64,000 nt of DNA from Squalus acanthias (taxonomy: Eukaryota): positions 33,604,001-33,668,000 of the forward strand of contig CM059449.1 in assembly GCA_030390025.1 (NCBI GenBank), in the 5' to 3' direction. The notes beneath the pieces were generated by a model. That model was not told the origin of the DNA and made no database searches. It was given only the letters and a program-made list of their open reading frames with translations. Position numbers and translations under genes: made by a program. Shown piece by piece: positions 1-64,000 of the stretch; the stretch's first letter is position 1; each line of letters begins with the position of its first letter.

Positions 1-299
1 TAAAGAATCTGTTTAAATATCCCTTGTCTCTAATTATTGGCCTCAATCGCGATATCGGGTTCATGTCACGATACAGAACGTGACTTGACATCATGGCCGG
101 TCTTCCCAGGTGTTTTTTTTTTAAAAAGGCTAACACAAGAACACAAATTGACAGGATATGCAGCCAGCAGGTGGTTTGACACGTTGGACCCCCTGGGACA
201 CATCTCATTGTCTTGGCTGTGCTCTTTGTTGTAGCGAATAATGTGAATAGATTTTGTCTGGGTTTAAATTGTGAATTCTGGGAGATTCTCTCATTGCTA

Positions 300-430
300 A
301 CTTACCTGACGAAGGAGCGAACTGCTTCGAAAGCTTGTAAAATTAAATAAATCTGTTGGACTATAACCTGGTGTTGTGCGACTTCTCATTTTTGTCCACC
401 CCAGTCCAACGCCGGCATCTCCACATCATG
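300..430 (+). mobile_element. Penelope-like element terminal repeat fragment (family 1)
   Basis: Hammerhead motif followed by the tail TGTTGGACTATAACCTGGTGTTGTGCGACTTCTC...CCAGTCCAAC...CTCCACATCA. The same sequence recurs at 61707-61801 and 63515-63714. Confidence 0.75.
302..340 (+). ncRNA. Minimal type I hammerhead ribozyme motif (Penelope-like element repeat)
   Basis: Reads TTAC-CTGACGA-A-GGAGC(GAACT)GCTTC-GAAA-GC-TT-GTAA. Core CUGANGA/GAAA/UH is intact, stems I and II pair, and stem III is the palindrome AAGCTT. Confidence 0.8.
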
Positions 431-468
431 ACCTCTAATTATTAGGGTAGGGAAATAATTGAAAAGTC

Positions 469-3400
469 TGCGCAGAATTTTCATTGACCCGTGGAGGCGG
501 GTTTGGAGGCGTGTGGGGGGTTTAAATTGCGAAAACTGATGGGCGGGCACAAGCCCGCCTCCATCCGGCCTCCACGCAATTTTCATTACATCGTGTCTGC
601 TGGTCCCGACTCCGTCCCGCCTCCAAGAGGTGGGATAGGCCGATAAGGCCCTTAACAAGCACTAAATTGCCTCTTTAATGCCATTTTGAAAGGGCTTTGT
701 GATTTTAAATATTTTTCCACGTGAAGCACGCCTGTGCTGAACACGAATGTGAAACCTGGCGGGAGCACATTTGGATTGCTGACTATCAGCTGCAGCTCAA
801 CCATGAAATAGGTGATTTTATCAGCCATCATTTGCAGTTGGCAGGACTTTGTTGTCTGAGGTCTGGGGGAACTTTTATCTGGCATAACCACAGCTGTGGA
901 AGTTTGGAGCCTGACACCCATCTCCAGTGTGACCTCCTGGGAAACCCCTCTCGCCACCTTGACTGAGCGCTTCCTCAACTGTGGCATATACCAGAAGCAT
1001 GGGAACAATTTATTTCCGTTCCTCCTGGACATCAGATTCGGACGAAGACTAGCCGTGGCAGCAGCAGAACCATGAACAACAGCACCACCAGCAGCAGCAG
1101 CATCAACAGGCGTGCCAAGCTGCTCCTCGCCCACCTGAAGCTGCACAGGCCAGAAGGCGCCAGCGCGCGGCCACATTGCTGCCTGAGATGCAAGGGACGC
1201 ACTTCACCAGATTTGCTTAGCCTGCACAATCAAACACTTTTGCCTCGCACCTTCTTATCAGACCATCGACAATGGCCAGGAACCTGCGGATTCCTATCAC
1301 TCTGACCACCATACTGACAATTGCAAGTCATCCTAAGCCCTCAATGTGGAAGTCCCATTTGCGAAATGAGAGACGCCACAGCTTCAGCAGTTTTCCAGCA
1401 GAATTTTTAATCACACCAAGTAAGTGCTGGCATTTCAAGATTAAACACAACATTACACACAAGTAACTACCATTGTGACTACTTGTGCATTATTTTTATT
1501 TTACGCGTGCTCCTACGTGCTGCTTCCCCTGTGGCTTCAGCAGATGTGGAGGCCCCCTGGTCACTTTCTTGCTGCTCCTGCCTCGACACCTTTGGCGGGC
1601 GTCCTCTGGGGTTGCGAGCCTGTGAGGGCTCGGCAACAGTCTGCTGCTCCTGTGGCTGTGCAGGGGTTGAGACGCCGATCTCAGTTGGGTGATAACTCTG
1701 GTGGGGCTCTGACCGAGGGTTTTGCAGTGGCTTGGTCGTGTGAACGCTTGGAGAGGAGCCCCCGCTTCCTTGTTGTCTGCCACCAACATCCCTCTCATGG
1801 GTCAGCCACACCTAAGCGCTGGCAAGTAGATTGAGAGCACCTTGCTGCACATCAGAGGGGCCATGGGGACCCGTATCTGCATTGGAAGTCCTACTCAGAA
1901 GGATTTCCATGAAGGTCTGGTTTCTGTGTTCAATAGATGACCATCGCTCCTCAAGAGATGCCAGTATATTCTGAACAATGACCATGTTTTCTCCACTCTG
2001 GCGACTTATCTCCTCCATAGCCGTAGCCATCCTCTCCTCTACTGTAGCCATCCTTTCCACGGAGGATGCCATCCTTTCCGTGGTGATGCGTTCATGCGCC
2101 AATGACACCACAAAATCTCTGCTCATGTATGCTATGGACTCCTCCATTCGCTCCACACTCGCAGCGACCTGGAGACAAAACCTGCCAGAGACTCCTGTAT
2201 CTGTTCCTGGAGTTCCAGCACCGCTGATCTTATGGATGGATCCAGAGGCAGAGGTCGACAAGCAGCTGAGCCGAGCTAGGAGAGTCCTGCACCCTCCTAC
2301 TAGGACTCTCCACTGCTGTCCCTGTCTCCACTACCTGCTGATGCTCACTTGTGAGCTGTGATACACCAGGTGACAACACGACTCTATCTCGCGATGTTCC
2401 CTCCGAGGTGTGAGTGTCTGCGCTGGTGCTGGGTGCGCTGAATTCTGCTGACGCGGCGACCTCAGAGGTTGCAGCTCTGAGGAGTCGTGAGGCTCATGCT
2501 CTTCCTCCTGGATGGTGGGGATGGGTGCTCGCGATGGTCCTGGGGGGGAGTAAAGGAAAGTGTCAGAGATGTGAGTCCAAGGTTACATGCACATTGCATA
2601 TTGCAGATGATCAGAAGTCAGTCTGCTGGAGCATCAGAATCCTTATCAGTGACTCATGAAATGTCAATGAGACAGTTGATGAACTATTCTGTCACCAGCT
2701 TGCTCTGATGCACCCGTCTGTCCGTCCCCCACTTGCACATGCTCCTCCACTTCCATGATCTCCAGGACCGCCTCCTCCCAGGGGATGAGCTGGGCTACTG
2801 AGGGTGGCCCTCCTCCTGTCCTCGCTCTTTCCCTCTTATTGTGAGCTTTCTTTTCCTGCAATGAGGGAGACAAGTGGAGTTTGAGTGAGAATGAAGGAGT
2901 GAGTATAGAGAATCTATATCATTGATGGTTAGAAGGAGACAAATTCGGAGTGAGGTGGCAAGATCATGGGCCCTCCCTGTGTGTTGTAAGTTGTTTTCAT
3001 CGCAACACAGCGATAGGGAGTGTGAGGGCTGCATAGTCGAGTAGTTAGGTGAATGTGACCATACAGAGAGAGGGAATGTGACCATACAGAGAGAGGGAAT
3101 GGGTAAGGGTGCAGTGATGTCAGTGTCAAGTGGGATGTGGAGGAAGAGGTTGTCAAAGCTGAGTGCTGGTGAGGAGAGGCAATGGGGATCAGAATGAGGG
3201 TGATAGGAAATTCAGACTCACTTTTCCAGTGCGCAGCAGGTCATGAAACCTCTTCCTGCACTGAAGCCAGGTTCTGCGGGTTATGGACAATGAGCTGACC
3301 TCCTCTGCCATCTGGATCCACACAGCCTTGTTTGATGGGAAGGCTTCTTCCTCCCTGAAGAAGGGGACAGCAACTCCTTATTAGCTCTGGCTCCCTCAAT

Positions 3401-3739
3401 TAAAGCTTGCAGGGCGACGTCATCAAATCGAGGTGCAAACCTACGTCTCTGGCTGGCCATTCATCCTGCAGGTGCCTCTAACATGCAAAGGCAGAAGCTT
3501 GGCAGTCTGCAGAGGAAGCAAGGCTTGTTGCAGACGTTACATGCTGCAGCAATGAAGACGTCATCGCAAGCGACTTTCAGACTGGAAAAACTCACTGGCC
3601 ATGGGTTCCCACACGTTGGAACTAAATTGGCCTATTATGTTAAAATCGCATCAACATCCCACATCGATTGAGATTCGGTTGGCTAACACGAAATGCGGAT
3701 TACACGGCACCAGCCCGCCCCTGAATCAAAATCCAGCCC
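469..3739 (-). mobile_element. Defective PIF/Harbinger-type DNA transposon with spliced Myb/SANT-like ORF
   Basis: Exon 3460-3222 translates MASQRRRFAPRFDD...WIQMAEEVS...RTWLQCRKRFHDL (1-nt frameshift). Exon 2855-2696 translates EKKAHNKRERARTGGGPP. Exon about 2539-1479 has a coiled-coil-like region with frameshifts. Degenerate ends GCGCAGAATTTT / AAAATCCAGCCC. No DDE transposase core found. Confidence 0.75.
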
Positions 3740-4654
3740 ACCAGAGCTGAATACAAAGAATTCAAACTCGCTTCCATCTTAATTATTCAACACGGGCAGC
3801 AGCCGATCAGCCGCCTGTTATTCGCCCAACACGATGTTATTTTCGGTATAGTTTAATGGAGAGGAAAGTCGGGAGGGTGTGTAATGAGCGGCCGACCTGC
3901 TGCCGCCTGTTTTGCGCCGCTGCTGAAGGTGAATTTCACCCCCGGTCGATAGAATTTTCACCTCTGGCGTGAGCGAGGTCAATGGCGTTTATAGACAACA
4001 GGCGATCCAATTCTCCCCATTTTGCTCCACGCCTAAGTAGAGAGTTCTCTGCAAAAGGTTTCCTAAATCCCTTTTTAGTTGTGTGATATTGTAACTTTCA
4101 ACTTGACTCTGGCGAAGATTTTCATCTTGCCATGGGGCCTGAAACCGATGTTGCAGATTGTCCACCGGTGATAGAAACCGTCTTATTCTCATTCCCATTG
4201 TAACCACAGGGTTAGCAGCAGAGTATTACACTGGCTTCGCTCCCTTCAGTTACAGAGGGAGTAGTGGCCTCGGGATTTGCTCCGGACCACTGTGTTGGCG
4301 ATGCTGCTGGTGAAATGTGAGTGTGTGGACAGGATGGGTCTCGGCTGTGTTTCCAGTAATTGAACAGTGTTTGGAGGCACTTTTTCTACTCACAAGTGGA
4401 GATGTGTCTACCTGAGGCCAATGTTGGAGTCAATTGTACTAATTAGGAAGGTATAAATAATAACAAAACATGTTTTAAAATCCCTGGCGTGCCTTTATTC
4501 CGTGCCGCCTTTATGTAATGTCTAAAGCGCCAGTTTGCGCAATTGTAGATGTGATTTGACAATGTTCCTTCAATGTTAAACAAGTTAGTAATATTTTGAT
4601 AAAGTGACTGAAATATAAGTCAGGGGTGAAATGTTTATGCAAATTGAGTTGTTT

Positions 4655-5633
4655 CAGTAATAAAGCAATTGCACTTAGATGAATACATAGAAAGACATAT
4701 ATCCAAATTTGCCGACGACACAAAAATAGGTGAAATTGTATGCATTGTAGATGGAAGCATAAAATTACAAAGGGATATCGACAGATTAAGTGAACGGGCA
4801 AAACTGTGGCAAATGGATTTTATTGTAGGTAAATGTGAGGTCATTCACTTTTGACCTAAAAAGGGTAGATCAGGGTACTTTCTAAATAGTGAATGCTACA
4901 AACAGTGGAGGTCCAAAGAGACTTTGGCGTCCAGGTACGTAGATCATTAAAATGTCATCAACAGTTACAGACAATAATCTAAAAGGCTAATGGGATGCTG
5001 GCCTTTATACCTAGAGGGCTAAAATACAAGGGGTAGAAGTTATGCTGCAGCTATACAAAACCCTAGTTCGACCACACCTGGAGTACTGTGAGCAGTTCTG
5101 GGCCACACACCTTAGGAACCACTTATTGGCCTTGCAGGGAGTGCAGTATAGGTTTACCAGAATGATACCCGGACTTCAAGGGTTAAGTTACGAGGAGAGA
5201 TTACACAAATTAGGTTTGTATTCCCTAGAATTTAGAAGGTTAAGAGATGATCTGATCGAAGTTTTCAAGGTATTAAGTGATACAGATAGGGTATATAGAG
5301 AAAAACTATTTCCACTGGTTAGGAATTCTAGGACTAGGGGGCATAATCTAAAAAATAGAGCCAGATCTTTCAGCAGTGAAATTAGGAATCACTTCTACAC
5401 ACAAAGGCTGGTAGAAGTTTGGAACACTGTGCCGCAAACGGCAATTGATGCAAGAGTAATTGTTAATATTAAATCGTAGCTTGATAGCTTTCTGTTAACC
5501 ACAGGTATTAAGAGATATGGGTCAAAGGTGGGTATATGGAGTTAGGTCACAGATCAGCCAGAAACTCATTGAATGGCGGATCAGGCTCCAGGGGCTAAAT
5601 GGCCTCCTCCAATTCCTATGTTCATATGTTCCT
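4655..5633 (+). mobile_element. CR1 LINE, 5'-truncated (RT C-terminus + 3' UTR)
   Basis: SKFADDTK, LYKTLVRPHLEYC and FYTQR motifs; CCTATGTT-type tail. Confidence 0.92.
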
Positions 5634-6008
5634 AGGATTCACGATGATTATTTCAGTGTGTTCTTGGATCCAATGCAAGACTCGCGTTTGACCCTCTCAG
5701 GTTCTGGTTAAACACCGTTGTAATCTAGGGAGTGAAATCGATATGTTAGACAATCCCGAGATGAAGGTGCAGAGCACAGTACAGAGAATGAAGTGACTTG
5801 TTCATTCTCTTTTCATGGTTCTTCCCCTTATAGGTAGCTCAGAGGCAGTTAGTTTAGTGCACAGGAGTAGCGGGCCTAAAGAGCGGTCGATTCTCACTAC
5901 CTTCGCCTGGAGGCCGGTAGCCTTATCGTTCCGTTAATGTTGTGCAGGGTCCAGTCAGTTCCACAGGCGATGAAACCGGAGAGACCTGTTTGCCCTCCGG
6001 ACTGCCCG

Positions 6009-6165
6009 GCTGCCAAGTCGCTGTCGCCCAATTTGCCTCCAAGTTGCTCTCTCCCATTTAGTTGCCAAGTCGCTCTCTCCCGTTTTGCTGCCAAGTCGCT
6101 ATCGCTCAATTTGCTACCAAGTGGCTCTCTCCCATTTTGCTGCCAGGGCACTCTCTCCCGATTTG
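6009..6165. repeat. About 26-bp tandem repeat x6 (GCTGCCAAGTCGCTCTCTCCCATTTT)
   Basis: Units visible directly. Confidence 0.8.
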
Positions 6166-6955
6166 AACTACTGCGCAAGACAAATTTATACCCCAATGGA
6201 GGTCATTTTAATTGTTGGCGTTAATGTAAAATGGACGATATCGGGTCGGGTATCTGTTATACACCTCTCCCGATTGTCCTTTCCTTGAGATCAATGGGAA
6301 GGAAAGTTGGGAGAGTTGTGTAACGGGTCGCTGATCCGATGACGCCTGTTTTACACTATCTCCTAATCTGAAAATGACACCCAATGACTCTCCACCCTTT
6401 CCTGCCCCTATGAAGGTGCAATGACCACAGTAGGGACGGACAATATTTGCCTTAATGGGGCACTCCGGGAAATGAAATCTGACGGAAAGTGTTTAACACC
6501 TGGGAGTTCCAGTCTGCTTTGTGATCTTCTGATTATATTTCCACCTTTTATCTTAATGCCACTCGGAAACCATTTACATAACAACATTAGATTTGGTGCG
6601 AAGGGATATTCTGGAGGAGGCAGTCTCCCTCTACTTCACCTGGTAGCCAGGTGGGGTCCTGAGTCTGGATTTACACTAAAACATCTGGCGTTAAGCCAAA
6701 CCATCCCTCAGGGATCCTCAGGCTGCAGTATGAATGTGGCCTGTGGGAAGATAAAGTACTCGCTACAATACTGAATCAGGAAGGTTATTAAACTTGCATT
6801 GTCACTGAGACAATGAGTGTGGATCTGTGTCCTGTCAGCCCCCTTTCATTCACCACTAGGAGTTAAGGTTCGCCTTTAAAACGTTCCAGAGGAAATGACC
6901 CTTTCCATGGACTGTGATGCTGACCTCCTTTCTTAAACCTGGGTTTTTTTGATTT

Positions 6956-7006
6956 TCAGGAGTTGGCGGTGCTGCTTAAGGAAGTATTTGAAATGTCTGC
7001 CTTGTT
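6956..7006 (-). CDS. Probable terminal cytoplasmic exon of the class I gene (NKADISNTSLSSTANS*)
   Basis: Strong acceptor TTTCTTTTCAG. The phase-0 frame gives a Ser-rich tail typical of class I cytoplasmic ends, with TGA at 6958-6956. Confidence 0.6.
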   Translation of the reverse strand, partial: NKADISNTSLSSTANS

Positions 7007-7138
7007 CTGAAAAGAAACATGTTCAGAGAGAACGCTTGTAATAATACGATGGTATTGGTAATAAAGGTTATTAGCACGTATGCTTCCGTCTTAACATATC
7101 AATCAAACATAAATTCATGTTGATGCTGATGGTGTTAC

Positions 7139-7167
7139 CATGGGGAAAGTTTTCATGTGTGGGCCAC
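7139..7167 (-). CDS. Probable first cytoplasmic micro-exon of the class I gene (GGPHMKTFPM)
   Basis: 29 nt, AACAG/GTAACA, phase 1-0. Open in frame between the TM exon and the terminal exon. No transcript support available. Confidence 0.55.
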
Positions 7168-7184
7168 CTGTTACAAAACTTAAT

Positions 7185-7335
7185 GGGGTGAAATTGGGCT
7201 CAGGCCGTAGCGCCAAATGGTGATAGCGAATCACCAGCCAGTTTCACACCTACCCCATGGGCTTTTCTATTGACTTCAATGAAATGGCAGCCGATTCACT
7301 AGTGGCTATTTTGTGTTATCGCCCAATTTCACCCC
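7185..7335. mobile_element. Palindromic MITE-like element (type copy of a dispersed family)
   Basis: Perfect 15-bp TIR GGGGTGAAATTGGGC/GCCCAATTTCACCCC; central ATTGACTTCAAT; TAA close to both ends. Confidence 0.8.
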
Positions 7336-7394
7336 CTAAATTTGTTAATAAAGAACTGGATTTTAATTTCACTACACTTGGGACACGTGCATAT

Positions 7395-8035
7395 CGAATA
7401 AAGTAGAAGTTACAACATGGAAAGAGATCCTTTGTCCGAACCAGTGCGTATCGGCATTTACTCTCCACACCAGTAAATATTACTAATCACATTTACCCAC
7501 CCTGTTCTCATATCCCTTAAACCCCTTTTCCCTTTGTCCAACTTCTCAATCTAATCTTAAATGTTGCCATAGTTTCTGCCTCAACCTCTATCACTAGAAG
7601 TGGATTCCACAGCCTCACAACGCTCTGTGAAAAGAATCGTCTCCTACCCTCTGTTCTAAATCTCTAACATTTAACCTGGTATCTATAACCCTTCATTCTT
7701 GACCCTCAACTACTGGAAACAGTATGCTTCTATCTATCCTGAGCCATCCTTCCATCATTTTAAACACTTCTATTATATCACCCGTAATATGCATTTTTCT
7801 AATAAAAATGCGCGTTTTCCAAGTTTTTCCTTGTATTTGTGTTTCCTTCTATCGGGCAGCATCCTAGTGAATCCACCTTGTAGCTTCTCTAAAGCTCAAT
7901 ATCCCGCCTATCGCGTGAAATTCTATACTGCACACAGTGTTCTAACTCCGGTCTTAAGGTTTTATAGAGGCTCATATTTACTTCTTGGCAGTTACGTTCT
8001 GTACCTCGTGTGTTTAAACTTAGAATTCCATTAGT
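7395..8035 (-). mobile_element. Old degenerate CR1 3' fragment
   Basis: Reverse-complement similarity to CR1 3' ends elsewhere in the window (TTCCACAGCCTCACAACGCTCTGTG block). Confidence 0.6.
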
Positions 8036-8090
8036 AACTTTTCCTCGATAAAATTCCAGTTGTTCTTACAGAAGTTAACAAATTAACCAA

Positions 8091-8379
8091 TTTAATCCCA
8101 CTCTAGAGACTTGAGCAGTAAAATCTAGACTGACACACCAGTGCAGTGCTGAGGGACAGCTGCACTGTCGGTGGTGCCATCTTTAGATGGGACGTTAAAC
8201 CGAGACCCAATCTGCCCTCTCAGGTGGATGTAAAAGATCCCTGTGCGCAACTTGGCTGCCGCGTTTCCTACATTACAACAGTGACTACACTTATAATGAA
8301 AGCACTTCATTGGTTGTAAAGCGCTTTGGGACGTCCTGAGGTCGTGAAAGGCGCGCGATATAAATGCAAGTTTTTTTTT
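8091..8379 (+). mobile_element. DeuSINE (SacSINE1-like) with L2-type tail, internally deleted
   Basis: CAGTGCAGTGCTGAGGG...GACGTTAAACCGAG...CAGGTGGATGTAAAAGATCCC core and GTAAAGCGCTTTGGGACGTCC...ATAAATGCAAG tail. Family name recalled from memory. Confidence 0.7.
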
Positions 8380-8492
8380 ATAACAGATATTTAAAATTCA
8401 AAATATAATCCTGGGGCCGGCCAAAAGATTTTCTGTAAAGCCGCTGTGTCATACTTTTACAAACAAGCCTGCAGCATATTCTCTCGATTTAC

Positions 8493-8600
8493 CTCTCCGT
8501 TTTCTCCTCCAAATACAGATTAAAACTATAACGAAAGCCAGCGACACCAGCACACACACGACAATCAGCCCCACATGCTTGTCTTTCTCTACTTTTCCAT
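8493..8600 (-). CDS. MHC class I connecting peptide/transmembrane exon
   Basis: 108 nt, phase 1-1, TTTTTCAG/GTAAAT. Translates DGKVEKDKH-VGLIVVCVLVSLAFVIVLICIW-RRKRR, a TM helix plus basic stop-transfer signal. Confidence 0.92.
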
Positions 8601-9609
8601 CTGAAAAATATTAGCAAGGTTTGTATAATTATATGTGCGGATTGACAGTTTTATATATAATCAGTGGAAACCTATGGCCCTGCTCATGGTAAGTAGGATG
8701 ATGCGCTGTTTTCTATGGACAGTATCCTCACACCATATAATGCACAATGTATTATTTCACTAAGGTGGAGCCAGGTTTCTTTAAAACCACAAAGTTCACT
8801 TTTTGTGTATAAACACAGGTTCTAGTCAACGAGAGGTGGTCAGGCTGTAAAGGTGTCAGGGTAGGTGGGGGGAGGAGCAATGGCTGTGAAGAGTGAAGCA
8901 TGGTTTCTAGACTGATCGGGGCTGGGCCAGCGATAGGAATGTGCAGCTGGGAGGACAATGGAAAAGGGTTGTGGTCGTGGTGCCCAGCGAGGCAGAGGGA
9001 AAACCAGCTGTCCCCTCTCCTGCAACCCCCCATGGATCGCTGTGTAAGGGGAGCCATGTAGGAAACTAGCAGAGGCCTGTGTCTGCGGGACTGGTGAAAG
9101 GGGCAATATGAGGGGTAAGTAATGGCAGTTGAATAGATGATGCCACTGTGCCAGCTCCCAGGGCTGGGGGATCGAGCTTCTGACCGTCCCCACAGCACCG
9201 TGTGATGAGAGGGAGCTCAACGTGCAAGACTTCCGCTCATGAGAATTGTAAATAAGCAAATTATCTACATAAAAGTTTACATTTAATTCAGATAGTTAAA
9301 TGTTTACCTTCTTTTACTTAACGATAGCAACATGACTGCTGTCTCCAAAACCCTGAATGCTCCACAGTGACACTCAGTGGTCCGATTCTGTAACTGCATA
9401 CAGACTCCGTTTCTTTAATTCGAGCTCTCAATATACTGCAAAGGCAGCTTTCTGGTATCGTTCAACAATAGGCGGAACCCTATCATTTTCAATCTGTCAC
9501 CTAATGTTGTTGGATTGGAGCAGCAGCTTTGGAAACTTGACCACACTCAACATTTTCAAAATATTCAGATCGAAATCGAGAGAGAAATATATAGAGAGAT
9601 AGAAACCCA

Positions 9610-10112
9610 NNNNNNNNNNNNNNNNNNNNNNNNNNNNNNNNNNNNNNNNNNNNNNNNNNNNNNNNNNNNNNNNNNNNNNNNNNNNNNNNNNNNNNNNNNN
9701 NNNNNNNNNNNNNNNNNNNNNNNNNNNNNNNNNNNNNNNNNNNNNGAGCGNNNNNNNNNNNNNNNNNNNNNNNNNNNNNNNNNNNNNNNNNNNNNNNNNN
9801 NNNNNNNNNNNNNNNNNNNNNNNNNNNNNNNNNNNNNNNNNNNNNNNNNNNNNNNNNNNNNNNNNNNNNNNNNNNNNNNNNNNNNNNNNNNNNNNNNNNN
9901 NNNNNNNNNNNNNNNNNNNNNNNNNNNNNNNNNNNNNNNNNNNNNNNNNNNNNNNNNNNNNNNNNNNNNNNNNNNNNNNNNNNNNNNNNNNNNNNNNNNN
10001 NNNNNNNNNNNNNNNNNNNNNNNNNNNNNNNNNNNNNNNNNNNNNNNNNNNNNNNNNNNNNNNNNNNNNNNNNNNNNNNNNNNNNNNNNNNNNNNNNNNN
10101 NNNNNNNNNNNN
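9610..10112. other. N-masked or gap segment in intron alpha3-TM
   Basis: Run of N with a 5-nt island (GAGCG, 9746-9750). The left flank is AG-rich, suggesting a low-complexity tract. Confidence 0.95.
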
Positions 10113-11470
10113 ACAGATCTGATTATATGAAGCTGTGTATATGCAGCTTATAAAACTGACTTTAATGAACCGATTTTCTAATTCAAGGGATTGTTATAAA
10201 CAACTGGGAACTGCACAGGTTGGGCCACAACATCTGGAAATTGCCCTCAGCAGCGGATCAGCGCAGTAACCGACCAGAAATACATTTCCAGATCGTTAGG
10301 ATCATCCTACCTGCTCCCCTGAGGGAGGCACCTTTCCATGGAGAGACCTGAATGAGCAGCACCGTTATCTATTAAACAATTTGTGGTAGATTTTCACCGT
10401 GCCGCTCTGGTGTGAGCCTTCTGCTGTGGATCAGCCGCCTGTCACACAAACTGCCCGCTTTTCATTCCCATTGGAGGCAACTCCGGTTTTACACCCGGGC
10501 GGCAGGTTGGAAATCTACCCCGCTGTGTCTAAACCAATAGCAGGAGGTTCCCCTGGAGACATTTGGTGACCCTGGTAATCACCAACAGCAATTTCTAGGC
10601 TGATTCCTGGGGTCCACCACCCGCCCCGCCTGTCCCAACCTTCATTCTTGCTGCAGATTCTTGCTTTCTGGGCAAAGCCCACCGCCCCCACCTTCCCTGT
10701 CTGCAGCTCCCAGTGGACTTCGGCCCATCCCCGCCTCAGGAGCCCAGCCTCAGACCCACCCTTGCCGCCAGGCCGCATTATTTTATCACCCCTCCCCCCA
10801 CTGCACTACATTTTAATGACCTTTCCTCACAACACTTCCCCACTCCTCCTCTCATATCCCAAAGTGACCCGTCACCTCATTCCCCACCTCAACAAAGACA
10901 CAAGAGAAGCAAAAACACACTGAGGCTGAGAGTGAAATAGCTCAGCACAGAGCAAAAGTTCCAGCTCAGAAACCGAGCAGATCCATCACCACAGTGAAAG
11001 GGAACAACAATGAGAAAGCAGAAACAAAGAGTGAAGCAACAGCAAGTCGGGCAAATAAAGAGTCTGATGTCTGAGAGTGGGTGGTGAATGCAGATTAATC
11101 CATTCTCTAACCCAGATAGACTGCGTACAGAGATTCATTTGTTATCTAACTCTGAGACCGTGCGGTGTGTGTGGGGTGTGGGTACAGAGTGGAGATAGAC
11201 AGCAAGAAGCAATGGGAAAGATATAGAGAGAAAGCAAGTGTGCGAGAAGCACACAAGGAGGGGTGGGTGCAGATTATGGAAGAGTCAGAAGATAACAGAA
11301 ATGGACTAAAAGAGAGAGAACGAATGAGGAACAGTCACAGACAACTTGAAGTACAGGGATAACCAAAGTGTTGTCTGATGTGTAAAGAAAAAGAGAGAAA
11401 GAGCAAGACAGGTGTGGGTGATTGTTGCTATTATTGATGGATTGTTCAGTATCGCTGCTCATGTCCTTAC

Positions 11471-11737
11471 CCCAGGAGACTGTTTTCCCACCCGGCAAGC
11501 TGCTGTGCTCAATATGACAGGAGTATTGTTTCCCATCATACGGATCAAATTCAAGGGTTGTCGTCAGTTGATACGTCCCATCTTCATTGGGTAATAACCC
11601 AGTAGATTTGGTCTCGGGGGCATGTTCTCCATTCTTCAACCAGGTAACGCTGATGGACTGCGGGTAAAATCCAGTCACAATGCAGTGGAGAAACCAACGA
11701 TCAGCAGCCCTGGCAATAACTGAGACCTCAGGGGAAA
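11471..11737 (-). CDS. MHC class I heavy chain alpha3 (Ig C1-set) exon
   Basis: 267 nt, phase 1-1, TAG/GTAAGG. Translates VSPEVSV...LHCIVTGFYPQSISVTW...LPNEDGTYQ...YSCHIEHSSL...VSW. Confidence 0.97.
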
Positions 11738-11964
11738 CTACATGATAGAACGACAGTTATTTTCAACTTCAATAAAAGTCGCATATTTCACAATAGAATG
11801 AATGAAGTCATCTTAACTTTTGCCACTAATGTAAAACAAGTGATATCGGATCAGCCGCCTGTTAAAGGAGAATGGGGAGAGTGTGTAACGGAAGCTGATC
11901 CAATATCGCCAGTTCGACACTATCGCCAAACTTTAAATTTACCCCCAAGTTGTTCTGAACTTAC

Positions 11965-12240
11965 CTTTTCTGGTTAGTGATGCGTTTCCAAGTGAATAGT
12001 ATGTCCTCCATAAATCCACACAGTCCTTTTCTAACAAGCTCTTGAAATAAAGGTTCATCTTTGTTTCCTTATCCCATTTCACTTTGAAGGTCTGAGCTAC
12101 TGGATCATGTACAGTCCAAACCAATTTGTCTTTATCAAAACTAAATGCGTATCTTCCATCATAAGCAAACTTCAAAATCCCTACACTAGGGTTGGCATCA
12201 TTCAGCTCACAGCCAAACAGTCCTTGAAGGTAGTGAGTAC
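11965..12240 (-). CDS. MHC class I heavy chain alpha2 exon
   Basis: 276 nt, phase 1-1, TTCTAG/GTAAGT. Translates THYLQGLFGCEL...FAYDG...AQTFKVKW...LEKDCVDLWRTY, with the C101/C164 disulfide pair. Confidence 0.97.
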
Positions 12241-13159
12241 CTAGAACAGAAATTGAATCGATCAATAGCTACATAATTATCTCATCTATTCACACCAAAT
12301 CTGAGAATTTCAGTTATTTTTTAGTCACTCTTTCCAGATAGAAATGGCGTTTAGTATCTAAAACAAGGTTCATCACACAGGGACATAGAATTTACAGCAC
12401 AGAAAGAGAATAATTGACACCAAAGTTAAACGGCAGCTGTCTGCTGTAATATTCCTGCTATATTAGGTGCTTAGAACTGCATGAAAACCCCCAACAGTGT
12501 CCTAACCAATGTCTTCTGTAAGTCAACATCAAGTCCCTGATGTTATACTCAATGACCATTGAGCAAAATACAGACGAGGTGAAATTGGTCTTTGCCAGTA
12601 GTGCGAAATGGACTCATAGCGAATCAGCATCTGTTTTACACTCCACCCATTGTTCTTCTATTAACTTTCAAAGATGTAAAATGGGCTGTCAATTCACCAT
12701 GGCCCCAATGGAAGGGAAGATTGGGTGGAGTGTGTAATGGGTGGCCGATCCAATATCACTCATTTTACACTGTCACCAAAAGTTAGAATTACACCTCACA
12801 TATGCAACACAACAGGAAATTGAGTAGAAAATTTAAAACTCTTACATCTGTGTGTAATTCCTGTCCACAAAAGCATACTTCCTGTTGTCATATTTCAATT
12901 ACATTTGTGTTAAGAATTCCCTTTATAAATTCCTATGTCCACCTTTATAAGGAAGCTGCCACCGTCGGCTGGTCATGCTGTAATTACACCCTCACGCCGG
13001 TGGTGGCACTGCCGGACTTAGCTTTGCATTTCCCAGAGAAACTGCGGTGCTCCAACCAATTCTACTTCTCTGCTTCCCAAATTGAATAAATGTTGGTATT
13101 TAACTATAAATCTAGCTATATTATATTAGAAATGTTATGTACTACCTGACCACACAACC

Positions 13160-14125
13160 TACTGCATATAGTTTTGGTCCCCTTCTTTCAGGAGGGATAT
13201 ACTTCCATTGGAGGCAGTTCAGAGAAGGTTCGCTAGGTTGATTCCTGGGATGGAAGGGTTGTCTTATGAGGAAAGGTTGAGCTAGTTCGGCCTGTATTCA
13301 TTGGAGTTTAAAAGAATATCAGGTGATCTTATTGTAACATAAAAGATTTTCAGGGGGTTGGACAGGGTTGATGCTGAGAGGATGTTTCCCCTCGTGGGGG
13401 AGTCTAGAAGGAGGGGGCACAGTGTCAGAATAAGGGGTTGCCGATTTAAGACGGAGATGAGGAGGAATTTCTTCTCTCATAGGGTCGTGAATCTTTGAAA
13501 ATCTTTACCTCAGAGAGCTGTGGAAGCTGAGTCATTGAATATATTCAAGGCTGAGATAGACAAATTTTTGAGCAACTGTGGAGTCAAGGGTTATAGGGAG
13601 CGGGTAGGAAAGTGGAGTTGAGGCCAAAATCGGATCAGCCATGATCTCATTAAATGGCAGAGCAGGCTCGAGGGGCCGAATGGACTGCTCCTGCTCCTAT
13701 TTCTGATGTTCTTAAGTTCTTATGTTCTTACTTCCTTTTGTCACATTTTTATCAACCTTTTCCCATTATCAATTCCTCTGAATTCATGTTCAAAATCATG
13801 AAGGAGTTGGATAGAGTGAATATGGGGAGAGGTCGGTAACCAGAGGACACAGCTTTAAGGTAATTGGAAAAAGTACCAGAGGTGATATGAGGATTTCTTG
13901 TATGCGTGAGTTGTTGTGATCTGGAATGCATTACCTGAGAGCGTGTTGGAAGCAGATTCAATAGTGACTTTCAAAAGGGAATTGGATATCAATACTTGAA
14001 GGGGAAACGTTGCAGGGCTTTGGGGAAAGGGCAGAGGAGTGGATCTAATTGGATAGCTTTCAAAGACCCGGCACAGGCACGATGGGCTGAATGGCCTCTT
14101 TCTGTGCTGTATTATTTTATGATTC
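13160..14125 (+). mobile_element. Two tandem CR1 3' fragments (about 13160-13730 and 13785-14125) in intron alpha1-alpha2
   Basis: Same 3' ORF2/UTR motifs as 21825-22825. Confidence 0.85.
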
Positions 14126-14789
14126 TATATGTCAACATTTGAAATGGGAGTTGCCGATGTAAAGTCAGCATGTTGCAATTGCACCCTCGCTCCAGTGGTG
14201 GCGCTGTATTGCCTCAGTTTTTTGTTGCCCAACTCTTCAGCCTATACTTCTGGAAAACTCCCGTGTATAAACCAACTCTACTTCTCACCTTCACAATTTT
14301 CCAGCAATGTTGTTACTTAACTATAAATAACATACCAGAATATTTGCCAATGCTGTCACAATACATGCCAGAATGTATGACTTTAAATTGGGGACTGAGT
14401 TATGTTTGCACAGCATAGGCTGACATTCCCTGTCCTCCAACCTTGTTACAATGGACTTGACTCTATGGGGGTAATTTTGACTTTGGCTGAGAGTGTAAAA
14501 TGGGCGATATTTGATCGTCCGCCCATTTTGCACCCCGCCTGATTTTCATATCCATAGAGGTCAACAGAAGGGAAAATCAGACAGGGAGTATATTGGCTAG
14601 TCATTTCGATATCGCTCATTTTACACTATTGCCCAACTATAAAATTTACTCCTAATGAATAGAAAACTGCGGCCAGTGCATTATGCTTTTCTGATAAGCC
14701 ACCTGCGGGATAGAAGACGGCATTGGAACCTCAAACTTACACATCTACATTAAATATCAAATATGTGCTTACCAATATCACTGAGCAAA

Positions 14790-15225
14790 TGCAATGATAT
14801 GAATAATAATCCTTCAATTCAATATTGCCAGTATAATTCAATAAACACAATATTGCCAAGGTGATTCAATAAATGTGTTATTTCCAATGTCATTCAATAA
14901 ATGTGTTACTAATATCATTCATTAAAAGTAATATTACCATGAATGGGAGGTTAATTTTAAATTGTGGTCATAGTGTAAAGCGAACAATATCGGGTCAGTG
15001 GCCTATTATAAACCTCGCCCAATTGAAAGGGAATCTGAGCGAGGTTTAGAACGGGCGGTCGGTCCAATATTGGCCATTTTTCTTTTTGGCTGAAGAGTAA
15101 AAAATTACCCCAATAAACATAATATGATTAGTTACATGTAAAATACCAGCAAAATAATTAAATAAATATAATATTACAAATATCATAAATTAAATGTAAT
15201 AATACAAATGTCATTCAATAAACAC
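14790..15225. repeat. Degenerate AT-rich repeat of about 30 bp (TCATTCAATAAATGT...), split by a MITE at about 14946-15111
   Basis: Repeated ATTCAATAAA blocks on both sides of the MITE. Confidence 0.55.
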
Positions 15226-15317
15226 TAGTGGTGGTGGGGAGGGGCGGATTTTTAACTGTTATCACCAGGTGAAATATGACCAATGCTGAATCGGCCGCCC
15301 ACTTTACACCATCTCCG

Positions 15318-15770
15318 AGCCTGGAGGAGTCCGTGTTCCATGTATATATCGAATGTGAGAGGTTGCGGCCCTTCTTCCATTATCTGAAGAAGCTGCTCCT
15401 CGAATTTAGGCTGCACTTCAGTCCCACGCTCCTGATCTTTGGTCACCCGGTGCGGAGGGGAGCGGGCAGATCTGGGGACCTCCTCGTAGGACTGCTCCTG
15501 GACCTGGCCAAAGTGGCCATCAACTGGTCAAGGCGGCGGGCGGTCGAGGGGCTCGTTCGGCCCGACTTCCTGCCTTTCTTCCGCGGCCACGTTCGCGCCC
15601 GGGTGGCCCTGGAGATGGAGCCCACGGTGTCCACCAGCACGTTCGTGATTTTCCACGACCGGTGGGCACCACAGGGACTGGAGTGCATCTTCAACACCAG
15701 TAACAACATATAAATTTAAGTTGTTTGGTTTCCTTTAATGGTTTTTTTAAGTTACACTTTATTTGTTCAT
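15318..15770 (+). mobile_element. Tx1/L1-clade LINE 3' fragment
   Basis: EESVFHVYIECERL...LLIFG...LAKVAI resembles the C-terminal zinc-knuckle (ETxxHxxxxC) region of L1/Tx1 ORF2. Confidence 0.65.
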
Positions 15771-16362
15771 AGTGTGCACCAAAAGAGTACATCATGTCCG
15801 ATTTTCAGAAAATCGATTAAGGTGTAAAACGACAGCTGATTCACAGGCGCCCATATTTCGCCCGTTTTCCACCACATCTCATTTTCTTTTGCGATCGAGG
15901 TGTAAAACAAAAGCTGAATCACAGGCGCCCGGATTTTATCTGGCTGAAAGTGAAATTCAACTTCAGCAGGGTTGCTGAACGGGTGGCAGCGGAAAAGCCG
16001 TCTGTTATAGACCAAGGCCCATTTTACTGTGAAGTGAATGTAAAGGAAAATCAGGCAGCATGTATAAAGGGTGGCCTCGCTGCTACTGCCCATTTTACAC
16101 CCACCAACACTGAATTTCACCCCCTTATCACCAACATCATTCATTGGGGGTTAATGTTACATTCCAGAGAGGGTGTAAAATGGGTGATATTCAATTAGTT
16201 GCCCATTATACACCTCGCCTAATGTTCCTTTCTGTTGAAGTCAATGGAAGGGAAAATCAGGCGGGTGTATATCAGGCGGTTTGATATTACTCATGTTACA
16301 CAATCCCCCAAGTTTAAATGACCCCTGTCGTTCACTGCATTCATTCAAACGAATACACTCAC

Positions 16363-16623
16363 TTGATGTTTGGTTGTTCTGCTGCATCCATCTATCAACC
16401 TGTCCCTTGATGAGTCCGTGGAATCCAGCTTGAGTTATTGTGTATTCGTCCCAGTAACTCTTCTCAAATGCTTCTGCCATCCATTGCTGTCTTGGAACAG
16501 TTATTTTCATATTTTTGTCGTAATAGTCTATCTCACAGCCATCCAAAAGCCCCATAACACTGTACTCCGGCAGATCAGCACTCCCATGGTTCAGGGTGTA
16601 GTAATATAACAGAGAGTGAGACT
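16363..16623 (-). CDS. MHC class I heavy chain alpha1 exon
   Basis: 261 nt, phase 1-1, acceptor TCCTAG, donor GTGAGT. Translates ESHSLLYYYT...PRQQWM...SYWD...NQTS, with the H3, Y7, D29, P47-R48, W51, Y59-W60 equivalents and the N86 glycosylation sequon. Confidence 0.96.
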
Positions 16624-18480
16624 CTAGGACATAATAAAAAAAAATCATTTCCATACAAATATCAGAAATGTCAGTTTGCTAAACAAATAGGGACAAAATA
16701 ATTTATTCAGAAAAATGCGAGAACACTGGATATTTTGCCATCGCTCCCGTGTTAAACCATTGCAGAGAAGGCAAAATGAGCCTTAATATTAACTCTTATC
16801 CAATTACAAGAATATTCCCATTTTCGAAATAAATGAAAAATGTGATGGTTGAAATAATTTACATCAGCTCAGCTCATTTGTAAATCGTAACTTTAAGATT
16901 TTAGTCCCACGTCTGACCTGGGGATTCTTTGGTGAATTAGTGAGGAAGTGCACCCAGAATTATGGTACTAAGCCGTGCAGAATCCATCCCTGGTGTGTGC
17001 GCAGTGATCTGCTCCCAGCCCGCTGCTTGTAGCGACATTAAAATTGGCCTCAGATTTACTGAGCAAAAGAGGGGAAAAAGCAGCTTGAATATATGCAAAT
17101 TGGGGTTAAAGGACGTTTTCAGGGCCCTCAACAACATTTCCCTCTCTGCCCACATTGTTCCCACTAGTTCCTGATCCTGCCCACAAAGTGGAACCAATCG
17201 GGAGGCAGATATTAAAGGAATCCTCAGTTGGTCTCAAATAAAATTTTGGAATATTTGGGAGATATTTTTCTTCTATTATTTTGTGGAATTTCACTACTTA
17301 ATCCATTTAAAATGCTTGTACTGCCTGCTGAACATTTTGAACTGTTAATGGGCTTCTTGTAATTTCACTCTGGAATGTAGTGAAGGGTCAGTTGTGATTG
17401 GAGGAGAGCCATGGGAATGGGGAGGAAAGGATTAGAAGTGCAGCGGCAAACTTCAGGCGGTGCGAGGCTGTGCAGACAGTAAGAGAGATGTGAAGCCGAG
17501 TCTGACCTTGTCAGTCCTGGTGAGGTCATTACATTTCTTCCTGCAATGCAGACAGATCCTTGGGAAAATGGAATATAAATTTGTCTTGGGCGGCAGCGCG
17601 GAATGGGCGATAGCGAATCAGCAGCCAGCTTTGCCCGCCGCCTGAATTTCTATTCAATTGAAGTCATTGGAAAATAAAATTGGGCGATAGACCAAAACAG
17701 GCTGTCGATCTCCATCAGCCGCTTTCGGGTACCATGCACTTTATACCCAATGTTGCTGCCATTGGCTTGCTCATCCACCTCTCGCCATTACAGCTGACTA
17801 TTTTTCCGGGCCTATCGTTACCTATTAGAGGAGACGAGATCCTCAATACCGGTGCTAACTTGCCCTACAAGCGCTTCCACCGTTGCCCAGAGAATCGGAG
17901 GACACCTGATCATGTCACGAAACCTGCTGCTCCAGTAAGTCGCTCTCCATTAACCACCCTTGAAAAGTGCAGCGGCCATTTAAGGGACTGCAGGCTGCCT
18001 TTAAATCAAAAGGTCTTGGCGCTCATTTCATGTAAATGAAGCCGGATCACGAAAATTATACTGTCCCCACCAACTTAATCTATCTGACGGGCGGAGCATA
18101 GGTTTACCAACCCTCCAGAACTATCCCGCAGTCTCCAGGAATTAAATATTAATCTCCTGGACACCACTGCAAGAAACTAGAGAGAAAGATAACAATAACA
18201 CAACAATCAAAATTATAATATTTTTGGAGCTGGGGACAAAATACGGGTTGACTGGGCTGGAGGTCATGTGATGAAAGCTCCTGGGATGAGTCCAACCAAC
18301 GTTGCCAACACGTCGGTCTGAATCACCGCACAAATCCCCATCTATGATTGGGGGACATTACTTCAGTCCTGCAGTAACTCTCCGGCACCTTTCTTAAGCG
18401 TCCAACGCCACACGAGGCCCTATCGTCACCTCACCGTTTCAACTAACACAGGAGCTCCCCCAGGGCATCCGCAATGTCCG

Positions 18481-18575
18481 AGACAGTCGGTGTATCCCGG
18501 ACTAAACACCGGGGCAGTCATTGTCTCCCAGACGAAACACGGGGCAGTCAGTGTTACCCGGACTAAACCGGGGTC
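18481..18575. repeat. About 29-bp tandem repeat x3 (GGGGCAGTCAGTGTNNCCCGGACTAAACAC) just inside intron 1
   Basis: Units visible directly. Confidence 0.7.
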
Positions 18576-18650
18576 AAATACGTTGTTCTCGATGGCGGTC
18601 ATGTCGTGCAATAAAGAATATAGCCGCACAATTCCTGTCATTTGACTTAC

Positions 18651-18702
18651 CAGGAACCACCCTTTGAGAAAAGTAAAGTCTCAGTAAAGCAAAGAGGAAC
18701 AT
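18651..18702 (-). CDS. MHC class I-like gene, proximal leader exon, MFLFALLRLYFSQRVVP+G
   Basis: ATG at 18702, 52 nt, phase-1 end, donor G/GTAAGT. Same length as the distal leader, with shared nucleotide blocks (ATGTTyCT, TACTGAG, CAA, CTG/GT). Confidence 0.65.
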
Positions 18703-18865
18703 GTTTCAGGGAGTCGCTCAGTTAAAATCCTGCACAGCGAAACGGGAAGGTTTTGTCGTTGTCCGAACCCCTCCCACATTATTCTGCTTATCTCGTTCAG
18801 TGAAAATCATTCTATCCAATGGGAAATAAATCACCTCCCGTCACTGGGGAGGGAATCTCTGGCTC
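18703..18865 (-). promoter_or_regulatory. Candidate promoter of the proximal leader exon (inverted CCAAT, kB-like site)
   Basis: ATTGG on the sense strand at 18820-18816, 114 bp from the ATG. GGGAATCTCT at 18851-18860 is a 9/10 match to GGGRNNYYCC. Confidence 0.4.
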
Positions 18866-19945
18866 TACTCCCAGCATTAGGAACTGCGGGCGGAATTGGA
18901 TTAGAAAAGACCACACTGGTGAATGGCAAAGACTTGAAACTGGAGGAAGACTGGGACACAAATTGAAAGCACCGGCGAGAATATTTCCCACTGAACCTGA
19001 TCGGTAGCGATTATAGAGCTGGCTGTTAAAAGCAGTAGCAATCTCCAATCCTGTGTTTGCACCTTATCAGAACAGGTGCAAACCTCACTGACAAATACAG
19101 CCTCGCCTTGTTAAGGTCAAGGAAAGGCCAATCACAGGCTGGTCACTTTCAATGTTTCTGCTGGGTGATAGAAAGTTTACAAGCTATACAATCTGAAAAT
19201 TCAACCCTCCTCCCTTTCAGAGGTGGTGTAAATCTATCTGCTGTGAACAGATTGAGGCTCTGCTAAAATAGTGAAAAGAGGAATTTCATACCAAGCAACA
19301 AATACACTTGTTGATTGACTCTTATTACTCGCTGTACCGCTGTACATGTTCTGCCTAAAATTACTGTTGGCAATATTAGTAAGACATGTTATTGTCCACT
19401 GTTGTAACACAGCGAATATCCCACTTGTTTTAAACAGGCTGCACCATTAAGTTAACAGGCAAAGCAATGTTACACCAATATGGTAAGCATTTCACCTCCA
19501 ATATCACCAACATTAATTTAGGAACAGGAGGAGGCCATTCAGCCCCTCGAGCCTTTTACTGCCATTCAATTAGGTCATGGCTGATCTGTAATTTAACTCC
19601 ATCCAATCATGGAATGAGACAGCACAGAAGGAGCCCATTCGGCCCATTGTGCCTGTGTCGGCTCTTTGGTAGAACAAGCCAATGATTCCCACTACCTCTT
19701 TTTTCTCCATAGCCCTGTATTTTTGTTTTCCCTTTAAGTATTTGTCCGATTCCTTTTTCAAAGTTACTGTTAAACCGGCTTCCACCTGATGTCCTGAGGT
19801 GGTGAAAGGCGCTGTAGAAATGCATTTCTTTCTTTCTCTCTTTCTTCCACAGCAGCTGTAACAGGTGCCGAAAGCTGCCTCTGGTGTTTACCCCGAACAG
19901 CTCCAGGCTGTGAGCAGCAGGCGCCGATCAATTCCAACAGTCAGT

Positions 19946-20130
19946 GGGCTCGATCTTGACTTTGTGCGATAGTAAAACGGGCGATAGCCAGTCGGCAGCT
20001 CCTTTTACAGCTCTCCAGATTTTTACTGCCATTGAACTCAATAGAAGGGGGAACGGGTTGAAAGATGGAAAAAGGGCTTCAGACTCGCTCTCGCCCTCTT
20101 TACACCATCGCACAGAGTCAACATGAGCCC
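19946..20130. mobile_element. Palindromic MITE-like element
   Basis: TIR GGGCTCGATCTTGACTTTGTGCGAT / ATCGCACAGAGTCAACATGAGCCC; centre CCATTGAACTCAAT. Confidence 0.75.
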
Positions 20131-20907
20131 GAATGGAACCGCACATGGTGGGAATCCGCTACAAACAGCAAATGTTGCAAATATGCAGCAGGTCAGTGTG
20201 AAAGAGACAGAGAGGTTAACTCTGGGAGCTCAATCTTCACCCGAACCTGCACGGACCGCCTCAAAGCTTCATTCTAAAGCGAGTCGGAAAGTGTAAAAGA
20301 GGTTCCCGGGTCGCTGGAACCCGTTTCCCCCTTTGATAAAAGTGAACCCCTCCCTCTGTATTTTTAATGTTTTGCCCGGTTCATTGGGAGTTTTAAAAGG
20401 TTTTCCAAGTTCCCAGGAGGTAGAAAGAAGCTTTTAAAATGCAGCTTCCCGCCGGCTGGAGTTACACTGAAACAGGTGTGAACCCGAACCGACTGAGCTG
20501 CTTTCCTGCAGGAGTCTAGCCGCTGGGCTCTTGGTCACTCAGGGGTCAGGTCGGGATTGGGCTCGCAGTTATACTGACACTTCCGTACCCGCAAGCCGCT
20601 TAGCGGGAACACACTGTCCGTCTCCCTCCTGCTTATCAGAGAGAACATACAAGCTGTCATAGTAACTGAGCTGTAATGTCAGGCTGTCCGGACAGTAATG
20701 GACATCATCTAATCCAAGCAGAGGGAGAAGCGAGCCTGAGAAGCAGGATGGAGATTCCAATCCCGCTTCATCGCTTCACTTCCGCACACACTGTCTAGTT
20801 TCCCTGTGTGATACACCTGATGTGACCGACAGGCCTGCCGGTTACAGTCTAAGATCAGAGGGTGAGCCTGGAGACATTCAAGGATGCAGCGGGAACCGGC
20901 TACTCAC

Positions 20908-20959
20908 CAGACAGGGCCGCTTGTAGGCGGGAGAAACTCAGTACAAGTGACAGAAACAT
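20908..20959 (-). CDS. MHC class I-like gene, distal leader (signal peptide) exon, MFLSLVLSFSRLQAALS+G
   Basis: ATG at 20959, 52 nt, phase-1 end, strong donor G/GTGAGT. Hydrophobic peptide ending A-L-S. Splices in frame to the alpha1 exon (G+AG=Glu). Lies in a CpG-rich region. Confidence 0.8.
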
Positions 20960-21140
20960 GCCGACCCGTCCGTCCATCCGCCCGCCGTCTCTCCCAGTGA
21001 CAGAACAAGACTGAGCGCCTTGAATGAAACCGAGCTCAGCTTCACTCACAAGTGGGCAGTGTGGGAGCTCACCGTCCAATCGCAGTCACTGATTGTTCAG
21101 GGCTGTCCCTGAACCGTGAGCAGCACCGAAACTGACTCTC
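20960..21140 (-). promoter_or_regulatory. Candidate promoter of the distal leader exon (inverted CCAAT/Y-box, partial ISRE-like motifs)
   Basis: ATTGG on the sense strand at 21080-21076, 117 bp from the ATG. Sense-strand CAGTTTCGG near 21126-21134 and a GAAACCGA motif near 21026. CpG-rich. Confidence 0.5.
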
Positions 21141-21372
21141 AGTCCAAGGCCTGCGCCATGTGGTCATGGACAACACACGGCGGGCGGTTAGAAATATGTT
21201 TAAAACAGCGCTCCGGGGGTTATGTTGATAACAATTAAGATATTGCCTGAATCTAGCGGGACACGCCTTCGTTGACGCAGAGATTCGAGTCATAAACTAT
21301 TCAGCCTCTTGAACCTCAATACAGTGAACCACCGAAGTTCATATCACGGCAATTAAACCCTTCCTGACCCCG

Positions 21373-21560
21373 TGGGGCACTTTTAACCTAACCCGCCCGG
21401 CCGAACAACTAATGGGATCGGGGGCAATGCTGGTTTTACACCGCGCCCAATTTTAATCTCCATTGAAGTCAGTGGAGAGTAATATTGCGCGGGAGCGGGA
21501 ATGGAATGTTCCACCCGCCCCGTGGGATCCCGCCCAGCCACTTAGGATAAAATTGCCCCA
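21373..21560. mobile_element. Palindromic MITE-like element
   Basis: TIR TGGGGCACTTTTAACCTAA / TTAGGATAAAATTGCCCCA; centre CTCCATTGAAGTCAGTGGAG. Confidence 0.75.
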
Positions 21561-21824
21561 AACTGCGGCTGTCGTTACAGCAGCGGCGAGTGGGCTAATG
21601 TTTTATTAAAAAAATTCAAGCATACTTTACACGTGAACTGACTTTATTTTGTGCTTCCTCGATGTAAAGCCAAACTGTAAACTGTAAAATATAAAGTCAA
21701 AGTACTGAGTAAAAATAAGGACCGAATGTAGTGACTTTCAAATGGGGATTGAATTATTCTAGGAAAACACCCAATGCTCCAACCATCTCAAGTTGTCCAA
21801 TTCCTAAATTACCCTAAATCTTCC

Positions 21825-22825
21825 TTGGACCCCAGCTATTCACAATATACATTAATGATCTAGATAAGGGAACTAAATGTAATATCTCCAATTTTCCAGA
21901 TGACACAAAGCTGGGTGGGCGTGTGTGCTGCGAGGAGGATACCGAGAAACTCCAGGATGATTTGGACAGGTTGGGTGAATGGGCAGAAGCGTGGCAGATG
22001 CAATATAACGTGGATAAATGCGAGGTTATCCACTTTGGTGTCAAAAACAGAAAGGCAGACTATTATCTGAATAACAATAGATTGGGAGAAGGGGAAGTGC
22101 AACGAGACCTGGGTGTCCTTGTGCACCAGTCGCTGAAGGTAAGCATGCAGGTGCAGCAGGTGGTGAAGAAGGCAAATGGTATGTTGGCCTTCATAGCGAA
22201 ATGGTTTGAGTATAGGAACAGGGATGTCCTGCTGCAGTTGGGCTTGGTGAGACAACACCTTGAGTACTGTGTGCAGTTTTGTTCGCCTTATCTGAGGAAG
22301 GATGTTCTTGCCATGGAAGGAGTTCAGCGAAGATTCACAAGGCTGATACCTGGGATGGCAGGAATGACATATGAGGAGAGATTGAGTCGATTGGGCTTAT
22401 GCTCGCTGAAGTATAGAAGAATGAGAGGGGATCTCATCGAAACATATAAAATTCTGACAGGTCTGGACAAACTAGATGCAGGAAGAATGTTCCCGGTGGT
22501 CGGAGAGTCTAGAACCAGGGGTCATAATCTAAGGATAAGGGGTAAGCCATTTAGGACAGAAATGAGGAAGTATTTCTTCACCCAGAGAGTGGTGAACCTG
22601 TGGAATTCTCTACCACAGAAGGTAGTTGAGGCCAAGTCATTAAATATATTCAAGAATGAGTTAGATATATTTTTTAATGCCAAAGGTAACAAGGGATATG
22701 GGGAGAAGGCAGGTACAGGGTACTGAGTTTGGATGATCAGCCATGATCTCATCGAATGGCGGAGCATGCTCGAGGGGCCGAATGGCCTACTCCTGCTCCT
22801 ATCTTCTATGTTTCTATAACTATGA
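21825..22825 (+). mobile_element. CR1 LINE 3' portion, open for 267 aa (21923-22726)
   Basis: LQDDLDRL..W...WQM.YN.DKC.V.HFG and FFTQRVVNLWNSLP motifs; CR1 tail. Confidence 0.95.
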
Positions 22826-24229
22826 ATTATATAAAACGAAAGGTTTCTTTCAGTAAGGAGAGAACGCATGAATTAACGATATATGGAGATGAATGATGTC
22901 TGGGCGCCTTGGTCCAGTTTTCCCGAAACCTCGAACCCACCTGGAATAATGCACTCAGTGCTAGATGTTCAATAGAAGGGAAATCAGGCGGGTTCTGCAA
23001 ATAGTCTGGGAGCCTCTCCAACTGGTATTACTCTGTGCTCCGCCCACGTGAGGCTTAATATCCAGGCGGTAAAGACGGGAATCTGACCCTTGGTCACCTT
23101 GTGTTCAATGCCAGGCAAGATCAACAGTGATATTCGTAGCACTGGTTTCTTGGTTGCATTTTCACGGTTTGGGAACAGAACTCTACCCTTGTTGGGTGGT
23201 TAGTGCAACAAGTTGCAACATGTTGTTGTGAATACGCACAGTATTGCTTCAAGGTGGGAAATTACAAAATGTTGCTTTGTTGGTATTTTCCGTCTCCAAC
23301 AAAGAGTCGATGTGTCCCTCTGATCTGTGTTGAGGTTATAATTTCATCCAAGGCTGCGACCTGGTGGGATGTGGGATTAGAATTAGCCCCCGTGTTATGG
23401 GCTGGCAGATCCCAGGTACACATTGTTGTTCGATACTGAGTGACCAGCCGCTGGAAGATCCTTGGGCACCTATGTTGGATCGGTCTGTGCTGCGCAGCAC
23501 TGCCACTCACAGTGGAATGTCCTGCTTACTCTCATTCTATGGGCTCGCACCTGAAAATTTGTCACATCAGAGAAATAGGAGAGGTCGCAGGCACCCGCAG
23601 AACTCTGTCTCAGCATCAGGTACCACCTCCCCTAGAGGAGGGCGAGGTCACAGAATGAAAGGAGAATTTCAGAGAGAAAGTGTAAAAACCAAACCAGGGA
23701 AAGACGTAGAAATACATTTCTCCCAGCAACTGTTTAAGTCTTTTTTAAATTAGACTGTCCCACTAACTTATCTAACTTTCCCACGTTTCCACTTTCCCAA
23801 AGACTCTCATGGTCCCGTGGGTGAAATTGCCATTTAATCCATTTACTAGTCCGTTATTAAGACATCAGCATTTTACAATATCATTTTTCAATTCCGAGCC
23901 CTGGGTTTTGTGACTCATATGTTACTGCGGGCTCCTAGAATGATTCACGCCTGGAGGCTCTTCCTCTTGTAGCTTCACTTCCTCTGAAAGAATTAGCATT
24001 CCATTTGTAGAACTTCCTCAATTCAAGATTCTGTGGAACGTCCCAGTTCCCTGAGAACACAACAATAATTTCATGATCACTTTAATCTGTGAAATTATTT
24101 CTTTATTTCTCTGTTATTGTATATTCGTACACAACCAAATTTGAGATCAAAGTGAATCCAATTACTCCTCCGATACCTAGTGCTCTGCCGTGAATCCACC
24201 AAGCTTCTACATCCGTGTTGTCTCAACCG

Positions 24230-25490
24230 ATTACATGGAATTACATGTTAGAATCTTTAACATAGGAACAGGCCATTCGCCTCACTGGTCTAGCTGGTCT
24301 TTATACTCCACAGGGGTGTTATCCTAATCTAATTACTGCTTCAAAACCTGCTCCTATATATCCCTATATTCACTCCTCCCTCAGGTATGCATCAAGCCCA
24401 TTCTTAAAAATAACAATGCTCTCTGCTTCAACCATTCCACGTGGCAGCGAGTTCCACATTCTCAGCACTCTGTGTATCAGGAAATGACTCCGAAATTATT
24501 TACTTAATCTGTAAGTGTCTACAAGAAACCAGATCCAGCCCAGTCCAATCTTTCCTGATAGTTGTGTCCTCTTAATTCTGATAACATCCTTGCAAGTATA
24601 TTCTGTATGTTCCCCAGTGCTTCAATGTCCTTTTTGTAGCATGGCGACCAGAACAGCCCACAGTACCCCAAGTCTGGTCTAACCAAGGCTCTGTATAAAT
24701 GTAACATTACCTCGCAGTTTTATGTTCTGTTCTGCTAAAAATGAACCCCAATACTTTGTTTGCACTTGTTGTGGTGTTATCAGCTTCCGTTGCTACTTCT
24801 AAGGATTTGTGCATCTGTGTTTCCAGATCTGTTTGCGCCTCTACCACATTTAGTTTCTTACCTTCCAAGGAATAGGTGACCACCTTATTCCTCCTACCAA
24901 AATGATCCACCTCACACTTCGCTATATTGCATTTCATTTGTCATGTATTTGCCCACTCTGCAAGCCTGCTTGTGTCTTCTTGTATTTTATTGCAGTCCTC
25001 CACATTATTGGCTGGACACCCCAATTGTTATCATGTGCAAATTTCCACACCAGGTGGGAAAACATCTCCCAAGAAATGTATAACGGATGGCTGATCACCA
25101 AATTCAAAATCATCCCCATACATCGACATTCTGAGTCCAAATCATTGATGTTTCTGGTGGACAACAGTGGTCCCATCACAGATCCCTGCGAGACAGCACT
25201 TCCCACTTGCCGTCAGTCTGGGAAATTTCCCTTACCACCCACCCCCATGTTCTGTATTCTAACCATTTTTCAATTCATTCTAATATCTGACCTCTGACTC
25301 CATAGGCTCTGACCTTTGCCATGAGATTCTTATCGAGCACCTTAAGGAAGGCCTTTTGAATGTCCATGTAGATCACACCTACTGCATTGCCTTTGTTTAT
25401 TCTTTCCATTAATTCTTCAACTTATTCAATAAGGTTGGTTAAACATGGCCTTCCTTTTACAAATTCATGCTGACTAATTTATATTATATT
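24230..25490 (-). mobile_element. Degenerate CR1 LINE (RT to tail), with a short insertion near 25050-25125
   Basis: VSQGSVMGPLL, KCEVDHFG and LYRALVRPDL fragments. Confidence 0.85.
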
Positions 25491-25574
25491 CTCCAGGGGG
25501 AAATTTGTCTCGGGCCCAGCGCAAAACAGTTGATGGTGAAGTGACTGGAAAACATTTAATTTAAGTGGCGTTAC

Positions 25575-25890
25575 TGAGCGACTCTGGCAAGCCATCATTT
25601 ATTGCCCATCCCTTCAGCCTTGACTGCATTAAGAGCCAACTATGTTGGGTGGGATAGAATCACTTGTAAGCCAGACCAGAAAGAGAGTGTCAGTTTTCCG
25701 TCTCTGTAAGACATTAGTGAATCAGTTCGGTTTTATGATAATCCACCAGCTTCCATGGTCATTTTTCTTGTTGATAGCCCACAAATTATCAGATTCATTG
25801 ATTTTAATTTTTCAACTTCCCATATTGGAATTTGGACTCAACACCTTTGGGATACACATCCAGTACTATCGTCACTAGGCTACTGTATTC
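25575..25890 (-). mobile_element. tRNA-type SINE sharing its 3' tail with LINE family B
   Basis: A-box-like TAGCCTAGTG head and tail GGGATGGGCAATAAATGATGGCTTGCCAG. Relatives at 52895-53195 (-) and 55935-56180 (+). Confidence 0.55.
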
Positions 25891-26070
25891 TCCCCCTTAC
25901 TTGTTCTGGAATATTGCTAAAATATTTACAGAATACTGCTTTCATAGTTCTCTGGTACAGCTGAATGAATAGGCAACAGTAAATAATAGAATTCAACTAG
26001 CATTGCGTGCTCTCGTGCTCTGCGCTTCAGCAGGTGGATCCAGGGGGATTTTTTTTACTCATCAACTTAC

Positions 26071-26330
26071 TTGAACTGAGGTTCATCTGCTGTAACGTTC
26101 TGGAAAGTTGCCCTTTCTGATTCCGTGGAAACTGGCTGCAGTAATTATGAGTTCCTCACAGTAACTGGTGTAATAGGAATTCACCATCCACTGCTTCCTT
26201 GGAACCGTTATGTACATATTGCTGTCACAATAGTTTATCTCACAGCCATCCACAACCTCCATTATACAATAGTCCGGAAGATCAGAAATCCCATGGTCCA
26301 GTGTGTAGTGATTCATCAAAGAGTGAGAAT
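26071..26330 (-). pseudogene. Orphan frameshifted alpha1 exon of a paralogous class I gene
   Basis: Translates DSHSLMNHYTLDHGISDLPDY...DGCEI...ITVPRKQWM. Intact TTCTAG/GTAAGT sites, but 260 nt (1 nt short), giving an in-frame TGA at 26085-26083. Carries Y7>N and W60>C. No alpha2/alpha3 partner seen before the next gene. Confidence 0.9.
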
Positions 26331-28519
26331 CTAGAACACCATAACATATTGAAATAACATCAAGTGTTACAAACACCAGTTCACTGAGCAATTTATGCAA
26401 TAGTCTAAACTTATATTCTGACAACAGAAATATTTATTTAGTTAAAATTAATACATCTTTCCTGAGAAGATAAAATGACACCTAAAATATGGAAGTCCGC
26501 CCGTCAGCCCCTCCATCCATCCATCCAGGGTTGATCTTTTTAAACCAGATCCAACCAAACACTCAAACATATTTTGTGGTTTTTTTCAATCGCGGTTATC
26601 TGAACATTCTATTGTCCACAATAAGAGATTACATTTTAAAACGTCAGCTATTATATTTTACAATAGAATAATTAATTCTATTCAATAAATTGTCTTTTGC
26701 ATCTTTTAATGTCTTCCTCAAAGGCCTCCTCCTCTTTCAGAAGCTTGGACTTTGAGTTGAATGGTGACGGTTCAATCTGGGATTGTTAACTAGGCCTAAT
26801 ATCCCAGCATACACCTGTAGCGTTCAGTGAGCGGGGAATATTTTTCTTTATATTTTACCAGGTTTTTCCTCAATGATGTTTCCTAAACTAATATTGAAGA
26901 AACCTGGAGGACCAGTGCCAAATATTTATTGTGGTAAAATATAGGGTGACATTTACTGTAGAAGAAAAAGCCATTGGGCACATTGCAACTCATCCCTCCG
27001 TGGACAGGACTTTCCGAGTAGATACGAACTGCATTGGGAACACCGCCAATGATTACCATTCGTGCTTTCCTACTGAAGAATTTATCGTAGCTTTCATCAT
27101 CCTTGAGAAAAGTTGCTCCTAATATTAGTTTTCAACTCCCAAGCCATTAACCTAGATCTGTGTCATCTGACTTCCTTTAAACTGCTATTCTGCACTTTTG
27201 AAAGTGGCCGTAACACACTGATCTGAAATCACCCTGTGGGGCGGTGTGACCCCATAACACACTGATATGAAATCGCACATTCTTCCAGTTTTGTGTTGAA
27301 CCTGTGTCCCCCAGTGAGAGTTTCCAATCTTTCTCAACCAGACCACGCCATTCCTCACGCACAAATACTCTATCACAAATATCTCATGGCTTTCGGTCAA
27401 GCAAGACTAAGGAAAGTTGCTGCTGGAGCCCAGCTACCAAAACAGCCCACTCTCCCTTAACTGAGGATTTAGTACTGCTCCATATTGAAGGCAGGTTGGA
27501 GGAAAGGCTCAGGGAAGCACGGACACAGAATGTACGCTGAGTGGGGACTTCAATGTCCACCGCCAGAAGTAGCCTTGTTGTCTCTGCACTGGTAAAGTTG
27601 GAGCACTTGTACTGGACCTAGAATTTTCGTACCTGGTAAGGTTTCGGTGCTGATTATTGAATGCGAATACTGTTGAATGAATAATACTGGTACATGGAAC
27701 TGTGCCCTTTAACTTGTATAGCAGAGGTTCTCCACAGCAGTTACTACACTGGCGGGGTCTAGTCATGGTGTGGATCCGCGGAATGAAGGCAGACGGGAAA
27801 TGTGCCTTGTTTTCAGCACAAGTCCTGGGATATGGAATATTGGACATTACATATTCGCTGCAGTTTGTTTGTTCATGGTTTGTTTTGCTGTTATGCAGCA
27901 AATTGCAAAGGTTTCAAGGATCTCTAGCTGTCTTCTCACGGTTGGAACACTGAACATGCGGAACTGTGCAGCACGTAACGGAAACAGCTTTGTTGAAGGG
28001 ACGTGGGTGTCTGTCCAGTTCGGCAGATGCTAAAGCCGCAAAGTTTCGTTTTATGTCAGTCAGAGTCTAACAGTGTTAGCAGAAAGTCACTGCACATAAA
28101 CCGCAAGCGACAACAAATGTAGCACAGAGCACATTGCTTAATGCATCCACAACATCTTACACAGTCGGATCACGGCATCGACCATTCCGTGCCCAGCTCT
28201 CATTACATCTATTGTGTATACAGAGGGACTTTAGCTCCAACTAGGAAATGACAATGCTATTCTAAATGGTGAATTCACTTTCGTCCGCTTTCTTTCGGTA
28301 TTTTCAGACTCAGATTTGTTAAAATAGAATACTTGGAAACTCCAGCGGATCCAGTAAATTGGAACGTTGCATTGGGAAGTTATTCGGATCCGCCATTCCT
28401 GTATCGGGAATGCACAACAGGCCAGAATTGTAGGAGCGCAGATATGTACATTAAAAAAGGCACTGTTTGAAAAGTTTCTGGGACCCGATAACGGTACTCA
28501 ACAGATGCGATATTTTAAA

Positions 28520-28559
28520 AACATAAGAACATAAGAGCAGAAGTAGGACATATCCCCCC

Positions 28560-28592
<33 letters not shown>

Positions 28593-29800
28593 CCCCGAGC
28601 CTGCTCCACCGTTCACTAAGAACATAGCTGATCACCGACCTCAGCTCCACTTTCCGGACGATCTCCATATCCCTTGATTTACCTAAAGTCCAAAAAATCT
28701 ATCTAGCATAGCCTTGAATAGACTCAAAGACTCAGCATCCACATCCCTCTGGGGCAGAGAATTCCAAAGATTCACAACCCTCTGAGTGAAGAAATTCTTC
28801 CTCATCTCAGTCTTATATGGCCGACTCCTTATCCTGAGACTATGCCCCCTTGTTCTAGACACTCCAGCCAGGGGAAACAACCGCTCAATCTACCCTGTCA
28901 ATCCCATTCAGAATCTTGAATGTTTCAATGAGATCACCTCTCACTCTTCTAAACTACAGAGAGTATAGGCCCATTCGAAAAAATCTCTCGTCATAGGACA
29001 GCCCTCTCATTCCAGGAATCAATCTAGTGAACATTCGTTGCACCGCCTCCAAGGCAAGTATATCCTTCCTTAGATAAGGAGTCCAAAACTGTGCACAGTA
29101 CTCGAGGTGTGGTTTCACCATGCCCTGTACAATTGTAGCAATACTTCCTTACTCTTAAACTCCAAACCCCTTGCAATAAAGTACAACATGCTATTTGCCT
29201 TCCTTATTGCTTGCTGTACCTACATGATAGCTTTCTGTGTTTCTTGCACGAGAACACCCAAATATCTCTGAACATCAATATTTGAAAGTTTCTCACCATT
29301 TAAAAAGTATTCTGTTTTTCTATTCTTCCTACCTCACATTTCCCTACATTATACTTCATCTGCCACCTTACTGCCCACTCACATAGTCTATCTATGTGCC
29401 TTTGCAGACACTTTGTGTTCTCCTCATAGCTTACTGTCCCACCTAGCTTTGTATCATCAGCAAACTTGGATACATTACACTCGGTCTGTTGATCTACGTC
29501 ATTAATATAGATTGTAAATAGCTGAGGCTCCAACACTGATCCCTGCAGCACCCCACTAGTTCCAGCCTGCCAACCTGAAAAAAGATCCGTTTATCCCTAT
29601 TCTCTGTTCTCTGTCTGTTAACCAATCCTCTATCCATGCTACTATATTACCTCCAACCCCATGAGCCCGAATCTGGTGTAATAATCTTTTATTTGGCACC
29701 TTATCGAATGCCTTCTGGAAATTCAAATATATTACATCCACTGGTTCCCCTTTATCTACCCTGCTAGTTACATCCTCAAAAAACTCTAATAATTTTGTTC
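28520..29800 (-). mobile_element. CR1 LINE (RT to tail) with poly-C expansion in the tail
   Basis: DVIYLNFQKAFDKV, QGSVL, KFADDTK and FFTQRVVNLW motifs. Confidence 0.93.
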
Positions 29801-30509
29801 GGTTTATATAACCCCTGATTTATATCAATGTTTGAACGCCGATTTTATGGGAAAGGTGTCATTATTAAAGTTTGTTGTTAACTTGGCTGCATTGTACCAA
29901 TTACGGAAGGTGGATTTAATATTATTTAAAGGGGTACTTCATTCACGGGAAAGCTCAAATGTCCACAGGTATATCTAACACCTTCCTCCCTCCTCCCGCC
30001 CCCGCCTGTGTTTTAATCTTTAAACCTGCTGGTTTGGGCACCGTGCCAGGCCAGGAGGTAAGGACGGAATTCCTTGTTCAAAACAAGTATGAAGATTCCT
30101 TCCAGTCACATCATAAATGGCCAGTGAGACCCCCGTGCGGGGGAGGAACTTTACCAGCAAACCAAGACTCAGTGTCTGGGCTCCCCCATGAAACCCAGAC
30201 TGAAAGGTGTTCTATCCGATGTCAGTTGGTTCCTGTGCACTCCACCGTGAGTCACTGCCTCCGGTATAGGAGAGAACAAATAGTTCATCCCCACCCCAAA
30301 ACAATAGAAACATTCTCGAAACCGCACATTTCAATTCGGTGATAGTGAGAAACAGACCTGGAGATATAAAGTTGTTGTTTATTTGAAATCATTCTGGTTA
30401 GCAATAAGAAAATAAATCCATGAAAATGAAAAATTAGCTGATAGTTAGGTTTCTTGGATTATACGCTTTGGGCCCGTCACGAACTACAACACCGAACACT
30501 TTACTTCAC

Positions 30510-31300
30510 GTGGTGCATTACATCGTGTTTACAGCACAGAAACAGGCCATTCGGCCCAACTGGCCCCTGCCAGTGTTTATGCACCACACCAGCCTCCTCC
30601 CGCTCTATTTGCTTCATCTCACCCTATTAACATATCCTTCTATTCCTTTCTCCCTCATGTACTTAAGTAGCTTCACCTTAAATATGTCTATGCTATTCGC
30701 CCTAACCACTCCACGTGATAGCGAGTTCCACATTCTCACCGCTCTCTGAGTAAAGAAGCTTCTCCTGAATTTCTTGTTTGATTTATTAGTGATTATCTTA
30801 TATTTGTGCAGCCTAGATTTGGACTCCCCACAAGTAGAAACATTATCTCTAAGTCTACTCTATCGAACTCCTTCATAATCTGAAAGATTTCTAGAGAAAA
30901 GAGCCCCAGCCTGTTCATTTTTTCCTGATAGTTATAACCTCTCAGTCAAGTGACATCCTTGCAAACAATTCTTTCTCCAAAGCATCTATTTCATTGTTTA
31001 TAATATGCAGACCAGAATTGTGCACAATACTCTAAATGTGGTCTAAGCAAGGTTCAATAAAAGTTTAACATAACTTCCCTGCTTTTGAATGGTATTTATC
31101 TAGAAATTAACCCCAGTGCTTTGTTTGCATTTTATGGTCTTATTAAACAGTGTTGCTGCATTTAATAATTTGTGTGCATGTATTCCTAGATCACTTTGCT
31201 GCTCTACCCCAGTTACACACTTATTTTCCAAGGAGTATGTGCCCTCCTTATTCCTCCTACCAAAATGTACCACCTCATTTTTATCTGTATTGAAATAGAT
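30510..31300 (-). mobile_element. Degenerate CR1 3' fragment
   Basis: FNTDKNEVVHFGRRN and DLGIH motifs; CR1 tail. Confidence 0.85.
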
Positions 31301-31699
31301 AATTGACCAACTGAGAGGAAAATTCACCCTAATGAAATAGTAAAGCCGCACTTAAGAGTGGGTTGGGATATCATTGTGCACAATGCAGAGAGCAAATCTG
31401 CCCCTGGGTTATAATTAGGTTTATACAGATTGTTGAGGAACAGTTCGTCCAAGATTTTAAAAAATGCAATGCATTTTAATATTGCAGAAAATGCTCTACA
31501 ATGTGTAAAACTCGTGTTGCTGATATTTCTGCTGTCCTGACACGCACCTCTAGCTGTTCTTTGCTCCTCGGGGTTGGAGAGCAAAGAGCAAATGGATTTC
31601 TGGAGACAGTTCATGGTGGGGTCACTGCGGGTCCTGGGGCGGAAGCTCCCTTATGCAGCGGGTGCGAGTGTTTGTACAGTCTGGTCCGTATTTTCCGCT

Positions 31700-33425
31700 C
31701 GGAGGCTTCCCGCGGACGGAAACCCCCGATCAGCAAAAAAGATTCGTACCGACCTGAAGTCACTGCGCCCACGGAGATTTTCGCTTTCTGGAGGAGGAAT
31801 CCTGGGCAGCGTATGACGTCACGCTGCCCAGGAGCGCAGCGTGCGCGCAGCCTCGTGTTTCGATCGGAGGGTAGACCCGCCCACAAGAGCGATCTATATT
31901 TATATTTGCATAGGCCACGCCCCCGAATTCTTGAACTCTTCAGAGGCGTTCAACACTGAACGCAGCTGTGAATCTCAATGGTAAGTTCTTTCTTTATAGG
32001 GATTTAAAAACTTTTGTAAACTTTAAAAACTTTTAAAGACTTTTTACATGGATTTGAAGAATCTTATATAGTTTTAAATAGTTTTAAACAGAATTCAAGC
32101 AATTTAAAGAGTTTGAAATGCCCTGAAAACATTTTCATTAATTTTAATTCATCAGCAAATTGAAATGGAAGGACCAAGCACAATTCGCATGATCAAGAGA
32201 GCTCAGAATTTCACTGGTGATGAATTCAGCACACTCCTCAATGAGGTTGAGGCGAAACATTGGGAATGATAACTCCAGAGCGCCGTGCAAAGGACAGATG
32301 ACAGCTTGGACAGAAGTTGCCCAGGCTGTCAGCGGCATTCCATGGACAGCGGAACAATGCCGCAAAAAAAATAATGATTTGATGCGATCTGCCAAGGTTT
32401 GTAGAGTTATTAGAAATGTCAATTGCAATACTTGTTTAAATTTAACTGAACTATTTTGAAAAAATATCTTATATGCACGGGTGTTCTAAAGTGACTTCAT
32501 TATCCAGGCATCTGAGCTTGTCATAAAATTTTATGGATCTGGGGTTAGCTCCCGGTCATCCATTCTTTACTCTACAGCTTTGAGTTCTGAAATTTCAAAT
32601 AGTGAAAAACAACCCTGTCTCCAAAGCAGCATGTGGTCCTGTCTCAAAGGCAGGTGGGTGGTCGGTGCGGGAAAAACTGAAGTTACCATTTTATTCTGTT
32701 TACATTTTAGAGTAAAATTGTTAACAACGCCAGAGGGCGTGCCCTGACACGCGGTGGTGTTGTCAGTCTGAGGGAGTTATAGGAGCAAGAGGAAATTGTC
32801 ACGCAATTGCTTGGAATCAGTCGTGGCAGTTCAGTGCCTGGTGCCCAATCAGACATTGGGGTAAGGAAAGGTGAGCTGGCCTGTCCAACTTTATGCTTAA
32901 AACTGTTAGGTGTGCCTTGAATATCAGCTTCTGTGATGTGGCAGATCGTGCTTCACCTTTGTAAATGTTTATTGTTTCCTTCCCACAGGTGTACAGCTTC
33001 CTTCTCACACACGGGATGAACAGTGCGTTGAGTCTGCGGGTGCAGAGGGCATTGGGGAACGGGTTACAGATGCAGTGGGGTCAGTAAGTGAGGTGGAGGA
33101 GGAGAAGGAATTTTTGCTGCGTCAGCTAGTGGAAGGGTGGGGTATGTACCCTGGGTGGCTGCAGAGCACCTTTCCATCTCCTGGCCGCTCTAGCTCTGTA
33201 CCAGGCACAGATGACTGTTGTTCGACAGCCAGACACCAACCTGATACAGCAGAGCAGGTGGGAGAAGCAGCAAGACGTTCAACGCAACGGAATGACATAG
33301 ATGCTCAGATGCAACAGGTTGAAGGGTTGAGGTAAGAGATGTGTACACTTCATGTGAAGAAAGTTGACTTTCTTGCCTCTTTCAGACAGGCAATTAATGA
33401 TGTTATTATGGCACTTGGTCAGATC
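31700..33425 (+). mobile_element. Second defective Harbinger-type element, Myb/SANT-like ORF remnant
   Basis: 32165-32396 translates MEGPS..KRAQNFTGDEFSTLLNEV...AWTEVAQAVSGIPWTAEQCRKKNNDL (frameshifted). Next exon near 32711 translates SKIVNNARGRALTRGG. Truncated by a CR1; left boundary uncertain. Confidence 0.65.
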
Positions 33426-35714
33426 TCGGAGCGGCTGCAGGGCATTCTGGAGGGGGAGGGTGAACAGCCAGGTGTCGTGGTGCATATAGGTACCAACGAT
33501 ATAGCTACAAAACGGGATGAGATCCTAAAAGCTGAATATAGGGAGTTAGGAGGTAAATTAAAAAATAGGACCTCAAAGGTGGTAATCTCAGGATTGCTAC
33601 CGGTGCCACTTGCTAGTCAGATTAGAAATAGAAGGATATTTCAGATGAATACGTGGCAAGAGGAATGGTGAAAGGGGGAGCGATTCAAATTCCTGTGGCA
33701 TTGGAACCGGTTCTGGGGGAGGCGGGACCAGTACAAACTGGACGGTTTGCACCTGGGCAGGACCGGGACCGAAGTCCTAGGGGGAGCGTTTGCTAGTGGT
33801 GTTGGGGAGGGTTTAAACTAAAATGGCAGGGGTTTGGGAAACTGTGCAGGGAAACAGAGGAAAGGGAAGCAAGGATAGAAGCAAAAGACAGGAAGGAGAA
33901 AAGCAAAAGTGGAAGGCAGAGAAATCAAGGGTGTAAATCAAACAGGGCCACAGTAAATAATAATTCTAAAAGGAATAAAAGTGTTAAAAAAACAAGCCTG
34001 AAAACTTTGTGTCTTAATGCGAGGAGCATTCGTAATAAGATGGATGAATTAGCTGCGCAAATAGATGTAAACGGATATGATATAATTGGGATTACGGAGA
34101 CATGGCTCCAGGGTGACCAAGGCTGGGAATTCAACATCCAGGGGTATTCAATATTCAGGAAGGACAGACAAAAAGGAAAAGGAGGTGGGGTAGCATTGCT
34201 GGTTAAAGAGGAGATTAACACAATAGTAAGGAAGGATATTAGCTCTGATGATGTGGAATCTGTATGGGTAGAGCTGAGAAATTCCAAGGGGCAGAAAACG
34301 TTAGTGGGATTTGTATACAGACCCCCAAACAGTAATGCTGAGGTTGGGGATGGAATTAAATGGGAAATTAGAGATGCGTGCAATAAGGGCACAGCAGTTA
34401 TCTTAGGTGACTTTAATCTACATATAGATTGGGCTAACCAAATTAGTAACAATACTGTGGAGGAGGAATTCCTAGAGTGTATACGGGATGGTTTCTTGGA
34501 CCAATATGTCGAGGAACCAACTAGAGATCAGGCCATCTTAGACTGGGTATTATGTAATGAGAAAGGATTAATTAGCAATCTTGTTGTTCGAGGCCCCTTG
34601 GGGAGGAGCAATCATAATATGATAGAATTCTTCATTAAGATGGAGATTGAAGTAGTTGACTCCGAGACGAGGGTCCTGAATTTAAATAAAGGAAACTGCG
34701 ATGTTATGAGGCGTGAGTTGGTTAGGATGGATTGGGGAATGTTACTTAAAGCGTTGATGGTGGATAGGCAATGACAAACAATTAAAGATTGCATGGAAGA
34801 ACTACATAATTTGTTCATCACTGTTTGGCATAAAAATAAATAAAAAAGTTGACTCAACCGTGGCTAGCAATGGAAATTAGGGATAGCGTAAGATCCAAGG
34901 AGAGGGCATCTCAATTGGCCAGAAAAATCAGCAAACCTGAGGATTGGGAGCAGTTTAGGATTCAGCAAAGGAGGACAAAGGGATTAATTAAGCGGGGGGA
35001 AATAGAGTATGAGAGTAAGCTTTCAGGGAATATAAAAACTGACTGTAAAAGCTTCTATAGATATGTGAAGAGAAAAAGATTGGTGAAGTCAAGCCTACGT
35101 CCCTTGCAGTCAGAATCAGGGGAATTTATAATGGGGAACAAAGAAATGGCGGACAAATTAAATACATACTTTGGTTCTGTCTTCACAAAGGAGGACACAA
35201 ATAACCTCCCTGAGATGTCCGGGAACATAGGGTCGAATGACAGTGAGGAATTGAATGAAATCAGTGTTTGTAGGGAAATGGTGTTAGGGAAATTGACGGG
35301 ATTGAAGGCCAATAAATCCCCAGGGCCTGATAATCTACATCCTAGGGTACTTAAGGAAGTGGCCTTAGAAATAGTAGATGCATTGCTGGTCATCTTCCAA
35401 AATTCTATAGACTCTGGAACAGTTCCCAAGGATTGGAGGGTAGCTAATGTAACCCCACTATTTAAAAAAGGTGGTAGAGAGAAAATCGGGATTTATAGAC
35501 AGGTAAGCCTGACATCGGCAGTGCAGAAAATGCTAGAGTCCATTATAAAAGATGTAATAGCAGAGCACTTGGAAAACAGTGACAGGATCGGACAAAGTCA
35601 ACATGGATGTACAAAAGGTAAATCATGCTTGACTAATCTGCTGGAATTTTTTGAGGATGTAACTGGTAGAATAGATAAGGGAGAACCAGTGGATGTGGTG
35701 TATTTGGACTTTCA
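33421..35714 (+). mobile_element. CR1 LINE: ORF1 esterase C-terminus, APE endonuclease, RT N-terminus
   Basis: VVVHIGTND (SGNH esterase); CLNARSI, GITETW, GDFN and ILDWVL (APE); PGPD and VYLDF (RT). Broken at 35714 by family B LINE. Confidence 0.95.
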
Positions 35715-37102
35715 GTGCATCTTGTAGATGGTACACACTGCAGCCACGGTTCGCCGGTGGTGGAGGGAGTGGACCTTTAAGGTGGTGGATGGGGTGCCAA
35801 TCAAGCGGGCTGCTTTGTCCTGGATGGTGTAGAGCTTCTTCAGTGATGTTGGAGCTGCACTCATTCGGGCAAGTGGAGAGTATTCCATCACAGTCCTTAG
35901 TTAAGCCTTGTAGATGGTAGAAAGCCTTTGGGGAGTCAGGAGGTGAGACAGTCGCAGCAGAATACCCAGCCTCTGACCTGCTCTTGTTGCCACAGTATTT
36001 ATGTGGCTGGTCCAGTTAAGTTTCTGGTCAATGGTGACCTCCAGGTTGTTGATGGTGGGGGATTGGCGATGGTAATGACATTGAATGTCAAGGGGCGGTG
36101 TTTAGACTCTCGCGTGTTTGAGATAGTCATTGCCTGGCACTTCTGTGGCGCGAATGTTACCTGCCACTTATCAGCCCAAGCCTGAACGTCGTCCAGGTCT
36201 CGTTGCGTGCGGGCATGGACTGCATCATTATCTGAGAAGCTGTGAATGGCACTGAACACAGTGCAATCATATGCGAACATCCCCATTTCTGACCTTATGT
36301 TGGAGGGATGTTCGTTGATGAAGCAGCTGAAGATGGTTGAGCCTAAGACACTGCCCTGAGGAACACCTGCAGTGATGTCCTGGGGCTGTGATGATTGACA
36401 TTCAATCACCACAACCATCTTACTTTGAGCTAGGTATGACTCCAGCCAGTGGAGAATTTCCCCCCCCCGATTCCCATTTACTTCAGTTTTACTAGGGCTT
36501 CTTCATGGCACACTTGGTTAAATGCTGCCTTGATGTGAAGGGCAGTTACTCTCACATCACCTCTGGAATTCAGCTCCTTTGTCCATGTTTGGCCCAAAGC
36601 TGTAATGAGGTCGGCAGCCGAGTGGTCTTGGCGGAACCCAAACTGAGCATCAGTGAGCATGCTATTAGTGAGTAAGTGCCGCTTGATAGCACTGTCGATG
36701 ACACCTTCCATCACTTTGCTGATGATTGAGAGTAGACTGACGGGGCAATAATTGGTCGGATTGGATTTGTCCTGCTTTTTGTGGACAGGACAAGCCTGAG
36801 CAGTTTTCCATATTGTCGGATAGATGCGAGTGTTGTAGCTGTACTGGAACAGCTTGGCTAGAGGCGCAGCTACTTCTGGAGCACAAGTCTTCAGAAGGAT
36901 AGCCAGGATGTTCTCAGGGCCCATACCCTCTGCTGTATCCAGTGCACTCAGCAGTTTCTTGATATCACATGGAGTGAATCGAATTGATTGAAAACTGGGT
37001 TCTGTGATGGTGGGGACCGCACGAGTTGCCCAATAAGGATCAACCTCTCGGCACATCTGGCTGAAGAGGTTGCAAAAGCTTCAGCCTTGTCTTTTGCACT
37101 CA
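35715..37102 (-). mobile_element. LINE family B (CR1/L2 group) RT fragment
   Basis: PVHKKQDKSNP.NY.P.SL, QFGFR and GVPQGSVLG motifs. Confidence 0.9.
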
Positions 37103-37104
37103 AT

Positions 37105-40100
37105 ACCTGAAATCGTCGCCCTGAATGGGATCATCGACCTCAGTTTGCAACTTTCGGGAATCCTCTGCAGGAGATATCTCCTTCTAAAATCACTCCGCCT
37201 CAGAGTCATTGAGCTGGAGTGCGAGTTGAAGAAACTCCGACACATAAGGGAGAGGGAGCAATTTCTGGACAGTTTTATCCAGAATGCAGTCACAATCCAG
37301 AGGAAAGCATAGGTTCATCAAGGGAAGGGTGTGACTGCTCGGGAGCTGGGTAGCGGGGAGTTGGAGTGTTTGGCAAGGTGGTCCCAAAGTAACTGGTCCT
37401 GTCCAACAGGTACGAAGCACTCACTACCTGTGAGGACAAGGAGAAAGACTGCAGGGAGGCAAGCCACAATGCAGACCAAGGCACCGTGGCTCAGAAAGCT
37501 GTCCAAGGGGAGTAAGAACAAAATAGAAATGTGGTAGTGATAGGGACTCTATAATTAGGGGGATAGATCGCGCCCTCTGCAGCCAAGAACGAGAATCATG
37601 AAGGGTATGGTGCCAGGGTAAGGGATATCTCACGGCGTCTGGAGAGGAACTTGGAAAGGGATGGGTTAAATCCATTTGTCGTGATCCATGTTGGAACAAA
37701 CGGCATAGGTATGAACAGGGCGGAGGTCCTGCTGAAAGAGTATAAGGAGCTGGGCTCTAAATTAAAAAGCAGGACCAGAAGGGCAATAATCTCTGGATTA
37801 TTGCCCGAGCCACATGCAAATTGGCATAGAAGCAGACAGATCAGGAGAAATGACACGTGGGTAAAGGCTGGTGTGGGAAAGAGCGGTTCCTTTTCATGGG
37901 ATACTGGCACCAGTTCTGGGACAGGAAGGAACTGTATCGATGGGACAGGCTCCACCTGAACTGGGATGGGACCTGTGTCCTAGCAGAAAGTGTAAATAGT
38001 AAGGTAGAAGAGGCTTTAAACTAGCAATATGGGGGAGAGATCTCCAAGAAACGTAACCAGCCTAATTGTAAACAAAGCAGGAAAAGAGAGCATAGGAAAG
38101 AATAAAGTAAGGGAGGACTTTGGCGGCAAGGGAATAAATAGACTTATAGATCAGGAGCCTAAAAAGATCGTTGAACATAAAGGAAATCCTATTAAAAAGG
38201 AGTTAAATAGTCTGTTCAGCGATGCGCACAGTGTCCGTAATAAAATGTGGGAGCTGGAGGCAATCATGCATTGCGAAGAACCAGACATAGTAGGGATTAC
38301 TGAGACATGCCTACAGAAAAATCAGGACTGGGAATTAAAAATTGCAGGGTATAACATATTTAGAAAAGATAGAGAGCGAAAAAAGGGAGGTGGAGTTGCT
38401 GTACTTATTAGGGATAACATAATGTCAGTAGAAAAAAAGTGACGCAGCTATCAGAAAGACAAATTAGAATCCATATGGATGGAGAAAAAAGATAATAAAG
38501 GATCAATAACACTAATAGATGTAATCTACAGACCAGCAAATAGTGGAAGGGAGGTGGAGGAAGAAATATGCAGACAAAATAGGGAAATGATTAAAAAACA
38601 TAGAATAATAATCATGGGAGATTTCAATTACCCCATATTAATTGTACTGAATTGGTAGGTAAAGGGGATGATGAAATCGAGTTCCTACAATGTATACAGC
38701 ACTCCTTTCGAACCCAATATGCAAAAAGCCCAAAAGGGAGGATTTGTTATTGGATCTAGTAATGGGGAATGAACCAAAGCATACAAGAGAAGTAAAAATT
38801 GGGGAAAACCTTTGTAATAGTGACCATAATATAATTCGCTTTAAGATGATAATTGAGAAGGATATAAGTATGATGAAAAACCAAGGTAATAGATTGGAGT
38901 AAAGCTGATTTTGAGGGGCAGAGAATAGAACTTGGGAAAATAAAATGTGCAACAATATTGGCAAACAACGATGTAGAACAGCAATGGGAAACATTTAAAA
39001 TGGTGTTCAACAGAGTGCAGGAACAATATGTTCTGCTAAAAGAAAAGAACAAGCGAAACACTATTGCGATTTAATGGATGAATAAAGCCTGAAGGGAACA
39101 ATTAAGGGTAAGGAAAGAGGCATAAAATAAGTACATAGACAACAGGGGAGTGCATGATAAGGGAGGACACGAAGAGATTCGGAAAGAAGTAAAAAAAATA
39201 GGAAGGCAAAGAGGAACTATGAAACTAAATTATCAAGGAACATAAAACAAAATAGTAAAATATTTTATATGCTCGTGAATAAAAAAGAAACTTGCAATGT
39301 TAATAGAGCCATGAAGGGATAGACAGGTTAATAGCACCTGTAACGATAGAGAGCTGGCAGAAATATTAAATAATTATTTTGCTGCAGTTTTTACATGGGA
39401 GATAGAACAGATTAACATGACGTTGGATGATGAGATTAGTAATGAGATAAGTGCAGTTAGAATAAATAGAGGGGATATATTGTATAAGCTGAACAAACTC
39501 AAAGATGATAAAACCCCCGGTCTGGATGGATTGCATCCACACATTTTTTTAAAGAATCTAGGGAAGAGATAACAGGCATTACTACACATATTTAATAATT
39601 CGTTAAAACAAGGTATAGTGCCAGAGGACTGGCAGATAGCGAACGTAATACCAATATTTAAGAAGGGGGATAGAACATGTCCAGGGAATTATAGACCAGT
39701 CAACTTAACATCGGTGGTAGAAAAATTTATGATATCCCTACTAAAGGGGAAAATAGATGAACATATAGAAACCAAAATCATAGTAATCAATAGTCAGCAT
39801 GGATTTCAAAAGGGAAAGTCTTGCCTGACCAACTTCATTGATTTTTTTAGAACAGGTAACAGAGACAGTAGACAATGGTAATGCAGCAGATGTAATTTAT
39901 CTAGATTTTCGAAAGGCCTTCGATAGGTTACCCCGTGATTGACTGATGAACAAAGTCAGAGAATGCGGAGTCAGGGGAAAAGTAGCATAATGGATAGCTA
40001 GCTGGCTTCAAGACAGAAAGCAGAGAGCAGGGTAAAAGGTAGCTATTCACAATGACAGAAGGTGGGTTGTGGTGTACCACAAGGATCAGTGTTGGAACCA

Positions 40101-41100
40101 CCATTTGTCACAATACATATTAACGATTTAGACTTTGGATTCAAAAACACATTTTATAACTTTGCGGATGACACCAAATTGAGGGAGGGGGGAAGTATAG
40201 TGAATACTGAGGAGGACTGCAACAAATTACCGGAGGACATTTATAAACTTGCAGAATCGGAATATAATTGGCAAATGAAGTGCAACACAGTTAAATGTAA
40301 GGTATTAGATTGTGTTAGGAAGAGTAGGGAAGTCACTTCTTACTTGGAGGGTGCGAGTCTCGGTGGAGTAGAGTAACAAAGGTTCTCGGAGAACAAATAC
40401 ACAAATCATTAAAAGTTGCGCCATAGGTTAGCAAGGCCATAAAGTAGCAAACCAAGCACTTGGGTATATTTCTAGAGGGATAGAATTGAAAAGTAGGAAA
40501 GTTATGCTAAACCTGTATCGAACCTCGGTTAGACCACACTTAGAGTACTGCATACAGTTCTGGTCGCCATATTATAAAAAGATATAGAGGCACTGGAGAG
40601 GGTAAAGAGAAGATTTACAAGGACGATACCAGCATGCGATGGTATACCTATCAGGAAAGGATGAACAGGTTGGGTCTCCTTACACTTGAAAAAATAAGGC
40701 TGAGGGGTGACCTAATAGAGGTCTTTAAATTATGAAAAGTTTTGATAGAGTGGATACAGAGATAATGTTTCCACTTGTGGGAAATATCATAACTAGAGCC
40801 CATCAAAATAAGATAGTCACCAAGAAATCCAATACGGAATTCAGAAGAAACTTCTTTACCCAAAGAGTGGAGAGAATGTGGAACTCGCTACCACAGGGAG
40901 TGGTTGATTCGCAAAGTATAGATGCATTTAAGAGGGGGGCTAGACAAGCATATGAGGGAGAATGGAATAGAGGGTTATGCTGAGAGATTTAGATGAGGAA
41001 AGACAGGAGGTGGCTCGAGTGGAGCATAAATGCCAGCATGGACTGGTGCGGCCGAATGGCCTGTTTCTCTTCCGTATATCCTATGTATCCCTATGTAATC
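37105..41100 (+). mobile_element. Near full-length degenerate CR1 LINE (ORF1 zipper/esterase, ORF2 APE+RT, tail)
   Basis: LRLRVIELECEL, VVIHVGTN, GITET, NYRPV, FADDTK and FFTQRV motifs; CCTATGTA tail repeats; many stops. Confidence 0.93.
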
Positions 41101-42428
41101 CTCATGTCGGTGGTTCTGTCTGGTTAACTGTCAGTTTCATCTTTGATCGGGTTGGGCCATTTGTTGCCAAAAGTTGCCAACAATATACTGCACTGAAGAC
41201 GCTGGGGCTGTGGTTAAAGCGGCGATGCGTTCCATGAGCGTTTCATGAAGTATTACAATCTACTTTGTATATGAACTTCGTGAAACAATGGAGAAAGTAA
41301 CATGCTCTTGCTATGTAATATAAAGCTTCTATAGCTTAACTATATGGGTAGAATTTTGTGGTAGGAATCTATTTTAACCCCATTAGATCCATTGGTTTTG
41401 ATTTTACTGCTGAATGCTCTGCTAATCAGACACATTGCACTTGCAACCAGAATGAGAAACGGTCTCCGAGGAAACGAGAAGAGTGAGAATCACAATGATC
41501 CAGTGATGGAGAATCGAAGAAAATGTATGTTTTTATTTCTCACCATATCAGGCATAAATACCTTTTATCGATGGTAAAATTCGAATCTTATGTATGTGTC
41601 CAATTTACAGATTCTCCATTTTTTAGCAGCAAATTATAGCGACTCATTCCCCGTCATAAAACTAGCTGGATATATTCATTGGACTTTGAGTTGCTGCACA
41701 AACACTTTTATTGATGGAGTTTCCAGAGTAAATTCAGAGATGAGTTGAAAAATATGAAAAAGCGTCCCCTGGCTCCAATACCGCATCATGTAATTAAGTT
41801 AAATAGCTGCACCATGTTAGAAAATGGGGATTTAATTTTGGGAAATACTGAAAAAGAGGCGGCATCAAATTACACGACCAGTATGCACCCACCCCCACCC
41901 CGCCTCCCCAATTTTACCTTCCATTGAATTAAATGGGCAAGAGAATCAGGCGTGCTTTATAAAGCCGGTCAAATTGGGTATCGACAATTTTCAAAATCGC
42001 CCCAAGTTAAAATTGTTCCCAATTGCATCCCTCCAAATATAACAGAGATACTTCAAAATGACCCATCACTTCCAAACTGATATGTCATATCAAAACTGAC
42101 CAGCACTCTCAAACTTTCCCATAACTCCCAGGCTTACCCATCACCCAAACTGACCCATCACCCACAAACTGACCATCATCACAAACTGAGCCCTCACCCA
42201 AACTGACCTATCAGCCCCAAACTGATCACGCACCCTAAACTGACCATCACCGCAAACTGAGCCTTCACCCCAAACTGATGACACACCCCAAACTGACCAT
42301 CACCCCAAACGGACCAGCACCTCATACTGAGCAGTCAACCCAAACTGACCATCAGCCCAAACTGAGCCCTCACCCCAAACTGACCTATGAACCCCAAACT
42401 GACCATCACCCCAAACTGACCACCTCCC

Positions 42429-43846
42429 CAGCACGTGAGTGCAAAAGACAAGGCTGAAGATTTTGCAAACAACTTCAGCCAGAAGTGCCGAGTGGATGAT
42501 CCATATCGGCCTACTCCCGAGGTCCCCACCAATACAGAAGTCATTCTTCGCCAATTCGGTTCACTCCACGTGATATCAAGAAACGGCTGAGCGCACTGGA
42601 TACAGCAAAAGCTGCGGGCCCGACGCCATCCCGGCTATCGTGCTGAAGTTTTGTGCTCCAGAACAAGCCACGCCTCTAGCCCAGCTGTTTCAGTACTGCT
42701 ACAACACTGGCATCTGTACGACAATGTGGAAAACTGCCCAGGTATGCCCTGTCCACAAAAAGCAGGACAAATCCAAACCGGCCAATTACTACCCCATCAG
42801 TCTACCCTCAATCATCAGCAAAGTGATGGAAGGTGTCATCGACAGTGCTATCAAGCGGCACTTACTCACCAATAACCTGCTCACTGATGCCCAGTTTGTG
42901 TTCCGACAAGACCACTCGGCTCCCGACCTCATTACAGCCTTGGTCCAAACATGGACAAAGGAGCTGAATTCCAGAGGTGAGGTGAGAGTGACTGCCCTTG
43001 ACATCAATGCAGCATTTGACCGAGACTGGCATCAAAGGAGCCCTAGTAAAACTGAAGTCAATGGGAATCAGGGGGAGAACTCTCCACTGGCTGGAGCCAT
43101 ACCTTGCACAAAGGGAGATAGTTGTGGTGGTTGAAGGTCAATTATCACAGCCTCAGGACATCGCTGCAGGAGTTCCTCGGCGCAGTGTCCTAGGCCCAAC
43201 CATCTTCAGCTGCTTCATGAATGACCTTCTTTCCAACATAAGGTCAGAAATGCGGGTGTTCGCTGATGATTGTACAGTGTTCAGCGCCATTCGCAAATCC
43301 ACAGTTAATAAAGCAGTCCATGCCCGCATGCAACAAAACCTGGACGACGTTCAGGCTTGGGCTGATATGTGGCAGGTAACATTTGCAGCACAGAAGTGCC
43401 AGGCAATGACTGTCTCCAACAAGCGAGAGTCTAACCACCTCCCCTTGACATTAAATGGGATTACCATCGCCGTGGCTGCAGTGTGTACCAGCTACAAGAT
43501 GTTCTGCAGCAATTCGCCAAGGCTTCTTCGGCTGCACCTCCCAAACCCGCGACCTCTTCCACCTAGAAGGACAAGGGCAGCAGGCGCGTGGGAACACCAC
43601 CACCTCGAAGTTCCCCTCCAAGTCACACATCATCCTGACTTAGAAGTATATCGCCGATCCCTCATCCTCGCTGTGTCAAAATCCTGGAACTCCCTACCTA
43701 ACAACACTGTGGCAGTACCATCACCACACGGACTGCAGCGGTTCAGGATGGTGGCTCACCACCTCCTTCTCAAGAGCAACTAGGGATGGGTAATAAATGC
43801 TGGCATTGCCAACGACGCCCTGATCGCATAAACGAATAAGAAAATT
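42429..43846 (+). mobile_element. LINE family B, 5'-truncated, internal deletion near 43470
   Basis: RT ORFs 42640-43134 and 42998-43783 (FADD motif); tail GGGATGGGTAATAAATGCTGG. Confidence 0.92.
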
Positions 43847-44794
43847 TAGCCTTCACCCCAAACTAACCCATCAACCCCATACTGACCATCACACTAAACT
43901 GACCCCTCAACCCAAGCTGACCTATTAAACCCAAATTGCGCATCACCCCGAAACTGCCCCATGAACCCCAAACGGATCCATCACCGCAAACTGACCGCTC
44001 CCCGAAACTGACCCATCAAGCACAAACTGACCCGTCACCCTCAAACTGACCCATAACCCCAAAACTGAGCCATCACCAGCAAACTGAGCCATCGCCACCA
44101 AAGTTTCACAGCACTTAACCCTTATCCAAAGCTACCCTTCAACCCGAATCTAACTGATCAACTCAAACTGATCAACTCACCTCAAACCGACACCTCATAC
44201 CAAACTGACCCCTCACCTCAAACTGTCTCTTCACCCACAAACTGATCCATCATCCCAATCTCACGCCTCACCTCAAACTGAACATTCCCCCCAAACTTAC
44301 CCATCACCCCAAACTTACCCATCACCCCAAGCTGAGCCATCACCCCAAACTGATCTTTGCCCCAAACTAACTCATCACTCCTAACTGTCCTCTCAACCCA
44401 ATCTATTCCATCATCCCAATCTAACCCATCACCTTCAAACTGACCCATTACAGCGACACACACCGATTACCCCAAACTGACCCATCACCCCTAACTGAAC
44501 CATCACTCCCAAACTGGCACATCTCTCCCAAACTGGGCTATCACCGTCAATTGGCCAGTCACTCCAAACGGACGCACCACCCCAATACTGGCCCATCATT
44601 CCAAACTGATCCATCACCCCAAACTGACTACTCATCTCAAACTGATCCTTCACCCCAAACTCGTTCATCACCCTAAGCTGACCAATCACCCACAAACTAA
44701 ACCATCACCCCAAACAGACCATTACCCCAAACTAACACATCACCCCAAACTGACCCATTACCCCAAACTGACCTCTCACCCTATTCTGATCCTT

Positions 44795-46153
44795 TGCCCT
44801 CAATCATCAGTAAAGTGATGGAAGATGTACTCGATAGTGCATTCAAGCAGCACTTTCTCACCAATAACCTGCTCGCTGATGCCCAGTTTTGATTCCAACA
44901 AGACCACTCGGCTTCCGACCTCATTACAGCCTTGCTCCAAAAATGGACAAAGGAGCTGAATTCCAGAAATGAGGTGAGAGTGAATACTCTTGACATCACG
45001 GCAGCATTTGACCGAGTGTGGCATCAAGAAGCAATAGTGAAACTGAAGTCAATGGGAATCGGGGGGAAAACGATCCACTGGCTGGAGACATACCTAGCAG
45101 AAAGGAAGATGGTTCTGGTGGTTGGAGGCCAATCATCACAGCCCCAGGATATCGCTGCAGTAGTTCCTGAGGGTAGTGCCCAAGGTCGTACCATCTTCTG
45201 CTGCTTCATCAATGACTTTCCCTCCAACATAAGGTCAGAAATGGGGATGTTCGATGATGACTGCACAGTGATCAGAGCCATTCACAACTCCTCAGATAAT
45301 GAAGCAGTCCATGCCCGCATGCAACAAGACATGGACGACCTTCAGGCTTGGGCTGATAATTGGCAGGTTATATTTCCCCACACAAATGCCAGGCAAAGAC
45401 TATCTCCAAAAAGCCAGAGTCTAACCACCACGCGTTTACATTCAACGGCATTGCCATCGCCAATCCCCCACCATCAACATCCTGGGGTCACCATTGACCA
45501 GAAACTTATCTGGACCAGCCATATATATACTGTGGCAACAAGAGCAGGTCAGAAGCTAGGTATTCCGCAGCGAATGTCTCACCTCCTGACACCCCAAATC
45601 ATGTGCACCATCTACAAGCCACAAGTAAGGAGTGTGATGGAAAACTATCCACTTGCCTGGATGAGTGTATCTCCAACAACTCTCAAGAAGCTCGACACCA
45701 TCCATCACAAAGCAGCCCGCTTGATTGGCAGACATTCCAGCACCTTAAACATTCACTCCCCCCACCACCAGCGTACCGTGGCAGCAGCGTGTAGCATCTA
45801 CTGCATGCACTGCTTTAACTCGCTGAGGCTTCTTCGGCACCACATCCAAAACCACGACCTCTTCCACCTAGAAGGACAAGGGCAGCAGACGCATGGGAAC
45901 ACCACCAGCTCCAATTTCCCCTTCAAGTCACACACCATCCTGACTTAAAAGTATATCGCCGTTCCTCCATCGTCACTGGGTCAAAATCCTGGCACTCCCT
46001 CCCTAACAACACTGTGGGAGTACCTTCACCACACGGACTGCTGCGGTACAAGGATGCGGCTCACTGCCTCCTTCTCAGGGGCAATTAGGGCTGGGCAATA
46101 AATGCTGGTCTTGCCAGCGACGCCCCATCCCATGAACAAATATATAAAAAAAA
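44795..46153 (+). mobile_element. LINE family B, 5'-truncated
   Basis: 338-aa ORF 44932-45948 (LDITAAFDRVWH); tail GGGCAATAAATGCTGG with A-rich end. Confidence 0.92.
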
Positions 46154-46549
46154 TAGCCTATCACCCCAAACTGACTCATCACCCCAAACTGACCTCTCAC
46201 CCCAATCTAATCCATCAACCACAATCTAACCCAACACCACCAAACTAACCCATCACCACGACACTGACCAATTACTCCAAACTGACCCATCACCCATAAC
46301 TTATCCATCGCTCCCAAACTGACATATTACCCCAAACAGCCCCATCACCAAGCAACTGACACATCATACACAAACTGACCCATCATTCAAAACTGAACAT
46401 CAACCCGAAACTGACCAATCAGACGCAAACTAAACATCACTCACAAACTATCAGATGAGTAACAGAGAAGAAGAGAGAGAGAGAACGAGAAACTCTGTGA
46501 CAGAGAAAAATTGAAACAGACAGAGCAACAGACATACAGAAATAGAGAC

Positions 46550-48885
46550 GTGGCCGAGCGGTCTGTACAGAGCGGGATTAAACGGAGTGGGCTTGAACAG
46601 AGTGTTTTAGTTGGGAATTTGGAAAGAGTGAGAATTCGTAGAAGAGGGGGAAGGAGTTGTTGCTGTTTGCCTACACTACTTGTACTGTTTTGTTTTACAG
46701 TTAGATTTTTAACTTCAGTACCTTAACTTAATCTAGATCACGTAAGTAGTCAAGAAACTACACTCTAAACTAAGTTGCCTAACTACAAATTTAAGTAAAT
46801 TTAATTAAATGAAATAAGGTCATATAGGGATGGCAGTGCAGGTGGTATGCCGCAACTGCAGCATGTGGGAGTTTGTGATCCAGGATAACCGCGTTTGCAG
46901 TAAGTGCCTGCATCTTGAGGAACTTCTTCTCTGAGTTTTTGAGCTGGAGTCTGAGGTGCAGATATTATGGGGCATCAGGGATGGGGAGAGTAACCTGGAA
47001 ACGTTGATCCAGAAGGCAGTCATATCCCTTAGGTTAGATAGTGGTACAGGTCTGGTTAGTGGTCAGGGACAGGAGGGTGCGACTGCAACTCAAGCATGTA
47101 AGGGGACCCCAGGTGCCGTGCTGGAGGAGCCTCAGTCTTCGCCCTTGTCCAACAGGTATGAGGTTCTTGATGCCTGTGTGGATGAGGGAAGAACCTGCAG
47201 GATGGATGAGAAAGCTGACCATTGCATCATGGTGCAGGAGGCCATTCAAGTGAGTGTAGTGAAAGGGAATGTAGTTGAGGTAGGGGACAGTATAGTCAGG
47301 GGGATAAGATACTGTTCTCTGCAGCTGCGACCGAGAGTTCTGAAGGTTGTGTTGCCTAACCAGTGCCAGGGTTAAAGACATCTCCTCGCGGCTGGAGAAG
47401 AACTTGGACTGGGAGGGGGAGGATGCTGTTGTCGTGGTCCACGGAGGAACCAGCGACATAGGTAGAACTAGGAATGAGGTGCTGCTGAGTGAGTTTGAGG
47501 ACCTAGGATACAAAATAAGAAGAAGAACCTCAAAGCTAATAATCTCTGGATTGCTACCTGAGCCACGCGAGATTGGCATGGGGCAAACAGATTAGAGGTT
47601 TAAATGCGTGGTTCAAAGAGTGGTGTGGGAGGAAGTGGCTTCAATTCATGGGGCACTGGCACCAGTACTGGGGAAAGAGAGAGCTGTTCCGTTGGGATGG
47701 TCTCCATTAATCCGGGCTGGGACCAGTGTCCTGGCGAACCGAATAACTTGGGCAGTAGACAGGGCTTTAAACTAATGATGGGGGGTGGTGGGGGGGATTT
47801 AGGAAAGCCTAAATTGAAAAGCAGCGAGAGAAATGTCAAGACTCTAGAGCAGAGTAGTTTTTTGGGTAAAACTAAGCAGAGTAGGTCAGGAAGGGACAGA
47901 GAGAGTAACAAATGTAAAAAGGCATCAGTGACTAAGTTAGCATCAGAGAAAAATAGAAATATGTCAAAGCTAAAGGCACTATATCTGATTGTGCGAAGCA
48001 TTCGCAACAAAGTAGATGAATTAATAGTGCAGATAGAAATTAACAGGTTTGATCTAAGAGCCATAACGGAGACGTGGTAGCAAAGTGGCCAAGGTTGGGA
48101 ACTAAATATTCCAGGACACTTTACTTTTAGAAGAGATGGGCAAAATGGAAAAGGAGGCGGGGTAGCTCAGATAATAAAGGATGGGATAAAGACAGTAGGG
48201 AGAAAGGATCCTAGCTCCGAATATCAAGAAGTAGAATCAGTTTGGGTGGAGTTAAGAAATAGCAAGGGGCAGAAAACATTGGTTGGAACTTTTTATAGGC
48301 CCCAAACAGCAGTTGTAATTTAGGGGAGAGTATCAATCAGGAAATTAGAGGCGCATGTAGCAAGGGTAATACAGTTATCATGGGGACTTTAATCTACATA
48401 TAGACTGTGCAAAACAAATTTGCAGTAATAGTGTGGAGGACGTATTCACGGAATGCATGCAAGGCAGTTTTCTAGATCAGTATGTTGAGGAACCCACTAG
48501 GGAACAGGCTATTTTAGATCTAGTATTGAGCAACGAGAAAGGGTTAATTAAGAACCTTATAGTGCAGAGGCCTTTAGGAACAAGTGACCATAGTATGATA
48601 GAATTTTACATTGATTTTGAAAGTGATTTAGTTAAATCCGAAACTAGGCTCTTAAATCTAAACAAAGCAAACCACGTAGGTGTGAGCGGCGAGTTGGCTA
48701 AGGTAGATTGGGAAACTACATTCAAAGTTATGACGGTAGAGAAGCAATGGCTAGCATTTAAAGAATCAATACATAATTTAGAGCAAATATACATTAATTT
48801 CAGGCACAAAAACTTCACAGAAAAAGTGGTCCAACCATGGCTAATAAGAGAAGTTAAAGTTGGTATTAGATCAAAGAGGGAATAT
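46550..48885 (+). mobile_element. CR1 LINE 5' half (5' UTR, ORF1 Cys-finger/zipper/esterase, APE)
   Basis: MAVQVVCRNCSMWE...VCSKCLHLEEL at 46830; VGDSIVRG; VVVHGGTSD; RSIRNK..AITETW. Confidence 0.92.
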
Positions 48886-49197
48886 TAGAGGGGTGGAGAT
48901 GTTTAGGATAGAATTCAAGAAATTAGGGTCTAGGCAGTTGCAGGATAACCGTCAGTAGTTGAGTAAAGAGGCCAGAATTGGTGGAGTGGAGGAGTTTACA
49001 GAGGTAGGGAGGGAGCCATGGAGTGCTTTGAAAACAAGGATGAGAGTTTTGAAATTGAGGCGTTGCCTGGCCGGGAAACAATGTAGGTCAGCAAGCACAG
49101 AGGTGAAGGGTGAACGTGACTTGGTGCGAGTTAGCATATGGGCAGCAAAGTTCTGGATGAGTTCAAGTTTATGGAGGGTAGATGATGGGAGGCCGTC
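48886..49197 (-). mobile_element. L2 LINE 3' ORF2 fragment
   Basis: KLELIQNFAA..LTRTKSRSPFTSVLADLH...FKTLILVFKALHG. Confidence 0.8.
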
Positions 49198-50424
49198 CCT
49201 TGTCATTAATGCCCTTTTTAACGGAGACTAGGACCTCAGGCTTAGAAGCCAGAGGAAGCAGAGCAGAGCGGATGTGCTCTCAGGGAGTCTACTAAATGCT
49301 ACTGTTTCGTCCACTTTTCCTGGGGGTGGAAGCAGATCCACAGCCCAGAATTTGTGGCCCGAAAGGTGCAAACATGCAGGATGATGCTGTCACTCAGGAC
49401 AGTGCAGCCAGTCAACCTCACTTCAACTGCCTCAGAGACCGCCATGTGTGGGAATCATTAGCCAAGGGCAGGTTGACCGTGCTTTGGAATTGAAGATACA
49501 GCCTCCTGCTGATCTCTCATGGTTCATAGCTGTCATGAGTCTAATTCCACTTCAGTTCCAGGGGACTCTTGCTGCAAGGTGTCAGCTATCCAATTCTGAA
49601 CCTGCTGCCACTGAGGGAACTACACAGAACAGTAAGATGATGGACATTACATAATGAAGAGAGCAGTCGACAAAGTTGGACGTGGAGGTAGTAAGAAAAT
49701 TCCATTTGTTTTACAAAAGTATTGTTGTCACTGAAATAATGTGTTGCGACTGATTAGTAAGATTGATCCAATGTCAAGGAGAAATAACATGGGTTTCCGA
49801 CATGGTGCTATGCTACAGAGTTACCAGTGAGAATGTGATTGAGAAGAAACTATTGTCATGGCGTGCATTATAATGTTAGGATTGTTAATGGTTAGGGTTT
49901 GGACATTATTCAGCTAAAGTTGTTCCTAATGAGATGCTACCGTCTCTGTGCATGACCGGGGCCCCAGGCTTGCTTACCAGGATCCTACTTGTACTCTGGC
50001 TCTGTGTCATCAGCCTACTGATACTCATTTATTTGGGCATCATCCATGACCTCTTTGGACACATTGGGGTGATTTGAGCCTGATGCCATATGCAGATAAA
50101 TCTCTGTGTTATCGGAGATTCTTGACGCCCTGTACCGCAGGCTATCCTGGCACCTGAACATTGTACTTACCTGTGCATCAGTAGGAGAAATAACTCACTT
50201 TGAGTCGCACAAGGAAGCGTTGGGTTTCCTCTACACCGATCTTCCCCCTTCTCTGACCACGTTCTTCATCCATCCAGGTACCTTGTGCCAGGAGCCGGTT
50301 CCTTGAAGGTCCCAGGCTGCACCCTCCTGCCACCGATTTTAACGGGTTGGCAGCAGATTGCATCGCATTCAAGGCCGTTTCGGTCCTGAAATCAGCAGGC
50401 GGCAGGCTCATCATTCCAGGTCGT

Positions 50425-52890
50425 TATTTGTTTTCGTTGCTGGGATGTGGGCATCGCTGGCAAGGCCAGCATTTATTGTCCATCCCTAATAGCCGTTGAG
50501 AAGGTGGTGATGATTCACCTTCCTGAACCGCTGCAGTACACAGAGCTGCTAGGGAGGGAGTTCCAGGATTTTGACGCAGTGACGATGAAGGAACAACCCT
50601 ATATTTCGAAGTCAGGATGGTGTGTGACTCGGAGGGGAACTTGGAGGTGGTGGTGTTCCCATCAGTATGCTGCCATTGTCCTTCAAGGTGGTGGAGGTTG
50701 CGGGTTTGGGAGGTGCTGCCGAAGAAGCCTTGGCGAGTTGCTACAGTGCTTCTTCTAGATGGTACACACTGCAGCCAACGTACGCCGGTGGTGGAGGGAA
50801 GAATGTTTAAGGTGGTGGATGGGGTGCAGATCAAGCGGGCTGCTTTGTCTTGGATGGTGTCGAGCTTACTGAGTGTTGTTGGAGCTGCACTCATCCAGGC
50901 AAGTGGAGATTATTGCACAACACTCCCAACTTTTGCCTTGTAGATGGTTGAATGTCTTTGGGGAGTCAGGAGGTGAGTCACTCGCCACAGATTACCCAGC
51001 CTCTGACCTGATCCTTTAGTTAAATATATATGTGGCTTGTCCAGTAAAGTTTATGGTGACCCCCCCTCCACCCCCAGGATATTTATGGTAGGGATTCGGC
51101 GATGGTAATGCCACTGAATATAAAGGGGTGGTGCTTAGACTCTCTCATGTTGGAGATAGTTATGCTTGGCAGTTGTCTCGCGCGAATGCTATCTGCCACT
51201 TATCAACCCAAGCCTGAATGTCATCCAAGTCTGGCTGCATGCGGGCATGGATTGCTTCAGTATCAGGGAAGTTGCGAATGGCACTGAATACTGTGCAATC
51301 ATCAGCAAACATCCGCAATTCTGACGTTATGATGGAGGGAAGGACATTGATGAAGCAGCTGACGATGGTTGGGCCTACAACACTGCCCTGAGGAACTCCT
51401 GCAGCGATGTCCTGGGGCTGAAATGATTGGCATCCAACAAACTCAACCATCCTTTGTATTAGGTATGACTCCAGCTAGTGGAGAGTTTGCTCCCTGATTC
51501 CCACTAAGTTCAATTTTACTAAGGCTCCTTGAAACCACACTCGGTCAAATGCTACCTTGATGTCAAGGGCATTCACTCTCATCTCACCTCTGGAATTTCG
51601 CTCTTTTGTCCACGTTTGGAACAAAGCTGTAATGAGGTCTGGGGCTGAATGGTCCGGGCGGAACGCAAACTGAGCATGGGTGAGCAGGTTGCAGGTGAGT
51701 AAGTGCTTCTTGACAGCACTTTCGACCACACCTTCCATCATTTTGCTGAAGATTGAGAGTACATTGATCGGACGTTAATTGGCCAGATTGGATTTGTTCT
51801 GATTTTTGTTGACAGGATACACCTGGGCAGTATCCACATTATCGGGTAGATGCCGGTATTGTATCTGCACTGGAACTGATTGGCTAGGGACACATCTAGT
51901 TCTGGAGCACAAGTCATCTGTACGATAGCGGGATGTTGTTGGGGCTCATCCAATGCACTCAGCCGTTTCTTGATATCACGTGGAGTGAAGCGAATTAGCT
52001 GAAGACTGTTTTCTGTGATTGTGGGGACCTCAGGACGACGTGAAGTTGAATCATCCACTCGGCACTTCTGGCTGAATATGGATGCAAACGCTGCAGCCTT
52101 GTCCTTTGCACTCGCGGTCTTGGCTCCTCCATCATTGAGGATGAGTGTGTTCATGGATCCTCCTCCTCCTCCACCATTCACAACTGGATGTGACAGGACT
52201 GCAGAGCTTTGACCTAATCCGTTGGTGGTGGGATCGCTTAGCTCTGTCTATAGCGTGCATGTAGTTCTGTGTTGCAGCTTCCGCAGTTTGGCACCTCATT
52301 TTTATGTACGCCTTGTGCTTCTCTTGGCATTCTCTTCTACACTCCGATGGTCACCTGGTCTGATGGTAATGGTAGAGTGAGGGATATGCCGGGCTTGATT
52401 GTGATGCAATACAATTCTGCTTCTGGCCCACAGCGCCTCGTGGATGCCCAGTTTTGAGAACTAGATCTGTTCTGAATCTATCTCATTTAGCACAGTGGTA
52501 GTGCCACGCAACACGATGGAGGGTGCTCTCAGTGTGAAGATGGGACTTCATCTCCATAGGACTTTGAAGTCGTCGCCCCTACCAATACTGCAATGGGCAG
52601 ATGCATCTGCGAAAGGTAGGTTGGTGAGGAGGAGGTCAAGTAGGTTTTTCACTTGTGATGGTTTTCTCACCACCTGCTGCAGTCCCAGTCTGGCAGCTAT
52701 GTCCTACAGGACTCGGCCAACTAGGTCAGTAATGATGCTACACAGACACTCTTGGTGATGGACATTGAAGTCGCCCACCCAGTGTACAAAGTCCCCTTGC
52801 TACCCTTAGTGCTTCTTCCAAGTGGTCTTAAACATGGAGGTGTACTGATTCATCAGCTGAGACGAGGCGGTAGGTGGTAATCAGCGAGAG
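50425..52890 (-). mobile_element. LINE family B, long degenerate copy (endonuclease remnant to tail)
   Basis: WVGDFNVH (about 52760-52783), GVPQGSV and FADD motifs; tail at 50425-50490. Confidence 0.9.
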
Positions 52891-52894
52891 ATTT

Positions 52895-53195
52895 CGTCGC
52901 CGACAAGTGCAGCATTTATTGCCCCACTTAAGTACAGCTGATTGGCTTGATAGCCCATTTCAGAGGGAAGTTAAGAGTGAACCACATTGCTGTGGGTCTG
53001 GAATCACATATAGGCCAGACCGGATAAGGACGTCAGAAATCCTTTCCGAATGGACATTAGTGAACCAATTGGGTTTTTCAACAATCTCGTAGTTTCATGA
53101 TCACTACTGACACTAGCGTTTTATTCCAGATTTATTTAAATTAAATTAAATTACCCTGCTGCCATGGTGGGTTTTGAACTAATTTCTCCAGATCG
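52895..53195 (-). mobile_element. tRNA-type SINE with family B tail
   Basis: B-box-like GTTCAAAACC on the minus strand near 53171-53180; tail GGGGCAATAAATGCTG. Confidence 0.55.
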
Positions 53196-53684
53196 GTGTA
53201 ATGATATTACCTGTTTGTTTTGATGTGTTTTATTTGCAAACAATAATTAGCGACATCAAAGTAATAACTCAAAATAGCTCCAAGTTTCTGTCATATTGTT
53301 AATGTAACAACTTGAGGAACCACAATTCACTCTGACTATTAAAATTCAGCAATTTAGTGGGATTGTCTCGGCTTTGATAGACAGTCTTGTAGTTTTGTGC
53401 CTGGTCCAAGTATTAGTATCGGACCGATTCGCCAAACCAGCAATTCTGAAAGGGATTCCCGGAGGCTGCTCAAGAAAAGGCAAAGGAATTTTCTATTATA
53501 TATTTCTGAATACAGGAGAAATAGAAACGATCCTCCAGCGCCCACAAAAACACTCAGGCGCAATGTTGGCGTATTGTAGCCTCTCTGGGAATGCATCTTG
53601 TCGGCAGATCGAACCAGCTGCCAGATGAGAATCGGCGCTGACTGATTCCCCGCGCTTCTCACCCGGGAGCAGCTCCGTCAGACC

Positions 53685-53820
53685 TTTCTGATTAAAGGTA
53701 ATCGAACTGAAACGTTAACTCTGTTTCTCGCTTCAAATATTCTACCTGACCTGCTGAGTATTTCCAGCATTTCTGTTTTTATTCCAGATTTCCAGCATCC
53801 GCAGCATATTTCTTTTGTGC
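53685..53820 (+). mobile_element. Penelope-like terminal repeat (family 2) with degenerate hammerhead
   Basis: CTGATTA-AAGGT...AACT-GAAA-CG-TT-AAC (palindrome AACGTT), then the tail TGACCTGCTGAGTATTTCCAGCATTT. Related copies lie on the minus strand at 63930-64000 and, degenerate, at about 20160-20250. Confidence 0.6.
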
Positions 53821-54259
53821 TCCTAATCGGCCGATGTTTAATGCTCAGGCGACAAAGACTGCAATATATCTAAGTTTCTTATGCATGGTAGAAGTAGAGT
53901 GACTCCAATAGAATTTTCCCTGGTCTTCTCCCAATATCACACAACAGCTTCGCTAAAAGATCTTTGTAATCGGGAGAAACTGTGTAAAGTATTGAATTTA
54001 CCACAGGAGATCGGGAGACCCCTCCCAGTAATTGTATTCAATAGTGTTGCTGCAGACACTACACCCCTGATGCAGGGGGCATTTCCAACATCAACAATGG
54101 ACTGAAAGTCGGGCGGGGTTTCCAATGGGCAGGTCGCCCGTTCTTCACATTATCATCCATGTGGTGAAGGTGAAAATGACCCTTGTTCCCCTTCACCTTC
54201 CTCTGGCTCCATCCCTTCTTCCAATCTCACCCCCTGCCGTGTTTTCACTATCTCCTCTC

Positions 54260-54970
54260 ACCTTCCCCTCTCTGACCACGAATGGTCAGTCCACAGCAAA
54301 TGCCTGAGCTTCATTTCCGTACGCCCCCACCTTCAACCTCGGCCTGGACACCACTCTCTTTTTCCATCACCTCCGTCTCCGTGCCCACGTCTTTGGCCAG
54401 GATTCTTCCCCCCGCACAGCAGACCCTTCCTCCCGCTTTCAGAATTCTCATTGTATCTGGACCCCTTCCTCTGACCTCTTGCCTTCTCTAGATCTTTTCA
54501 TTACGAACTGCCAACGTGACATCGGACGTCTAAATTACTCTGGTCCCCTCACTCACTTCCACCTACATCTCTCTGAACTTGCAGAACTCCTTCTCTCAGA
54601 TCCAACACCAACATATTCAGTAAACCTTCTTACAAGGGTGGTGCTATTGTTGTTTGGCGGCCCAAACTCTACCTTGTGGAGGCTGAAGGCCAACTTACTG
54701 ACACTTCCTACTGCCTCCCCAACATGACCCCACTACCGAACATCAAGCCATTCTTTCCAAGACTGACACATGACATCATCTCATCTGGATATATTCCCTC
54801 CACAACTGTCAACCTCATAGACCCCCAAGCTCGCACAGCCCGCTTCTACCTCCTTCCCAAGAGCCACAAACAGGATTGCCCTGGTAGATCCATCGTTTCA
54901 TCATGTTCTTGACCCACGGAACTGATGTCTTCCTATCTCGACACTATTTTTCTCCCCTTCTCCAGACTCT
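54260..54970 (+). mobile_element. Penelope-like element ORF fragment (N-terminal part of RT), degenerate
   Basis: PQARTARFYLLPKSHKQDCPGRSIVSSCS*PTELMSSYLD matches the FYxLPKIHK...RPIVS signature of PLE reverse transcriptases. Frameshifts and stops present. Confidence 0.8.
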
Positions 54971-55409
54971 TTTAATTTCTGCCCCATATGCATTTCCATT
55001 GAAGTCAGTGGAACTGTCTGTCGGTTGGGGCGTATAAATGATGGCAGGTGTGGCACCACCCCTCTTGCCATAAAGAGAAAGATGAATTTTTACTGCAAAT
55101 TTATTCTTCAGCTGTAGCCGAGTTAGAGACGAGGGATTAATTGTTCAGGAGATGAAGACATAATTGAATCCCGGTTGTAAAGACTTACATTGTGTTCTTC
55201 TTTCTATATTTCTGATATAAGATTTGACGTCTGCATTTGTAATGAAAACTCTCTGCGCAACATTGTCATGTTGTAATTACATCCTCCCAAATCTCTCGAT
55301 TTTCCTTTCCATAGACTTTAATTGAGATTAAAATCGGGAAAAGTTGGTAATGCGCAGCTGATCCAATATCACCTTTTTCACTCTAACACCAAATGGAAAA
55401 ATCATAAAA

Positions 55410-55850
55410 AGAACATAAGAAATAGGACCAGGATTAGGCCATTCGGCCCTCGAGCCTGCTCCACCATTCAATAAAATCATGGTTGATCTTCGACCTCAAA
55501 AACATCTTCCCGCCATATCCACATCTCCCTTAATTCCCTTAATATCCAAAGATCAATCGATTCCTATCTTGAATCTACTCAACGAAGGACCTTCCGCAGA
55601 CCTCTGGGGCACAGAATTACAAAGATTCATAACCCTTTGATTGAAGAAATTTCTGCTGATCTCAGCCTCAAATGTCCGATCCCTTATTCTGAGATTTTGA
55701 CCGCTAGTTCTAGACTCCCCAGCCAGGGGAAACATCCTTCCAGCATTTGCTCTATCAAGCCACTTAAGAATTGTGTACGTTTCAATGAGTTCACCTCTAA
55801 TTCTTCAAAACTCTAGGGAATATAGACAAAGTCTACTCAATCTCGCTATG
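55410..55850 (-). mobile_element. CR1 3' fragment
   Basis: MFPLAGESRT...NFFNQRVMNL; CR1 tail. Confidence 0.88.
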
Positions 55851-58800
55851 TCAGACTGTTGCTTGACGTTTCTGTAACACAGGTCTCCCAACTTTGGCAG
55901 CAAGCCCCAGATGGTTATGAGGAGCAGTAGATATGGTACCCTAGTGGTTACGTTACTGGAGTAGTAAGCCAGAGGTCTGAAAGTGATTGTCCAGAGCACG
56001 CAAATTCAAATACCACTATGGTAGTTTCTGAGTTTAATCTTAGTTTATCATTTAAAAAAACGCTGGAGTTAAAATGGTGGTAGCAGTAAAATTGACCATG
56101 AAGCTGTCGAATTGTCAAAAAAACTATTGTCCTATTGGAAGGATAGCTTCTGTCCTTACCAGGTCTGGCCAATACGTGACACCAGTCGCACATCAACGTG
56201 GTGCAAAATTTTCTCCCTCCTGTGCTTATCCAGGTTCCCCTTAAATGAATCTATGCTACCTGCTTCAATTAGTCTTTGTGGTAGCGCTTTTCACGTTCTT
56301 AGCAATCTTTGCTTAAGTACGTTTCTCCTGGATTCCCTATTGGATTTTGTTTTTGTAAACAAAATATGCGCAGGCTTGGTGGTTTTACAGCTGAGACAGG
56401 AGCGCTCGCAGTTACATTCGAAGGTAACTCTCATGCCTCACACCTCGAACACTCTGTCTTGGAACCTGAGATACGAACTGAATTGGTTAAAATCGCACCT
56501 TTGAGAAGCTACTCCTTGCTCACCTTGCCACAATACTGTGAGATTTGATGATATTCTTCTGATATTTTCCGAAAACAATTTAACCATTAGCATAAATATA
56601 ACCTCAGTCATCTTGAGTCCTGAAATTAAAAAAAAACTCTGTTAGATTATGTTGTCTTTACATTCAGCATTGCAACTAATCAAATTTTTGATTTGTAAAT
56701 ATTCAACCTTAATGACTTGAGAGAATAGAAGTATGGGTTTAATAGCTTCTTGGCTGCGCTCACTTTGAAAATTAAACCGTGAGGTTGCAGTCAGCTATCG
56801 CAACAGCAGCTTCAGACTTGCTGCAAGAAAATTTAAAGAAGCAGTGATTGAAGGAGTTCGAGTATTTTGAAAACAAGGCATCATTGTATAACTGTAAATG
56901 CGTAAATCTGCACAACTGCCCATTATGTTTATTTAACTCCTGTGCATTTATTTGTTGTATAACGTATCATGTGTATTTATAAAATCTGCTGCAATCAATT
57001 TCATATAAAATAAAACTCGAACAAAGATGCAGTTAAAGTCATAGATATGATTCATCCAATCAAATAAATAATTGTTGTCAAATAATTTTCAGCCGAAATG
57101 AGTTTAGACTAATCCATTTTTACTTGAAAATTTATAAGGGCAATTTTCAAACATTATCCGTGAAGGCACAGACGTTTCCCAATCTCTGCCACTGTTACCT
57201 CAAGTGACAACATCCGTGGCTTCACCCACACATTTCCTTCCTACAGTTCCCTCCCCCGTGCCTTACATTTCATAACATTCTGTGACGAAATCACCAATGG
57301 CACATTCTCAGCAATGGGTGGAGTTTGGGTTTAAGCTGCTGAGTTGATTACCTCACTTTCAGAATGGCAGGAAAAGTGCAAAAAGCCATTAAACAACTCA
57401 AAAAATATTTACTTGCTTTTCTTTAAGCTTCCTCATTAAATCTAATAAGGAAATACAAGATGAACATTAGCAACAGTTGAATGCCTTGACATCTAGAAAT
57501 GTCTTGTTGTAAAAATGATGATATGGAGTTAACCACCGATTATAAACCGCGCTCAATTTTCTTTTCCATGAAGCCAATATCCCAGAGTTAAACTACTCCC
57601 TGCATTATGATGCATATGTTGGTATTTCACTTCATCGCACCGCACATATAAAGCAGGGCGGCCTTCAGCTGCAGCTCAAATCAATAATACACATTATTCT
57701 TTGCTCATCTGTGTGCAATATTATATTAGCATTGGAGAAAAGGGAATATTTCCCAGGACACCAACAACTTGCCTTTACATAGCGCCTTTAAAGTAGATAA
57801 AACGTCCAAGACACTTCACAGAGACTTAAAGAAAAATAATAACCAGGAGCCACAGAAGAAAATATTCAGAGAATATACCAAAAGCTTCATCGATGTTGTG
57901 GGTTTTAAGGAGGGTTTTACAGGAGGAGGCGGAAGTAAAGAGAATGAAAGGATTGAGAGAGGCCAATCCAGAGTGTGGGCTGTGGGCGGCCTGAGTCAAT
58001 GAAAAGTAAAGCCTGGCGGGGTGCAAAACGGGCGGCCCAACCGATTTCTGCTGCGCCGGGTTGGTAAAACTCAGGGCTACCGGGCTGTAATGAAACAATC
58101 TAAAGAAATTCAGTTACCTCCATTTTACACCGAAGCTTTAATTGTCATTTATTGTGTTTATGGAATGAATACTGGAATATAATTCTCAATGTTAGCAAAT
58201 TAACACTGAAACCAACAAGTCAGCTGTTGTATATTTGTACAGCTTAATAATAATATTATATGAACTCACTTTGTCCAGTTGAGAATGAGAATAACGGCTC
58301 AAATGGACTGGACCTGTTTCTGATTGGGCGGATGCCACCTCTTAGAAAAGGTAGTAACTTCAGGAAATTCAGGGTCAGAGCGATCAAGTAACTAGTTTCG
58401 ATCACCTGGATGGGTCACAAAGGAATTTCCCAGATTATTTCTCCCAAATTGGCCGGCTTTTTCCCTGTGTTTTTTTCGCCTGTACCATTAGATCACATGG
58501 TTTTGGCTGGGTGGAGAGTGTATATATTGTGATAAACAAGGTAACGCAATCCTGTGGGTAAATCGAAATAGACCAGAGGGTCTTCACCTGGCCGTCATTG
58601 TCAGTTTGTTCATATTATCCGAATGTAGGAGGAAGTCACAGCACTGTCCACTGCTTCAAATATCTCTCAATGTAGCAAGATGTGTGGAAGGTTTGGAGAC
58701 GTCACTTAAGTTACTGGGCACATTGATGAGACCAAGGTATATCGAAGATGGTTGAATTTTCAAAACAACGTAATATTTGGGAAATTTGGACTGCAGTGCT

Positions 58801-59649
58801 TTTGAAGATGAACCCTTGGAACAAGAGCTCTCTGTAACATGTCGGTTGGGCATTGAGGAAAGTACATTATCCCTTGGCATAACCGATCCTTCACAGCGCC
58901 CATATCAACCAGTAGAGCTCAGTCTTGCCCGTCGTATCGATAATCTGGAGATGGATATAAAAACTTATTAAAGAGAATATTAGGCATTCAGACCTCTGCT
59001 TGTTGTGTCACTGGAAGTAAATCTGTCGTATCTGGAGGGTGATGTGCGCCAAGTACTAACAGCAGAATATTAGTTAAAGAAAAACACTGAGATTTACGGA
59101 ACATCATCTGCAGAGACAGTGAGAAATGGCGGGGGATGAAATTTAACTTTGGCGGGGACGCAAAACGCGTGGTCGCGAATCGACCGTCAGTGATGCACCA
59201 CCGATTTTCCTTTCCATGATGTGAATCAAAAAACATGTCAAGCGGGATGTAGAACGGGCGGTAATCACTGTACCACCCATTTTAGTCCAACTACCGTGCA
59301 TTTAACCCCATAAACTTCTGAAATAATGAAGCAGCCTTTTGTAGCCGACAATGCAGCATGCATAACATTCAGATACACGAGGGAAAGGGACAGGCAAAAT
59401 ATGTGCCATATACATGAAAGTCAATGACCGTTCAAAACAAGGGAAAGACCAGCCACCCTAAGCTGACCTTCAGTAGTGTGACCGTCACTGAATCCTCCTG
59501 CATACACATCCTGGGTGATAGCATTTATCACAAGGTGAATTGGAATGATTGATTACCACCGTGGTTACAAGAGCAGGACAGAGGGTATATCCTGAATTGA
59601 GTCTTCCATCTCCTAACCTCTCAATGCCTCTCCGCCATCTGTAACGCTT

Positions 59650-60200
59650 AATCCGTGAGTGTGGTTGAACGTTCACCTCTTCTATCCGGCCTCCCTTCTT
59701 CCATACTACATAAACTTCAGCTCATCCAAACTCTGTTTCCGATATCGTAACAAGAACTAAGTCCTTTTCACCCATTTTCCCTGTGCTCACTGGCATATAT
59801 TGGCTCGCGGTCTGTCAACGTCTCGACTTTAAAATTCTCATTCTGGTTTTTAGTTCCCTCCAGGGTCTCGCCCCTCCCTCTCTCTTTAACTTCCTTCAGT
59901 GCAACAAACCTCTGAACTCTCTGTGCTCCTCTAATTCTGCCTGTGGTTCTTCCCCGATTTTAATCGCTCCACCATTGGTGGCCATGCCTTCAGCTGCTTA
60001 GGCCTCAGCTCTGGCATTCCCTCCGTAAACCTCTACGCCTCTCTTCCTCTCTCCACTCCTTTCAGACACTCTTTAAAACATGCCTGTTTGACCAAGCTGT
60101 CCTAATATCGCCTTATGTGGCTCGGTGTCAAAATTTGTTTCAGAACGCTCCTGTGAAGCACCTGTTTTTATGAAATTTAAGATGCAGTATAATTGCAAGT
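59650..60200 (+). mobile_element. L2 LINE 3' fragment
   Basis: QRLDFKILILVFSSLQGLAP; L2-type tail ending in GTT repeats. Confidence 0.75.
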
Positions 60201-60409
60201 TGTTGTTGTTGCTGTTGCTTTAACGGGTGCCCCTGTAATCACACTCAAGCAGATCTGCACCTTCCAGGACAAAGCTCTTCCCATTATGCCGCTGTCAAAT
60301 GACTCAATAGCCTCCTCTCCACCATCAGCGGCCTGTTGCTGCAGGATATGCGATCTACTGTATCAATTTCACAAGTTTACTATGACAGCACCTTCGCCCC
60401 ATTCAACCA

Positions 60410-63400
60410 CAGCCAACAAAGGCTTTAAACTTAAAGGAGAGGGGTCATGTATGGGGAAATATAGAAATCTAAATGGAAAAGTCAAGGCATAGAGCGGTGT
60501 ATAATTTGGGTAAAGATAAGCAGAGTGTGACAGGAAGGGACAGAGAGTTTCATGGAAATAGTGCATCAGCGAATAAGGTGAAAAAACAGGGAATAACAGT
60601 AAAACAAATAAAATTAACGGATCTTTAGCTGAATTCAAGAAGCATTCGGAATTAGCTAGATGAATTAATCGCACAAATATAGATAAATGGGTTTGATCGA
60701 ATAGCAATTACAGAGACCGTCAAGGTGACCAAGGTTGGGAATTAAACTATTCCAGAGTCCTTGACTTTTTAATAAATATGTACACTGAAAAAAAGAGTTG
60801 GGTAGCCTTGATAAGAAAGGATAACGTAAGGACAGTAGTGAGAAAGCATCTAAGTCGGAAGATCAGGAAGTAGAATTAATATGGGTGGAGATAAGAAATA
60901 ACAAGTTACAGAAAACACTGGTGGGAGCAATTATATGCACCCAAACAATAGCTATACCGTTGGACAGAGTATTAATCAAGAAATAATAACGAGCTTGCAG
61001 CAAAGGTATTGCAATAATCACGGAGGAGTTTAATCGTAATATGGACTGAGAAAATCAAATTTACAAAGGTAGTCTGGAGGACGAGTTCATGGAATGCATC
61101 TGAGAAAGTTTCCGAGAACAACGTGTCGTGGAACCAATCAGGGAACAGGCTATTTTAGATCTTGTATTATGTAATGAGACAGGCCTTAATTAGTAATCTC
61201 AAAGTAAATCCTCTGTGGAAGAGTGATGATAATATCATAGAATATCACATTAGGTTTGAGCGTGACATACTTAAGTACGAAACTAAAGTCAATTACGTAG
61301 GTTGAGGGGCGAGTTGGATAAGGTATATTGGCAAATTATATTAAAAGGTATGACGGTGGATAAGCAGTGGAAATTTGAAACAATTCCAAATTTCTCAACG
61401 AATATACATGCCATTGACAAATTAAAAACTCCACAGGAAAAGTGGTCCATCCGTGGCTAACTAAAGAATATAGGTATAGTGTTGGTTTAAAAGAAGAGGC
61501 TTATAATGCTGCGAATAATAATAGTAAGCCTGAGGTTTGGAAGACCTTTAGAAACCAGCAAAGGATGACCAAAATTGATAAAAACGAAGAAAATAGAATA
61601 TTAGTGTAAACCTGCAAGAAATATAAGAACAGAATGTAAGAGATTTTAAAAGAATGTAAAAAAGATGATAGTAGCAAAAGTAAGCGTTTACCCCTTACAG
61701 GCTGTGACCAAAATGAGAAGTCGCACAACACCAGGTTATAGTCCAACAGTTTTATTTGAAATCACAAGCTTTCGGAGCTGCTGCTCCTTCGTCGGGTGAA
61801 GACATTATAATGGGGAATAAGGAAATTGCAGAGAATTAACACATATTTAAAAACAGTCTCACAGTAGAGGACACATAAAGCATACCAGAAATAGTGGGGA
61901 ACAAAGGGGCTATTGAGAGTGATGAACTTAAAGTAATTAATATCAGTAGAAAATAAATAATTGAGAAAATAATGGGACAAAACACGACACAGCCCCTGAG
62001 CATAATGGCCTATATCCTAGGGTTCTAAAAGAGGCGGCTGCAGAGATAGTGGATGCATTGGTTGAGATCTTCCAAAATTCACTAGATTCTAGAACGGTCC
62101 CAGCGGCATGTACGGTAGCAAATATAGCCCCATACTCAAGAAAGGAGGAAGACAGATAACAGTGAACTACAGGCCAGTTAGCCTGACAGTGGTCATCGAG
62201 AAAATGCTGGAATCCATCATTAAGGAAGTGGAAATAGGACACTTCGAAAATTATAATATGGTTAGGCAAAGTCAACATGGTTCTTTGGAAGGAAAATCCT
62301 TTTAACAATTTAGTAGAGTTTTTTGAGGATGTAACTAGCAGAGCAGATAATGGGGAACGATTGGATGCAGTATATTTGGATTTGCAAAACGCATTCGATA
62401 AGGTGTTACATAAAAGTTTGTTATGCATGATAACGGCTCATAGGGTAGGGGATAATATCTTAGTATGGATAGAGCATTGGTTAACGGACAGAAAAGAGGG
62501 ACTAGGGAAAAATGGGTCAATTTCAGTTTTACAAGTTGTAACTAGTGGGGTGCTGCAAGGATCAATGCCTGGGCCTTAGCTATTTGTAATCTATATTAAT
62601 ACCTTTGATGAAGGTGGCAAGTATATTGTCTCCACGTTGGCGGATGATACATCGCTATGTGGGGAATTAAGCTTTGAGGATGACACGCAGAGCCTGAAAT
62701 GGATTTAGATGGTTAGGTGCGTGGGAAAAAAAGCATGCAGATGTAGTATAATGTGAGGAAATGTGAGATGATTCACTCTGGTAGGAAGAATAGAAAAACA
62801 GAATCTTTTTTTAATAGTGAGAAACTATTAAATGTTGTTGTTCAGGGAGATATCGGAAACACAGAAAGTTAACATGCAGGTACAGCAAGTAATCAGGAAA
62901 GTAAAAGGCATGTTGGCCTTTATTGCAAGGAGGTTGAAATACAAGAGTAAGCAATGTACAGGGCTTTGTTGAGACCACACTCTTAATACTTTGCACACTT
63001 CTGGTTTCCTTATCTGAGGAGGGATATACATGCCTTAGACTCAGTGCAACAAAGGTTCACAAGATTGAATCCTGGGGTGAGAGGTTTATCCTATCAGGAG
63101 ATATTGCGTAGACTGGACATATACTCACTGGAGTTTAATTGAATGAGAAGTGATCTCAGTGATGCGTATACAATTCTGAAGGGATTGACAGGGGATAATC
63201 TGAGAGGATGTTTCCCTGGCTGGAGAGTCTAGAACTAGGGGCATAGTCTCAGGAGAAGTAGTCGACTGTTTAAGACTGAGATGCGGAGGAATATCTTCAC
63301 TCATAGAGTTGTGATTCTTTGGAATTCTCTACCCAATGAGCTCTGGATACGGAGTCGTTGAGTATATTCAAGGCTGAGATAGTACTCTATGGGAATCAAG

Positions 63401-63514
63401 GGATATGGTGATCGGACTGGACAGTGAGTTGAGTTAGAAGATGACCATGATCTTATTGTATGGTGAAGCAGGCTCGATAGGCCGTATTGCCTACTCCTGC
63501 TCCTAATACTTATG
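60410..63514 (+). mobile_element. Degenerate CR1 ORF2 (APE+RT) and tail
   Basis: NYRPVSLT, VYLDLQNAFDKV and LQGSM motifs; numerous stops; two Penelope-like insertions. Confidence 0.92.
61707..61801 (-). mobile_element. Penelope-like terminal repeat fragment with mutated hammerhead (61762-61799), inserted in a CR1
   Basis: Minus strand reads TCAC-CCGACGA-A-GGAGC(AGCA)GCTCC-GAAA-GC-TT-GTGA, with core U4>C. Confidence 0.75.
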
Positions 63515-63714
63515 ATGTGGAGATTCCGGTGTTGGACTGGGGGTGGACGAATGTGAGAAGTCGCACAACACCAGGTTATAGTCCAACAGCTTTATTTGAA
63601 ATCACAAGCGTTCGGAGCGCTGCTCCTTCGTCACCTGTCGAAGGAGCAGCGCTCCGAAAGCTTGTGATTTCAAACAAAGCTGTTGAACTATAACCTGGTG
63701 TTGTGCGACTTCTC
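63515..63714. mobile_element. Palindromic Penelope-like insertion: two inverted hammerhead-bearing repeats, 15-bp flanking direct repeat
   Basis: Inverted arms at about 63555-63633 and 63636-63714. CTCCTAATACTTATG occurs at both 63500-63514 and 63712-63726. Confidence 0.8.
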
Positions 63715-63929
63715 CTAATACTTATGTTGTTACCGTTCTAATAGCTTAAATGTTGTTGGAAACCATCACCTTCACGTTCCATTCCAAGTCTGACACTACT
63801 TTGATATGGACATATCTCATAATCCCTGAATTCCATAACACATCTCATTGTGGGTGCACATTCACCAAGGGTTTCAGAGGTCCAAGCACCACCACATTAT
63901 CAATAAAGCCAGAGTTAGTCAATTTTTGC

Positions 63930-64000
63930 AAAAAGAAAATACTGCAGATGCTGGAAATCTGAAATAAAAACAGAAAATGCTGGAGATACTCAACAGGTCA
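63930..64000 (-). mobile_element. Penelope-like terminal repeat (family 2) tail, truncated by the window end
   Basis: Reverse complement closely matches about 53747-53817. Confidence 0.6.

Follow-up and report, generated by a model that had tools for sequence, protein, structure and literature searches.

Based on its gene structure, phylogenetic placement and groove chemistry, we propose that a gene in the 64-kb stretch of Squalus acanthias DNA analysed here (the window) encodes an intact 326-residue heavy chain of the nonclassical MHC class I lineage UGA, which quite probably binds lipids in a hydrophobic groove and cycles through endosomes via a YNGV tail motif, in the manner of CD1. The gene structure, the splice between exons 5 and 6, UGA orthology, the groove chemistry and a conserved YxxΦ motif are established here, and groove lipid binding and endosomal trafficking are predicted as likely for this gene. 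Sequence comparison shows the gene to be orthologous to nurse shark UGA, whose lineage is already described, and what the locus adds is a new UGA orthologue within it.

The locus is an intact class I heavy-chain gene on the minus strand, with an open frame and GT–AG introns in phase 1; the corrected model has six exons (981 nt, 326 aa) and ends at 5708. The features of the window are:

20908..20959, minus strand: exon 1, ATG and signal peptide (17 codons + 1 nt), placed by splice signals and homology
16363..16623, minus strand: exon 2, alpha1 domain, 63 of 86 residues identical to PDB 9CH4 (counted by eye)
11965..12240, minus strand: exon 3, alpha2 domain, Pfam MHC_I match, sharing 69 of 91 residues with 9CH4 (count made by eye)
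11471..11737, minus strand: exon 4, alpha3 C1-set Ig domain, C1-set match
8493..8600, minus strand: exon 5, connecting peptide, transmembrane helix and basic stop-transfer run, in contigs from 4/4 runs
5708..5724, minus strand: coding part of exon 6, the last exon, reading D-Y-N-G-V-stop before the 3′ UTR; joint 5724–8493 in 4/4 runs
6956..7167, minus strand: exons 6 and 7 as presumed in a preliminary description (7167–7139 and 7006–6956), intron 5 sequence with unsupported exon status
26071..26330, minus strand: lone paralogous UGA-type alpha1 exon, AG/GT ends, 1-nt deletion (frameshift), 73% nucleotide identity

Leader, alpha1, alpha2, alpha3 and transmembrane exons joined in phase 1, together with cysteine pairs in alpha2 and alpha3, identify the product as an MHC class I heavy chain. 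The leader is 88% identical to those of the sawshark proteins P0003 and P0005. Exon 2 retains Y7 and Y59, carries Q84 and an additional cysteine at mature position 30, and has an N-glycan sequon at the site equivalent to class I N86, while exon 3 combines the C101–C164 pair and the retained K146, W147 and Y171 with G97, A123, F143, L159 and L167; alpha3 is 60–94% identical to that of 17 family members. Pfam assigns alpha2 to MHC_I and alpha3 to C1-set. The alpha1 exon searched alone matched no Pfam family; it matches 9CH4 with E=3e-43, and MHC_I spans alpha1–2 of the orthologue P0003.

The exon 1–4 junctions are based on splice signals and homology, not reads; the read evidence consists of contigs from four of 22 listed runs over the interval 5300–9600, with no listed run on record as RNA. 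Within that interval, each of the four runs yields contigs in which 8493 is joined directly to 5724, with GT–AG ends, and the spliced contigs show 0 differences from exon 5 in X1 and X2. Two exon-5 variants, either alleles or paralogues, occur inside single runs (X1, X2, X3). The preliminary description had proposed an open frame with GT–AG sites and consistent phases, which stands, and seven exons encoding 347 aa, which does not: we rebuilt that model, reproducing its length and end point, and rejected it on the tails of orthologues and the contig joints, none of which, in the four runs, uses 7167–7139 or 7006–6956. One X3 contig (6959–7052, depth 4.2) passes unspliced through the supposed acceptor at 7006. 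We also considered that exon 5 might be read through into the intron, which the contig joints do not support. The cytoplasmic tail predicted earlier is replaced by 5724–5708, to which the contigs splice exon 5 instead and which lies beyond the interval 6956..20959 covered by that description.

PDB 9CH4, a crystal structure released in March 2026 whose title reads 'shark nonclassical MHC class I, UGA' (8GM8 being UFA), shares 73% of alpha1 residues and 76% of alpha2 residues with this gene; its sequence is letter-identical to the row 'Gcirratum_UGA' in the supplement of PMC10751288. Against the PDB, the window alpha1 scores 149 bits for UGA 9CH4 and 50 bits for UFA, and the orthologue P0002 recovers 9CH4 at the top (E=4e-132; next entry 2e-56). 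In trees of 83 sequences, inferred per domain and from the concatenated domains (nurse shark UGA itself, UFA and CD1 being left out), the window gene and 17 shark and ray proteins form one 18-member clade (FastTree support 0.88, 0.997 and 0.92 per domain, 1.0 concatenated), which includes P0009, near-identical to skate UGA rows of the same supplement. The gene does not cluster in these trees with the UDA, UBA or UCA/UEA lineages, outgroup labels having been given by eye from supplement rows with none labelled UEA, nor does it group with classical UAA, represented by Triakis P0048. The earlier view that the gene is not classical is supported; clustering with highly polymorphic UAA alleles had been named as one outcome that would refute it. 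Whether the lineage is new had been left open; we reject a new lineage, since the 9CH4 match and the 18-member clade place the gene in named UGA and, by the preliminary description's own reasoning, a position inside a described lineage leaves no novelty of lineage. Nurse shark UGA shares the clade and the anchor losses with this gene, as does skate UGA. However, the present gene has Y63, Q67, A123 and Q84 where 9CH4 has C63, E67, I123 and K84, comes from another shark species, encodes a protein absent from the protein collection and has a broken alpha1 duplicate upstream.

In the groove, every earlier residue assignment is reproduced (Y7, Y9, V24, Y59, Y63, F70, L73, I74, W81, Q84, L95, F99, L114, F116, Y122, A123, F143, K146, W147, M152, F156, L159, L167 and Y171), with numbering verified by eye on a published alignment that includes HLA-A2 and UGA. 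Among nine positions that we take to anchor peptide termini, five are kept (Y7, Y59, Y171, K146, W147) and the others are replaced by Q84, A123, F143 and L159; W167 is also replaced. The groove had been described as hydrophobic and aromatic, and indeed 17 of 22 positions, a set following HLA-A2 pocket definitions, are hydrophobic. The mean Kyte–Doolittle value over the 22 is 1.24, whereas none of 25 classical-like sequences exceeds 0.71. Among the 65 other class I proteins compared, a UGA-like skate protein alone comes up to this mean, and 18 of the 22 positions are the same as in 9CH4 (by eye). Y9, F99, L114, W133, W147, F156 and L159 are invariant in all 18 family members, and K146 and G97 are each present in 17. 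T143 and Y159, which are required for peptide ends, are absent from every member. At the sequence level, a CD1-type hydrophobic groove lining is present, but its large aromatic side chains might occupy the cavity, which, like the five kept anchors, speaks against the lipid reading.

The protein ends in RRKRR-DYNGV, in which YNGV is a YxxΦ motif that was overlooked earlier because the tail then predicted is unsupported. Ten of the 18 family tails carry YxxΦ, compared with 2 among the 45 tails of other class I proteins; in 13 of those 45, YxxA stands instead. The remaining eight family records lack a YxxΦ tail; at least in P0003, the homologous exon is used but its frame is shifted. YNGV resembles the CD1 endocytosis signal and places a tyrosine-based motif, predicted to act in sorting, in a short tail as in CD1, which strengthens the lipid-presenter reading. 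CD1 is internalised through a tyrosine-based tail motif and AP2, according to the portion of PMC12286804 consulted. We found no description of YxxΦ for UGA in the literature searched, which included no primary UGA paper, and one may be in print. The tail is read-supported and its YxxΦ motif is conserved from sharks to rays; this motif makes CD1-like endosomal trafficking directly testable by a single point change.

For structural comparison, the backbone of the orthologue P0003 was modelled with a 79-sequence alignment rich in classical sequences (pLDDT 90.9); an earlier prediction from 13 sequences (mean pLDDT 56, alpha1 <50) served only for a PDB title. The model matches UGA 9CH4 best (Z 30.7, rmsd 1.9, 268 residues aligned). 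Chicken YF1 and classical class I molecules of birds give Z 27–28, and chicken CD1-1 gives Z 25.5 (rmsd 3.2, 262 aligned); ZAG, HFE and FcRn are similar to CD1 at Z 24–25.9, human CD1d reaches Z 23.4 and UFA 8GM8 Z 21.8 (rmsd 2.4, 251 aligned, 28% identity). The higher Z for classical class I and YF1 than for CD1 and UFA suggests that the modelled fold is class I-like, not CD1-like. UFA is likewise nonclassical, reported as CD1-like and lipid-binding, and located in an MHC-Ib cluster; however, its alignment rows lack the K146/W147 motif present here, and its low alpha1 score, identity and Z set the gene apart from that lineage. CD1 has in common with UGA a hydrophobic groove, a tyrosine motif in a short tail and reported lipid ligands (second-hand for UGA), but is only 20–27% identical, and UGA has a backbone nearer classical class I and keeps Y7/Y59/Y171/K146/W147. 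Classical shark UAA (6LUP, Triakis P0048) shares the domain and exon plan of exons 1–5 and the five kept anchors, whereas four anchors and W167 are replaced here and a short YxxΦ tail stands in place of a long YxxA tail. MR1 binds ligand through K43 and R9, unlike the T and Y aligned here.

We hypothesise that the UGA heavy chain pairs with beta-2-microglobulin and that acyl chains would rest on Y9/V24/L95/F99/L114/F116 as a floor, which G97 would deepen, between walls of F70/L73/I74/W81 and M152/Y155/F156/L159/L167. The family-conserved polar residues T66, Q77, K146, W147 and D163 could hold the head group near the surface, the tail motif could bring in AP-2, and perhaps AP-3, so that lipids are exchanged in endosomes, and innate-like T cells may read the loaded molecule. 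In the sections consulted of a 2025 review (PMC12562908), a personal communication is the source for UFA and UGA being CD1-like and binding lipids; the review does not separate the two, and mentions structural and mass-spectrometry results that suggest ligands like the lipids of CD1d. In the form of a shark nonclassical molecule with a hydrophobic groove, probably binding lipid, the preliminary proposal is supported and agrees with these reports. UGA and UFA point to an origin of lipid presentation as far back as the jawed vertebrates, a case largely made by the groups behind both deposited structures, to which this locus adds little. More tentatively, and with considerable doubt, UGA may be an independent route to endosomal lipid presentation and not a CD1 relative, having a classical-type backbone, a shortened tail in which the YxxA tyrosine became a CD1-type YxxΦ, end clamps kept for lipopeptides or single-chain lipids, and an unlabelled sister paralogue in skates (P0030).

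Other functions would be compatible with parts of this evidence. UGA could present lipopeptides or single-chain amphiphiles (N-acyl amino acids, N-myristoylated peptides, lysolipids), with Y7/Y59/Y171 and K146/W147 taking the peptide or carboxylate end, as in chicken YF1*7.1, which has a class I-like backbone (Z ~27) and non-peptide lipid-bearing ligands. The near-constant K146 and W147 favour this idea, as does the modelled backbone, which scores equally against YF1 and classical bird class I and lower against CD1 and UFA, but the peptide-end residues T143 and Y159 are lost in the whole family. YF1*7.1 is a bird MHC-Y gene with ~31% identity and no evidence of orthology. It binds N-myristoylated peptides (PMC12212280, in part), yet lipids comparable to those of CD1d are reported in the review passages (PMC12562908), and we consider this explanation unlikely. 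It is quite improbable, too, that the groove is occupied by its own aromatic side chains or a structural lipid and that UGA is a receptor, carrier or NK-type ligand (FcRn-, ZAG- or EPCR-like) whose tail motif recycles cargo. Groove positions are almost invariant among sharks and rays, the modelled similarity to ZAG, HFE and FcRn is at a CD1-like level, and iNKT cells are marked '?' for sharks in a table of the review (PMC12562908), but G97 would open a deep cavity and the same review passages report bound lipids.

A peptide presenter that strongly favours hydrophobic anchors, or a classical allele that has diverged, might explain the five kept anchors and the two exon-5 variants within single runs; with P0003 only ~36% identical to nurse shark classical 6LUP, the gene apart from Triakis P0048 in the trees, and Q84, A123, F143 and L159 in anchor places, we regard this as very unlikely. 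We give almost no credence to a silent duplicate or pseudogene, given the open frame, the canonical splice sites and spliced contigs identical to exon 5 in X1 and X2, even though exons 1–4 are joined on splice signals and homology and the alpha1 paralogue 5.4 kb upstream is broken. No alpha2 or alpha3 exon matching that fragment was found in the 64-kb window, which contains one intact UGA copy and one alpha1 fragment.

The minus strand of the window carries an MHC class I heavy-chain gene with an open reading frame, the first five exons of which are bounded by GT-AG introns, all in phase 1.

Exons 1 to 5 (each GT-AG, phase 1) and the N runs between exons 4 and 5
20959-20908, minus strand: exon 1
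16623-16363, minus strand: exon 2 (alpha1)
12240-11965, minus strand: exon 3 (alpha2)
11737-11471, minus strand: exon 4 (alpha3)
9751-10112: N run within intron 4
9610-9745: N run within intron 4
8600-8493, minus strand: exon 5

The join of exons 4 and 5 agrees with the orthologues. Pfam assigned the alpha2 exon to MHC_I and the alpha3 exon to C1-set; the alpha1 exon alone matched no Pfam family, and in the sawshark orthologue P0003 MHC_I covers both alpha1 and alpha2. Upstream of exon 1 (21110-21025, minus strand) are candidate kB-like (21109), ATTGG (21080) and ISRE-like (21031) matches.

Adding 7167-7139 and 7006-6956 to these five exons yields the 347-aa length and the end point proposed in the preliminary description. 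However, the tail of this model differs from those of the orthologues, which are short and in many cases carry a terminal tyrosine motif. A scan for phase-1 acceptors identified an exon at 5724 encoding D-Y-N-G-V-stop, one of five xYxx[VIL] starts among 443 strong acceptors on both strands; the annotated tail of P0003 matches this exon, but in a shifted frame. Contigs from 4 of 22 listed sequencing runs, representing two studies and classed as RNA by the tool's guess, were compared with 5300-9600. In this interval contigs from all four runs splice 8493 to 5724 across a GT-AG intron; neither 7167-7139 nor 7006-6956 serves as an exon in any of them, and one contig runs unspliced over 7006. The last two exons and the 347-aa product are therefore unsupported, and our revised gene ends at 5708 and comprises 6 exons (981 nt, 326 aa). 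It is real, intact and spliced at its 3′ end, the junctions of exons 1 to 4 being predicted from splice signals and homology. Two variants of exon 5 (8493-8600) occur within single runs and represent either alleles or almost identical paralogues. In runs X1 and X2 the variants carry 0 and 5 differences, one of them with a 3-nt in-frame insertion; in X3 they carry 2 and 3. The UGA family has three records in sawshark and three in sawfish.

To judge from sequence comparison, the gene is a further member of the already known UGA lineage. An alpha2 exon search returned 14 homologues (70-87% identity), from sharks and rays only, and full-length P0003 returned 18. With an orthologue as query, the top PDB match was 9CH4 (E=4e-132; next entry E=2e-56), entitled 'Crystal structure of shark nonclassical MHC CLASS I, UGA' and released 2026-03-18; UFA is the separate entry 8GM8. 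Counted by eye on the printed alignment, the window protein and 9CH4 are identical at 63/86 alpha1 and 69/91 alpha2 residues. In the PMC10751288 supplement, rows labelled nurse shark UGA have the same letters as 9CH4 and rows labelled skate UGA are almost identical to P0009.

The per-domain phylogeny proposed in the preliminary description was inferred with FastTree from 83 sequences: the window protein, 17 homologues and 65 representatives picked as mostly single-copy-length records, with the fusion P0010 excluded, UDA-, UBA- and UCA-like labels given by eye, and UFA and CD1 absent. The window protein and its 17 homologues formed one clade in every domain (support 0.88 for alpha1, 0.997 for alpha2, 0.92 for alpha3 and 1.0 concatenated). 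This placement removes the novelty of a possible new lineage, as the preliminary description had itself stipulated. The nearest sequences by identity are sawshark P0001 and P0003 (85-94% per domain), and the 83-sequence tree did not resolve the position of the window species. P0115, which matches the sequence that the PMC10751288 supplement gives as elephant shark UGA, and the similar P0083 were placed outside the 18-member clade, a position that is weakly supported; the holocephalan UGA label may therefore not mean strict orthology. The divergent skate protein P0030 (XP_055486430.1; 40% to P0003) was sister to the UGA clade in the concatenated tree (0.989) and has G97, M152, Y155, F156, L159 and D163 in common with the family. 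Its groove is more hydrophobic still, it keeps 2/9 anchors and lacks a YxxΦ tail, and it is possibly an unlabelled paralogous lineage.

All groove residues called in the preliminary description were reproduced, with numbering checked on the HLA-A2 rows of the PMC10751288 supplement. Five of nine peptide anchors are kept. Scoring used 22 positions that we take to line the groove; 17 are hydrophobic and 1 is charged in the window protein (mean hydropathy 1.24). The mean is 1.36 for the UGA family versus -0.12 for the 65 other class I proteins, of which only P0030 exceeds the window protein; the highest value among 25 classical-like sequences is 0.71. Y9, F99, L114, W133, W147, F156 and L159 are invariant in all 18 family members, 17 of which also have G97. 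Since 18 of the 22 positions are the same in the window protein and 9CH4, findings on that structure should apply to the window protein for the most part. An extra Cys occupies mature alpha1 position 30 in 17/18 members; position 63 is Cys in several, including 9CH4, and Tyr in the window protein.

A model of P0003 built from 79 sequences (mean pLDDT 90.9) was closest to 9CH4 (Z 30.7, rmsd 1.9, 268 aligned), followed by classical bird class I, nurse shark 6LUP and chicken YF1 (Z 27-28) and by MR1 and ZAG (Z near 25.9). Chicken CD1-1 (Z 25.5) scored below classical class I, as did CD1d (23.4) and UFA (21.8). The model tentatively argues against a CD1-type backbone, although its alignment is rich in classical sequences. 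A membrane-near YxxΦ motif occurs in 10/18 family sequences. Among other class I proteins, a tail could be recognised in 45, of which 2 have YxxΦ and 13 carry YxxA; a further 20 had no usable tail. Several of the eight family records lacking YxxΦ are isoform or fused annotations, P0003 being the one checked.

The gene structure, orthology, groove chemistry and tail motif are documented here; the product is most likely a lipid-binding surface molecule. UGA would pair with beta-2-microglobulin at the cell surface, bind lipid, as reported second-hand for the lineage, recycle through endosomes and show its cargo to innate-like T cells. According to PMC12562908, UFA and UGA are CD1-like genes in single or low copy; the paper cites a personal communication that their structures and mass-spectrometric data point to lipids like those of CD1d. 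PMC10751288 describes UFA as CD1-like and as unpublished, and UGA appears among the query sequences it used. Internalisation of most CD1 molecules relies on AP2 and a tyrosine-based motif in the tail (PMC12286804). No primary paper on UGA turned up in our literature search; the tail motif may already be described in subscription papers or in bioRxiv supplements, which lay outside its scope.

Lipopeptide or single-chain ligands have a precedent in chicken YF1*7.1, which carries N-myristoylated peptides (PMC12212280), and YF1 is among the closer structural matches; beside the CD1d-like lipids reported for UFA and UGA, we regard such ligands as improbable. A receptor or carrier that presents no antigen, set against the same lipid report, appears slightly less probable again. 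Peptide ligands, for which the five retained anchors could be cited, seem very unlikely, given that Q84, A123, F143 and L159 take the place of anchors. A silent gene copy is scarcely credible for an open frame with spliced contigs.

A second UGA-type alpha1 exon lies at 26330-26071 (minus strand; 73% nucleotide identity, AG/GT ends, 1-nt deletion), its likeness confined to the exon, and no partnering alpha2 or alpha3 exon occurs within the window. A broken GPCR-like stretch at 41356-41774 (plus strand) matches the GPCR portion of P0010, in which a skate annotation fuses UGA with a 7TM receptor; this match may hint at a common neighbourhood. The rest of the window is full of LINE-type reverse transcriptase/endonuclease remnants, as judged from ORF translations.

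Examples of LINE-type remnants (ORF translations)
21818-22723: LINE-type remnant
33797-35724: LINE-type remnant
42574-45945: LINE-type remnant

Follow-up and report, generated by a model that had tools for sequence, protein, structure and literature searches.

The window, by which we mean the whole stretch of 64 kb that was analysed, carries on its minus strand a class I gene with a complete layout, in which leader, alpha1, alpha2, alpha3, transmembrane segment and tail are linked by an open frame (Table 1). Sequence similarity assigns this gene to UGA, a nonclassical MHC class I lineage of elasmobranchs. Its alpha1 and alpha2 are closest to named UGA sequences and not to UAA, UCA, UDA or others, and alpha1 finds PDB chain 9ch4_A with an E value of 2.8e-43 and 63/86 identical residues, the next best chain reaching 2.4e-12. 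The alpha1 of 9ch4_A is the sequence labelled Gcirratum_UGA (nurse shark) in supplementary file 10 of PMC10751288 (partial text), and in that supplement four lineage-specific words had matches only in UGA rows, with one word finding no match. What nurse shark UGA (9CH4 chain A) has in common with the window gene is this alpha1, whereas two leader cassettes and an upstream dead alpha1 belong to the window locus. A paper linking 9CH4 with a shark was not found in the literature. UGA homologues came from sharks and rays only (15 matches in one protein search, 17 in another), the closest gene body being a sawshark model at 89%, and trees of the body reject neither a grouping of the window gene with Heptranchias (p-AU 0.26) nor one with Pristiophorus (p-AU 0.18).

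The predicted tail ends in a Tyr-x-x-hydrophobic motif (Tyr-x-x-Val) that is common to shark homologues, and motifs of this type resemble the endosomal sorting motifs in CD1 tails. An earlier candidate for the tail exon near 7005 was superseded by 5724-5708, which fits the homologue tails. The intron between the alpha3 and transmembrane exons contains an assembly gap (N runs, 9610-10112). A tblastn search with 51 proteins found no other class I gene in the 64-kb window. UFA and UGA have been described as single- or low-copy, MHC-linked and CD1-like in a review that cites a personal communication, and lipid binding by UGA is likewise given there at second hand, from a personal communication (PMC12562908, partial text).

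Upstream of the single intact gene body stand two leader exons 2257 bp apart, each of 52 nt, each beginning with ATG and each ending in phase 1 at a consensus donor (CTG/GTGAGT in the distal exon, CTG/GTAAGT in the proximal one). Start codon and donor make both compatible with one common second exon, and from either leader the frame stays open through alpha1, alpha2, alpha3 and the transmembrane segment. The sequence-only reading of this DNA had described two such exons about 2.2 kb apart with strong donors, in frame with the same alpha1 exon, and the exons and their peptides lie where it had put them, on the minus strand. It had also placed an inverted CCAAT 117 and 114 bp from the two exons; these distances are those to the ends of the ATTGG motifs, which start at -121 and -118. 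Its further claim that an alpha1 exon is absent between the cassettes holds, since no remnant turned up there with tblastn to E 10 or in local alignments of the DNA, which 23 and 63 of 100 shuffles equalled. In the distal 5' flank an in-frame ATG lies 18 nt ahead of the leader ATG, together with out-of-frame traces of a short N-terminal extension known from galeomorph models. The proximal cassette has two upstream ATGs in the stretch that leads from its Y box to the leader ATG, and a stop closes the one that is in frame.

Table 1. Features of the UGA locus in the window
Feature	Position	Strand	Remark
Predicted cytoplasmic exon, tail DYNGV-stop	5708..5724	-	Resembles shark homologue tails; outside contig-covered stretch
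Connecting peptide and transmembrane exon	8493..8600	-	
Alpha3 exon, intact	11471..11737	-	Joined to alpha2 in contigs, 4/4 runs
Alpha2 exon, intact	11965..12240	-	Joined to alpha1 in contigs, 4/4 runs
Alpha1 exon of UGA, intact	16363..16623	-	
Proximal leader exon, 17 aa	18651..18702	-	Arg at position 8, Pro at -1; homologue of Heptranchias leader; likely vestigial
CRE half-site TGACG (-141) and inverted CCAAT (-118), proximal cassette	18816..18843	-	X2-Y-like pair
Distal leader exon, coding part, 17 aa	20908..20959	-	Ala at -3, Ser at -1; likely working first exon
Inverted CCAAT (ATTGG, Y-box-like), distal cassette	21076..21080	-	Starts 121 nt before ATG; putative function
Orphan alpha1 pseudo-exon of UGA paralogue	26071..26330	-	47/86 aa identical to the gene's alpha1

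By their alignments the two cassettes are true duplicates, homologous beyond chance, as the earlier reading had proposed. The whole leader exons have 28/52 bases in common, and after the ATG the identity is 25/49 against 15.3 +/- 3.0 in shuffled sequences, a value that 1/2000 shuffles reach; a global alignment from Y box to donor scores 58 against 22.4 +/- 9.3, with 2/1000 shuffles as good. A 281-nt local alignment of the cassettes is not significant (123/1000 shuffles as good), and homology is absent from the 600-nt flanks, where 10 and 100 of 100 shuffles align equally well. By chance, an open 52-nt ATG exon with a donor arises in 127/2000 intron shuffles, and one that also has a CCAAT at the right distance in 10/2000.

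In the proximal cassette a CRE half-site stands 23 nt before the ATTGG, a pairing that may be compared to the X2 and Y elements of the SXY module (PMC8620871, partial text); the distal cassette is without a CRE half-site. The pairing of CRE half-site and CCAAT occurs two times in the 64 kb on both strands, for a pattern that was chosen after it had been seen. The sequence-only reading had set an ISRE-like distal cassette against a kB-like proximal one, a contrast that dissolves on inspection: one-mismatch sites of both kinds are found in both cassettes, and they occur in 83, 84 and 99 of 211 background windows of 300 nt (about 40-47%). CpG is raised in both cassettes and likewise in 16/55 neighbouring windows.

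Evidence for splicing comes from assembled contigs of 4 of 22 listed runs (X1 to X4, from two studies), runs whose records carry no RNA label. All four join alpha1 to alpha2 and alpha2 to alpha3 across the GT-AG introns that had been predicted, and this suggests that the runs contain spliced RNA. The first X1 contig (843 nt, depth 57.3, zero differences from the window) covers alpha3, alpha2 and alpha1 and extends 20 letters beyond 16623, the start of alpha1. The bin that contains the distal leader has a depth of 3.33, and 20 x 57.3 / 344 gives 3.331; the same sum fits four other bins (11.38 vs 11.4, 0.591 vs 0.59, 0.419 vs 0.42 and 2.403 vs 2.4). The two leaders agree at only 9 of their last 20 bases, so that one would not be mistaken for the other. 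From this depth arithmetic, on one contig of one run, we infer that the distal leader is joined to alpha1 in a spliced X1 contig, and the distal exon would thus be the first exon of the main assembled transcript. In X3, a contig on 20908-21016 leaves the window exactly at the distal donor and runs on for 40 further letters; because it differs from the window by 8 letters and 4 gaps, it probably derives from a paralogue. The X2 contigs cover neither leader. In the bin of the proximal leader (18624-18967) the depth is zero in X2, X3 and X4 and 0.59 in X1, where a contig on 18927-19169 accounts for all of it and stops 225 nt short of the proximal ATG. Missing proximal cover is not counted as evidence, because contigs drop rare forms. 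The dual use that had been proposed for the two leaders is unproven, only the distal join being indicated. The X3 and X4 contigs at 11535-11694, 16497-16608 and 20908-21016 are 5-11% off the window and represent a second, diverged UGA copy.

The two leaders were also compared across species. The distal peptide is identical at 15/17 positions to two Pristiophorus (sawshark) models and at 13/17 to a Heterodontus (horn shark) model. The proximal peptide is 11/17 identical to both isoforms of a model from Heptranchias perlo, a sevengill shark (XP_067834250.1, XP_067834249.1), with which it shares its first seven residues as well as Ala5 and Arg14, two residues that are absent from the others of 23 leaders. 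A leader profile was built from 24 of 51 proteins, one per species or paralogue, of which 22 were left aligned (P0004 had no recognisable leader, and the Mustelus leader was offset by a two-residue gap). Against this family the mean BLOSUM62 score is 39.9 for the distal leader and 19.9 for the proximal one, the latter below all 22 aligned homologue leaders (27.8-42.2, leave-one-out). A cleavable signal peptide has an unbroken hydrophobic core and a small neutral residue at -1 (the -3/-1 rule). The proximal leader departs from this pattern: it has an Arg at position 8 within the core that occurs in 0/23 other leaders, a longest uncharged run of 7 (homologues have 9-13, one has 6) and a Pro at -1 that recurs in 1/23, a divergent Pristis copy; the usual basic residue at position 11 is also missing. 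The doubt that the sequence-only reading had cast on cleavage of the proximal peptide, for its internal Arg and its Pro at -1, was fair. The Heptranchias leader is of the same type but differs at these very points: position 8 is Ser, position 11 holds the basic residue, and a Ser at -1 makes a normal cleavage site; the comparison is with the predicted protein models.

The leader type was scored in 55 proteins with a leader region, 9/64 having been skipped: 49 are nearest to the distal leader, 2 are true proximal types, 3 are low-identity noise and 1 is a tie. Nearness to the distal leader says little for rays, because the distal peptide lies near the family average. None of the species among these 55 proteins shows both types. 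A search of short protein fragments for the proximal type gave 1 candidate and none that passed, and a metagenome scan gave 46 pattern matches, none confirmed. A Stegostoma N-terminus with a final Pro (P0019, P0020) is not taken for a homologue of the proximal leader, given its 3/17 identity, and is probably intron read-through. Because its leader type heads the Heptranchias perlo model, the proximal exon is not a product of chance, and its type is old and was probably once functional. If the window species is not hexanchiform, the duplication happened before the sevengill lineage branched off, over 200 million years ago; if it is hexanchiform, the duplication may be younger.

The history of the locus is visible further upstream. 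An orphan alpha1 lies 5.1 kb upstream of the distal leader on the same strand as the gene, so that the order along the locus is dead alpha1, distal unit, proximal unit and intact body. It has suffered one 1-nt deletion near its 3' end and retains its acceptor AG and its donor GTAAGT; in the alpha1 tree it sits unplaced on a long branch. No alpha2, alpha3 or leader partner for it was found in the window, and no leader cassette upstream of it (4 and 2 of 50 shuffles as good, the best alignments falling in repeats). A six-frame scan with the leader profile likewise gave no leader for it, the two known leaders, both of them in the profile, taking ranks 1 and 2. The orphan exon shows that duplication and decay have taken place at this locus. 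Copy number of UGA is also unstable among relatives, with three models in Pristiophorus, three in Pristis and ten members of a cluster in Rhinoraja. Indeed, leftovers of duplication are ordinary in class I clusters.

Does the intact look of the proximal exon speak for selection? The exon has no disabling lesion and the lowest profile score of the leaders, and a remnant alpha1 lies nearby. The sequence-only reading had taken the retained ATG, length and donor as a sign of selection, and this argument is weak, because the dead alpha1 exon keeps its splice sites too. The lesion rate of that exon (one in 260 nt, resting on one event) predicts 0.82 for a lesion-free stretch of 52 nt, so that an intact-looking exon of this length is expected even without selection. 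Purifying selection between the leaders gives no sign, in a comparison of little power (pN 0.47, pS 0.58 on 13 synonymous sites). The excess divergence of the proximal leader is not significant either (11/17 vs 15/17, Fisher p 0.22; against 72/86 for alpha1, p 0.09).

On this evidence we consider it fairly probable that the gene works with the distal exon as its first exon, the proximal one being a decaying leftover of an old tandem duplication inside intron 1. Transcription would start at the distal promoter, the distal donor would splice across 4284 nt to alpha1 with the proximal cassette skipped as intron, and the protein would receive an ordinary signal peptide that can be cleaved off. Tandem units of promoter and leader may have arisen when the whole gene, or its 5' end, was duplicated repeatedly; the alpha1 behind the distal unit would then have been lost, the distal unit would have taken over the gene body, and the proximal unit, of the Heptranchias type, would have come under relaxed selection in the lineage of the window. 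Alternatively, an ancestral gene may have had both units, of which different lineages kept different ones in use; the trees of the gene body are compatible with either course. The distal join by arithmetic, the X3 contig at the distal donor and the close matches and high family score of the distal peptide all suggest that the distal unit is the one in use. The low score of the proximal leader, its Arg and Pro, the unstable copy number and the lack of species with both types make its decay likely. Against a leftover counts that the proximal cassette keeps ATG, frame and consensus donor, that its ATTGG is equally far from the start codon, and that it has a CRE half-site with X2-like spacing. As Ala5 and Arg14 are shared only with Heptranchias, the proximal unit is old, and the keeping of so many signals is less likely under long neutrality. 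The non-significant excess divergence and the one Pristis model that also has Pro at -1 count against it as well.

These kept signals, coding, splicing and promoter alike (Y box and CRE half-site), are what would be expected if both cassettes were live alternative first exons, the distal one dominating and the proximal one firing in other tissues or on induction to give an isoform whose signal peptide is weak or shifted. That the proximal type heads both Heptranchias isoforms agrees with this, as does the loss of rare forms from assembled contigs, and Ser residues at -3 and -1 of a point four residues into alpha1 may offer a later cleavage site. The reading nevertheless meets the poorest family match of all aligned leaders, an Arg in the core and a Pro at -1, the two upstream ATGs, a motif contrast at background level and the absence of species with both types among the 55 proteins, and we regard it as doubtful. 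We further speculate, with little confidence, that UGA has had two units since before the sevengill split and that lineages have switched between them; here the proximal unit would be inducible through its X2-Y pair and would yield a CD1-like molecule whose signal peptide is poorly cleaved or shifted, so that promoter choice would set the trafficking of a class I protein that presents lipids.

A use without protein is improbable, though it has some points in its favour: the proximal cassette may be kept as a regulatory element of intron 1, either as an enhancer (CRE, Y box) or as a poison exon. Its promoter motifs look better kept than its peptide, and HLA-C offers a precedent in tuning its level through an upstream promoter and untranslatable transcripts (PMC5785035, partial text). 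For a poison exon there is a pyrimidine-rich AG acceptor at 18730/18729 (window 18729-18760, minus strand), 27 nt before the proximal ATG, and the distal exon spliced into 18729 would meet a stop after two codons; such acceptors are common, however, and no join of the distal exon into 18729 was found among the joints listed (15 of 73). A chance resemblance or an artefact of assembly is largely refuted as the source of the proximal exon and very improbable. Chance does often satisfy loose criteria (234/2000 shuffles gave a hydrophobic phase-1 ATG exon of 40-79 nt) and the assembly does contain gaps, but the identity to the distal exon and to the leader of an independent species speaks against a look-alike, and the two copies are far too diverged for haplotypes, with no N near either cassette.

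Two known systems help to place the arrangement. HLA-C has a second, upstream promoter that is NK-specific, and its transcripts can skip the first coding exon; its upstream exons are non-coding 5' UTR, and skipping leads to untranslatable RNA (PMC5785035, partial text). In the window gene, unlike HLA-C, both first exons are coding duplicates, and the use of the second is a proposal only. IGF1 has two leader exons that exclude each other, each with its own promoter, before one gene body, and would serve as the working model if both units of UGA are used; it belongs to an unrelated family and both of its exons are of proven use (PMC3607797, partial text). The gene itself belongs to a named lineage, and what appears new is the two-leader layout, which was not found in print for UGA in a search of mostly non-subscription papers; the literature searched likewise yielded neither a class I gene with two coding first exons nor an account of the leaders or promoters of UGA. 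Should the proximal unit be a leftover, the locus offers a small, clear example of how promoters and leaders are replaced within a multigene family: the unit farther upstream comes to head the gene body as the nearer one decays. The lesson for annotation is that the true first exon is not necessarily the one closest to alpha1. Should the proximal unit be live, UGA would count as a class I gene whose two first exons are both coding, and its lineage matters for how CD1-type lipid presentation arose.

The surroundings of the gene hold further features. At 41115-41774 on the plus strand lies a broken seven-transmembrane receptor (stops, frameshifts) similar to a skate 'GPR139-like' protein, and UGA exons are fused to a receptor of this kind in the skate RefSeq locus LOC129716032; because of this fusion, the receptor may be a conserved neighbour of UGA. 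A CpG island at 31560-31960 (GC 0.59, observed/expected 1.07) looks like the promoter of a further gene, and contains what we take to be a palindromic CRE and an octamer-like motif. Between 42093 and 46449, C-rich minisatellite arrays with a unit of 17-18 nt alternate with fragments of LINE reverse transcriptase.
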